A stretch of 46,167 bases of DNA, taken from the NCBI GenBank assembly GCA_038316905.1, contig JBBQAX010000002.1, positions 1-46,167 on the forward strand, read 5' to 3'. Shown in pieces: positions 1 to 46,167 of the stretch. The stretch's first letter is position 1, and each line of letters starts with the position of its first letter. This DNA comes from Verrucomicrobiota bacterium. GTDB lineage: Bacteria > Verrucomicrobiota > Verrucomicrobiia > Limisphaerales > CANJXF01. The translations under genes were made by a program, and so were the position numbers. The notes under the pieces are model-generated. The model did no database searches. It was given only the letters and a program-made list of their open reading frames with translations, and had not been told where the DNA came from.

Positions 1-442
1 GTTGATGCTCCATCAATTGGAATTGCAGATCGACGCGGCTGCGGTCGATGACGAGCGGCACGTCCCGATGTTTCTTCATGAAATATTGAGCGAGAACAAT
101 GTCGCAGGCATGAACGGCGTCGTAGTTTCCCTCAACCAATATTTTGTCGAGCGCCTGCTGAACGTGCGGCATCGTCCAATGCGCGATGCTGGTGGGCAGT
201 GGATTGAGCAGACGTGTTGGAAAAAGTTTTTCCCAGGCAGGATGCTGAAACGATACGAACTCCACGCGTCGGCAGAAAGTTTCAAAAAGTGCTTTGTGTT
301 CCATCCCCGCGCCATTCTCCGCCAGTGCGAGCAGATCAACCTCGTGAGTCTTGGCAAGTTCGCGGAGCAAATTGAACGTTCGTTGATACGTGCCACGATC
401 GAGCGGCCAGGGAATGTAAGGGTAGAAGACGAGAAGTTTCAT
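1..442 (-). CDS. Glycosyltransferase, GT4 (group 1, GT-B) family, N-terminal 147 codons. The 3' part lies beyond the left window edge.
   Basis: My reverse-complement translation from ATG (442-440) is stop-free to base 2: MKLLVFYPYIPWPLDRGTYQRTFNLLRELAKTHEVDLLALAENGAGMEHKALFETF... This is a typical GT4 N-terminal Rossmann start. It is absent from the ORF track because it has no in-window stop. It starts 4 nt after the stop (447-449) of the upstream gene. Confidence 0.7.
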   Translation of the reverse strand, partial: MKLLVFYPYIPWPLDRGTYQRTFNLLRELAKTHEVDLLALAENGAGMEHKALFETFCRRVEFVSFQHPAWEKLFPTRLLNPLPTSIAHWTMPHVQQALDKILVEGNYDAVHACDIVLAQYFMKKHRDVPLVIDRSRVDLQFQLMEHQ

Positions 443-446
443 ACGT

Positions 447-1589
447 TCAGTTGAATTTCCTCCACAAAGTTTCGTAGGCGCGAACAAAATCAGGATAGGT
501 GACCGCGTTGGCGTTCAGCTCCATCTGCAAGCGCTGGCACAAAACGGGATTCGTCAACGAGGTCGGTTCCCATAGGAGCAAGGCGAGGGAGTGGAGCAAA
601 CGTTGCCGCGGATACCGCATTGCTTTCCTTTCCCACACAATAGCGGGGCCAAAGGTTTTGGCGTTCACGAGAATGTTGCGGAGGGGATTTGTCTCGGGAC
701 ATTTATCGAACTGGCTCAGGGCGTATTCGCGGGCGGAAGTGAAGGTGGTTCCCAGTCGCTGACTCTCCAGCCAGAGCCATATCTTCGAGCCGAGATGAGT
801 TAAGGCGCGCTGGTTATCGCAAAGAAGTTCCATGCTGGCGCGACTGCGATGTGGGTGAAGTTTGAACTCGACGCCGATTTCATGATGCCGCCGGACATCC
901 TCCATCCAAGGCAGTTTGTGTTCGGGAGAAAAGTTCATGAGACGGCGATTTCGTTCGTGACAATCCCAGTGGTATTTTCCGTGCGCCGCGAGAAATGCAT
1001 CGCCGAAACCAAGCTGCGCTTTCGCGTGATTGCGCCCGGCGAAATCCGCGTCGTCGTCGGTGAATCGTTTGCGTTGCAGACGTTCTTTGGCGAATAGCAA
1101 ACCGGAGCAACGATTCATCATCAGGCGGGTTGATTCGATTAAACGAATCTCGCTCGCTTCATACCTGGAATTCTTCTGGAAAAAATCATCGCCGATCAGG
1201 CAGCGATGGCCGCACGCAAGGTCGTAGGAAAACATGGTCGGCGGCATCGCCTTCAGCTTCTTTGCAGATGAGATTTTGAATTCCACCTCCAGGCCAGCTT
1301 GAGGAGAAAGCGTTTCACCGAGGTGATGAAATGCGCGGGAATATTTTTGCTGATTGAGCAGATCGTTCCCGCGCAGACAGACGTAAAATTCTAAATCGTT
1401 GTAAGGTTTATCTTGCGACTCGGTTTTCAGGACGCCGCCTTGTCCGCGCCCGTAACCCCCACCGAGCAACAACGCTTCGAGCCTCCCGTTCGGAATGATC
1501 TGCCGAACACCCGCCGCGACACGATCGCAGATTTGCGCCAGATCTTTTTCCAGCGCATCGCTGCCGTCGATGGTGAAGCGTGAATTCAT
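447..1589 (-). CDS. Hypothetical protein with a nucleotidyltransferase-fold (Pol-beta-like) N-terminal signature
   Basis: Track ORF 447..1745 trimmed to ATG 1589-1587 (MNSRFTIDG...), which overlaps the upstream stop as ATGA (1586-1589). LLLGGGYGRGQGG...(17 aa)...YNDLEFYV resembles the G-[GS]-x(9-20)-D-x-[DE] minimal NTase motif. The remainder is helical-looking with no family I recognise. Confidence 0.6.
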   Translation of the reverse strand: MNSRFTIDGSDALEKDLAQICDRVAAGVRQIIPNGRLEALLLGGGYGRGQGGVLKTESQDKPYNDLEFYVCLRGNDLLNQQKYSRAFHHLGETLSPQAGLEVEFKISSAKKLKAMPPTMFSYDLACGHRCLIGDDFFQKNSRYEASEIRLIESTRLMMNRCSGLLFAKERLQRKRFTDDDADFAGRNHAKAQLGFGDAFLAAHGKYHWDCHERNRRLMNFSPEHKLPWMEDVRRHHEIGVEFKLHPHRSRASMELLCDNQRALTHLGSKIWLWLESQRLGTTFTSAREYALSQFDKCPETNPLRNILVNAKTFGPAIVWERKAMRYPRQRLLHSLALLLWEPTSLTNPVLCQRLQMELNANAVTYPDFVRAYETLWRKFN

Positions 1590-2497
1590 GGGCTGACGTT
1601 TTGCGTGATCGTTTGAGAAAAAACGGCGTTGGTTTCGCGATAATCTTTCCAACCCGCTCTGAATCCATCCAGTTTGCCGCGACGTTGATGCCAGCGAATT
1701 TTGGCAGCGTGCGGCAATTCGTGGAGACGATTCCGACGCGCGCAAAATTTAAGATCGTGACGCAGATCGCTGAGGCAACCGAAGAGAACGGTGCGGGAAA
1801 AGTTGAAGTAATCCGGAGTCTCGTTCCAGGAGGCGGCCAAAGCGCGCGCATCTCCAAAACTGCGTTTGTAAGCCTGCGCCGCAGTGTAATTGTGCGAGTG
1901 CATCACGACGGAATCCGGGCAATACACCACGTTAAAACCTTCGGCTCGGCACCACCGCGTGTATTCGTCGTCCTCGGCGTATTGCAATTTTTCAAGGAAG
2001 CCGCGACGCGACCAAATATCTTTGCGAATGCCGCTGCTGACCATGCTGAAGAAGTGATCCCAAGTCGCAGATTCGCGTTCGTCACCAAAGCAGCGTTCGT
2101 AATCACAGGCGTAAACGGCTTCGCAAACATTGCGTGGAATTTGCCTGCCGAAAACCGCGGCGTTTTGAGGATTCATCAGGCCGTTGACAAGCGGGCGAAG
2201 CCAATTGGAATTTTGCGGCGTGGCGTCGGCATTCAGAAAAATTCCGTAATCACTTTCCGCAAGGCGCATTCCCCAGTTCATGACGCGGCTCGGATTGTAT
2301 TCCGAAGGTTTGATTTGATGGAAATGACGCGGGCGAGCGCTGCGGATGAGATCGACCGAACCGTCAATGGAACCGGAATCGATCACGATCAATTCCCAGT
2401 TTTTGTAATCCTGTTGGCGGAGCGCGGCGAGCGTGTCGCGCAAAGCCCAGGCTTCGTTATAGGAGCGCAGAATGATGCTGACGCGTGGATCGTTCAT
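1586..2497 (-). CDS. Glycosyltransferase family 2 (GT-A)
   Basis: Track ORF 1586..2830 trimmed to ATG 2497-2495 (MNDPRVSIILRSYNEAWALRDTLAALRQQDYKNWELIVIDSGSIDGS...). It has a classic GT2 start, a later FLNADA (DxD-like) motif and AEDDEY. The start overlaps the flippase stop as ATGA (2494-2497). Confidence 0.85.
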   Translation of the reverse strand: MNDPRVSIILRSYNEAWALRDTLAALRQQDYKNWELIVIDSGSIDGSVDLIRSARPRHFHQIKPSEYNPSRVMNWGMRLAESDYGIFLNADATPQNSNWLRPLVNGLMNPQNAAVFGRQIPRNVCEAVYACDYERCFGDERESATWDHFFSMVSSGIRKDIWSRRGFLEKLQYAEDDEYTRWCRAEGFNVVYCPDSVVMHSHNYTAAQAYKRSFGDARALAASWNETPDYFNFSRTVLFGCLSDLRHDLKFCARRNRLHELPHAAKIRWHQRRGKLDGFRAGWKDYRETNAVFSQTITQNVSP

Positions 2498-4047
2498 GCG
2501 GCGGTAATCCTGAAGAGTTTGCCAAATCGACTGACGAGTTGGGCGCGTTCGTCGGTCTTCAACGCGCCATGCCAGAAGCTTAGTCCAGCGACCAGAGTCG
2601 CCACGATGCATTGAGATAAGAACAACGGCGTGCTCGTGCGAAAATCGAACAGCGGAACGAACCGTCCCAGCATGAGGAACGCCAGCAGCGGCAAGGACGC
2701 CAGCCAGATTGGAATCAGAACGGTGCGCGCGAGTTGCCAGCAAGACATTCCGGCTTCGCGTGCGGACATTGGCCACACGAAGAACCAGCCAAAAATCATT
2801 GTGGAAATGAGCGAGCCGAGCGCGACGCACAAAACGTTTCTGTAGTAAAGAACCAGCCCGACGCTGAGCGCGAGATTGAGCAATGCTTCGCCGACGCTGA
2901 GTTTCATGAGGACGCGTTCATGTCCGCACATCATGAAGATACGTTTGGAAACACTTTGCGTGACGAGAACCATGTAGCACCAGAAGAGGAGAACCTGGCC
3001 AATCCAAAAGATTTCGCGGCTGGGAACTTTGTCGCCGGTCAAAATGGACAGAATTCCTTCCATGTAAAATGCGCAGATGAAGTAAAGCGGCGTGCCGATC
3101 ATGAGCGTGAAACGGGTTCCGTTGATCAGGAGCTGTCGCAAATAAACTTTGTCGCCCTTCGCGTGCAAATGCGCTGCCGCAGGCGAAAATGTGCTGGGCA
3201 ATTGTTGTGTAAAGCTGGCGAAGGTTTCTGCGAGCTTGGAGCCAACTTGATAAATGGCGACCGCAGAAACGGTTAACGCCGCGCTGATCACAAGCTGATC
3301 CGTCTTGGCCAGGATGACGCTGCTGATCGTGGTGAGGTAAGCGAAAATGGAGAACTGCATCGTCTCGCGAATGATTCCAAAGGAAAAATTGCTCAAACGA
3401 ATTTTCACCTTTGGCAAATATTGAAAGGCGAACATGGCCGCGACAATGCAGGGAATAATCCCGCTCAACAGCGCGATGATGAAAATGGTTCGGAGTGGCC
3501 AATGATAATGAACCGCGAGAGTGACGAAGAGTAGATTGGCGAGGACTCCGCTGGAGAAAATAATGTTGGTCAGGCAGATGCGTTGCTGGCCGATCAGAAT
3601 CTCAGGAAAAATTCCGAGCGGAAAGGCGATCGCCATTCCAGCAAAGAAGAACACCAGGATTTCTCGGAACCGCTCGCGATTTCCGTCCGTGATGTTGAAG
3701 AAATCGACGACAAAATGGGAACCCAGCAAAATCGTCACGATCATCAGTATTCCAATCGCTAGGTAAACGAAGAAAATGGTGCTGAGAATTTTGCTCAAAC
3801 GATCCCACTCTTGATGCACCGACAATTCAGCAACTCGTTTTTCTGCGGTGAACCCGAAACCGAAATCCAAGAGAATCCCATAGCCGAAAACGCTCCAGAG
3901 CAGCGCCCAGAAACCAAATTCTTCCTGGGTCAGATTCTGGTAAAGCATCCGGAACATCAATAATCCAGCGACCATCCGGACGGCAGTGCAGATGTAGTTG
4001 GAAATCGAATTGCGCCAGATATTTCGAGTAACTTCCTGGTTGGTCAT
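2494..4047 (-). CDS. Polysaccharide/oligosaccharide flippase, MOP superfamily (Wzx-like)
   Basis: Track ORF 2494..4119 trimmed to ATG 4047 (MTNQEVTRNIWRNSISNYICTAVRMVAGLLMFRMLYQNLTQEEFGFWAL...). It has about 12-14 hydrophobic segments and the typical Wzx/polysacc_synt N-terminus. It starts 25 nt after the A-T-TE stop. Confidence 0.8.
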   Translation of the reverse strand: MTNQEVTRNIWRNSISNYICTAVRMVAGLLMFRMLYQNLTQEEFGFWALLWSVFGYGILLDFGFGFTAEKRVAELSVHQEWDRLSKILSTIFFVYLAIGILMIVTILLGSHFVVDFFNITDGNRERFREILVFFFAGMAIAFPLGIFPEILIGQQRICLTNIIFSSGVLANLLFVTLAVHYHWPLRTIFIIALLSGIIPCIVAAMFAFQYLPKVKIRLSNFSFGIIRETMQFSIFAYLTTISSVILAKTDQLVISAALTVSAVAIYQVGSKLAETFASFTQQLPSTFSPAAAHLHAKGDKVYLRQLLINGTRFTLMIGTPLYFICAFYMEGILSILTGDKVPSREIFWIGQVLLFWCYMVLVTQSVSKRIFMMCGHERVLMKLSVGEALLNLALSVGLVLYYRNVLCVALGSLISTMIFGWFFVWPMSAREAGMSCWQLARTVLIPIWLASLPLLAFLMLGRFVPLFDFRTSTPLFLSQCIVATLVAGLSFWHGALKTDERAQLVSRFGKLFRITAA

Positions 4048-4072
4048 GATTGATATTTTGCAACGGGAACAT

Positions 4073-6751
4073 TCAATGTTTGTCAGAGCGCGCAAGGCAA
4101 TCGGCCAATGCTTTCGCAAGGCCTTTGACGTGCGGCTCCATTAAAATTGTGTCGTGATTGCCCGGAACGATTCGGGTTTCAATTTCTCCAGCCAGACTCG
4201 GCCAGCCGTAGAGCGGGTCGATGATTTGCGCCGGGTCGGGTTCATGCGCGTTGAACAAAACGACTTTACGCGGGTAGCGGCGAACGTTGTAGAACTTCAA
4301 CGCGTCGAGGTTCGTGTGGTAAACGTGTTCGAGCTTCGCGAGATGCTGGTTGATTTCCTCAACGTTTGCATCCGGCGCATTTGATTTTTCGACACGCCGA
4401 AAACGCATCTCATTGGCTCGTTGGACGCCGCGATAATAATTCACTTTCTCACCGAAATAAGTCCGCCACTGCTTCAGATTCATTTTCAACAAGCAACCGA
4501 TCCGACGAGCGTAGAATCGTAAATCTGAGCGAGATGGAGCAGGGGCGGGAGTTTCGATGAGCGCCATCAAAGCGACTTCTTCGCCCGCCGCCAACAGCTG
4601 GTGGCCCATTTCCACAGCGACAATTCCGCCGTAGCACCAGCCCCCAAGATAGTACGGCCCACGCGGTTGGACGGAGCGCATCTGTTTTACGTAGAGCGCC
4701 GCCATTTCTTCCACGCGAGTTTGGGTGTCTTCTTTGCGACCGAAACCGAGCGATTGAAATCCGTAACACGGTTGATCAAGTCCGAGGTGATAGATCAATG
4801 CGCCGTAGGCAAGAACATCGCCGGGAGTGGTGTGAACGAGAAACAGCGGCGGGCGAGTTCCGAGCGGTTGCAACGGAACCATCGAAGAAAATTTGAAATC
4901 GCCGGATGAATTCTGGATGTGTTTGGCGAGCGATTCGATGGTTGAAGCTTGATACAAGATTTCGAGCGGAAGCTTTTTGCCGGTAAAACGTTCAATTTCG
5001 ACGATCAACTTCAAAGCTTGCAGGGAATCGCCGCCGAGTTCGAAAAAGCTCACATCGATTCCAATGGGACGGCGGTTAAGAAAGCGTTCAAAGACGAGTT
5101 GAAGCTGCATCTCGAGCGGCGTCTGAGGCAGCTTGATGGCTTCTGAGGAAATTCCTTCTTCAGTGGAAGGATCCGGCAAGGCGCGTCGATCGACCTTTCC
5201 GTTGGGCGTCAGGGGCAGCGCGCCGAGTTGCACGAACAGCGATGGAACGGCGTAGTTGGGAAGTTTTTCGAGAAGAAATTTTCGCAGCTCCGCAGCGGTG
5301 GGAACTGGCTTACAGACGAGATACGCCACGAGTTGTTTGTCGCCATTAGCAGTGTCTTTGGCAATAACCACGGCTTCACGCACCACGTGATGTTGCGCCA
5401 GAACTGTTTCGATTTCGCCCAACTCAATTCTGAAACCACGAATCTTTACCTGGTGATCAATGCGTCCGAGAAACTCGATATTGCCATCCGGCAGCACGCG
5501 CCCGAGGTCGCCCGTTTTATAAAGACGCGTCTTTGGCGAGAAGGGATTGGTGATGAATTTTTCCGCAGTGAGATCGGGTCGATTCAGATATTCGCGAGCT
5601 AAACACGAGCCCCCAAAAAACAATTCGCCGGGCGTTCCTTCGGGCACTGGGCGAAGGTTTTCATCCAGCAAATAAACTTCCGTGTTGGAAATGGTTTTGC
5701 CAATCGGCGGCAGCGCAGGCCAATCGTGAGCGGGACCTTTCAAGGTAAAGGCTGTCACGACGTGTGTTTCCGATGGGCCATACTGATTGTGCAAAACGCA
5801 CTGCGGCAGGTGCGCGAAGAAATTCTTTACCGTGGGTGTGATTTGCAATTGCTCTCCGGCAGTGATGATTTCGCGCAAATGACGTGGATGAATTTGTTCG
5901 TGTTCGGCGGCGTCCGCCAAATGTTTTAAAGCGACGAAGGGCAGAAACAAACGTTCCACATTTTGTTCGTCCAGAAATTTGATGAGTCGCGAGGAATCGC
6001 GTCGCAGTTGTTCGGACACGAGAACCAATGTTCCTCCAGAGCAAAGCGTCGAGAAGATTTCCTGAAACGACACGTCGAAATTCAACGACGCAAATTGCAG
6101 CGTTTTGGCGTCAGCGCGCGCGCTCCAATTTTTGAACTGCCACGAAAGCAAGTTGAGCAGAGGGCCTTGCGGCATGGCCACGCCCTTTGGTTTTCCGGTC
6201 GAGCCAGACGTGTAGATCAGGTAAGCAAGATTTTTCGGATCAACGTCCGCTGAAAGATTTTCGTCAGATTCTTTGGCTGCCATTTTCCAATCGGTATCGA
6301 GGCAAAGAAGATGGGCGCTTTTCCCGGCAAGAATTGGAGCAATCTTTTCTTGTGTTAAAATGATCGGCGCTTGCGTGTCTTCGAGCATGAAGCTCAAACG
6401 CTCTTTGGGATAATTCGGGTCGAGAGGAACATACGCGCCGCCGGCTTTGATCACGGCGAGAACGGCGATGATCATTTCAACAGATCGTTCCAAACAAATT
6501 CCGACGATGACATCGGGACCGATGCCGGATTTTTTTAAATAGCGCGCAAGCTGATTGGCGCGGGCGTTCAAATCTTCATAGCTGATTTGCGCGGCGTTTC
6601 CTATTTTCTCTGGAAATGAAACCGCCGTTCCACTCGCGACTTTCTCAGCCTTGCGTTCGAATAAAGTCTTCAGCCCGACACGGTTCGCAGACTGGGATTT
6701 GGAGAGGAGTTCCGTAAAAATGGATTCGGGTGCAGCAGTCAAAGTAGGCAT
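4073..6751 (-). CDS. NRPS-like stand-alone module: adenylation - carrier (thiolation) - thioesterase (A-T-TE), with no condensation domain
   Basis: A-domain cores: LAYLIYTSGSTGKPKGV (A3), NQYGPSETHV (A5), GELFFGGSCLAREYL (A6), YKTGDLGR (A7), GRIDHQVKIRGFRIELGEIE (A8), LPNYAVPS (A9), NGKVDRRAL (A10). Carrier motif FFELGGDSLQAL (Ser576). The alpha/beta thioesterase has GGWCYGG (Cys706, codon 4636-4634 = TGC on the coding strand) and PGNHD (His866). Confidence 0.9.
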   Translation of the reverse strand: MPTLTAAPESIFTELLSKSQSANRVGLKTLFERKAEKVASGTAVSFPEKIGNAAQISYEDLNARANQLARYLKKSGIGPDVIVGICLERSVEMIIAVLAVIKAGGAYVPLDPNYPKERLSFMLEDTQAPIILTQEKIAPILAGKSAHLLCLDTDWKMAAKESDENLSADVDPKNLAYLIYTSGSTGKPKGVAMPQGPLLNLLSWQFKNWSARADAKTLQFASLNFDVSFQEIFSTLCSGGTLVLVSEQLRRDSSRLIKFLDEQNVERLFLPFVALKHLADAAEHEQIHPRHLREIITAGEQLQITPTVKNFFAHLPQCVLHNQYGPSETHVVTAFTLKGPAHDWPALPPIGKTISNTEVYLLDENLRPVPEGTPGELFFGGSCLAREYLNRPDLTAEKFITNPFSPKTRLYKTGDLGRVLPDGNIEFLGRIDHQVKIRGFRIELGEIETVLAQHHVVREAVVIAKDTANGDKQLVAYLVCKPVPTAAELRKFLLEKLPNYAVPSLFVQLGALPLTPNGKVDRRALPDPSTEEGISSEAIKLPQTPLEMQLQLVFERFLNRRPIGIDVSFFELGGDSLQALKLIVEIERFTGKKLPLEILYQASTIESLAKHIQNSSGDFKFSSMVPLQPLGTRPPLFLVHTTPGDVLAYGALIYHLGLDQPCYGFQSLGFGRKEDTQTRVEEMAALYVKQMRSVQPRGPYYLGGWCYGGIVAVEMGHQLLAAGEEVALMALIETPAPAPSRSDLRFYARRIGCLLKMNLKQWRTYFGEKVNYYRGVQRANEMRFRRVEKSNAPDANVEEINQHLAKLEHVYHTNLDALKFYNVRRYPRKVVLFNAHEPDPAQIIDPLYGWPSLAGEIETRIVPGNHDTILMEPHVKGLAKALADCLARSDKH

Positions 6752-6763
6752 TGCTATTCCTTT

Positions 6764-7957
6764 TTAAACAACGGCGGCGGTTGAGCGCGCCGGAATATTA
6801 TTTCCTGTCTTTGCCAAATAGGCTTCGTGCGTCATCAGTCGATAAATGTCGGGAATCGCTTTTGTTTCTTCGGGAATCTCCGGCTGGTTGGTGAACAGCG
6901 CGGCGTAACTTTGTTTCTCGGAAGGATGATAGCCATGCATCGCGCGAATCGGTCGTTCGCCCATGTGGCTCGGCACGATGAGAACGCCTTCCTTCACGAG
7001 GAATATCAATTCACCAAAATGACGGTCTGGAAAAAGCGCCCGCATTTCTTCCAGTTCGGAATCTGGAAGAATTCTGCCCTGCGGAACCGTCTGCAAAGAG
7101 CGTGTGATTTTTTCGCGCGCTTGTTCGTTGAAGAACCAAAAGCGCGCCATCGTGGAGTCGTAAACGACGGCGTAATCTTTTTCCATGCGCACTTCCAGCG
7201 CGTCGATTTTCGCTTTCAGATCGAGCAGTTCGTCGCAATTCGCCATGCCGTGATCGCTGAAGACGTAGAGTTTTACTTCGTCGTAATGTCCCTGCGCCGC
7301 CGTCAAAACTTGTTCCACCCATTCTTCATACATGCGCAGGCGTTTTGGAATTTCGGGAGATTGGTTACCAACGCTATGCAAAAGGCCATCCAACCCGGGC
7401 CAGTATGAAAACGAGAAATCAATGGATTCACTGCGGATGGCGGCGATCAAGTCGTCGCGGTTCTCCGGTTCCGTTCGGCCTGGATCACTGACGAAGTAAG
7501 GGACTTTATTCTCGGTAAGAAAATCGAAAATGTTCGATCCCCGATTCATCCCATTCGGTTTGAGCGGACTTTTCTTTTCGCTGAAATCGTAAAGCGCGAT
7601 GTGTTGAAACGGAATGTTGTAAAGATCGAAGTAGCCCTCAAAACCCAGTTTGTGCCGAACCAGTTTGGTGAGCCACCGACGGAAAATGCGTCGGCTGGTC
7701 AACGCTGTCGGCAGCCAGCGCAAGGGCCGCAAAAATTTGAACGGCGAATTTTTTGGGTCGTAAACAAAGTAACACCAGTTGCGATGTTCGTCTGGCCAGC
7801 GACCGGAAAGAATCGAAGGGACGCACGTTGAACTGTAGCCAAAAACGGATCCGAGTTTTTTTCTTTCTGGCGCAACGTTGCGAAGGAACGGATCGTTTTT
7901 AACGATTTCCCACCCGCACGCATCAATCATGATGAATATTGGCAGAACAGATTTCAT
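6764..7957 (-). CDS. Alkaline-phosphatase superfamily enzyme, nucleotide pyrophosphatase/phosphodiesterase (type I phosphodiesterase)-like
   Basis: IFIMIDACGWE (metal Asp), GYSSTCVPSILSGRWP (nucleophile Thr/Ser context as in NPP PTxTxPxxxSxxTG), VFSDHGM and AMHGYHP metal-ligand blocks. No obvious TM segments. The start overlaps the REC stop as ATGA (7954-7957). Confidence 0.8.
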   Translation of the reverse strand: MKSVLPIFIMIDACGWEIVKNDPFLRNVAPERKKLGSVFGYSSTCVPSILSGRWPDEHRNWCYFVYDPKNSPFKFLRPLRWLPTALTSRRIFRRWLTKLVRHKLGFEGYFDLYNIPFQHIALYDFSEKKSPLKPNGMNRGSNIFDFLTENKVPYFVSDPGRTEPENRDDLIAAIRSESIDFSFSYWPGLDGLLHSVGNQSPEIPKRLRMYEEWVEQVLTAAQGHYDEVKLYVFSDHGMANCDELLDLKAKIDALEVRMEKDYAVVYDSTMARFWFFNEQAREKITRSLQTVPQGRILPDSELEEMRALFPDRHFGELIFLVKEGVLIVPSHMGERPIRAMHGYHPSEKQSYAALFTNQPEIPEETKAIPDIYRLMTHEAYLAKTGNNIPARSTAAVV

Positions 7958-8325
7958 ATCGGGTTAGTTTCAGGAACCAACCGTTTGACCTCTGCAATCA
8001 ACTGAGTCGGGCTGAACGGTTTTGTTAAAATGACGTCGGCACCGGATTGAGAAATTGAATCAAAATCTTGCGGGACATCCGTCATGCGGATCGTCGGGAT
8101 GCTGTGCGCTGCATGATTGGACTTCGGGTGGTCAGCGCTCTTGAAGAATTGCGCGTCCGGGCAATCATCCATCACGACCAGTTCCGGTGTCTGATGCTCG
8201 ATCGCCGCCATTGCTTCCTGTTGGTTGCGCGCCTTGATTAATTCATAACCTGCACGTTCCAGATGATGCTGGATCAGGCGGAGCATGAATGGTTTTTCAT
8301 CAACGACTAAAATTTTTCTAGACAT
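7954..8325 (-). CDS. Single-domain response regulator (REC/CheY-like)
   Basis: MSRKILVVDEKPF... (acidic pair), ELVVMDD (phospho-acceptor Asp context), IPTIRMTD (Thr), ILTKPF (Lys). No output domain. Confidence 0.85.
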   Translation of the reverse strand: MSRKILVVDEKPFMLRLIQHHLERAGYELIKARNQQEAMAAIEHQTPELVVMDDCPDAQFFKSADHPKSNHAAHSIPTIRMTDVPQDFDSISQSGADVILTKPFSPTQLIAEVKRLVPETNPI

Positions 8326-8336
8326 AGTTTTTCGGG

Positions 8337-10103
8337 TTAAAAGGTTTCTTCAGCCAGGACCAAAAATGTTTGGTCATCCCGTGGAACGATCTGTTTCTGG
8401 AACTGCCGCAGTTCCGATGCGAGCGAGTTCTTCCATTCCTCCGCTGTCCGCAGCAGAGGTGCGTTATCCGAGAGCCACGTTATGAGGCGGCTTTGGCCAA
8501 AAAATTCGTCACGCGGATTTCGTGATTCGGTCACGCCATCCGTGTGAAGAACGAGACGGGCATTGTGCGGTAGCAACATCGTTTCTTCCGCGAAATGTGT
8601 GTCGCACAAAATCCCCAAGGGCATTCCTTCCGGAGAAATCAATCTCGGTTTTGAATCGTCATTGCCCAGAAGCAGAGCAGGGCAATGTCCCGCGCTGGCG
8701 ATGGTCAGTTCGCGGGATCGCACATCGACGAACGCAAGTTGTGCGGTGATGAACATTTCCACTTCGGAAAGTTCTTCGTGCAGCAACCGGTTGACGCGCG
8801 AAAGAAGCGCCGCCGGTTGATTCGCAAGTTCAGGTGCGCCGCGCAAAACGCTGCGGAGAACAGCGGCGAACAGCGCGGCGGGAATTCCTTTGCCCATGAC
8901 ATCCGCGATGATCAGCAACGCGGAATGTTCATTGATCGAGACGACATCGTAGAAATCACCACCGACATGCCGTGCGCTTTCGCAGAAACCGGCGAGGCTG
9001 AATCCAGAAAGCTTTGGCAGTTGTTTCGGGAGCAAAGCGCGTTGAATCCCCTGGGCAATTTCGAGTTCGTGCGTGACGAGCCGATGATTCAATTGTTCTT
9101 CGTGAAGCCGCGCGTTGACGATTTGCATCGCGAGGAAATCGGAGACGGTGTGAACGATGTTAACGTGCGCGGCGGTGAAAGGACGTTCGCTCACTTTTTT
9201 GGCAAGCGTCAATGTCCCCGTCAAAGTGTCGGCGAAATAGAATGGATGAATTAACCCGAGGCTGGCGGGTTGCATGGCCCGCAATGGATCATTTTCATGA
9301 AGCGGAATCTGGCGGCTAAACCAAATGTCTTTGTGCAATGACGCGGCTTTCAATTCTGCGGAAGATGACGTTTCTGTGCCCGAGAGTTGGAGCGGTTCGG
9401 GATGTAGTTCGGGTTCCGAAGCGACGTAATTGCTCAAGACCGTCCCGTCATCGGCAGCAACGCGCAGAAGGAACCAATCAGCCGAAGTGATTTTCAACAG
9501 ATCGTGACAGAGCGTTTGTGAGAAGCTTTTTAGATTTCCACCTTTGCTTAGCTCTGTGCCGCTGCGGAAAATTGCGGATAAACTTTCGTAACATGAACCG
9601 AGTTCCTCGGCCATTTCGCTGATGACCTGCTCGCTCTCGGCGAGCTTCAGTTTGAGGTCGTGCGCGTCGAATTTTGGAAACGACCGCGCTTTCCGCATCG
9701 TCAATGTATTCCCATCGCCGTTATTAATGTAGGTCACTTCATCCATCAACGACTGGATAATGAAAAGTCCTCGTCCGCTTTCGCTGCTTTGCTCTGCCAA
9801 CTGAATTTTTTTCGAGAGTTCAAAACCGGCGGTGTGATCGTGAATGCGCGTTTCTATAACCGTCTCATCGCAGAACAAAGTGACTTCAATTTTCTCGAAC
9901 GCTCGGGAAGGAGCGGCGTAGAGAACCGCATTGTTGCAGGCTTCGACCAACGCCAGCTCGCACGCCATGAGTTCTTCTTCCTTCAAGTCTTTTGTTTCAA
10001 GAAACTGGCGGGCCGACGCGGCCATGGGCCGCACTTCATCGAGATCGCAGGCAAGCGAAAGCTGAAGATTCATGGCGCTCGGATTTAGGAGGGGTGCGAG
10101 CAT
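8337..10103 (-). CDS. Fusion protein: RsbW-type anti-sigma kinase-like HATPase domain + GAF + PP2C (SpoIIE/RsbU-type) phosphatase
   Basis: Track ORF 8337..10199 trimmed to ATG 10103 (1 nt after the STAS stop); ATG 10073 is an alternative. The N-terminus has ELALVEACNNAVLYA (N-box), IHDHTAGF and GRGLFIIQSLMDEV (G-boxes). The middle is GAF-like. The C-terminus has GGDFYDV, IADVMGKGIPAALFAAVLRS, HTDGVTE and DDQTFLVL PP2C motifs. Confidence 0.85.
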   Translation of the reverse strand: MLAPLLNPSAMNLQLSLACDLDEVRPMAASARQFLETKDLKEEELMACELALVEACNNAVLYAAPSRAFEKIEVTLFCDETVIETRIHDHTAGFELSKKIQLAEQSSESGRGLFIIQSLMDEVTYINNGDGNTLTMRKARSFPKFDAHDLKLKLAESEQVISEMAEELGSCYESLSAIFRSGTELSKGGNLKSFSQTLCHDLLKITSADWFLLRVAADDGTVLSNYVASEPELHPEPLQLSGTETSSSAELKAASLHKDIWFSRQIPLHENDPLRAMQPASLGLIHPFYFADTLTGTLTLAKKVSERPFTAAHVNIVHTVSDFLAMQIVNARLHEEQLNHRLVTHELEIAQGIQRALLPKQLPKLSGFSLAGFCESARHVGGDFYDVVSINEHSALLIIADVMGKGIPAALFAAVLRSVLRGAPELANQPAALLSRVNRLLHEELSEVEMFITAQLAFVDVRSRELTIASAGHCPALLLGNDDSKPRLISPEGMPLGILCDTHFAEETMLLPHNARLVLHTDGVTESRNPRDEFFGQSRLITWLSDNAPLLRTAEEWKNSLASELRQFQKQIVPRDDQTFLVLAEETF

Positions 10104-10104
10104 G

Positions 10105-10407
10105 TTAACGTTTGATGATTTCAAAAATGCGATGCATCCGCGTGAGTTCAAGAATCTGCTGGACGGGCGGCGTTGGATTGAGAAGACGCACCTGGCCATT
10201 GCGAGTGCAGGCCATTTTATGTAACGAAATCAAAGCGCCCAAACCACAACTGTCCACGAACATTGTCTGAGATAAATCAACCTCGATAAACTTATGCGCA
10301 TCCGTCATCGCGGCGCGCGCGTGGTCCCGAAAAGAAGTGGCGTTGGACGCGCCCAACTCCTTTAGTCCAGTGATACTTAAAGTGTCTGCGCAGTTTAAAA
10401 CTTTCAT
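10105..10407 (-). CDS. STAS-domain anti-sigma-factor antagonist (RsbV/SpoIIAA-like)
   Basis: 100 aa. FVDSCGLGALISL matches the SpoIIAA DSSGLG phospho-serine loop, with the Ser after Asp retained. It ends in ...LELTRMHRIFEI, typical of STAS antagonists. Confidence 0.85.
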   Translation of the reverse strand: MKVLNCADTLSITGLKELGASNATSFRDHARAAMTDAHKFIEVDLSQTMFVDSCGLGALISLHKMACTRNGQVRLLNPTPPVQQILELTRMHRIFEIIKR

Positions 10408-10689
10408 ATTTATTCGCCTTTTTCATTTCCACTACGCCTTGGGAAATCTTTTTCTTCCCCTCCCTTAGGAAAGATGTGTTGACTATAGGTTGGTTGAAGA
10501 TGGCTGAACAATCAGGGGTGAGTACATTTGTTCCAGCGGCAAAAGTCCGTGCAAATTTCTCAGAGTAAACCCGAAATCCCTGATGCCTCGATGGCTCCCG
10601 GCCAAACCAGCAGTTCGGTGGCAGGTTCCCGCATCTGGCACCCGATAGCTGGACAATTTACGAACTCGCCCTTTACTGTTGGAAAATTT

Positions 10690-12000
10690 ATGGAAAAGCC
10701 CGCACCCGAAACCATTGAACCCTACCTTCAGCTGCATCCAGCCGATCTGGCCGATCGTCTCCAGCGGCTGACCATTGAGGAGGCACGTGAGGTTCTGGCT
10801 CACCTACCTGCATCGCTGGCCGCCGCTGCTATTTCAGAGATGAATCATGAACGTTCCGCTGAATTGCTCTCCGAGTTTTCTGCTGAACAAGTAACGGATC
10901 TGCTCGAGGAACTTCCCCCCAGCGAGGCCGCAGATGTTGCCGCGGATTTGACGGAGGAACAACGGGCGGAGGCGCTGGCCGATTTGCCTCCTGAAAAATC
11001 GGCAAAGCTTAACGCTCTCTTGCGTCATGCAGAGGACACCGCTGGCGGAATCATGAGCGACCGCTTCATCGCGCTCCGTGCTGAGCAGACGATTCAGGAG
11101 TGTCAAGGGGCGTTGCGCGGACGGGCCGAAGGTCAAGTAGAGGACGTCTCCTACCTCTATGTCACTGACGCGGATCAAAAACTTCTCGGCGTTGTTTCGT
11201 TACGCGACCTGGTTTTTCGGAGACCCGAGCGACGCATCTCGGAAATCATGAATCCAAAGGTCACTTTCATTCGCGTTGATGCGGACCAGGAAGAAATCGC
11301 CCGCCAATTTGAACACTATCATTTTCTCGGTTTGCCCGTGGTCGATCATCAGGGGCGACTCGTCGGAATCGTGCGCGCTAACGACGTCATCGGAATTGCG
11401 CAGCATGAAGCGACCGAAGACATGCAATTGATGGTCGGTCTGTCTGGTGAAGAACATGCCTTGACGCCGTGGCGGCGTTCCGTGCGGTCACGTCTGCCAT
11501 GGCTCTACGTGAACCTGGGAACGGCATTTTGCGGCGCGGCCGTCGTCGGACTTTTCGAGGAAACCATCGCGAGATGGACGGTATTGGCAATTTTCCTGCC
11601 CGTCGTTTCTGCGCTCGGCGGAAACTCTGGCGCGCAAACGTTGACGATTATCATACGCGATATTGCGCTCGGCGAACTGACGGAAGGAGACGGTCGGCGC
11701 GCCTTGATGAAAGAAATTTTTGTAGGCATTGCCAACGGATTGGCGATCGGAGTCATCGTTGGACTGATCAGCTATCTTTGGAAAGGTGAGGCAATTCTCG
11801 GAGTGGTGATTGCGGTCGCGATGGTGTTGAACATGCTGGCTGCGGCGTTGGTTGGCGTGTTAGTGCCATTCGGATTGAAGGCCGCGAAAATTGATCCGGC
11901 TCTCGCTTCCAGCATTTTTGTCACGGCCATCACGGACATCGCGGGATTCTTTTTCTTTTTGGGCCTGGCCACCGTGGCTCTCCGTTGGTGGGGATTGTAA
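10690..12000 (+). CDS. mgtE: Magnesium transporter MgtE
   Basis: Track ORF 10528..12000 begins with TTG. I prefer ATG 10690 (MEKPAPETIEPYLQLHPADLADRLQRL, the usual MgtE N-domain start); ATG 10591 is possible. It has the MgtE_N acidic helical region, a CBS pair (VTDADQKLLGVVSLRDL / VVDHQGRLVGIVRANDV) and a 5-TM MgtE domain (GNSGAQTLTIIIRD, ITDIAGFFFFLG). Confidence 0.9.
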   Translation: MEKPAPETIEPYLQLHPADLADRLQRLTIEEAREVLAHLPASLAAAAISEMNHERSAELLSEFSAEQVTDLLEELPPSEAADVAADLTEEQRAEALADLPPEKSAKLNALLRHAEDTAGGIMSDRFIALRAEQTIQECQGALRGRAEGQVEDVSYLYVTDADQKLLGVVSLRDLVFRRPERRISEIMNPKVTFIRVDADQEEIARQFEHYHFLGLPVVDHQGRLVGIVRANDVIGIAQHEATEDMQLMVGLSGEEHALTPWRRSVRSRLPWLYVNLGTAFCGAAVVGLFEETIARWTVLAIFLPVVSALGGNSGAQTLTIIIRDIALGELTEGDGRRALMKEIFVGIANGLAIGVIVGLISYLWKGEAILGVVIAVAMVLNMLAAALVGVLVPFGLKAAKIDPALASSIFVTAITDIAGFFFFLGLATVALRWWGL

Positions 12001-12058
12001 GCCATCACTCGTTTTGGAAACGCACTCGTCAAAGCAAAAAATCATTTTAAGTTAACTC

Positions 12059-13915
12059 GTGCAGTCCTGGAAAAAAAACTCGGAACCCTATCTCGCAAAA
12101 ATCCGGGATTTTATTCAACGACATTGGAAAGGGATCCTGTCGATTCGCGAGAAAATCAGCTTGAGCGAAGAAGCCTTTCATCTCGTTCTCGCCGGAGCGG
12201 TTGGAGTCATCGGAGGGTTTACGAATCTAATTTTTTACAACTGCATTCGTCTGTTGCAGACCATCATTTTCGGCGAAGCGCGCGATTCTGCGGAGATGGC
12301 GCATTCAATTGCCTGGTGGTTGCGTTTTCTCGTTCCTGCTGTCGGCGGACTCGCCGCTGGGGCGATACTCTATTTTGGCGTTCGGCTCGTCGGTAAACAT
12401 AGTTCCTCAAATTTCCTGGAAGTTGTCGTTGCAGGAGATGGGCGTCTCTCCTTTCGCAGTGCATTGGTGCGCGCAGTTTCCTCTTTGATGAGTATCGCAA
12501 CGGGCGCCTCCATCGGACGCGAAGGTGCAATAACCCAGATGACCGCGATGCTCTCGTCGAGGTTGGGGCAGTTTGCCAAATGGCAGCCGTATCGGCTGCG
12601 ATTGCTGGTGGCTTGCGGTGCCGCATCGGGTCTGGCGGCTGCCTACAATGCGCCTGTCGCTGGAGCGGTTTTCGCGGCGCAAATCGTTCTTGGAAATTTC
12701 TCCATGAACCTGTTTGCTCCGCTGGTTTTCTCCTCTGTTATCGCATCGATGCTTTCGCGAAATTTTTTTGGAATCAATCCATGGTATGCAATGCCTGCGT
12801 TTGATTTTACGCGAGTGTCACAATTGCCCTGGTTTCTTATACTTGGCGTTCTCGCGGGGGGCCTGGGCGTTTTATTTATGAAAATGTTGCGGCGTAGTGA
12901 GGAGACGTTCGTCCGTTTCCCGCTTCCGCTCTACCTGCGTCTGGCACTGGGAGGCATCTTCGTAGGAGTGATAGCGATCGGCTACCCGCAGGTTTGGGGT
13001 AACGGTTATTCCGTGGCGAACGAGATTCTCCACGACCATTTTGAACTGAAACTACTTTTTGGAATCGTGCTGGCCAAGCTCCTTGCGACTGTGTTGTCGA
13101 TTGGGTCAGGTGCAGTTGGGGGGGTGTTTACACCCACTCTATTCCTCGGTGCCGGTCTCGGGGCCCTCTTTGGAAAAACGCTGCACTTAGCTCACTTCGG
13201 CGAGCAGTTACCGATTGGTGTTTTTGCACTGGTTGGGATGGGCAGCATGTTAGCCGCAACCACGCGTTCGCCGCTCCTGGCAATGATCATGGTCCTGGAG
13301 ATGTCGTTCAATTATTCGCTTATGCCGCCACTCATGCTGGCGAGCGTCGTCTCCACTTTGGTCGCGCGCCGCTTTCATCCGGAATCCATTTACACTGAAC
13401 CACTCCGCAAAAAAGGTTTGGCTCTCGATTCGGAAACCGCACGAGCGGGCGCAGCCACCGAGCAAACTGTGGGGGACATTATGCGCGCGCCTATTCCACC
13501 CCTTCACGAAACCGCCACCTTGCGCGAAATTGGTGATCGCTTTCTAACGAGCGCGAATAATTTTCTGCCGGTCGTTGATGAGAAGCAGCGGTTGCTCGGA
13601 GTCGTTGCGTTGCATGATTTGAAGGAATATTTGAATGCGGGCCAGGAACTCAACGCAATCATTGCCTACGACGTGATGCGTCCGCCGCCGCCGTGCCTGA
13701 CACCCAGCCAGCGTTTGCTCGATGCCTTGCCGATCCTCCTCGCCAGTGAACAGCGTAATGTTCCTGTCGTGAACACTTTCAAAGAGAATCGATTGGTCGG
13801 AACTGTGGCTCGTGCCGAAGCGCTCGGCTCCCTTTCCGAAGCAATCGCGGCGAGCAGTATGACGACAAAATCTTCCCAACCTGAAGCCGTTAAAGAAGCG
13901 CAAGGCAGCCAATGA
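12059..13915 (+). CDS. ClC-family voltage-gated chloride channel / Cl-/H+ antiporter with C-terminal CBS pair
   Basis: GTG start. ClC selectivity motifs GASIGREGAI (GREGP-like), GSGAVGGVFTPTLF (GxFxP) and about 10-12 TM helices. The C-terminal CBS pair is LPVVDEKQRLLGVVALHDL and VPVVNTFKENRLVGTVARAE. Confidence 0.9.
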   Translation: MQSWKKNSEPYLAKIRDFIQRHWKGILSIREKISLSEEAFHLVLAGAVGVIGGFTNLIFYNCIRLLQTIIFGEARDSAEMAHSIAWWLRFLVPAVGGLAAGAILYFGVRLVGKHSSSNFLEVVVAGDGRLSFRSALVRAVSSLMSIATGASIGREGAITQMTAMLSSRLGQFAKWQPYRLRLLVACGAASGLAAAYNAPVAGAVFAAQIVLGNFSMNLFAPLVFSSVIASMLSRNFFGINPWYAMPAFDFTRVSQLPWFLILGVLAGGLGVLFMKMLRRSEETFVRFPLPLYLRLALGGIFVGVIAIGYPQVWGNGYSVANEILHDHFELKLLFGIVLAKLLATVLSIGSGAVGGVFTPTLFLGAGLGALFGKTLHLAHFGEQLPIGVFALVGMGSMLAATTRSPLLAMIMVLEMSFNYSLMPPLMLASVVSTLVARRFHPESIYTEPLRKKGLALDSETARAGAATEQTVGDIMRAPIPPLHETATLREIGDRFLTSANNFLPVVDEKQRLLGVVALHDLKEYLNAGQELNAIIAYDVMRPPPPCLTPSQRLLDALPILLASEQRNVPVVNTFKENRLVGTVARAEALGSLSEAIAASSMTTKSSQPEAVKEAQGSQ

Positions 13916-14864
13916 GTGCCGAAACAAACCAGATCAACATGACTGCGCGAGTTTTCGACCAGCCATGACGGGTGAGGCGATGTGAAAAATGGTTGTTGTC
14001 ACCGATGTAAAACGGTTTGCCCAGTCGCCAACGCAGCATCACCACGCAAACTAAATCCGCCAGAGGTATTGCCAAAATCAGCAATGGCGTAAGCACAGCA
14101 AGGCTGCGTTGATTTCCGACGGTATAGAAGTGCGGCAAAATTCCCAACACGGCCAAAAGAAATCCAACGAGATGACTTCCTGCATCGCCCAGAAACGCGG
14201 AGGCATTTGGAAAATTAAACGGCAAAAATCCTAACAGAGATCCAGCGATCATCAGAGCAATCAGCGCATCGAGAATTTGGCCTGAAGCCATTGCGCTCAG
14301 TGCGAAATACCAAGCGCCGATAAACCCAACACCTGTGCAGAGCCCATTCATGTTATCGATGAAATTGAAGGCGTTCGTCACCGTGAGAATCCAAAGGATG
14401 GTGATGGCATAACTAAAGAATAGATTCGGGACAAACAAAGTGATCCGCACGCCCGCCGCAGCGACGAGTAACGCAATCAGAAATTGGCCAGTGAACTTGA
14501 TCTTCGGCGATAACTCATGTCTGTCGTCAATCCAACCCAGCAAAAGCATTCCGAACGCTCCGAATAAGATGGCGCCAAATTCTACTGCTCGTTTTTCCAG
14601 TGTTGGACGAATGTGTTCGAACGATCTTGAGTCAGGAGCAATGAAGAAAACAATTGCTGCTGCAAAAATGATTGGAACTGCTAGACCCGTCATAACGGAA
14701 AATCCACCGGAGAGTGGAACCGGAACGGAATGAATTTTGCGATGACCGGGATCATCGACCAATCCAACACGTCGGCATTCTTTGCGCCAGAGGGGCGACG
14801 AGACCAGCGCGCTTAGCAAGGCACCGGCGAATGCCAAAATATAAATGTTCAGCGGGAAGATCAT
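13890..14864 (-). CDS. Polyprenyl-phosphate N-acetylhexosamine-1-phosphate transferase, MraY/WecA family (Glycos_transf_4)
   Basis: VGLVDDPGHRKIHSVPVPLSGG, WIDDRHELSPKIKF and VTNAFNFIDNMNGL motifs with about 10 TM segments. The start overlaps the upstream GT4 stop (ATGA at 14861-14864). The 3' end overlaps the convergent ClC gene by 26 nt. Confidence 0.85.
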   Translation of the reverse strand: MIFPLNIYILAFAGALLSALVSSPLWRKECRRVGLVDDPGHRKIHSVPVPLSGGFSVMTGLAVPIIFAAAIVFFIAPDSRSFEHIRPTLEKRAVEFGAILFGAFGMLLLGWIDDRHELSPKIKFTGQFLIALLVAAAGVRITLFVPNLFFSYAITILWILTVTNAFNFIDNMNGLCTGVGFIGAWYFALSAMASGQILDALIALMIAGSLLGFLPFNFPNASAFLGDAGSHLVGFLLAVLGILPHFYTVGNQRSLAVLTPLLILAIPLADLVCVVMLRWRLGKPFYIGDNNHFSHRLTRHGWSKTRAVMLIWFVSALIGCLALL

Positions 14865-16027
14865 CGCGCCGAATTGGTTGAACCAAGTTTCACGTAGAGT
14901 TCGTAGATATTTTCCACCATCTCTTCCACAGAAAAATGCCGATTCACAAATTGTTGCCCTCGGCCACCGAGCTTTTTCCGCAATTGTGCATCATTGGCAA
15001 GTTGCTCAATTGAATTGGTCAACGCAGCGAGATCTCCTGGTGGGATGAGAAATCCGGTCTCGTTGGGAATGCAGATTTCATTTGCGCCGTCGCAATCATA
15101 GGCAATCACGGGTTTTCCAGCGGCAAGCGCCTGGGGCAAGGCGCGGGGCAATCCTTCCCGGCGCGACAAATGCACCAGCGCATCCATGATTCCGAGGTAG
15201 CGGGGAACTTCATCGGGTGGGACCAATCCGGCAAAAATAAAATGCTTTTCCAAGCCAAGCGTCCGGGCTCGGAATTCAAAGGGTTGTCTCCATTTCCCGT
15301 CGCCCACGAGGAGAAATTTGATTTGTGGAATGCGCTTCACAATTGCCGGAGCAGCTTGAAACAGATCATCGTGCCCTTTCAATTCAAACAACCGCGCAAT
15401 CTTTCCAACCACAAAATCCTGGCCAGCGATTCCGAGTTTTTCTCGAAGCGCCAGATCGTTTGTTGAAGTCAAAAAAGGATTTAGTGAGAAGCCGCTAAAG
15501 ATGCGGGTGTACTGCGCGCGGTTGCCGATACCCGCAGCGAGGTATTGTTCAGTCATGGCGTTCGCCACAGAAATAAAATGCGTCGTAAATCGAGCCGCAT
15601 ATTTCTCGGCTGAGCGAAAGATGAGGTTGGCAAATCCATTCTGAAACTGGCCGAAAGACGGACCGTGAATGGTATGAATGACAATGGGAACGGAGGCGCG
15701 TTTGGCTGCAACTCGCCCGAGAATCCCCGCTTTGCCGCTGTGCGTGTGAACAATGTCAGGTTTCGTTTCGTGAAATATCCGGGTGAGTTTTTGGAGTGCC
15801 GCCAGGTCCTTAAATGGATCCACCGGGCGGACCAATTCAGGAATAACGGTCAGCAGCTCTGGTTGCCGGGCAAATGCTGATTCCAATGAACCTTCTGGTC
15901 CATAAGTCGGTCCCGAAATCAAATCCACGTGAACCCCGGGCTTGTTTTGCAGGCCAAGAACCGTCGCGACTGTGTTTTCCTGCGCGCCCCCGATGATCAA
16001 TCGAGTGATGACGTGGGTGACACGCAT
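14861..16027 (-). CDS. Glycosyltransferase family 4 (GT-B)
   Basis: MRVTHVITRLIIGGAQENTV..., HTHSGKAGILGR, and a C-terminal SRREGLPRALPQALAAGKPVIAYD (E-x7-E-type GT4 motif). Confidence 0.85.
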   Translation of the reverse strand: MRVTHVITRLIIGGAQENTVATVLGLQNKPGVHVDLISGPTYGPEGSLESAFARQPELLTVIPELVRPVDPFKDLAALQKLTRIFHETKPDIVHTHSGKAGILGRVAAKRASVPIVIHTIHGPSFGQFQNGFANLIFRSAEKYAARFTTHFISVANAMTEQYLAAGIGNRAQYTRIFSGFSLNPFLTSTNDLALREKLGIAGQDFVVGKIARLFELKGHDDLFQAAPAIVKRIPQIKFLLVGDGKWRQPFEFRARTLGLEKHFIFAGLVPPDEVPRYLGIMDALVHLSRREGLPRALPQALAAGKPVIAYDCDGANEICIPNETGFLIPPGDLAALTNSIEQLANDAQLRKKLGGRGQQFVNRHFSVEEMVENIYELYVKLGSTNSAR

Positions 16028-16031
16028 CCAG

Positions 16032-18926
16032 CTATTTTCCGGACTCCAATTCCGCGACGCGTTTCTGCACCGTCTCGAATTCGGGAGTGTTTGATGGCGC
16101 GTGTTTTAAATAAATTTTATAATTCTTTAGCTCCTCAGCTTTGTTGTTTTGTTTTCCGGCTATATGCGCGAGTCCGTAATAAACCTGATATTTCGATTTT
16201 GGCGACGCTTCGGCCATTGACGTATAATCGCGCTTAGCCGCATCAAACTTTCCGCTTTGCAGATTTGCAATGGCTCGATTGAGCAATGCATCTTTGTTTT
16301 CCGGTTGTACTTTTAACAATTGATCCAGCGTTGCAACGGCTGGGGCAAATTGACCGGTTTGCATCAATAACACTGCCTTGACGAAAAGACTTCCTGGATC
16401 ATTTCGCGTGAGCTTCAATTGTTTTTCAACACTGTTCAATGCGTTGGTAAATTGCCCTGACGCCACATAAAGCTGGGTTAACAGGGCGAGTTGTGCCTGG
16501 TCTTTTGGGTTCTTCTCAAGCGACTCCAGCAGAACTTTTTCTGCAGCCGGGAAATCCGATTTCGCCACGTGCGAAAGCGCTTCAGTTCTTAATATTTCAA
16601 ATTGGGCGTTGGTGTTGAGAAGAGCAACGGTGGGATCTTCTCGAAGTTGTTGCACCAGTTTGAGGGATTCTTCGGGGCGCTGCAGTTCAATATACGTCTT
16701 CGCCAAGCCCAGCTTTGCCGGAAAATTCTTCGGAGTAAGTTCGAGGGCGCGCATGAAAAACTGTGCCGCCTGTCGAAGATTGCCACCACGCGCGAAACTC
16801 TCCCCCATTTGAAGAAGAAAATTCGGTTCATCGAATGGACCATTCATGGCTAGTGCTCGTTCCCAGGATCGATATTGCTCAATTTTCTTTGCTAAGGAGT
16901 CGTCACGTTGCACTGGCCGGATTTCACCTTTTCGTAGGCCGACATTGAATTGCAGATTGATCTGAGCCACGACGTTCTCGGGATTTAGCGCGTAGGCAGC
17001 AGCAAAGGCATGACCCGCATCCTCCAGCATTTTGGCTTTTTGCAAATATGTTCCCCAGGTGTTTAAGCCCAGAGAATAAAGAGTATTGATCGCGGTGACC
17101 TCTGGACTTTTCCTGCCGAGCGACGCGCGTTTTGGCACTTCGGATTTTATGAACGAATTCCAGAACTCTTTATTTTCAGCCACAATTTCAGGAGGCAATG
17201 TCATCGCGTTGATCCGGTTTGCTGGATATTCCCGAAGTTCGTAAATCAGTTTGTGCGGGACTGGGTAGAACCTCTCGAAGTAGTAACCGAAACTTGGATG
17301 TAGATAATAAATGGCGTGCGTTTTCGCCAGCGTTTCCATGCGCTGAAGCAGTTCAGCATCTTCGATGCGATTGGTTGAGTTCACCGCTGCCCATTGTTTT
17401 CCGTAGCGCCTTTGCAAGTTGCGATGATATTCCGGAAAGGGAAGCAATGAAGTATCGAGCAGAAGGTTTTGCGTTGGTTTCCCCGATTTTGTAAAAGCGG
17501 CCTGGAGCAGATAGAGGCGCGTTGAATCGTCGCTTAACACCACGGTTTTTCCCGTCGGCAAAGTTTCCGCCATTGATGTGGCTAATTTGCGGGAGGCATC
17601 GCTGTTGATCGCTTGAATGACAGGGAAGTTTTTCCAGGCCAATGCGACTGGAACAGCCAATGCAGCCATGCCTGTTGCAACCAGCACAATCACGTTGATC
17701 ATTCGGAATAGTGTCGAAGAGCGCGCCCACTTCTGCGAAGGCTCCCGGCCAAAAACGAGGAGCGCATAGCCGATGAAGTAGCCAACCGTCAAAGCTGTCA
17801 GGTAGTAGAAAGTTAGAAACGGGAAAACGTCAAATCCGAGTTCGCGTGCGCTGAATTTTGGGTCAAAGAACACCCAAAATCCAATTGCCAGGAAAAACAG
17901 ATGAATGACGCGGAACATGAATGCCGTAATCAAGCCGCTGGCATGGCTGACATCACCTCCACGGAAAGAGGGCCAGTGGATGCCGATCATCAGCAGCGGA
18001 AGGAGCGAGGTCAGACCCACCATAAAAAGGTTCAAACGCAGTCGGGTCGCCTGCTTAAATGGCAAGTCGTATAAATAACCCGTCTGAAGGCCGAGGTTCC
18101 CTTTCAATGTTCCAAAAAACGTCTGGTCTGCGTTGCCGGAGAATGCAGCGATGATGGGGAGGAGCAAATAGAGTAGCAGGCCGATTGCGCCGAGACCAAT
18201 CATCCGGGTTATAAACCGGAAATTGAAAAAGCTAAGTCCTTTGATCCAAACCAGAGAAATCAGGAAAAAGGGAAAGAAACCAATCATGGCAAAGTTGTTG
18301 GTGACGCCCACGCCATAAACGAACGCCAGCTTCATAAGCCAGCTTTCATCTTTGGAAACACGAAATTCCAAGAGGCAACGAATCACATACGCAAACAACA
18401 ACAAGTCCAGCATTTCACCCGTCATGGCGATGGCGTGTTCCCAGAACGTGAGCTGAAATCCGAGCACCAGCGCGGCTGCCAGCGGGGGCAGCCAGGCGTA
18501 TGGAATGGTCAGAGAATTTGGCCCGGTTTCACGTTGGCGTTGTTCACGCGTGCGGTCTTGCGGGAGCAAGGCGACAGAGCGCGCGAGCAGACCAAGGGTG
18601 AGGGCGGCGCAAACGGCGGAGAAGATATTCAGCGCGGTCAGTTGCATGCTGCTGCTCAACCAGCGGAACGGATAGGTCAGCAGAAAATGGAGCGGTGCAG
18701 TCACCGGCGCGCGCCAATCCCACTCGGCGATTTTTGCGACGACGGGCAGACTTTTCAATGTCACCCAATGGTTGAGGGTGAAAGCGTAGATCAGCAAAAG
18801 TCCGCCGGTAATTATCCAGGGGAGAACGCGCGCGGCGAAGCAGGATGGTGATTGTTCCCGAAGGGTCTCCGTTTGTTCTGTCGTCATTGGTGCTTTGAGT
18901 TGAAACGATGCTTTAAATGTTGGCAA
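16032..18926 (-). CDS. Large membrane protein: DUF2723 (GT-C fold, TMEM260/PMT-like glycosyltransferase) N-terminal domain + C-terminal TPR repeats
   Basis: The N-terminal ~450 aa are polytopic (…FTLNHWVTLKSLPVVAKIAEWDW…, FQLTFWEHAIAMTGEMLDLLLFAYVIRCLLEF) as in DUF2723 proteins. The C-terminal ~350 aa are TPR-like (repeating A..YA.A..L.P.N patterns). Position 18926 is a TTG; ATG 18887 (MTTEQTE) is an alternative start. Confidence 0.75.
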   Translation of the reverse strand: MPTFKASFQLKAPMTTEQTETLREQSPSCFAARVLPWIITGGLLLIYAFTLNHWVTLKSLPVVAKIAEWDWRAPVTAPLHFLLTYPFRWLSSSMQLTALNIFSAVCAALTLGLLARSVALLPQDRTREQRQRETGPNSLTIPYAWLPPLAAALVLGFQLTFWEHAIAMTGEMLDLLLFAYVIRCLLEFRVSKDESWLMKLAFVYGVGVTNNFAMIGFFPFFLISLVWIKGLSFFNFRFITRMIGLGAIGLLLYLLLPIIAAFSGNADQTFFGTLKGNLGLQTGYLYDLPFKQATRLRLNLFMVGLTSLLPLLMIGIHWPSFRGGDVSHASGLITAFMFRVIHLFFLAIGFWVFFDPKFSARELGFDVFPFLTFYYLTALTVGYFIGYALLVFGREPSQKWARSSTLFRMINVIVLVATGMAALAVPVALAWKNFPVIQAINSDASRKLATSMAETLPTGKTVVLSDDSTRLYLLQAAFTKSGKPTQNLLLDTSLLPFPEYHRNLQRRYGKQWAAVNSTNRIEDAELLQRMETLAKTHAIYYLHPSFGYYFERFYPVPHKLIYELREYPANRINAMTLPPEIVAENKEFWNSFIKSEVPKRASLGRKSPEVTAINTLYSLGLNTWGTYLQKAKMLEDAGHAFAAAYALNPENVVAQINLQFNVGLRKGEIRPVQRDDSLAKKIEQYRSWERALAMNGPFDEPNFLLQMGESFARGGNLRQAAQFFMRALELTPKNFPAKLGLAKTYIELQRPEESLKLVQQLREDPTVALLNTNAQFEILRTEALSHVAKSDFPAAEKVLLESLEKNPKDQAQLALLTQLYVASGQFTNALNSVEKQLKLTRNDPGSLFVKAVLLMQTGQFAPAVATLDQLLKVQPENKDALLNRAIANLQSGKFDAAKRDYTSMAEASPKSKYQVYYGLAHIAGKQNNKAEELKNYKIYLKHAPSNTPEFETVQKRVAELESGK

Positions 18927-18938
18927 GTCTTTGCACTG

Positions 18939-20072
18939 TTACGAACACGCGCGCAAATCGGCGACGCATTCGACATGTTGCGTTTGCGGAAACATGTCCA
19001 GCGGGACGACCTTTGCCAGTTTAAAGACACCACTGGCGCAGAGGACGTTCAAGTCTCGCGCCAAAGTCGCCGGATGGCATGAGACGTAAATGATTTGAGC
19101 AGGACGAACCTGTTCCAATAAACGCATCGTTTCGGGGGGGCACCCGGTGCGAGGCGGATCGAGAATGATTGTGGTCGCGCCTCGATCGTATCGGCCAATC
19201 AAGCCCGGCAAAAGATCCTCGGTGCGGCCGCCAATGAATTCGCCGTTCGTTAACCCGCGTTTCTCCGCGTTGATTTTCGCCGCTTTGATGGCGGGCATAT
19301 CGACTTCGATACCGACAAATTTCTCTACCAGATCGCCGAGTTCCACGCTGAAGAATCCGACGCCGCAATAGGTATCGATCAGAAACCGCGATTTGCTGTC
19401 GCGCAATCGATCGCGCACCGCCTCAACCAGCTTCGGTAACAGGAAAAAATTATTCTGAAAGAATGAATCGCGCGGGAGTTCCCAACCTTCCGGCGGCACG
19501 CGCAGGACCACTTTCAGTCCGCCGCGTTCCGGCGGATTTCTTCGCACCCGTTGAATTTCAACATTCAAAGCAGGCTCCGCGATTTTGCATTCTTCGATGT
19601 CAACGACCAGACGGCTCTCAGCGCGAAGGAACCCAATGTTCAATCCTTGTTTGAACTTGTCCCACTGGCTGCGGATCATGATGCGATTTCGGTATCCGTA
19701 GGGCTGGGGGCAACCCACCACGGGATCGATCAGCGCACCCGAAAATTTTCCCACACGATCAAACAGATCAACGATTTGTTTGTGTTTAATGCGAAGCTGC
19801 GCCGGATAATCGATGTGCTGATATTGGCAGCCGCCGCAATTGCCGAAGTAAGGGCAGGGCGGCGCAACGCGTTCCGGGGAGGATAAAATCACTCTGAGTA
19901 ACTTGGCACGGGCGAATCGTTTTTTGACTTCTACGATCTCGACTTCCACTTCTTCGCCCACCATGACGAACGGAACAAAGATGACAAAATCTTCCAGGCG
20001 CGCAACTCCTTCGCCGCCGAATGCGATGTCGGAGATGGTGACTGAAACGGTATTTCCCAGAGCTAAATTCAC
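18939..20072 (-). CDS. TRAM-domain, Fe-S-containing SAM-dependent RNA (uracil-5-)-methyltransferase (RlmD/RumA/TrmA family)
   Basis: GTG start. N-terminal TRAM domain (VSVTISDIAFGGEGVARL...VEVEIVEVKKRFARAKL), Cys cluster CPYFGNCGGCQYQH, SAM motif DTYCGVGFFS and catalytic end YVSCHPATLARD. Confidence 0.85.
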   Translation of the reverse strand: MNLALGNTVSVTISDIAFGGEGVARLEDFVIFVPFVMVGEEVEVEIVEVKKRFARAKLLRVILSSPERVAPPCPYFGNCGGCQYQHIDYPAQLRIKHKQIVDLFDRVGKFSGALIDPVVGCPQPYGYRNRIMIRSQWDKFKQGLNIGFLRAESRLVVDIEECKIAEPALNVEIQRVRRNPPERGGLKVVLRVPPEGWELPRDSFFQNNFFLLPKLVEAVRDRLRDSKSRFLIDTYCGVGFFSVELGDLVEKFVGIEVDMPAIKAAKINAEKRGLTNGEFIGGRTEDLLPGLIGRYDRGATTIILDPPRTGCPPETMRLLEQVRPAQIIYVSCHPATLARDLNVLCASGVFKLAKVVPLDMFPQTQHVECVADLRACS

Positions 20073-20131
20073 CCGCGCAAGTTACGTGTGGGTCAGAGGT
20101 GGTAAAAGGTTTTTATGGAATTGTCGTATGG

Positions 20132-22753
20132 TCAGTCCGTGCGAATCGCTCGATAAAAGCGATAGGAATTACTTAACGGTTGGCTGAACTCGATGGATTC
20201 AGAATTCAAAATAAAGTTCGTGAGCGGCAACCATTGCGTGAGATTGGTCGAAGTTTGGATTTCATAACCGCCTCCTGCTTCTCCAGTCATCGTGAACTGA
20301 ACTTCCGTTCCATCACCGGATAAAACAACGGAACTGAATTGTGATGGAATCGGCGGCTTCAAAAAATTCAGAACGTTGGCCATGTAGGCTGCACGCGCCG
20401 CAGCGGTCGTAATCGTTTCAAATGGAAACCCAAAATAGAGGACTTTTCCGCCTTCTGCCGAGCCGTCGTATTGGATGGCAGCGCCCCCGTTGGGAACTCC
20501 GAGATAAGTGAGAACCGTTTTCGCGGTGCCAACGGGCGTCAATATTTCTGGCGATTTCACCCAATAAATTCCTTTTGTTCCATCGTCGATGTTTCCGTTC
20601 GCATTTCCACTGAACAAATCATTCGCGACCGGAACGAAGGTATAACTGGATGAATTCGTATTCGCATCCATCGCCAGATCTGCATGCAAATAGTTATTAA
20701 AGAATTCCCGGTCCGCGGAGGTTGGGCCAGCAGCACGGTCCAGTGAGAAAGCGATTCCCGCGCCTGACACAAAAAGATTTCCGTGATTGTTGAGGAACGC
20801 TGCGATTTTGCTTTGGGCCACGCTGTTGAAATTGTCCGAAGAATCCTGACCGCATTCCCAGATCACGATTAGATAATTCGTCAGAGCGATCAGGTTGTTC
20901 GTCACGGCTTCTTTCGAACAGGAATCGAATGGCAAACCGTAGGCGCTAATCGCTTTCCCATGTTGCACGACGTAATCGAACGAATTGTTGACGCGCGGAT
21001 TAACGCGTTCCGCTGGGCCGTTGGTCCCGGCAGGTTGATAATTTTGCGCCGCCGTGGTCTGGCGTAAATTCGTGGTGCGATCAAAGCGATTGAATCCATT
21101 GACGAATAAAACTTTCGATGCGTTGGAATTTACTGTCCATCGGCAGCCCACCGTTTCAGACGGGAACGATTCTCCCGGCGAATTAAATGCGGCGATGCGA
21201 AAATAATAATCTGTGTCGGGCGACAAATCAGTCAGCGTGAGTTCCGTGTTGAAGCGGCTATTGACGATGATTGGATTCCCGAAACCATAACCGTCCGTCG
21301 AACGATAAATCACATAACCACTGTTCAAGCTGCTTCCACCGCTGGAAACGGGAATACCCCACGTCAGTTTGATTCCATTCGTGACGCCAACGGCACGGAG
21401 GTTCGAAGGCGGTTCCGGCAAAAATCCAAGCGCCGCTCCGTCGTACGTGTTCATGTAACGAACGACTCCATGATACGCCGCGCGAGCGACCCAATTGCGA
21501 AACTTTGGATCGCGCATCAAGGCCGCATCCATGGCGTTGTCGTGGAATGCAACTTCGAGAATCGTCGCATCCATTTCGCCATTTAAACGGCCGTGATCGA
21601 TTTCCACGTACGGCCCGGCGAGCGTCGTCGTGGGCCGGACATTCCAGGGAAACTCCAATTGTGAATTCATCAAAGGCAAGTCGTCGTTCAGTTCTTTGGC
21701 AAGGAGGTTGGCGAGTTGCACCTGGCGCGGCGTGGCGTTCGTGTTGTTGTAAAGTCCCACTGTTCCTCGCGCAGCTCCATTAAAAGCATTCGAATGGAAG
21801 CTGATGTAAAGCCGGTTGGTTCTGGCCGTTTGCGGACGATTCATCTCCGCCACCATTTTGGGTCGAGCCATGCGATCTTCGTAATCAGCGGCCTGAGCCG
21901 GCTCCAAATAGATCGATGACGATTGACCCTGACCCAGCGAATTTTGAATCCAATAACGCGCCCCTTCGTCCTGACGTGCGTAAGTTGAACCGGAGTTGCC
22001 CATGCCATTTCCGAATCGGATCGCGTCTGCAATGACGACGGTATTAGTGTCGGCACCGGGTTGATGGTTGCTGACGGCGACAGAGCCATTGGGCGAATTC
22101 GCGCCAGAGTTAAAATAATAGCTGCCTAAATAAACCCAGCCACGTCCGACCATGTGATGCGGAATGCGCACGGTGGATTCTCCGCCCGTGTGACGAACGC
22201 GATAAAGTTGGTTCGTGCGGTTTGCACCGTGTGGAACCCAGGTGTAAACGGGATAAAATCCAGTCACAGGAATATTGGGGGTAAAAGTGGCCAACGCTGT
22301 TTCGTTGGACGAAGAAATAGTTTGGTGAAATCCACTTCCGACCGCGCCGAAATAAACAGTTTCATTGGTGACGTTCGTCCACGAACCGCTGTAACTCACG
22401 CTCGCGCTGGTGTTGTCGATGACGACTTCGTTGGTTTGAAATCCCACCGGCCGAAGCGGCACCACGGTCGCGCCCGCATTGAAACAGTAGTAAACGAAGA
22501 AGTTCATTTGATCCTGATTGCCGTAATCTTCCACCATGTCGTTGCCGGGACTCCGTTGGAGCGACCAATAACTGTTGTTGAAGAAAACCCAACCGTGGCC
22601 GCCGCTGGTGTAGATCACTCGTCCCGAAAGATTTCCAGAAGGTTCACGTAAAGCAGGGGAGATGACGTGGCCAGCGTGTGACGCTTGGGTCCAAAGCAAA
22701 ATCAGAAAACAAAAAAGCGGCGCGAAGAGGCGGACGAATCGAACGTGTTGCAT
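20132..22753 (-). CDS. Secreted multidomain protein: N-acetylmuramoyl-L-alanine amidase (Amidase_3)-like region with an inserted carbohydrate-binding-like domain, FN3 domain, and a C-terminal beta-sandwich module
   Basis: Track ORF trimmed to ATG 22753 (MQHVRFVRLFAPLFCFLILLWTQASHA, a signal peptide). LYISFHSNAFNGAARGTVGLYNN and ILEVAFHDN resemble Amidase_3. The FN3 region is PSNLRAVGVTNGIKLTW...YVIYRS...DTDYYFRIAAFN. The C-terminus ends ...YRFYRAIRTD. Confidence 0.7.
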   Translation of the reverse strand: MQHVRFVRLFAPLFCFLILLWTQASHAGHVISPALREPSGNLSGRVIYTSGGHGWVFFNNSYWSLQRSPGNDMVEDYGNQDQMNFFVYYCFNAGATVVPLRPVGFQTNEVVIDNTSASVSYSGSWTNVTNETVYFGAVGSGFHQTISSSNETALATFTPNIPVTGFYPVYTWVPHGANRTNQLYRVRHTGGESTVRIPHHMVGRGWVYLGSYYFNSGANSPNGSVAVSNHQPGADTNTVVIADAIRFGNGMGNSGSTYARQDEGARYWIQNSLGQGQSSSIYLEPAQAADYEDRMARPKMVAEMNRPQTARTNRLYISFHSNAFNGAARGTVGLYNNTNATPRQVQLANLLAKELNDDLPLMNSQLEFPWNVRPTTTLAGPYVEIDHGRLNGEMDATILEVAFHDNAMDAALMRDPKFRNWVARAAYHGVVRYMNTYDGAALGFLPEPPSNLRAVGVTNGIKLTWGIPVSSGGSSLNSGYVIYRSTDGYGFGNPIIVNSRFNTELTLTDLSPDTDYYFRIAAFNSPGESFPSETVGCRWTVNSNASKVLFVNGFNRFDRTTNLRQTTAAQNYQPAGTNGPAERVNPRVNNSFDYVVQHGKAISAYGLPFDSCSKEAVTNNLIALTNYLIVIWECGQDSSDNFNSVAQSKIAAFLNNHGNLFVSGAGIAFSLDRAAGPTSADREFFNNYLHADLAMDANTNSSSYTFVPVANDLFSGNANGNIDDGTKGIYWVKSPEILTPVGTAKTVLTYLGVPNGGAAIQYDGSAEGGKVLYFGFPFETITTAAARAAYMANVLNFLKPPIPSQFSSVVLSGDGTEVQFTMTGEAGGGYEIQTSTNLTQWLPLTNFILNSESIEFSQPLSNSYRFYRAIRTD

Positions 22754-22814
22754 TCTGTGCAGTTTAGTTGAAGTCGAAGAATTTTCGAGAAGCAAGTTCT
22801 GCGTTCCATTTAGA

Positions 22815-23008
22815 AGGGCGCGATTAAAAGTGGGTGAGATTGGAAAACCTTTGGAGTGCGACGGCAGGACGTCGCTTTTCCTGCGCGCTGGCAACCACAA
22901 AGTCATTTCCAATTAAAAGACGCTCTGCGCTTTATTACCGTGCAGCCAAAGCGGAGACATGTCTCCGCAGTCCAAATGGCCAAGCCTCACCCGCTTTTAA
23001 TCACACCC
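22815..23008. mobile_element. MITE-like repeat, family A, copy 1 (194 bp) with ~22-bp terminal inverted repeats
   Basis: Left end AGGGCGCGATTAAAAGTGGGTG; the right end's reverse complement is GGGGTGTGATTAAAAGCGGGTG. It is roughly 90 percent identical by eye to 28279-28458 and contains a perfect 18-bp palindrome GCGGAGACATGTCTCCGC at 22951-22968. It is intergenic between divergent genes. Confidence 0.75.
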
Positions 23009-23060
23009 CATCTTGTATCCGACCATTTGAGCTTTTGCACAACTCGAAGTAGTTTGTCAC

Positions 23061-23516
23061 ATGAAAGCAGTCAATCTTGCGAGTTTTAATGAGACAGACA
23101 AAGCCGAGGACGTGAAAAATCGCCTTGAACAAGCTGGCATCCACGCCGAAATCTACGATGAATCAAAGCTTCAGAAATTTTGGTTCATGTCGGAGCCGTT
23201 AGCGGGAAAAAAAATTCGAGTCGATGAACGCGACTTCGGCCGAGCCAAGGAAGCTTTGGATGCGATGGATGCCAAGGACGATATTCTGCACTACGCCGTG
23301 CGCTGCCCGGAATGCGGTTCGCCACGAATCGAATACCCTGCCGCGACCAGAAAATTTATCGGGCCGACTCTCGTGGAGATCTTTGCCACGACCACACATA
23401 TCGTGGACAAGGAGTTCTATTGCGAGAATTGCCAACACACCTGGGCCGACAGAGCACATTTGGACAAAGAAACTGACGTCCTAGGATGGCCAGTGAAAAA
23501 CGAAGCCGCGAAATAA
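23061..23516 (+). CDS. Hypothetical protein, DUF2007-like N-terminal domain + Cys4 zinc-ribbon
   Basis: MKAVNLASFNETDKAEDVKNRLEQAGIHAEIYDE matches the DUF2007 'putative signal transducing protein' pattern. CPECG...(48 aa)...CENC forms two CxxC pairs. Confidence 0.6.
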   Translation: MKAVNLASFNETDKAEDVKNRLEQAGIHAEIYDESKLQKFWFMSEPLAGKKIRVDERDFGRAKEALDAMDAKDDILHYAVRCPECGSPRIEYPAATRKFIGPTLVEIFATTTHIVDKEFYCENCQHTWADRAHLDKETDVLGWPVKNEAAK

Positions 23517-23544
23517 TTTGCTGCGGTCGTGTGACGCCGGTAGC

Positions 23545-26076
23545 TCAACTGGCTTGAGGCTTCACCATCGCAATGACGAACGCGTTTTCCTTCAAATACT
23601 TTTTTGCGGCGGCTTTGATCTGTTCAACCGTCACGGCTTCGTATTTGGAATCGTCCAAATCGCTGTAGTCGTAACCGAGTCCGTAAAGTTCATCGAGCGC
23701 AGCGCTCATCGCGTAACCGCCCAAATCCTGGCGGCCAATTTTCTTTTGGCCGATGACTTTGGCTTTGGCGCGTTTCAGTTCTACTTCGGTTAAACCTTCG
23801 CTCCGCAGCAACTCGGCCTCCTTCAACAATTCTTTTTCCACTAGGTCCAGTTTTTCCGGCATGGTTCCGACATAGAACGCGAAAAATCCGGGAGCTAATC
23901 CGAGGAACTGCTGCGCGCCCACGAAGTAAGCCAATCCAAGATTCTCGCGCACGCGCACAAACAGGCGCGAACCGAGATCGCTGCATGCTTCCTGAATCAA
24001 TTCGAGAGCGTATCGGTCTTGATCGAAAACGGAGACGCCGGGAAAACCAATCAAAAGGACGGCTTGTTTCTTGTCGCGCGTCTCTTCGACTTTCTGGATT
24101 TTCGTCAGCGGAGTGGTTGCGGGAATTTTTTCCAGCGTCGGACAGGTTTGTTTGCTCCATTCGCCCAAAGCATTTTCGACTGCGATTTTGATTTCGTCAG
24201 CATCGACGTCGCCAAAAATCGCGAGCACGCAATTGTTCGGAATTACAAATTCGCGATGGAATTTTTGCAGATCAGCGATGGTGACGCCGGGAACGCTTTC
24301 TTCGCTGCCGCTGGAATCGAGTCCGTAAGTCGTCTCGCCGAAAAGCGCGCGCCGCATCAATTGGCTGCCGCTTTGCAACATGTGATCTTTTTGCGCGCGA
24401 ATTCCGGCAAGCTGGATTTGTTGTTCGCGCTGGAAGGCGTCTTCGGGAAAAACAGGATTGAGTAGAACATCAGCGAGCAATCGCAACCCCGTTTCCAAAT
24501 CGCTGTTCATCACTTCGACATTGACGCCAAAACTGTTGTTGCCGCCAAAGCTGTCGATGCTCCCGCCGACGGATTCAATTTCCGTCGCGATTTGTTCCGC
24601 CGTGCGTTTGTGCGTGCCTTGCAACAGCATCTTCGCGGCAAGCTGTGTCAGTCCGTTGTTCTTGGGAGTTTCAATTAGAACGCCACCTTTAAGCGCAGCG
24701 CGAAATTCCACAAAAGGCAGGCGATGATCTTCTTTGACAAGCAAACGCAGACCATTTGGCAAATCAAATTTGCGGATCGGATTCTCCGAAGTGCGTTCTG
24801 CAATTTGAAATTCCTTCGGCGTGGAACCCGTCGGGAGCAGTGCGTAAAGGTTACGGTTTTCCGCAGTGAAATAGTCGCGCGCGACGCGTTGTAGATCAGT
24901 GCGCGTTACACGTTTCACCGCCGCGAGATAACGTTCCGAAAAACTCAAGTCGTTGGCAGACATCCAATTTCCGCCCAGATCCTGCGCCTGGCCCTGCATC
25001 GTTTTGCGCGTCGCCAATGTTCCCGCAACAAATTGTTTCGTGACTTTGGAAAGTTCTTCGACGGATACCAAACCAGTTTTGAGGTTTTCGATTTCTTCGA
25101 GCATCGCCTCTTTTGCCGCGGAGAATTTATCGCCGTTGATGTTCGCGCTCATGCCGAACAAACCCATTTCACCCGGGTTGTACGTCCACGCGTCGATGGA
25201 ATGGACGAGTTCTTTTTCCTCGCGGATTTTTCGGAAAAGACGCGAGCTGCGGCCATTGCCGAGAAGTGTCGCCAGAATTTCCAGCGCAGGCATGTCGGGA
25301 TGGCGAATGTCCGGGATGTGCCAACTGAAATGCATGTGGCCAAGTTCGATGGCGGCTTCCTCGACGAGTTCGCGCGGCGCGGTTTGTCTCGGCTCGGGCG
25401 GAAGAACCGTCGGCGGAAGCGCTTTCAATTTTGATTTGGAAAATGCCTCGGAAATTTGCGCAATGACTTCTTCTTGTTTCACGTCTCCGACGACAACGAA
25501 GAACATGTTGTTCGGCGTGTAGCGCTCGCGGTAATAGGCATGGATATCGTCGGGTTTGATTTCGTTAAAAATTTCGGGATAACCAATGATCGTGAACCGA
25601 TACGGACTTCGCGTGAACGCAGTTTCGAACAAACGCCGACTGGCGCGACGATTCGGGTCGTCCTGATTCATGTCCATTTCGCGGCGGATGACATCGAGTT
25701 CTTTGGCGAGTTCATCGGCGGGCAACGTGGCGTTTTGCATGATGTCGCAGAGGACATCCACCGCGACCCGCGCTCCCGTATTTGGCGCGTTGATATAATA
25801 AACGGTTCGATCAAAGGACGTGTAGGCGTTCATGTAACCGCCAACGTCTTGAACTTCCTGATCAATGCGCCCAGCACCGCGCGTCGTGGTTCCTTTGAAC
25901 AACATGTGTTCGAGCACGTGCGAGAGTCCCGCGCCGAGCCACTTGCTTTCGTCAATGCTGCCAGTCCGGCACCAGGCTTGAGCAGAGACCACCGGCGCGC
26001 TGTGATCTTCGCGGACGATGATGGTGAGGCCGTTTGGCAATGTGTGAAGTTTTGCGTTGGATGAAATGTGAGACAT
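23545..26076 (-). CDS. M16-family (pitrilysin/insulinase) zinc peptidase, two fused M16 units
   Basis: Track ORF trimmed to ATG 26076 (MSHISSNAKLHTLPNGLTIIVRED). Inverted zinc motif HVLEHMLFKGT (HxxEH) in the first half. The second half (about residue 440 onward, FDLPNGLRLLVKEDHRLPFVEF...) lacks HxxEH, as in non-catalytic M16 partners. Confidence 0.85.
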   Translation of the reverse strand: MSHISSNAKLHTLPNGLTIIVREDHSAPVVSAQAWCRTGSIDESKWLGAGLSHVLEHMLFKGTTTRGAGRIDQEVQDVGGYMNAYTSFDRTVYYINAPNTGARVAVDVLCDIMQNATLPADELAKELDVIRREMDMNQDDPNRRASRRLFETAFTRSPYRFTIIGYPEIFNEIKPDDIHAYYRERYTPNNMFFVVVGDVKQEEVIAQISEAFSKSKLKALPPTVLPPEPRQTAPRELVEEAAIELGHMHFSWHIPDIRHPDMPALEILATLLGNGRSSRLFRKIREEKELVHSIDAWTYNPGEMGLFGMSANINGDKFSAAKEAMLEEIENLKTGLVSVEELSKVTKQFVAGTLATRKTMQGQAQDLGGNWMSANDLSFSERYLAAVKRVTRTDLQRVARDYFTAENRNLYALLPTGSTPKEFQIAERTSENPIRKFDLPNGLRLLVKEDHRLPFVEFRAALKGGVLIETPKNNGLTQLAAKMLLQGTHKRTAEQIATEIESVGGSIDSFGGNNSFGVNVEVMNSDLETGLRLLADVLLNPVFPEDAFQREQQIQLAGIRAQKDHMLQSGSQLMRRALFGETTYGLDSSGSEESVPGVTIADLQKFHREFVIPNNCVLAIFGDVDADEIKIAVENALGEWSKQTCPTLEKIPATTPLTKIQKVEETRDKKQAVLLIGFPGVSVFDQDRYALELIQEACSDLGSRLFVRVRENLGLAYFVGAQQFLGLAPGFFAFYVGTMPEKLDLVEKELLKEAELLRSEGLTEVELKRAKAKVIGQKKIGRQDLGGYAMSAALDELYGLGYDYSDLDDSKYEAVTVEQIKAAAKKYLKENAFVIAMVKPQAS

Positions 26077-26092
26077 GAAATTTAAATAGAGT

Positions 26093-26557
26093 TCAAAGTT
26101 CTCCGGCTGTTCGCAATGCCACATTCTTGATTTGCTGCGAAACAAAAAACGTCGTGCCGTTCTCAATTTCGCACAGCACTTCGTTAACGGACGGAATAAA
26201 TCCCCGGAATTTTGCCTGAACCAAAACGCCGAGCAGCCCAACAAAATTCACCCCTTCCCGTTTGGCAATCGCGCGACCTTCCAATTCGTCCATGAGCAGG
26301 ATGTCCGCGTTCTTTTCTTTGGCGAGAACAATGGCTTCCGCCTCGCCGTGATCGAGTTCTTTCAGCAACCGCGCGACAGCGTTTTTATCTTTGACGGAAA
26401 AAAATTGGATGAAATCAGGCAGTGAAGAATGCAGGATCAAAAGTTCAGATCGGACGGCTTCAGGAATGAGAACCTCTTGGTAAAGTTCCTCGAGCAAACC
26501 TGCCTTGCCGATCTGCAAGAGAGTGGTGATGGCTGAGGTGTCACTAACAACGATCAT
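26093..26557 (-). CDS. PIN-like nuclease toxin (DUF3368 family)
   Basis: MIVVSDTSAITTLLQIGKAGLLEELY...IPEAV..E...HGEAEAIVLAKE...LLMDELEGR shows the acidic residue pattern of DUF3368/PIN. The start overlaps the stop of the upstream UPF0175 gene (ATGA at 26554-26557). Confidence 0.7.
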   Translation of the reverse strand: MIVVSDTSAITTLLQIGKAGLLEELYQEVLIPEAVRSELLILHSSLPDFIQFFSVKDKNAVARLLKELDHGEAEAIVLAKEKNADILLMDELEGRAIAKREGVNFVGLLGVLVQAKFRGFIPSVNEVLCEIENGTTFFVSQQIKNVALRTAGEL

Positions 26558-26802
26558 GTCGTTTTCTTCTGACTCAGGAGCTTGGCCATCTTCATGTCAT
26601 GCTCGACCGCTTCCATCGTGTAATGCATGCCAACGCCGCGCCTTGCCAATTCTTGCATGAATAACACTTTAGGCATTCCTGCCGCTTGTGCTGCGCGGCC
26701 AAGGGAAGCGTGCTTTCCCGTGTAGAGTCCGACGGCGAAATCCACTTTGGCTTCTTCTGAAGTAATCTTCAAATCCGCCGCATCTGGCAGGTCAATTGTC
26801 AT
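26554..26802 (-). CDS. UPF0175-family antitoxin
   Basis: 82 aa. ...VDFAVGLYTGKHASLGRAAQAAGMPKVLFMQELARRGVGMHYT is typical of UPF0175 (HTH-like) proteins, which pair with DUF3368 genes. Confidence 0.7.
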   Translation of the reverse strand: MTIDLPDAADLKITSEEAKVDFAVGLYTGKHASLGRAAQAAGMPKVLFMQELARRGVGMHYTMEAVEHDMKMAKLLSQKKTT

Positions 26803-26863
26803 GATTAGATTTTAACACCGCCGTCGCGAGTCAACAATTGCTGAAAGCGTGAAACTCCAACGA

Positions 26864-27280
26864 TCAGGCAGACGCCGCCTCATTTTTCACCAATTTATTT
26901 TGCGGCAAAAACGGTTTGCGAAACGCGTCGTCAAAATCATAACCGCCTTTGAAATCATCACGCGTGTCTTTCTCAGTTTTGGCGAGAAGACTGTTTGCCA
27001 CCATGTTGAAAACCATTTCGCCGAAATCTTCGCTGCCACGGATGCCCCATTCCTCGAGCACTGTTAAAGTCATCGGGCCATATTGGCTGAGGGCGTAGTC
27101 GCGAATTCCTTCCAGCAATTCCTGTCCGCTGACGTGGCGGATCTCGCCTTTCTTCGCTTTGCCAACGAGCTTCTGTGTGTGATCCAGCGCTTCGCGCAGA
27201 AAAAAATATCCATCGCGATGATAGCGCGGATCTTTTTCAACAATGGTGTCTAATATTTCTTCAAAGTTAACTGGTTGCAT
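26864..27280 (-). CDS. Conserved hypothetical protein, Minf_1886/TIGR04138-like (PVC-restricted family, from memory)
   Basis: 138 aa. RHVSGQELLEGIRDYALSQYGPMTLTVLEEWGIRGSEDFGEMVFNMV...DDFKGGYDFDDAF matches my recollection of the Verrucomicrobia/Planctomycetes-restricted family. No enzymatic motif. Confidence 0.55.
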   Translation of the reverse strand: MQPVNFEEILDTIVEKDPRYHRDGYFFLREALDHTQKLVGKAKKGEIRHVSGQELLEGIRDYALSQYGPMTLTVLEEWGIRGSEDFGEMVFNMVANSLLAKTEKDTRDDFKGGYDFDDAFRKPFLPQNKLVKNEAASA

Positions 27281-27286
27281 TGGCTT

Positions 27287-27418
27287 TTATTTCTTCGCTT
27301 CTTCAATTGTCGTGGAGGACGCGATCGGGGGATGCGCCGTTCGATAACTTTTCACCGCCCAACCGGTCAAGAGCAGCGCGATCACAACTTGTAACACCAA
27401 TCGCTCCTGCTTCGTCAT
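27287..27418 (-). CDS. Possible small single-pass membrane protein (43 aa)
   Basis: Track ORF 27287..27556 overlaps the upstream GT2 gene. Trimmed to ATG 27418 it reads MTKQERLVLQVVIALLLTGWAVKSYRTAHPPIASSTTIEEAKK, with one clear TM helix. Its stop lies 6 nt before the next gene's start. Positional evidence only. Confidence 0.35.
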   Translation of the reverse strand: MTKQERLVLQVVIALLLTGWAVKSYRTAHPPIASSTTIEEAKK

Positions 27419-27449
27419 CCAGTTCGTGCTGGAAATGTAATCTTTGATT

Positions 27450-28211
27450 TTAAGATTCACAATGGGCGCACGTGTGTTTGGGTGCGACGCGGGGCGATCG
27501 ACGCATTCCATTTTGAAACCAAAGGCTCCAAACCATCCAGAGCGCTTCCCGCACAATCTTGCCCGACATCTTGGAGCTGCCTTGAAACCGATCAGTAAAA
27601 ATGATCGGAACTTCCACCACCTTCATTCCTTGCCGCCAGATGCGATGTGTCATTTCGACCTGAAAACTGTAGCCGTTCGAACGCACTTCCTGAAGATTGA
27701 TCGCCTCCAGGGCGGTCCGGCGAAAACATTTAAACCCGCCGGTCGGATCGGTGAACGGCATTCCCGTAATGATACGAACGTAGCGCGCCGCGCCCGTGCT
27801 CAAGAGCAACCGTTTGAGCGGCCAATTGATGACCCGAATCCCGTTGCAATAACGCGAGCCGAGGACGAGATCCGCATCTTTAGCGGCTTCGATAAATTTA
27901 GGAATGTCATCCGGGTTGTGCGAAAAATCGCCGTCCATCTCCATGATGAATTCATAATCACGCTCCAACGCCCACGCGAACCCGGCGCAATACGCGCGGC
28001 CCAATCCATTTTTTTCCTTACGATGCAGGACGTGGATGTTCGGATATTTCGCCGATAATTCATCCGCGATTTTTCCAGTGCCGTCGGGGGAATTATCATC
28101 TACCACCAGCAAATCAACAGGGATGGCGAGCTTCAACAACCGTTCAGCCATCGGCGGAAGATTGTCGCGCTCATTGTAGGTCGGGACGATAACCAGAGTT
28201 TTGCTGCCCAT
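27450..28211 (-). CDS. Polyprenol-phosphate mannosyltransferase (Dpm1/Ppm1-like GT2)
   Basis: MGSKTLVIVPTYNERDNLPPMAERL...LLVVDDNSPDGTGKIADELSAKYPNIHVLHRKEKNGLGRAYCAGF...MDGDFSHNP is the canonical DPM1-type GT2 sequence. Confidence 0.85.
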   Translation of the reverse strand: MGSKTLVIVPTYNERDNLPPMAERLLKLAIPVDLLVVDDNSPDGTGKIADELSAKYPNIHVLHRKEKNGLGRAYCAGFAWALERDYEFIMEMDGDFSHNPDDIPKFIEAAKDADLVLGSRYCNGIRVINWPLKRLLLSTGAARYVRIITGMPFTDPTGGFKCFRRTALEAINLQEVRSNGYSFQVEMTHRIWRQGMKVVEVPIIFTDRFQGSSKMSGKIVREALWMVWSLWFQNGMRRSPRVAPKHTCAHCES

Positions 28212-28278
28212 GCTCGGGCAGAGACGTAAGCGAAAAGAAGCTCGGATTCAAGATTTTAAGCCAGAGACGTGTTTGGGG

Positions 28279-28458
28279 AGGGTGCGATTAAAAGTGGGTG
28301 CGATTGGAAAACTTTTGGAGTGCGACGGCAGGACGTCGCTTTTCCTGCGCCCTGGCAACACCAAAGTCATTTGAACCAAGAGACGCTCAGCGCTTTATCA
28401 CCGTGACATGTCCCCGCAGTCCAAATGGCCACGCCTCACCCACTTTTAATCACACCCT
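28279..28458. mobile_element. MITE-like repeat, family A, copy 2 (180 bp), with a flanking short direct repeat
   Basis: TIRs are AGGGTGCGATTAAAAGTGGGTG (left) and CACCCACTTTTAATCACACCCT (right), a perfect inverted match except one base. TGTTTGGG occurs at 28270-28277 and again at 28458-28465, at or just outside the ends. It has the same orientation and internal sequence as 22815-23008. Confidence 0.75.
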
Positions 28459-28474
28459 GTTTGGGAAGTGAGAC

Positions 28475-29869
28475 TCAAGCCTTGGCAGCTTCGGGCAATT
28501 CTCTTTCGATTTCCCCCAGGCGATAGCCAAAGCCACTGCCGCGAATTGAACTTAAATCAACTGCTCCCATGCGACGCCGGTATAGCCCGGGATGCACCTG
28601 TTCTTCCGGGCCGGAAACATCTGGATAAAACTGCATTGCGTTCGTTTCCACACCCATGATGGTTCCAACGTGAGCCGCGAGTTGAAGATGCGAAATTTGC
28701 GCAAGCATCGGGTTGGTCAGATCCTGCACCATCAGTTGCATTCCATGGGCGCGTCCCCAACACGCGGAGAGCAATGCGCCGGTTTGCGTCTTGCATGTTT
28801 TCAACGCGACACCAGTCCAGCCCAATTCGCGTCCGAGTCGGACCATTCGCCAATCGTGCGCGCTTTCGTCGAGGAATAAAGGCTTCCGCGCGGCTACGCT
28901 TCGTACATCGATCCGGTTGTGTTCCAGTTCATAGGGAAAGGGCTGTTCTACGTACAGGATCTTTTCGCTGATTCGGGGGAATTCTTTTGCAAGGCGATCC
29001 AAGATTTCATTCACGTAATCGGGATCGGTAACCGTGCAATTAAAATCAGCGCTCAACACTTCCACATTTTGCGCAAGGGAAATTTTCCCCACGTTAACGA
29101 GTCGCGAGAAATCCCAGGCCGCGTCGTTGCCGCGCAGTTTTATCTTTAGACATTTCAAGCCATCGCGCTGAATCCAATCGCCGAGCAGTAACGGGTAGCC
29201 GTCGTTTGGTTCGCTGCCGGTGAGTTCCAGTTTTTCCAGCGGATCAAGTCCTCCAGCCAGATGCCAGGCGAGCAGGGTGGGCGGCGGATTCTTCACAAGG
29301 AAATCCGAGGGGAACTTTCCGGCGAAAAGTTTTGCGGAATCGTCCTCCACAAAAAACTGTTCCAGCGAGCGACTCATCCATTTTGCGCTGTAAGTTTCAT
29401 AGACCGGGATTTTATGCAGGTTTCCAAATGCGTCGTGCAGTGCGATGTCAAAGGCGGAACTGCAAACCAGCGCAGCAAGCCACGGCATCGCTTCGTGGGT
29501 GGAGCGTGGCGCGTTGAACCGTTTCCACAATCGCGGCAGAACTTGTTCGAGAAAATCGGAGCCGACTTCCATTGGGTGGCCAAAGGTTGAAAATTCCTCC
29601 CAGGCGTGGCTGATCTGAATGCAAAAGGTTTTCAGCGCGTCGTGGCGACCTTCGTAGGGCAACGGGCTTGGCCAGGACCATTGCACGCTGAGCGGCGTTT
29701 CGCCCCAACCTTCGGCGCGGTTTCCTTGACCATCCGAAACCTCTACGCGAACGCGGGCGCAGGAAACATAAGTCACAGTCTCAGCCCCGAACTTCAGCGG
29801 CACCCGTGTATGGACGGGGAGGAAATAAAGCGTGGTCCCGATGCACCGGATGTCAGTTGTTTTGGCCAT
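28475..29869 (-). CDS. Enolase-superfamily enzyme (mandelate racemase/muconate lactonizing enzyme-like)
   Basis: Barrel-domain signature residues in order: LKCLKIKLRG (KxK), SADFNCT (Asp), LYVEQPFP (Glu), LFLDESAHD (Asp/Glu), ALKTCKTQ (Lys). An N-terminal capping-domain-like region precedes them. Confidence 0.7.
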   Translation of the reverse strand: MAKTTDIRCIGTTLYFLPVHTRVPLKFGAETVTYVSCARVRVEVSDGQGNRAEGWGETPLSVQWSWPSPLPYEGRHDALKTFCIQISHAWEEFSTFGHPMEVGSDFLEQVLPRLWKRFNAPRSTHEAMPWLAALVCSSAFDIALHDAFGNLHKIPVYETYSAKWMSRSLEQFFVEDDSAKLFAGKFPSDFLVKNPPPTLLAWHLAGGLDPLEKLELTGSEPNDGYPLLLGDWIQRDGLKCLKIKLRGNDAAWDFSRLVNVGKISLAQNVEVLSADFNCTVTDPDYVNEILDRLAKEFPRISEKILYVEQPFPYELEHNRIDVRSVAARKPLFLDESAHDWRMVRLGRELGWTGVALKTCKTQTGALLSACWGRAHGMQLMVQDLTNPMLAQISHLQLAAHVGTIMGVETNAMQFYPDVSGPEEQVHPGLYRRRMGAVDLSSIRGSGFGYRLGEIERELPEAAKA

Positions 29870-30024
29870 GATTTGAACGTGGCAAATCGTGCAAGTGGAG
29901 TCAGTGCATCGTCAATGGATGTTTCACTCGGGGTTGCGAAAGCAAAATTGTTCTCAACCAACAAAGTTGAATACGCGCAGATACTTTCGTGACAAGTTGG
30001 CGGCGCGATACTAAAACTTCGCGC

Positions 30025-31698
30025 ATGAACAATCTCGTTCGACATGTCGCGACGCTCTGCACCGCCTTCGTTTTCTCCGCCAATGCTGCTGATGGCATTC
30101 CCGCTGATCTTGTCATCATCAACGCCACCGTTCGCACTCTGGATAAAGCGATTCCAAAGGCGGAAGCCGTTGCCATTTACGGGAACAAGATCGCCGCCGT
30201 GGGATCGACCAAAGAAATCCGCGCCCTCGCTGGAAAGAAAACCCGCGTCATCGATGCCAAAGGCAAACTCGTTTTACCAGGGTTCAATGATTCTCACGTT
30301 CACTTTCTCGATGGCGGGTATTCGTTATCCAATGTGGACTTGCGTGACGCGAAGTCGCCCGAGGAATTTGCGCGGCGCATCGGTGAGTTCGCAAAAAAAA
30401 TTCCGAAAGGGCAATGGATTCTTGGCGGCGATTGGGACCATGAGAAATGGCCAGGCACGCCACTGCCGACCAAAGAGATGATTGATGCGGTGACTCCGGA
30501 GAATCCTGTTTTCATCAATCGCACTGACGGCCACATGTCACTGGCAAACAGTCTGGCAATCAAATTGGCGAAGCTTCCGCAAGGCATCAAAGATCCAGAT
30601 GGCGGCACGGTCGTGCGCGATTCGAAATCCGGCGAGCCGACTGGAATTTTCAAAGACGCGGCCATGAGTTTTATCGGCAAAGTCATTCCCGATAAATCAA
30701 CTGAGCAGAACCGCGTCGCAGCGCGAGCGGCCACAGAACATGCGGCCTCTCTCGGCGTCACCAGCGTGCAGGACATGTCGGCGGGAAATGATGTTGGCCT
30801 TTATCAGACCATGCTCGAACACGGTGAATTGAAGAATCGCATTTACGCGATGCGCTCAGTTCTGTCGTGGGAGACTCTTGAGAAAACTGGCGTCCGCGCC
30901 AACTTCGGTAATGACATGTTGCGCATCGGCGGATTGAAAGGTTTCGCTGATGGCAGCCTCGGTTCCACGACGGCCCTGTTCTTCGAGCCATATAACGACG
31001 AACCTGACACCAGCGGTTTGCTCGGAGATCAAATGGTTCCTGAAGGCATCATGCTCAAGCGCGTTCTCGGTGCGGACAAAGCGGGCTTGCAGGTGATGAT
31101 CCACGCCATTGGCGAAAAGGCGAACATGCTGGTGCTGGATATTTATCGAGATGCCGCCGCTCAAAATGGCGCGCGTGATCGCCGCTTTCGCATCGAACAT
31201 GCCCAACATTTCCGTCCCGAAGAAATCGCGCGCATGGCCAGCCAAAAAGTCATTGCCTCCATGCAACCCTTCCACGCTATTGACGACGGACGGTGGTGCG
31301 ATCGGCGAATCGGCCAGGAACGATCAAAAGGAACTTACGCATTCCGCTCGTTGCTGGATGCTGGCGCGCCACTCGCGTTTGGAACGGATTGGAATGTTGC
31401 TCCCCTGAATCCGATGATCTCCATTTACGCCGCAGTCACCCGCCGCACGTTGGACGGCAAAAATCCTGACGGCTGGGTTCCTGAACAAAAAATAACCGTG
31501 GAAGAGGCGGTGCGTGCTTACACGCTTGGCTCGGCCTACGCGGAATTTGCGGAAAAAGTGAAAGGAACTGTCACCTCGGGCAAGTTGGCGGACATTATAA
31601 TGTTAGATGCGAATATTTTTGAGATCGATCCGGTGCGGATCCAGGATGCGAAAGTGGTGTTAACCATTGTCGATGGCCGCATTGTTTATGAGAAATGA
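30025..31698 (+). CDS. Secreted/periplasmic amidohydrolase (Amidohydro_3, metal-dependent TIM-barrel hydrolase)
   Basis: Track ORF trimmed to ATG 30025 ([21 protein letters not shown], a signal peptide). [15 protein letters not shown] (HxH metal motif), [16 protein letters not shown] and FGTDWNV. Confidence 0.85.
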
Positions 31699-32209
31699 TC
31701 GAAATCAACCGGGGACTGCGAAGGCGACAAATCAGAAGATCGTGGCACTGGTGATCGTCTCCTTGCTGGTGCTGGTGGGATTTACTTTGTTTGCGGTCAA
31801 AGCGACCGATCATCGCGGGGATCTTCGACGCGCTCTCGATCGTCACGACCACTTCCGATTGGAAGAGTTACTGAAAAATCATCCAGGTTTGGCCGAAGCT
31901 GAGATTCCGAATCGCAGTCCGAAAGACACTTGGAACCCGCTTCACATGGCGGCCTATTACGGAGACAACCGCGCTATCGAAATTCTTTTGCAGCATAAAG
32001 CAAAGGTGAACGCCAAAGACTCAAATGGTCTGACGCCGCTGCATTACGTCGTCTCCTCCGGTCGACATCAAAGCGTGACACTGCTGATCAACAAAGGTGC
32101 TGACATGAACGCCAAAGGCCGCGATGGCCGGACGCCCTTGGACCTCGCAAAGAACCTTCGCGACAAAAAGATGATCGAACTTTTCCGAATCCGCGGTGCG
32201 AAAGAATAA
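31688..32209 (+). CDS. Membrane-anchored ankyrin-repeat protein
   Basis: N-terminal TM segment ([21 protein letters not shown]), then 3 ankyrin repeats ([72 protein letters not shown]). ATG 31688 overlaps the amidohydrolase end by 11 nt; ATG 31673 is an alternative. Confidence 0.8.
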
Positions 32210-32263
32210 ATTGTTTCCGAGTGCGTGAAACCTTACCGCCTCTCAAGCGTGAATCGGAAGCCC

Positions 32264-32386
32264 GGGTGTGATTTGAAGTGGCGGTCGTAGCCGCGCTCGC
32301 CAGAGCGTGGCGTGGGCATTTAATCGACACCACGCTCTGGCGAGCGCGGCTACACGGTTCGCTGACCGCCACTTCAAATCACACCC
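32264..32386. repeat. Nested-palindrome repeat, family B (123 bp), whose termini resemble the family-A MITE ends
   Basis: The outer inverted repeat is GGGTGTGATTTGAAGTGGCGGTC (32264-32286) paired with GACCGCCACTTCAAATCACACCC (32364-32386). The inner perfect 24-bp inverted repeat is GTAGCCGCGCTCGCCAGAGCGTGG (32287-32310) paired with 32330-32353, around a 19-nt loop. It lies 55 nt downstream of the ankyrin gene stop. Confidence 0.7.
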
Positions 32387-32625
32387 TCGGAGCACTGTGA
32401 AAACGGATTTTATGTTCAAGGTGTAAAAACGTAGTCTTCTTTCATCCACCCAACCGATCCTTTTTTACGGTTGGATTGCGTTGAGGATAGTTGCGATATT
32501 GTTTCATGAAAATAACATCATGGGACAAATCAGATTGGTTTCAACGATGGCTCGAAATAGCAAGAAAGCGGAAATAAGACGCAGACTCTGAAACAGGATG
32601 TTTCACAGGACATCTCAAAAACAGT

Positions 32626-32655
32626 CGGCGCGAACGATCGCGCCGTTTCTGTTTT
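32626..32655 (+). terminator. Candidate intrinsic (possibly bidirectional) terminator
   Basis: 8-bp GC-rich stem CGGCGCGA / TCGCGCCG with a 4-nt loop ACGA, followed by TTTCTGTTTT. It is preceded by CTCAAAAACAG, which is complementary to the downstream CTGTTTTGAG. Confidence 0.5.
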
Positions 32656-32774
32656 GAGGTAGCGTTAAAGGTTCCTATTTCATTTGCGGGGGAAATTCCC
32701 CGAATGATTTTACAGGCGCGCTCCCAATTGCGGGACCGATTCTCTTCCCCTACGTTTTTCGACGATAAGTCGAT

Positions 32775-35291
32775 ATGCGTTCTAACAATGAAGATACTAA
32801 AACAAACCCTGCGCTTGGGGAATTTCGTTGGGCCGTTGGCGTGGAAAGTTCCTGGATTCCGCACCTCGCGGTGGACCAGTTCGAATGGACTCAGCACAAC
32901 CGGTTCTGGCGTGAAGATTTTGAACGGGCGGCTCACGATCTGGGTTGCAAATGGCTTCGTTATTCCATTCCCTGGCACCGCATAGAGACTTCTCCCGGCC
33001 AATTTGATTGGAGTTGGTCTGACGAACGTTTCGAATACGCACGGCAACTTGGCCTGAATCTGATTGTTGATCTTGTTCATTTCGGAACACCCACATGGCT
33101 TCCAGATGCATTTGGTGATGTGGATTTGCCAATTGCCTTCGAACGATATTCCCGTGCCTTCGGCGAACGCTACTCGGGCGTCATTCGTTCCATTTGCCCG
33201 ATCAACGAACCGCTGATCACCGCCTTTTTTTGTGGCGATGTCGGGTTGTGGCCACCGAATGGCCGCGGTTTAATTGATTACACAAAGATTTTGTCGCTGG
33301 TTTCGCAAGCATTGAGCCGATCCATTCGGGCGTTGAGGGAGACGATGCAAGATGTTGAAATTGTCCTTTGCGACGCTCTCGAGCTAGCCAGTGGAGACCC
33401 AATTTCATGCCAATCAAATCCCGAACTGCTCAATCGCCTGGCTCAAGACATTGTGCTTCGCAACAATCGTCGTCATGTGGTTTTAGATTTGATCACCGGG
33501 AGAATCGACTCTGAACATCAACTCCGTCCCTGGCTGATCAGCAACGGCCTTTCACAATTTGATCTCAATTGGTTCGTTCGTAATCCCGTGGAGATCGACG
33601 TGATTGGTTTGGACTACTACGAACATTCCGAAATGGAAATTTATGCGAGTGAGCAGAAATTGCGACAGCGAGTGCCGGGAAAACTGACAGGCCTGTTCGA
33701 ACCAGTTCGTCACTATTGGGAACGTTATCAGCTGCCTGTCATGATAACTGAAACGAGCTGTTGCGGTGAGGACTTGCGTCGCGCCGAGTGGCTTGCTTTC
33801 ACCATTCGCGATATTCGCAAGTTGCGTGAGGCAGGAGTGCCGGTGATTGGCTACACCTGGTGGCCGCTCGTAGATCACCTCGATTGGGATGGCGCTCTCC
33901 TGCATCAGATCGGAAAAATTCATCGCGTTGGTATTTACAGCCTTGAACGCCAAGGCACGGGAGAATTGAAACGCATTCCAACCCAATTAGGGGAAGCGTA
34001 CCGAGAGCTGGTGATGGCTCGCAATGAATCAGCAGGAGAATTCGTCCTCGAACAAAAAACTGACGGATCAAAAAAAGAACTTATGCCTATCGAAAAACAA
34101 CCCTCAAAAACATCACTCGATTACCCAATTATCGTTCACTGCCATTTGCTTTGGGAGGGCGTGTGGCAGCGGCCGCAACAATTTTTGTCCCGTATTTCGA
34201 ATCATCACCGCGTTCTGTTTGTCGAGGGACCGCGCCTGGTGGAGGGGAATGACGCGCCGCGATTTCAGCTTTCGCCGACTCCCAATTTTCCGAACGTCAC
34301 CATCATGCAAACATTCTTTCCTGCCTCGCGATTCCATGAGGGTGCCTGGGTGGACGCGGAGCGTTTGCGGTTGCTGCTGGAAGCGATGAACGGTCCGCTC
34401 GCAGGCCACTTCGACCAGCCGGTGCAATGGTTCTATGACCCGATGGCCGTGACTGCATTCGCGGGGAAACTTGAGGAACGCACCATCGTTTACGACTGCA
34501 TGGATCAACTTTCGCAATTCAAATTCGCGCCTCCAGAACTGATCCAACGTGAACGCGAGTTGCTGAAGGTCGCTGACGTGGTCTTCGCTGGAGGACGAAA
34601 GTTGCACGAAGCGAAAAGTCTGTTGAATCAGAATTGCCATTTCTACGGATGCGGAGTGGACATTGAGCATTTCAGCAAAGCGCGCGAGAACGAAACCATC
34701 GTTCCCGTCGATCTGGATTTTATACACCGGCCCATTCTCGGCTACTTCGGTGTCGTGGACGAACGCCTGGATTATTCGTTGATCGAGAAACTGGCGGACG
34801 CCAATCCGGATTGGTCGATCGTCATCATCGGACCGCTCGCAAAAGTGGACGCCAACTCACTGCCGGTTCGTGGGAATATCTATTGGCTTGGAAAACGTGA
34901 CTACGCGACTTTGCCTGCTTACACCAAAGCTTTTGATGTTTGCCTCATGCCCTTCGCTTTGAATGAGGCGACGGAATACATCAATCCCACAAAGGCTCTC
35001 GAATATATGGCGACCGGCACGCAAATCGTGTCTTCCGCTGTGCCCGATGTCGTTTCCAATTTTAGCAGCGTCGTGAAAGTGGCACGCACGCAGGGAGAAT
35101 TTATCGATCTTTGCCGCAGCGCAATTGAGACCCCGGATGAATCTGCCATCCAGCGCGGGTTGGAAATGGCGAATCAAAACGGATGGGATTCAATCGTTGC
35201 GAAATTGGAAGAACATGTTCGCCACGTTTTGAAAGGAAAGGTTGTTCAGGAAATTGGCCAACCGGGCGAGATGGTTGGAAACAAGTTTTAG
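32775..35291 (+). CDS. Two-domain protein: N-terminal GH1-like (clan GH-A) glycoside hydrolase + C-terminal GT-B glycosyltransferase
   Basis: N-terminal half: WLRYSIPWHRIETSPGQFDW, acid/base-type CPINEPL and nucleophile-type VMITETS, as in family 1 glycosidases. After a linker (about aa 415-445) the C-terminal half reads IIVHCHLLWEGVWQRPQQFLSRISNHHRVLFVEGP ... NEATEYINPTKALEYMATGTQIVSS. I recall this glycosyltransferase type next to glf genes. Confidence 0.75.
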   Translation: MRSNNEDTKTNPALGEFRWAVGVESSWIPHLAVDQFEWTQHNRFWREDFERAAHDLGCKWLRYSIPWHRIETSPGQFDWSWSDERFEYARQLGLNLIVDLVHFGTPTWLPDAFGDVDLPIAFERYSRAFGERYSGVIRSICPINEPLITAFFCGDVGLWPPNGRGLIDYTKILSLVSQALSRSIRALRETMQDVEIVLCDALELASGDPISCQSNPELLNRLAQDIVLRNNRRHVVLDLITGRIDSEHQLRPWLISNGLSQFDLNWFVRNPVEIDVIGLDYYEHSEMEIYASEQKLRQRVPGKLTGLFEPVRHYWERYQLPVMITETSCCGEDLRRAEWLAFTIRDIRKLREAGVPVIGYTWWPLVDHLDWDGALLHQIGKIHRVGIYSLERQGTGELKRIPTQLGEAYRELVMARNESAGEFVLEQKTDGSKKELMPIEKQPSKTSLDYPIIVHCHLLWEGVWQRPQQFLSRISNHHRVLFVEGPRLVEGNDAPRFQLSPTPNFPNVTIMQTFFPASRFHEGAWVDAERLRLLLEAMNGPLAGHFDQPVQWFYDPMAVTAFAGKLEERTIVYDCMDQLSQFKFAPPELIQRERELLKVADVVFAGGRKLHEAKSLLNQNCHFYGCGVDIEHFSKARENETIVPVDLDFIHRPILGYFGVVDERLDYSLIEKLADANPDWSIVIIGPLAKVDANSLPVRGNIYWLGKRDYATLPAYTKAFDVCLMPFALNEATEYINPTKALEYMATGTQIVSSAVPDVVSNFSSVVKVARTQGEFIDLCRSAIETPDESAIQRGLEMANQNGWDSIVAKLEEHVRHVLKGKVVQEIGQPGEMVGNKF

Positions 35292-35389
35292 GGAGATGAT
35301 TTTTGGGACATTAAAAGAGGCACTGTCGTGCTTCGCCGCAGGTTGGATTGCCGGCGGACGAGCAACAACGTCTAATAGAAAGGCTGGTT

Positions 35390-36625
35390 ATGTATGATTA
35401 TCTGATTGTCGGAGCGGGATTTGCCGGGAGTACTTTGGCCGAACGGCTTGCGAGCCAGCATGGAAAAAAGGTTTTGTTGGTCGATAAGCGAAATCACATC
35501 GGCGGGAATGCCTACGACCATTACGATGACAGCGGAATCCTCATTCACAAATACGGCCCACACATCTTCCACACGAACGCCAAAGTAGTCTTTGATTATC
35601 TTTCCCAGTTCACAAAATGGCGCGCGTATCAACACCGGGTTCTGGCAAATGTCGATGGCCAGCACGTTCCGATTCCCATTAATCTCGATACGATCAACAC
35701 GCTTTACGGACTCGACCTCACTTCCATGCAGGTGGAGAAGTTTTTTGAATCGGTTGCTGAGCACAAAGAAACCGTTCGAACTTCCGAAGACGTCGTGGTG
35801 AGCAAAGTTGGGCGCGAACTTTACGAAAAATTCTTCCGTGGTTACACCCGCAAACAATGGGGCCTTGATCCTTCTGAACTGGATGCTTCTGTTACCGCGC
35901 GAGTGCCGACACGAACGAATCGTGATGCGCGTTATTTCACGGACAGTTATCAGGCGATGCCGTTGCACGGATTCACGCGCATGTTCGAGAACATGTTATC
36001 GAACGAGAATATTCATGTGCTGCTCAACACCGATTATCGCGAAATAAAAAATTACATTCCTTACAAGGAAATGATCTACACCGGGCCGGTGGATGAATAT
36101 TTCGACAATCGTTTCGGCAAATTGCCCTATCGCTCGATTCAATTTCAATTCGAGACGCATGACACGCCGGTTTACCAACAAGCGCCCGTCATCAATTATC
36201 CAAACGACTACGCCTACACGCGCATCACGGAATTCAAATATTTAACCGGCCAAAAGCACGACAAGACGACCATCGTTTACGAATACGCTACGGCAGAGGG
36301 CGATCCGTATTATCCCATTCCACGACCGGAGAACGCCGAGATTTATCGCAAGTATCAAGCGCTGGCGACCGCGACGCCAAATGTCCATTTTGCCGGACGG
36401 TTGGCGACCTACAAATATTACAACATGGATCAAGTGGTCGCGCAGGCGTTGACGTTGTTCGCGAAAATCGCACCGGCGGACACCGGAACTGATTCGCGCC
36501 TGATCTACACCACCGTTTCTTCACCTTCAATTCGCACCAACGGAAATGGAAGTATTGGAAACGGGAATGGAAATGGTATTCGGAAAAAGATGCCACGGAG
36601 CAAAAGCCAGACCTTGGCTTCGTGA
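35390..36625 (+). CDS. glf: UDP-galactopyranose mutase
   Basis: Track ORF trimmed to ATG 35390. MYDYLIVGAGFAGSTLAERLA...KVLLVDKRNHIGGNAYD...ILIHKYGPHIFHTN...YTRKQWG...RYFTDSYQAMP...GRLATYKYYNMDQ is a canonical Glf. It carries an unusual ~50-aa Gly/Asn-rich and basic C-terminal tail. Confidence 0.9.
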   Translation: MYDYLIVGAGFAGSTLAERLASQHGKKVLLVDKRNHIGGNAYDHYDDSGILIHKYGPHIFHTNAKVVFDYLSQFTKWRAYQHRVLANVDGQHVPIPINLDTINTLYGLDLTSMQVEKFFESVAEHKETVRTSEDVVVSKVGRELYEKFFRGYTRKQWGLDPSELDASVTARVPTRTNRDARYFTDSYQAMPLHGFTRMFENMLSNENIHVLLNTDYREIKNYIPYKEMIYTGPVDEYFDNRFGKLPYRSIQFQFETHDTPVYQQAPVINYPNDYAYTRITEFKYLTGQKHDKTTIVYEYATAEGDPYYPIPRPENAEIYRKYQALATATPNVHFAGRLATYKYYNMDQVVAQALTLFAKIAPADTGTDSRLIYTTVSSPSIRTNGNGSIGNGNGNGIRKKMPRSKSQTLAS

Positions 36626-36685
36626 CGATTGGGAAAGGCAGTCAGGAACGGGTCCCGATCTTTCAAGGGCTTGGACGGAAAAACT

Positions 36686-37054
36686 ATGACATCGCCACAG
36701 AAGGAATCATTGGGGCGTTTAGGCATCCTGTTGTTGCCGTCCCTGAAAATGAAAACCGTGTCGCCGCTTGGAAAGAACTTTGAACAGGAAGTTCACGAAT
36801 TTCTGATTGCGAACTTCAGCGGTTACACGGTTGCGTCAGGAAACATCGCCGGATTTTGGAAGGATTCCCACGGGAGACAACATTACGGTGAACATCTGGA
36901 GTATCGCGTTGGTTTTCTGACCGAAGCGAAAATTCCGATGCTTGAAAACTTCATCGCCAATCTGGCCGATGAATTGGATGAGGAATCCATCTTCTGGGCG
37001 ACAGGCGAAGATACATGGCTGATATACCGCAAAGGCGGGGCAGGGGACGGTTGA
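36686..37054 (+). CDS. Hypothetical protein (no recognisable family); start uncertain
   Basis: Track ORF 36629..37054 begins at a TTG 4 nt after the glf stop. The ATG options are 36686 and 36749 (MKTVSPLGKNFEQEVHEFLIANFSGYTVASGNIAGFWKDSHGRQHYGEHLEYRVGF...). It abuts a transposase remnant. Confidence 0.35.
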   Translation: MTSPQKESLGRLGILLLPSLKMKTVSPLGKNFEQEVHEFLIANFSGYTVASGNIAGFWKDSHGRQHYGEHLEYRVGFLTEAKIPMLENFIANLADELDEESIFWATGEDTWLIYRKGGAGDG

Positions 37055-37058
37055 TCCA

Positions 37059-37178
37059 AAGTTTAGGCCGCATGGGCTGGAAGCCGTGCGGGCGGAGATG
37101 AGTCTGACCGTGCTGGCTTACAATCTGAAACGAGTGCTGAACATCCTGAGCTTCGCAGATTTGATGAAAGCGGTGCAA
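37059..37178 (+). pseudogene. C-terminal remnant of a DDE transposase (IS5/IS1182/IS4-like tail); no catalytic region present
   Basis: In-frame translation KFRPHGLEAVRAEMSLTVLAYNLKRVLNILSFADLMKAVQ matches the conserved ...F..RGLEKV..E..L...AYNLKR... end of many DDE transposases (recalled from memory). There is nothing transposase-like upstream. Track ORF 37086..37355 is only its tail plus read-through. Confidence 0.5.
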
Positions 37179-37391
37179 ACCGTGGATAAAAGCAGGGCGG
37201 AAGCCCTTTTTCCGTTCCAACCGTGTGAGAACCTCCGGGACAGCTCACCACTCGAAAATCATTCTTCAGAAATCCCAGAGAAGTTACCGAACCAAAGCAG
37301 GAAAAAACCGGACCAACCTTCTTTCACCCACCCAAAATCAATCCTCGCAAAATAGTTTTCACACGAACTGGCGATTTGTTAGGCCACACGG

Positions 37392-37786
37392 TCATTTATC
37401 AACCTGAAAACACCCCCAACCATCAGCCTCACCACCGTGGGCCTGAGCCAAGCGCGTGAGCGTCTGCTCTAAAGTCGTAATATCATGATGCTTCGGCACC
37501 ATGTGCTTCGTCACTGTCGTCTCCCACATCTTGCGCTGCTCATATCGCGATGTCTCCGCCTTCAGTTTTTGAGCGCTTCGCACCTGCTCTGCAAATCCTG
37601 CGCCTTCTGCTCAGTTGGGAAGACAAACTGAAACTCAATACCGCGTGGCTTCGCTAAATCGTCTCCGTCAGCCTGCATCCTGCGCAGAACGTCGCCGTTC
37701 TCGTCATTAGGAAATGTGTTCATAGATGGTCGGCAAGCAGTCACAAGTGCTGCAGTCAGAATCATGATTAAAACTGTAACGCGCAT
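37392..37786 (-). pseudogene. RraB-family (ribonuclease E inhibitor-like domain) lipoprotein gene interrupted by a 1-nt frameshift
   Basis: The 5' part (37786-37562) reads MRVTVLIMILTAALVTAC (lipobox) ...NGDVLRRMQADGDDLAKPRGIEFQFVFPTEQKAQDLQSRCEALKN*. The 3' part in another frame (to 37392) reads ...KLKAETSRYEQRKMWETTVTKHMVPKHHDITTLEQTLTRLAQAHGGEADGWG, the RraB C-terminal GG.YDGWG block. The frames join if the A5 run (T5 on plus, 37566-37570) were A6. Confidence 0.6.
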
Positions 37787-38169
37787 CAGTGGCCTACGGA
37801 TAAAAGCTGAGCCACAGCCGGATGAACCGGCAGCTCGAAACGGGAGCCGCACTAAACCCAAGAGTGGGGCTCCTGTTAGATGCCATGAAGGGTTGGCGAG
37901 CGTGGGCAAACAGGCGCACACTCTATTATGATAAAAAAAACAAGACCTTCATGGACATCCGCAGAACGTTACTGTTTCTGAGAAAGCGTTCAACCCCCAA
38001 CTGGCCGAGGTCCTCAAGCTCGGACTGGACGTGGATTTGAAGAACATCGTCGTGGCGCTGCAATGCGGCAACGGCCAGATCAAACCAGCGCAAAAGCCTG
38101 GATTTGCACGCGCTGATTTCATGCGGCGAACATTTTATGTTGGAACCTGCAAACACAACAGCAGTCAGG

Positions 38170-39627
38170 TCACTTCGCGTTACCGGCTTTTCGCTTTCGT
38201 TTGGGCGCTTTTTCGTCGTTGTGTGCGACGGGTTGGGCGTTCACTTTGGGCAGGAATTTTGCCAGATCCTTTTTCACTTTGGCATGTTCCGGTTTGCTGG
38301 CGAGGTTCGTCCATTCGTGGGGATCGTTTTTCTCATTATACAATTCCTCTGAACCATCGGCGTAACGGATGTAGCGCCAGTCTTCAGTCGTGATGGCGTG
38401 ATTGTTGCAAAGATGCGTGGTGATCGCGGGTTGTTTCCATTCCATCGTGGGTTTCGCGAGCAACGCCTTGATGCTGACACCTTCTGCATGTTTGGGAATC
38501 GGCGCTCCAGCCAATTCGCAAATCGTCGGAAAAATGCTGGTGGTATCCACCGCACGATGAGAAATCGTACCGGGTTTCGTCACACCGGGAGCGACCCAAA
38601 TAAACGGCACTCGCGTGGCCTGCCGCCACAAAGCTGACTTTGCCCAATGCTCCTTCTGGCCGAGATGCCAGCCGTGATCGCTGACGAAAACGATGATGGT
38701 GTTATCGCGATGCGCCGATTTATCCAACGCTTCGAGCAAGCGACCGACCTGTGCATCCATAAAGGAAATGGCGGCGAGGTAAGCGCGCACGCGATCTTTC
38801 CAAAGGCCGGCTTCGACGACGGCGGCATGAACTCCGTTGGGCTTGGCGAACGTGACGCCAGCAGCGGGAACATCTGCGAGATCATTGGTTTTGATCGTCG
38901 GGAGCTGAATGCTTTCCAGCGGATAAAGATCAAAATATTTCTTCGGCACGTCCCAGGGTGTGTGCGGGCGATGGATGCCGCACGTCATGAAAAACGAGTC
39001 GTCCTGTTTTTCCCGCTCCTTCAACTGTTCGATGCACCAGGAGACCGTTTGCGCATCCACCAATTTGCTTTCGGCTCGTTGCTCGTTGAATTTTTCGGAA
39101 GGTTTTCCCTCGGTGAACATGCGGTAGCCAAACGGGCCTGGACGGCGGGCGGCGGTATGGTTTGGGAGCGTGTCGTCTTGCGCGAAAACAACTTTATCCC
39201 AATCTTCGTCGCGGTAATGACGATAATGATAAATCTTTCCCGCGCCCAAAGTGGTGTAGCCGTGATCGCGCAAATAATCATTGAGCGCGACTCCTTTCGG
39301 AATATGCAGCATCGCGGGTTGCTGGTTATCGTAGATGCCGGTGGTCGAAGGACGGCGTCCCGTCATGAACGAAGCACGGGAAGGATTGCAGATCGGCGCG
39401 GAGATTTGAGCGTTCATAAACGTGAGACCGCGCGCGGCGAGTTTGTCGAGGTTCGGAGTTCTGGCTTGCGGATGCCCTTTCATCGGCCCGATCCAATCGT
39501 TCAAATCATCCGCAATAATAAAAAGAAAATTAGGTTTCGCCTTGGCATCGGCGGCTCGCGACGAGAATGCAGATAACAGAGCGACAACCAGGATGGGGAA
39601 AATAAAGAGAGCGCGATTCTTTGTCAT
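38170..39627 (-). CDS. Secreted sulfatase (formylglycine-dependent, S1 family)
   Basis: Track ORF trimmed to ATG 39627 (MTKNRALFIFPILVVALLSAFSSRAADA, a signal peptide). PNFLFIIADDLND, sulfatase signature SAPICNPSRASFMTGR (C-x-P-x-R), VFVSDHGWHLGQKEHWAK. Confidence 0.9.
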   Translation of the reverse strand: MTKNRALFIFPILVVALLSAFSSRAADAKAKPNFLFIIADDLNDWIGPMKGHPQARTPNLDKLAARGLTFMNAQISAPICNPSRASFMTGRRPSTTGIYDNQQPAMLHIPKGVALNDYLRDHGYTTLGAGKIYHYRHYRDEDWDKVVFAQDDTLPNHTAARRPGPFGYRMFTEGKPSEKFNEQRAESKLVDAQTVSWCIEQLKEREKQDDSFFMTCGIHRPHTPWDVPKKYFDLYPLESIQLPTIKTNDLADVPAAGVTFAKPNGVHAAVVEAGLWKDRVRAYLAAISFMDAQVGRLLEALDKSAHRDNTIIVFVSDHGWHLGQKEHWAKSALWRQATRVPFIWVAPGVTKPGTISHRAVDTTSIFPTICELAGAPIPKHAEGVSIKALLAKPTMEWKQPAITTHLCNNHAITTEDWRYIRYADGSEELYNEKNDPHEWTNLASKPEHAKVKKDLAKFLPKVNAQPVAHNDEKAPKRKRKAGNAK

Positions 39628-39806
39628 AACTTCTGTCCAGAGGATTGTGCTGGCGAAATGGTTACAAGAGAAAATCATTGGCTGAAAATAGGCAATTTGA
39701 ACGCGCTGGACTGAACAATCCAGTGAGCGGGTTGTTTCTCGAATGCGATGCCGAATTCCCCAAGGCCAGTTCTTGCCAACGAAATTTTCGATGATTTAAT
39801 GACGCC

Positions 39807-41168
39807 GTGTTACAACAACAGACATTGCGCCAATCAGTGAGTTTTTCGGGCATTGGCTTGCACAGTGGCAATAGGGTCAACATGACTTTCTTGCCCGCGC
39901 CGCCTGATTCCGGCGTGCGTTTTCGGCGAATTGACCTCGATGGCAAACCGGAGATTGAGGCGAAAGTTGAAAACGTTAGCACCACCAATCGCTCGACATC
40001 CCTTTCCAAAGGCAACGCGAAAATTCACACAGTCGAACACGTTTTGGCTGCATTCGCAGGACGCGGCATCGACAACGCTATTGTTGAACTTGATGCCAAC
40101 GAACCGCCCATCGGCGATGGCAGCGCGCGCGATTATGTGAAAATGATCGAGACCGTTGGAGTTGTCCCACAGGCAGCGACACGGGAAGTTTTCCGAGTTC
40201 ACACGCCCATCGAATTGGAAACCGGCGAAACGTTGATCGCCATCTTTCCGCACGACAAATTTAAAATTAGTTGCACCAGCTCAGACAAGCAGGGTCGCTT
40301 CTCGCAATTTTACAGCGTGGAAATCTCACCTGAGAATTGGGAAAAAGAATTAGCGCACGCGCGCACGTTTTGCTTCTACGAAGAAATTGAATTCCTCATC
40401 AAAAATGGATTGATCAAAGGTGGCAGTCTGGAGAATGCGGTTGTTATTCGCGAAGACGCCATTCTTACCACCGAACCGATGCGTTATCCCGATGAGTTTG
40501 TTCGTCACAAGATCCTGGACATCGTGGGCGATTTATCTCTGATTGGCCGCCCCATCACCGGGCATGTGGTTGCTGTCAAACCAAGCCACGGATCCAATTG
40601 TGAACTCGCGCGGCAGATCGTTTCGCAGATGCGTAAACCGCTGGTTGCCGCACAAACATTCGCGCCGCCTCCGCCGTCTGCCAGATCCACCAGCATCCCG
40701 ATGCCCACTCCCGAGGATTGGAACATGGCGCTGCAATCCGGCAGTCTCGACATCACGCAGGTGATGAAATTATTGCCGCATCGTTATCCATTTTTGATGA
40801 TCGACAAGGTTACCTCCATCGATGGCGACAAAGTTGTGGCCGTGAAAAACGTGACGATCAACGAGCCGTACTTCCAGGGACATTTCCCAAATCACCCAAT
40901 CATGCCTGGCGTCTTGCAATTGGAAGCGATGGCGCAAGCGGCCGGAATTCTGACGCTGCGACGCGCCGAGAATTTTGGAAAGCTGGCTTACTTCATGTCC
41001 GCGGAGAGCGTGAAATGGCGCAAACCAGTTCGCCCTGGAGACACGCTGGTGATCAGTGTCGAATTGACTAAATCACGCGGAAAAATTGGCAAAGCCAAAG
41101 GCGTTTGCCGCGTCGATGGCGAAGTCGTGAGCGAAGCGGAAGTGACGTTCATTTTGATGGAATCGTAA
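39807..41168 (+). CDS. lpxC-fabZ: Bifunctional UDP-3-O-acyl-GlcNAc deacetylase / 3-hydroxyacyl-ACP dehydratase (LpxC-FabZ fusion)
   Basis: GTG start. LpxC N-terminus (QQTLRQSVSFSGIGLHSGNRVNMTFLPAPPDSGVRFRRIDL, HTVEHVLAA, FVRHKILDIVGDL). The FabZ C-terminal hot-dog domain has LPHRYPFLMIDKV, YFQGHFPNHPIMPGVLQLEAMAQ. Confidence 0.9.
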   Translation: MLQQQTLRQSVSFSGIGLHSGNRVNMTFLPAPPDSGVRFRRIDLDGKPEIEAKVENVSTTNRSTSLSKGNAKIHTVEHVLAAFAGRGIDNAIVELDANEPPIGDGSARDYVKMIETVGVVPQAATREVFRVHTPIELETGETLIAIFPHDKFKISCTSSDKQGRFSQFYSVEISPENWEKELAHARTFCFYEEIEFLIKNGLIKGGSLENAVVIREDAILTTEPMRYPDEFVRHKILDIVGDLSLIGRPITGHVVAVKPSHGSNCELARQIVSQMRKPLVAAQTFAPPPPSARSTSIPMPTPEDWNMALQSGSLDITQVMKLLPHRYPFLMIDKVTSIDGDKVVAVKNVTINEPYFQGHFPNHPIMPGVLQLEAMAQAAGILTLRRAENFGKLAYFMSAESVKWRKPVRPGDTLVISVELTKSRGKIGKAKGVCRVDGEVVSEAEVTFILMES

Positions 41169-41177
41169 TTTCAGATC

Positions 41178-41951
41178 ATGAGCGAAATTCATTCTGCTGC
41201 GATTGTTCACCCTAAGGCCAGGATCGGGGCCAACTGTGTGATCGGGCCATTTTGCGTCGTGGGCGAACACGTCATGCTGGGGGAGAATTGCAAATTGCAT
41301 TCGCACGTCGTGATCGATGGACATACCACGCTCGGCAAAGAGAATGAGATTTTTCCTTTCGCCAGCATTGGCCTAAAAACTCAGGATCTAAAATGGAAAG
41401 GCGGCGTCACGCGAACGGAGATCGGCGACAATAATACATTTCGCGAATACGTAACGGTACACAGCGCGACCGCCGACGGAGAAGTGACGCGGGTGGGTTC
41501 GAATAATCACATCCTCGCCTATTGCCATTTGGCGCACAACGTCACCCTGGGAAATCACATCATCATGTCAAATGTCGCGTCGCTTGCGGGCCACGTCACC
41601 GTGGAGGACCACGCCGTCATCGGCGGGCTTGCAGCCGTTCACCAATTTTGTCGGATTGGAAAAATGTCGATCACCGGCGGTTGCTCACGGGTGGCGCAGG
41701 ATGTTCCACCCTTCATGTTGGTCGAGGGGAATCCTGCCGAAACCCGCACCGTGAATAAAATCGGCTTGGAACGGAACGGCGTTTCCGAAAAGGCGCAAGC
41801 GGCCTTGAAGAAAGCTTACAAAATCTTGTTTCGCGAAGGTCTCACTATTTCCAATGCGCTCAAACGGATCGAAAAAGACTTGCCGCTGCTGCCGGAGATC
41901 CAGCACCTGATTCAGTTTGTCCGCGGAAGCGAGCGGGGGATCACGAAGTAA
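41178..41951 (+). CDS. lpxA: Acyl-ACP--UDP-N-acetylglucosamine O-acyltransferase
   Basis: MSEIHSAAIVHPKARIGANCVIGPFCVVGEHVMLG..., left-handed beta-helix hexapeptide repeats, FASIGLKTQDLKWKG, and a C-terminal helical domain. It starts 9 nt after lpxC-fabZ. Confidence 0.9.
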   Translation: MSEIHSAAIVHPKARIGANCVIGPFCVVGEHVMLGENCKLHSHVVIDGHTTLGKENEIFPFASIGLKTQDLKWKGGVTRTEIGDNNTFREYVTVHSATADGEVTRVGSNNHILAYCHLAHNVTLGNHIIMSNVASLAGHVTVEDHAVIGGLAAVHQFCRIGKMSITGGCSRVAQDVPPFMLVEGNPAETRTVNKIGLERNGVSEKAQAALKKAYKILFREGLTISNALKRIEKDLPLLPEIQHLIQFVRGSERGITK

Positions 41952-42037
41952 CCCGCCCAACATTTTGGCGGTATAAAACTTACCATCGGACACGAACCAT
42001 CGTCAGGATGATCATGTCCCAAATTACGTTTAACACA

Positions 42038-42420
42038 TCACAACGCAGCAAAGGCTGCATCAAACGCTTCGATGATGAAATCCGCATCGGCTTGATTGAT
42101 GCACATGGGCGGCGCGAAACGAATGGTTTGTCCCCACAGTCCACCTTTGCCGATGAGCAATCCCATTTCGCGGCATGACTCCAGAACCTGCGCGCACTCG
42201 GCTTTCGCGGGTTCTTTCGTCTGGCGAATCTCACCATTTCGACGCCGAGCATGAGACCTTTGGCGTCGGTGGCGTAGAGTTGCCGCGTCAGATTGTCGAA
42301 ACGAATATTGCAATCTGTACCGGCAAACGTGGAATTGTTTTTGGACGGATCCAACGCAATTTGCAATTTTTGACTGACGATGACCGATTTTCTTATTGCA
42401 TCTCGAGGTTGTTTTGTCAC
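42038..42420 (-). pseudogene. 3'-terminal fragment (about 125 codons, frameshifted) of a class-III aminotransferase paralogous to the gene at 44515-45855
   Basis: The last 60 aa ([60 protein letters not shown]) differ at 3 positions from the intact gene's C-terminus. Upstream similarity (..[12 protein letters not shown]) is in a different frame, caused by a 1-nt deletion near 42205-42235. No 5' two-thirds of the gene is present. Confidence 0.75.
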
Positions 42421-42517
42421 AGGCCATCAGAAATCTCATAACTATCTTGTGTTCCAACCGCGTTTTTGGTGAAGTCGCCTGATTGTTGTTTGTTCTCATC
42501 AAAACAACTCCCAAATT

Positions 42518-44346
42518 ATGACACGATTCTTATCTTTCCCGACCACGTTTACCCTGTTTGCCGTGGTTTTTTTGTTCTCCATGTCACGAGTCTCGGCTGT
42601 AACAGTTCAATTTAAAACGGCTACGTCTTCCGGCCTGGAGGGGACGTCAGTCAATAGTATCAATGTGACGCTTTCAGCCGTAACTAATGTCCAGGTAACA
42701 GTCGCTTGGACGCTGAGCGGCGGCACGGCGAACAGCTTGGATCACACGTTTACCAGCGGTAATACTTTCGGCACGCTGAGTTTCCCAATCTGGACAAACC
42801 AATCGAAGTATCCAGTTTGCAACTGACACGAATTTTACCGATGAAGACAACGAGACGATGGTGTTTCAACTCAGCGCGCCGACCAGCGCGACGCTAGGAT
42901 CACAGTCAGGCCACACGTTCACCATTAATGACAATGACGCGCCCCCATTGTTACTTTCTCCGTGCCAAGTTCTGGGGTGACTGAAGGAGGTTCGAATACC
43001 ATTCAGCTTCAATTGAGCGCGGCTTCTGCAAGAACCGTATCGATGAATTATTCGCGTATCAGCGGGACGGCATCGATCGGGGAATATTCCTTTCCCCCAG
43101 TGCAGACCGTAACGTTTACACCCGGGCAGCGGTTTCAATCGTTTACCATCAGCACACCTGAGGATTTGTTGCATGAAACCAGTAAATCCGTGGTGGTCGG
43201 GCTTTCGTCTCTCGTAAACGTTACGGTTGGCGTGCCCGGAAGCCATACGGTAACAATCAACGACGACGATCCCGCTCCGGCAGTTCAGTTTGCCCAGAGC
43301 GCCAGCAGCGCATCGGAAGACATCGGCTCCGCGCAGCGACGGACAACTCGGTGGTCGTGCAAATCGCAGAGCCGGGACTTTATCCCTATTCGCTCAGTTA
43401 TTTTGAACGTGGCGGCGGAGCGGAAGTGGAATTTTACGCGAGTGGCCCAGGTCAGGCGAGCCAACTTGTCGGATCTCCCAGTGGCACGTTGCTCGTCTAT
43501 CAGGATGCAGACATTCCAACAACAATTGTTCCAGAAGGGCCGGGATTTGTTCCAGGTCTCGCGGGACATCGCGTCGAATTCCGCCGATCCTCTTCCGGCG
43601 TCACGAATCTTTCGGCCGCGATCCTACTCTTAAACCAATCCACCAACACGGTTCCGGCCATCGCGACAGACCACGGCGTTGCCACCATCAACTATGTCGA
43701 TGATGCATCAGATGGTGTTTTCACTAGCGGCAATCGTCTGATCGCCACGCCGCCGATGACTGCGGTTAAATCTACTTTTTCTACAGGCGCCGAAGATAAT
43801 TTTGCGATGCGATCCGGCGGTTACCTTTATATTCCTACCAACGGTTTGTGGCATTTCTGTGTGAACAGCGATGACGGTTTTCAATTACGAATGGGACTAG
43901 GTTCGCCAGTGATTGGAAGTTTTCCTACACTTCGCCCGCCAACGACAACCACTAACCGCGTTCTGGTAACATCTCCTGGTTGGTATGCGTATGAACTAAT
44001 ATTCTTTGAACATCTTGCCGGTTCTGAAGTGGAATTCTTCGCCTTTGGGCCAGGACAATCCACGCCTCTGCTCGTGGGCGACCCGTTGGGCAATATTCAA
44101 GTTCGCCAGAATAGCGCGATTGCCAGTGTGTCGTTGAAAGTGCTCAATGCCGCACCAGGTCAGATTCAACTCTTGTGGTCAACCAACGCGGCGGGTTTTG
44201 CTCTCCAATACACCACCAATCTCGTGTCGCCGAATTTTTGGGATTTCGTGAACGAGGTTCCTTCAGCCTCTGGATCAAATTGGACCGTCTCGATCCCGAC
44301 AACGAACACATTCCGCGCATACCGGCTCGAACATCTCAATAATTAA
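42518..44346 (+). pseudogene. Decayed gene for a secreted Calx-beta / PA14-domain adhesin-like protein (two frameshifts plus an internal deletion junction)
   Basis: Signal peptide MTRFLSFPTTFTLFAVVFLFSMSRVSA. Calx-beta 1 continues in another frame after about 42786 (..GTLSFP|SGQTNRSIQFATDTNFTDEDNETMVFQLSAP..INDND). Calx-beta 2 resumes after the C5 run at 42942-42946 (IVTFSVPSSGVTEGGSN...TINDDD). A third Calx-beta start (VQFAQSASSASEDIGSA) abuts the end of a PA14 domain (..VVVQIAEPGLYPYSLSYFERGGGAEVEFYASGPG) near 43325-43350. A complete PA14 domain (GGYLYIPTNGLWHFCVNSDDGFQLRMG...YELIFFEHLAGSEVEFFAFGPG) and a C-terminal module follow. Confidence 0.65.
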
Positions 44347-44514
44347 GTAAGAAAGTTAAAGAGGCAACGAGCGCGCCTGCTTGGGCGAGTTCTCTTGCGT
44401 CTTTCCGAACTGATTAGATTACTTCATTTGCTCGCACCGCGTTTAATCGCGACCGCGATTGATTAAGCGAATCTGTTCCATGAAATCACAAACTTGGCTC
44501 GGAAATAATTTTCC

Positions 44515-45855
44515 TCACAACGCGGAGAACGCCGCGTCGAATACTTCGATGATGAAATCGGCGTCGGCTTGCGTGATGCACATGGGCGGCGCGAACCGAA
44601 TGGTTTGTCCCCACAATCCGCCTTTGCCGATGAGCAATCCCATTTCGCGGCACGACTCCAAAACCTGCGCGCACTCCGCTTTAGCCGGTTCTTTGGTTTC
44701 GCGATCTTTGACCATTTCGACGCCGAGCATCAAACCTTTACCGCGCACGTCGCCGATGATTTTGTGTTTCGCTTTCAGTTTTTCCAAACCGTCTTTGATG
44801 CGGGTTCCCATCTTGTGGGAATTCTCCTGCAACTTTTCGTTTTCAATAACTTCGAGAACGGCTTTGCCCATTGCGCTGACGACGGGATTTCCGCCGAACG
44901 TGTTGAAATGAATTTTGCCAGCGAGCGTGGCGGCGATTTGCGGTGTGGTGACGACAGCGGCGAGGGGAGCGCCATTGCCAATTCCTTTAGCCATCGTGAC
45001 GATGTCTGGAACGACGCCTTGCGTTTCAAATCCCCAAAAGTGCGTGCCGGTGCGACCGAACCCCGTTTGCACTTCGTCCGCGATACAAACTCCGCCCGCT
45101 GCGCGAACATGTTCGTAAGTGTGCTTCAAATAGTTTTGCGGAAATTCCACGAAGCCGCCGACACCTTGAATTGATTCTGCAATGAAACCTGCAACCTTTC
45201 CGGGTGTGGCGTAATCGATCAACGACTTCACATCATCCGCATATTTCTTCCCCGCATTGGCGTCGTCGTAACCGTAAGGCCCGCGATATTGATAAGGCGC
45301 GATGGCGTGATGGACGCCGAAACTGTGCGGCACATTATATTTCCAACTGCTGTGCGCGGTGAGTCCCATGCCGGAAGAATTGCCGCCGTGATACGCGTTA
45401 CGCAACGCGATCATGTCGTAGTTGCTCGTGTATAGTCGCGCCATGAGCAACGCGAGATCGTTCGCTTCGGAACCGGAGTTCACGAAGTAACAAACTTTCA
45501 AATCGCCCGGCAATTTCGATGCGAGTTTCTCCGCAAACTGAGCAATGTTCGGATGCAGATAAATTGTCGTGGAATGTTGCAGAGTTTCCATTTGCTTCTG
45601 CGCCGACGCGAGAACATGCGGATGACAATGGCCGACGCTGATCGTCACAATCCCTCCGAGACCGTCGAGGTAACGTGTCCCTTTGTCGTCCCAGATATAT
45701 TGTCCTTTGCCCTCAACAAACATGATCGGACTTTTGTAGTAGAGGAAAAGGCCAGGGCTTAAAAACTGTTTGCGAAGTTTCAAAATATCCTCGGCGGACG
45801 GGCCGGTGTACGGTTTTGGTTGATGATCGAAGGGCGGGAGTGTTGGTTTTTTCAT
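44515..45855 (-). CDS. Class-III (PLP-dependent) aminotransferase, AGXT2 / beta-alanine-pyruvate-like
   Basis: 446 aa. N-terminus [75 protein letters not shown] resembles AGXT2-type enzymes. Also [24 protein letters not shown] and TMAKGIGNG (PLP Lys). Confidence 0.9.
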
Positions 45856-45859
45856 GAAA

Positions 45860-46167
45860 TTAGTTTAAGGCCGGTTCAGTGTTTTTCGTGGCAGCGGAAT
45901 GTTCTGTTTCAGGGAAAGCGTTTCGGGCCGCTAGGTAAATCACAAAAGCGATAATGAATCCCACGAACCACGCGTAGGAGTAAATTGTGTGAAAAACAGG
46001 AGCGATGTTTTCCCTGGAAACAATCCCGATCGTCGCGAGAAATCCCGGGAGATTTGGCAAAATACTCAGGAACAGAGTGGCCAATCCGACGATGCTGAAT
46101 CCGCGCGCGTAGCTATATTCGCCATCGGATTTGTATAACTCCACCACGTTGAGCCGCTGTTTTCGAT
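45860..46167 (-). CDS. NCS1-family (nucleobase/hydantoin/allantoin-type) permease, C-terminal part; the 5' part lies beyond the right window edge
   Basis: The frame stays open to the window end (..[47 protein letters not shown]...[16 protein letters not shown]), matching the NCS1 C-terminal ..R...l.v..LY...g.Y.Y..G.n pattern plus the last two TM helices. The stop lies 4 nt before the aminotransferase start. Confidence 0.6.

Follow-up and report, generated by a model that had tools for sequence, protein, structure and literature searches.

Genes of the nine-gene unit

The window, by which we mean the whole 46,167-nt stretch of verrucomicrobial DNA analysed here, begins with nine ORFs on the minus strand, all starting with ATG and none (0/9) carrying an internal stop. 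The computed intergenic distances are 1, 11, -4, 12, 25, -4, -4 and 4 nt, the three -4-nt junctions being ATGA overlaps, and the recomputed coordinates bore out exactly the nine-gene unit and all spacings given in a first-pass annotation of this DNA. Its statement that no room is left for internal promoters was overstated, since promoters could sit within upstream coding sequence despite the short gaps. The presumed promoter region of the unit is the 120 nt between the start of the first gene and a divergent mgtE ORF (10408–10527); neither a sigma-70-like consensus nor an Rfam match was found in it, and a simple scan for promoter and terminator signals yielded none above shuffled background. 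Tight gene spacing by itself is ordinary in operons; the arrangement is beyond chance because its gene order is conserved in relatives at 52–83% identity.

Every domain call of the first-pass annotation held in Pfam and NCBIfam profile searches, except that the NTase fold was recovered through an AF2 model, with no profile match. The 100-aa STAS protein (10105–10407) is SpoIIAA/RsbV/SypA-like (Pfam STAS, 1.1e-13; TIGR00377), with its phospho-acceptor serine in the motif VDSCGLG. The next gene, starting 1 nt past the STAS stop (8337–10103), encodes a 588-aa protein with Pfam matches to HATPase_c_2 (2.7e-24), GAF (1.4e-3, which is below the Pfam cut-off) and SpoIIE (1.9e-45), intact kinase motifs (ExxNN, GRG) and intact PP2C motifs (GGDFYD, DVMGKG, TDGVTE, DDQT). 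Its PDB sequence matches are Mycobacterium tuberculosis Rv1364c (the best, 3ke6, 1.3e-9), P. aeruginosa RssB, a putative serine phosphatase (6k4e) and RsbW, and it is predicted to be a bifunctional protein joining an RsbW-type serine kinase, a GAF-like middle region and a SpoIIE-type PP2C phosphatase. A 123-aa single-domain receiver, REC, follows (7954–8325; Pfam Response_reg, 8.6e-12; weak match to the Myxococcus EpsW model of NCBIfam) and shares an ATGA overlap with the AP gene.

The product of the AP gene (6764–7957, 397 aa), which shows the strongest conservation within the cassette described below, matches Pfam Phosphodiest (1.4e-15) and has more than 4,300 homologues. Its AF2 model (pLDDT 86.7) finds ENPP6, ENPP5, a Xanthomonas NPP and ENPP4 as best Foldseek matches (E down to 4e-18, TM 0.62–0.69), and the metal ligands D12, D190, H194, D235, H236, H341 and S42/S43 are invariant; the protein is predicted to be a cytoplasmic NPP-type enzyme of the alkaline phosphatase superfamily. 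Downstream lie an 892-aa A-T-TE protein (4073–6751; Pfam A, T and TE domains; TIGR01733, 446 bits), a 517-aa Wzx/MOP superfamily flippase (2494–4047; Pfam Polysacc_synt_3, 7.5e-11, Polysacc_synt and MatE; NCBIfam 'O-unit flippase-like') and a 303-aa GT2 glycosyltransferase (1586–2497; Pfam Glycos_transf_2, 5.7e-21). The 380-aa NTase-like protein (447–1589) has more than 2,100 homologues, every one named 'hypothetical', and matched nothing in Pfam, NCBIfam or a PDB profile search. Its AF2 model (pLDDT 93.3) returned ANT(4')/kanamycin nucleotidyltransferase (KNTase), AadA and HalB as best Foldseek matches, with a probability of ~1 but TM of only 0.3–0.5 and E of ~1e-2. At that TM the model resembles an aminoglycoside nucleotidyltransferase, with an N-terminal fold of the Pol-beta-type nucleotidyltransferases and a helical C-terminal domain, and its motif G-G-x-G-R-G...D65-x-E67...E103 is invariant. 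The last gene is cut by the window edge (1–442, ORF 2–442) and leaves the 147-aa N-terminus of a GT4 enzyme (weak Pfam GT4 match; TIGR03087, 4e-15), which is 89% identical to residues 9–155 of the 421-aa GT4 ending the cassette in the closest related locus. No Wzy polymerase and no Wza/Wzc exporter is among the nine genes.

A modular cassette with a variable slot

A relative of the AP gene is carried by 540 species genomes in a species-genome scan anchored on that gene, and 33 species-level loci with full flanks, anchored in the same way, form the basis of our co-occurrence counts. The near-invariant core consists of AP (the anchor), GT2 (32/33) and the NTase-like protein (31/33), and STAS (28), Wzx (27), kinase-PP2C (24) and REC (21) are frequent members. 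The recurring order is STAS, [Ser-kinase-GAF-PP2C], [REC], NPP-type AP, variable slot, Wzx, GT2, [GT4], ANT-like NTase, GT4; all six metagenomic loci found via A-T-TE homologues (52–75% identity) have an identical gene order. That this is a regulated glycan cassette we consider highly probable. In the full explanation developed here, which we hold to be somewhat likelier right than wrong, the nine genes represent, in the window, an envelope-glycan cassette of modular build that is widespread among Verrucomicrobiota (Limisphaerales, Pedosphaera, subdivision 3 and relatives).

The first-pass annotation expected regulators and biosynthetic genes to travel together, and STAS, kinase-PP2C and REC indeed have a constant position in most cassettes of relatives. 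Its specific pairing of the A-T-TE with the partner-switching module did not survive (Fisher p = 0.38 for kinase-PP2C). The regulators travel with AP, GT2, NTase and Wzx, and because the A-T-TE is found in only 9/33 complete loci, in a slot of variable content, the switch belongs to the cassette and not to the amino-acid loader.

We surveyed this slot in 47 species-genome loci with a sizeable classified ORF between AP and GT2. As first gene downstream of AP, 20 of them carry a GT4, 11 a methyltransferase-like gene of 250 aa that is FkbM-type or related (the A-T-TE coming next in 8 of these), five Acyl_transf_3, four Wzx directly and another five something else; in two, as in the window, the A-T-TE itself directly follows AP. 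A GNAT-A-T-TE of different specificity code is another occupant, and in seven further loci GT2 lies within ~320 nt of AP without a sizeable intervening gene. The A-T-TE loci contain no orthologue of the slot GT4; therefore the A-T-TE replaces this GT4 and is not added to it. Absent from most cassettes, the A-T-TE is dispensable for core function, an optional enzyme confined to the window's lineage.

In 36–42 of 52 relatives, genes for a PRK-family (kinase-like) protein, a Bac_transf initiating transferase and a hexapeptide-repeat protein precede STAS. The window copy lacks this head as well as one internal GT4 and could be incomplete or rewired; a WecA-like enzyme is encoded 3.5 kb away. We propose that the GT2 and GT4 enzymes would assemble a lipid-linked oligosaccharide on the cytoplasmic side, the WecA-like enzyme perhaps replacing the initiating phosphoglycosyl transferase that lies upstream in relatives. 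The conserved pair of AP and NTase-like protein may carry out phosphodiester or nucleotidyl chemistry on the glycan unit, which, once finished, would be flipped by Wzx.

Partner switch and amino-acid loader

A partner switch resembling SypA/SypE may gate the output of the cassette post-translationally. In it, the phosphorylation of the STAS serine would be set by the bifunctional kinase/phosphatase, with the GAF-like region and the single-domain REC protein as inputs, and unphosphorylated STAS would bind a biosynthetic enzyme instead of an anti-sigma factor. The serine is conserved in 48/48 STAS orthologues whose locus carries the kinase-PP2C; in loci without the kinase, Ser or Thr is kept in 14/17 and lost in 3/17. 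The STAS gene itself is retained in loci without kinase-PP2C and REC, and because it abuts the AP gene whenever both are absent, AP appears to be the most likely candidate target. Whether STAS has a target among the cassette enzymes at all we judge to be evenly balanced.

The partner-switching genes could instead be classical transcription regulators, with unphosphorylated STAS sequestering a kinase domain that otherwise holds a sigma or other transcription factor encoded elsewhere, so that expression of the cassette is controlled and not enzyme activity. In favour of this, the kinase domain belongs to the anti-sigma type of RsbW/SpoIIAB, a sigma gene could lie at a distance, and the position of the regulators at the 5' end of the operon also fits autoregulation. 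However, none of the ORFs scanned across the 46 kb of the window has a sigma or anti-sigma domain, which agrees with the earlier observation that no such gene lies beside the module. STAS is also kept beside AP in loci without kinase-PP2C, which would be odd if the kinase were the output, and the kinase forms one protein with its opposing phosphatase, an arrangement shared with SypE, the target of which (SypA) acts post-transcriptionally (PMC4517449). Overall, transcriptional control is unlikely, and we retain the post-translational switch as the preferred reading.

The A-T-TE would activate a proline-like amino acid and thioesterify it on its own carrier domain, where the serine lies in GGDSLQ. 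Its specificity code, DVQFIAQVVK, is proline-like, with Gln for His at position 322 of the canonical proline code (PMC2866473 Table 2), and at the aligned positions the nearest conventional NRPS module reads DVQFIAHVVK, the proline code. No characterised exact match to DVQFIAQVVK was found, and that the loaded amino acid would be proline or something closely similar is, as judged from the code, an even chance. The code and the thioesterase nucleophile, a cysteine in GGWCYGG, are invariant in 29 A-T-TE family members (52–100% identity). Two subtypes, one with this code and a GNAT-fused one with DAEDIGAITK, have the T-TE portion and the context in common, the pattern expected for a swappable decoration.

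From the carrier, the amino acid would move to the thioesterase cysteine, which would pass it to the lipid-linked glycan at a hydroxyl or amino function. Among solved NRPS thioesterases only SulM, ObiF and AB3403 are known to use a cysteine nucleophile (PMC11298585), and a thioester acyl-enzyme is more reactive than an oxoester towards hydroxyl nucleophiles (PMC6668435). A dedicated acyltransferase of the DltB (MBOAT), DltD, AlmG or LpxL type is not present, and transfer by the thioesterase itself is therefore assumed, although this domain could simply hydrolyse or cyclise instead. Aminoacylation of the glycan stays tentative, at slightly less than an even chance.

Alternatively, the A-T-TE might make a free small molecule, for instance an amino-acid derivative, set free or cyclised, or a signal leaving through the MOP transporter, and sit in the cassette only for co-expression. 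Tridomain A-T-TE enzymes and cysteine thioesterases do occur in small-molecule pathways (ObiF, SulM), the closest solved thioesterase, AB3403, comes from an uncharacterised NRPS, and an acceptor-specific transferase is absent. Against this, the A-T-TE lies at one fixed site between AP and Wzx in 20/20 loci, a site elsewhere taken by a GT4 or an Acyl_transf_3 O-acyltransferase; cassettes without it still have Wzx, which is consequently not a dedicated exporter of its product; and no other NRPS, tailoring or resistance gene stands alongside. As the first-pass annotation anticipated, the orthologues sit in the glycan cassette and never in a peptide or siderophore cluster (6/6 metagenomic loci and 14 loci of the species-genome scan), and a free product seems decidedly unlikely. 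Carrier-dependent aminoacylation by DltABCD is a D-alanylation of teichoic acids, which we count in favour of acceptors other than a repeat-unit glycan. Transfer to a protein, to polyprenyl or another lipid carrier, or to lipid A, as in Vibrio AlmEFG, where glycine is placed on lipid A in a carrier-protein-dependent manner (PMC4278540), is improbable even with lpxC-fabZ and lpxA in the same window, as these lpx genes lie 33 kb off and show no conservation with the cassette, glycan-modifying enzymes take the place of the A-T-TE in other loci, and an AlmG/LpxL-type or MBOAT transferase is absent. The glycan remains our favoured acceptor: of the first-pass description as a glycan-assembly cassette with an aminoacyl substituent, the cassette stands, and the substituent is still a proposal, now better backed by slot alternation, exchange of A-domain specificity and the cysteine thioesterase.

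Comparison with known systems

The A-T-TE has ATP-dependent amino-acid adenylation and phosphopantetheinyl carrier loading in common with DltABCD and AlmEFG, as well as transfer to an envelope polymer, which is proposed for the cassette; the DltA model matches its A domain with 285 bits, below the model cut-off. In contrast to both systems, A and T are fused and followed by a cysteine thioesterase, MBOAT (DltB), DltD and AlmG-type transferases are missing, the predicted substrate is proline-like and the context is a Wzx-type glycan cassette. The thioesterase aligns over its full length (E 7e-23) with that of Acinetobacter baumannii AB3403 (C-A-T-TE, PDB 4zxh), whose gene lies in a lipopeptide-type NRPS operon and not in a glycan cassette. 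The rare cysteine nucleophile is common to both (GGWCFGG in AB3403; PMC11298585). The triad Asp of AB3403 aligns with a Glu in the A-T-TE, and AB3403 has a C domain that the window's protein lacks, although some cassette A-T-TE homologues keep an N-terminal C-domain remnant.

Among the regulators, M. tuberculosis Rv1364c (PAS-PP2C-RsbW kinase-STAS) likewise joins PP2C and an RsbW-type kinase on one polypeptide, but in reversed order and with STAS fused; it is linked to sigma-factor regulation. Sigma-free partner switches controlling polysaccharide synthesis have precedent, and the claim that no described system matches fails for the regulators, which have analogues in Vibrio SypA/SypE (PMC4517449) and Anabaena HenR/All4160 (bioRxiv 10.64898/2026.04.08.717354). 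Like the cassette STAS, Vibrio fischeri SypA is a single STAS domain with a phospho-acceptor serine; SypE unites an RsbW-type serine kinase with a PP2C serine phosphatase on one polypeptide with receiver-domain input; both are encoded inside the syp (symbiosis polysaccharide) locus, as the cassette regulators lie within a polysaccharide locus, and work without a sigma factor; and STAS outlives the kinase/phosphatase in V. vulnificus and V. parahaemolyticus as in cassette relatives (PMC4517449). The receiver is part of SypE, whereas the cassette has a GAF-like middle domain and a separate 123-aa receiver, and the syp locus, from a different phylum, is without NPP-type AP, ANT-like NTase and A-T-TE. 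The Anabaena STAS domain is fused to a glycosyltransferase, with kinase and phosphatase each encoded by a gene of its own at an unlinked site, whereas the cassette STAS is free-standing. As in the cassette, the Anabaena phosphatase is SpoIIE-type with receiver-domain input, and in HenR/Alr3423/All4160, where the STAS domain directly controls an EPS glycosyltransferase, and in cyanobacterial STAS-glycosyltransferase fusions (XssP), a STAS phospho-switch directly controls a polysaccharide enzyme (bioRxiv 10.64898/2026.04.08.717354).

Gene array and conservation of the cassette

Nine consecutive open reading frames, each starting with ATG and free of internal stops, occupy positions 1-10407 on the minus strand. 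From the upstream end they encode a STAS protein (10105-10407; Pfam STAS, 1.1e-13), a 588-aa HATPase_c_2-GAF-PP2C fusion termed here kinase-PP2C (8337-10103; SpoIIE 1.9e-45, HATPase_c_2 2.7e-24 and GAF 1.4e-3, the last below the cut-off), the single-domain receiver REC (7954-8325; Response_reg 8.6e-12) and AP, an NPP-type member of the alkaline phosphatase superfamily (6764-7957; Phosphodiest 1.4e-15). These are followed by an 892-aa adenylation-thiolation-thioesterase protein, A-T-TE (4073-6751; AMP-binding 2.3e-76, PP-binding 3.9e-14, Thioesterase 3.5e-22), a Wzx-type flippase (2494-4047), a GT2 glycosyltransferase (1586-2497; Glycos_transf_2 5.7e-21), a 380-aa NTase-like protein (447-1589) and, at the window edge, the N-terminus of a GT4 with weak GT4 matches (2-442). 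The gene spacings in the first-pass annotation were identical to those recomputed here (1, 11, -4, 12, 25, -4, -4 and 4 nt), and its domain calls were each reproduced by Pfam and NCBIfam, the NTase fold being supported by a structure model instead. Its view that gaps of this size exclude internal promoters was overstated, because promoters can sit within coding sequence. A scan of 1-12000 returned no sigma-70-like promoter or terminator signals above shuffled background, no Rfam family matched in the whole window, and a tRNA scan found none.

A 120-nt spacer separates STAS from the divergent mgtE, with a ClC channel gene next. The two genes (10528-13915, plus strand), a MgtE magnesium transporter and a ClC channel both with CBS domains, have the STAS operon on one side and a further set of glycan genes, also on the minus strand, on the other. 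Among the 52 related loci with enough upstream sequence to score the head genes, 36-42 carry a PRK-family kinase-like gene, a Bac_transf gene and a hexapeptide-repeat gene directly before STAS, the Bac_transf phosphoglycosyl transferase being present ahead of STAS in 42; homologues of all three are absent from the 46-kb window. Because most relatives have these genes there, the mgtE-clc pair looks like a replacement or an insertion. Beyond it, on the strand of the cassette (13890-18926), lie genes for a WecA/MraY-type transferase (Glycos_transf_4; 13890-14864), a GT1 and a TPR/TMEM260-like protein of 964 aa whose TMEM260-like N-terminus is of the O-mannosyltransferase type. This putative set might supply the missing initiation of the cassette, or it might serve a separate protein or glycan glycosylation pathway. 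With respect to a Wzx/Wzy-dependent pathway, the nine genes include the flippase (Pfam Polysacc_synt_3, 7.5e-11, and Polysacc_synt; NCBIfam WZX_like) and none for an initiating phosphoglycosyl transferase, a Wzy polymerase or Wzc/Wza export proteins; a Wzy_C gene occurs near one relative only. At the opposite end, the related locus closest to the window copy (L007) served as a stand-in for sequence past the edge. Its cassette ends in a 421-aa GT4 followed by convergent genes, so the window is probably short of only ~0.8 kb of its last gene. Neither the window nor L007 has the GT4 that other A-T-TE loci carry between GT2 and the gene for the NTase-like protein.

Elsewhere in the window, an LpxC-FabZ fusion (453 aa), in which the deacetylase and dehydratase domains of lipid A biosynthesis are joined, precedes LpxA (39807-41951, plus strand). 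A GH1-like glycoside hydrolase domain and a C-terminal GT1-type glycosyltransferase domain are joined in an 838-aa protein adjoining a UDP-galactopyranose mutase (32775-36625, plus strand), and this proximity suggests a galactofuranose-containing glycan. On the minus strand, a 926-aa protein carries an unusual combination of a Golvesin C-terminal domain, amidase_3 (N-acetylmuramoyl-L-alanine amidase) and fn3 (20132-22912); a small, possibly toxin-like ORF with DUF3368 and a faint PIN-type match lies beside an M16 peptidase pair-domain protein (26093-26557); and the match of a 158-aa ORF (42038-42514) to the class-III aminotransferase model is confined to the final ~58 positions of that model. 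This ORF, perhaps the remains of a gene or a piece of a duplication, lies 2 kb from a full-length class-III aminotransferase gene (44515-45855, minus strand).

Homologues of A-T-TE at 52-75% identity all derive from Verrucomicrobiota MAGs. In all six loci retrieved, the order is STAS, (HATPase-PP2C, REC), Phosphodiest, (methyltransferase-like), A-T-TE, Wzx, GT2, GT4, 380-aa protein and GT4, which places A-T-TE beside Wzx and glycosyltransferases each time, as expected in the first-pass annotation for a gene of glycan loci. A scan anchored on AP, with one genome per GTDB species, detected a relative in 540 genomes; the best 80 of these 540 (67-83% identity) are nearly all from Limisphaerales, Pedosphaera, subdivision 3, Chthoniobacter and other Verrucomicrobiota. 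The nine window proteins were searched by tblastn against the AP-anchored loci, and genes were counted in those 33 loci whose flanks reached at least 4.5 kb on the upstream side and 9.5 kb on the downstream side. GT2 was present in 32 of the 33 and the NTase-like gene in 31, followed by STAS (28), Wzx (27), kinase-PP2C (24), REC (21), the terminal GT4 (14) and A-T-TE (9). These per-locus counts indicate that the cassette is real and widespread. AP, GT2 and the NTase-like protein form its stable core, which the partner-switching genes often accompany, and A-T-TE is accessory. The partner-switching module had been linked to A-T-TE; the two do share a cassette, but a specific association was not supported, as kinase-PP2C occurs in 8 of 9 loci with A-T-TE and in 16 of 24 without it (Fisher p = 0.38). 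As judged from gene content, the loci thus share a conserved modular cassette of predicted glycan-assembly enzymes, a flippase, AP with the NTase-like protein, a STAS/kinase/phosphatase/REC set and a variable slot.

The variable slot and the A-T-TE protein

What follows AP, up to Wzx or GT2, varies from locus to locus. We classed the 47 species-genome loci with a sizeable ORF in the AP-to-GT2 interval by the first gene after AP, which was a GT4 in 20, an FkbM-type or related 250-aa methyltransferase-like gene in 11 (with A-T-TE next in 8 of these), an Acyl_transf_3 O-acyltransferase in 5, Wzx directly in 4 and, as in the window, A-T-TE directly in 2; five had other genes, one of them a hybrid histidine kinase. 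In seven further loci, GT2 comes next, no more than ~320 nt after AP, and no sizeable gene intervenes. A mere relocation of the slot GT4 in A-T-TE loci was considered and rejected. No orthologue was found there, so A-T-TE substitutes for the slot GT4 and does not come on top of it. A rough neighbour-joining tree of AP proteins, which carries no support values, splits the A-T-TE loci into two clades matching two A-T-TE subtypes.

The adenylation domain of the window protein scores 446.6 bits against TIGR01733 (cut-off 317.4), retains Asp235 and Lys517 of the specificity code and is followed by the carrier motif GGDSLQ. With the ten Stachelhaus positions taken from conserved motifs, the code reads DVQFIAQVVK and is invariant in 29 family members (52-100% identity) and in the genome loci. 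In the same alignment columns, the nearest conventional NRPS module reads DVQFIAHVVK, which corresponds to the iturin module code DVQFIAHVxK for proline (PMC2866473 Table 2); this agreement confirms that the right columns were read and points to a proline-like substrate, the one difference in the code being Gln for His at 322. The second subtype, found in the same slot at L033:11954-15943 and at three further related loci (L053, L058 and L079), consists of a GNAT domain, a C-domain remnant and A-T-TE (1,329-1,390 aa) and has the code DAEDIGAITK, in which the acidic residues at 239 and 278 might point to an amino acid with a positive charge. A literature search for the exact codes DVQFIAQV(VK), DVQFIAHVVK and DAEDIGAI(TK) found none of them, DVQFIAHVxK for proline being the only related entry.

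Both subtypes have the carrier motif GGDSLQ, the thioesterase motif GGWCYGG and a His in GNHDTI. The thioesterase is a cysteine variant, its nucleophile in GWCYG (Cys706) aligning with the catalytic Ser of 7crn ('Non-ribosomal peptide synthetase 4') and with the Cys of Acinetobacter baumannii AB3403, whose thioesterase can be matched to that of the window protein from end to end, lid included (E 7e-23). At residue 733, a Glu (IET) conserved in >90% of the family stands opposite the triad Asp of AB3403 (IDT), an alignment that implies a Cys-His-Glu triad. Among structurally characterised NRPS thioesterases, a cysteine nucleophile is found only in SulM, ObiF and AB3403 (PMC11298585), and hydroxyl nucleophiles react more readily with an acyl-enzyme that is a thioester than with an oxoester (PMC6668435).

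The best argument that A-T-TE decorates a glycan is the combination of a shared T-TE portion, exchangeable A domains and a slot that alternates with GT4 or an O-acyltransferase. Aminoacylation of the glycan by the thioesterase itself is a tentative proposal, somewhat more doubtful than probable in our estimate. Two rival readings retain the enzyme and change its product. A-T-TE could make a free small molecule or, slightly less probably, the amino acid could be passed to an acceptor other than a glycan; we consider both improbable, and against both we set the alternation of the slot.

Core enzymes and partner-switching regulators

The NTase-like protein has no Pfam or NCBIfam match, and its >2,100 homologues are all labelled hypothetical. 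An AlphaFold2 model built from 36 homologues (pLDDT 93.3) has as its best PDB matches in Foldseek ANT(4')/KNTase, AadA and the Hailong NTase HalB, at a probability of ~1 with TM of only 0.3-0.5 and E ~1e-2. The family has the invariant residues G44-G45-x-G47-R48...D65-x-E67...E103, and a search of its profile against PDB sequences found nothing. Taken together, the modelled structure and the motif favour a putative NTase fold, and they do not support membership of a specific family. For AP, the model (pLDDT 86.7) matches ENPP6, ENPP5, a Xanthomonas NPP and ENPP4 best (Foldseek E down to 4e-18, TM 0.62-0.69). The metal ligands D12, D190, H194, D235, H236 and H341 are invariant, as are S42/S43, while T44 varies between T and A; fold, two-metal ligands and Ser/Thr nucleophile are thus those of the NPP/alkaline phosphatase superfamily. 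AP has no N-terminal signal sequence on direct reading and hence probably acts in the cytoplasm. A split PorX/PglZ-type regulator composed of REC and AP was rejected in view of the NPP/ENPP matches, with neither PglZ nor PorX among the 50 PDB matches listed.

The STAS protein has the features of an antagonist, namely the Pfam domain and a phosphorylatable Ser in VDSCGLG, which we take to align with Ser58 of SpoIIAA. Among the STAS orthologues compared (loci L007-L086), all 48 with kinase-PP2C at the locus carry this Ser. Of the 17 from loci that lack kinase-PP2C, 14 retain Ser or Thr and 3 have lost it (ISA, DGG and DGA), which suggests, if only modestly, that phosphorylation is important in the presence of the kinase. 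In the fusion protein, direct reading finds the kinase motifs ExxNN and GRG and the PP2C metal-binding motifs GGDFYD, DVMGKG, TDGVTE and DDQT all intact, and its best PDB sequence matches are Mycobacterium tuberculosis Rv1364c, Pseudomonas aeruginosa RssB, the putative serine phosphatase 6k4e and RsbW. It thus contains the domains of the predicted enzymes for the STAS protein, a HATPase_c_2 kinase and a PP2C phosphatase. A candidate sensor for REC is the 1,324-aa hybrid histidine kinase (GAF-PAS-HisKA-HATPase-REC-REC) encoded directly after AP in a Chthoniobacteraceae locus (L074:11158-15132). At another related locus (L003), a HisKA_7TM kinase gene lies downstream.

We propose that a lipid-linked oligosaccharide would be assembled in the cytoplasm, that AP and the NTase-like protein would carry out phosphodiester or nucleotidyl chemistry on it, that A-T-TE, in the lineage of the window, would aminoacylate it via the thioesterase cysteine, and that Wzx would flip the modified product. 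Flux would be gated by the phosphorylation state of STAS, which would bind an enzyme. AP is the neighbour that STAS retains when kinase and REC are missing: in L004 and L006, two related loci that lack kinase-PP2C and REC, STAS is kept immediately before AP. The joint reading, in which we place limited confidence, is that the fused A-T-TE acts as a self-contained glycan aminoacyl transferase with a swappable A domain, in a cassette switched by binding of STAS to an enzyme, probably AP. The TE domain would then move the amino acid directly onto the lipid-linked oligosaccharide before flipping, and exchange of the proline-like A domain for the GNAT-fused type could generate serotype-like amino-acid diversity. 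Transcriptional control of the cassette through a distant sigma factor, the output to which a classical partner switch would point, is less probable, as no sigma-70 or anti-sigma Pfam domain besides the kinase itself occurs in the window ORFs scanned, in line with the first-pass annotation, which had noted none adjacent, nor in the gene tables of the six related loci retrieved via A-T-TE.

Significance and comparison with known systems

Verrucomicrobiota are abundant in soil, freshwater and the gut; to our knowledge, their envelope glycans are almost unstudied. Hundreds of species-level genomes contain the cassette, which is marked by the NPP-type enzyme and an NTase-like protein with >2,000 'hypothetical' homologues and may specify one of the major polymers on the surface of Verrucomicrobiota. 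Its natural variants, with STAS with or without kinase and with or without the serine, are useful for the long-open question of the binding partner of SypA-type STAS proteins in polysaccharide loci. The A-T-TE subtypes suggest that NRPS parts, including the rare cysteine thioesterase, were recruited for the amino-acid decoration of glycans. If true, this would represent a new enzymatic logic for diversifying surface charge and antigens, a new type of thioesterase-catalysed acyl transfer, and a way of aminoacylating surface glycans that differs from Dlt, AlmEFG and tRNA-dependent systems.

We found no paper on an A-T-TE protein in a Wzx-type cassette, nor on the present Verrucomicrobial cassette. 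The Dlt and AlmEFG systems pair a stand-alone A enzyme with a separate small carrier and have a membrane or acyl transferase of their own for the last step (DltB/DltD or AlmG), whereas A, T and TE are fused in the window protein. DltA models match its A domain below the cut-off, and no MBOAT, DltD or LpxL-type gene is present among the nine genes or in the related loci examined; the likeness to Dlt/AlmEFG would therefore be a functional analogy only. The first-pass annotation could match the gene combination to no described system, which is only partly right: the enzyme set has no precedent known to us, but the regulatory logic has precedents in SypA/SypE and HenR/All4160. In the latter, the EPS glycosyltransferase All4160 carries a fused STAS domain under the control of HenR, a phosphatase, and Alr3423, a kinase, and other partner switches have been implicated in EPS production in Sinorhizobium and Nostoc (bioRxiv 10.64898/2026.04.08.717354). 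The closest described system is SypA/SypE of Vibrio fischeri. Both genes lie within the syp polysaccharide locus, SypE acts as Ser kinase or Ser phosphatase on Ser56 of the STAS protein SypA according to its own phosphorylation state, SypA acts after transcription, and Vibrio vulnificus and Vibrio parahaemolyticus have kept SypA while SypE is absent (PMC4517449), the same pattern as STAS without kinase in L004 and L006. The likeness is one of architecture and context only, that is, kinase and phosphatase in one protein, a receiver and a STAS protein in a polysaccharide locus. In contrast to SypE, the receiver of the window is a separate gene and a GAF-like region takes the place of the central REC. 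Within the SypA/SypE type, the regulators of the cassette represent a new architecture.
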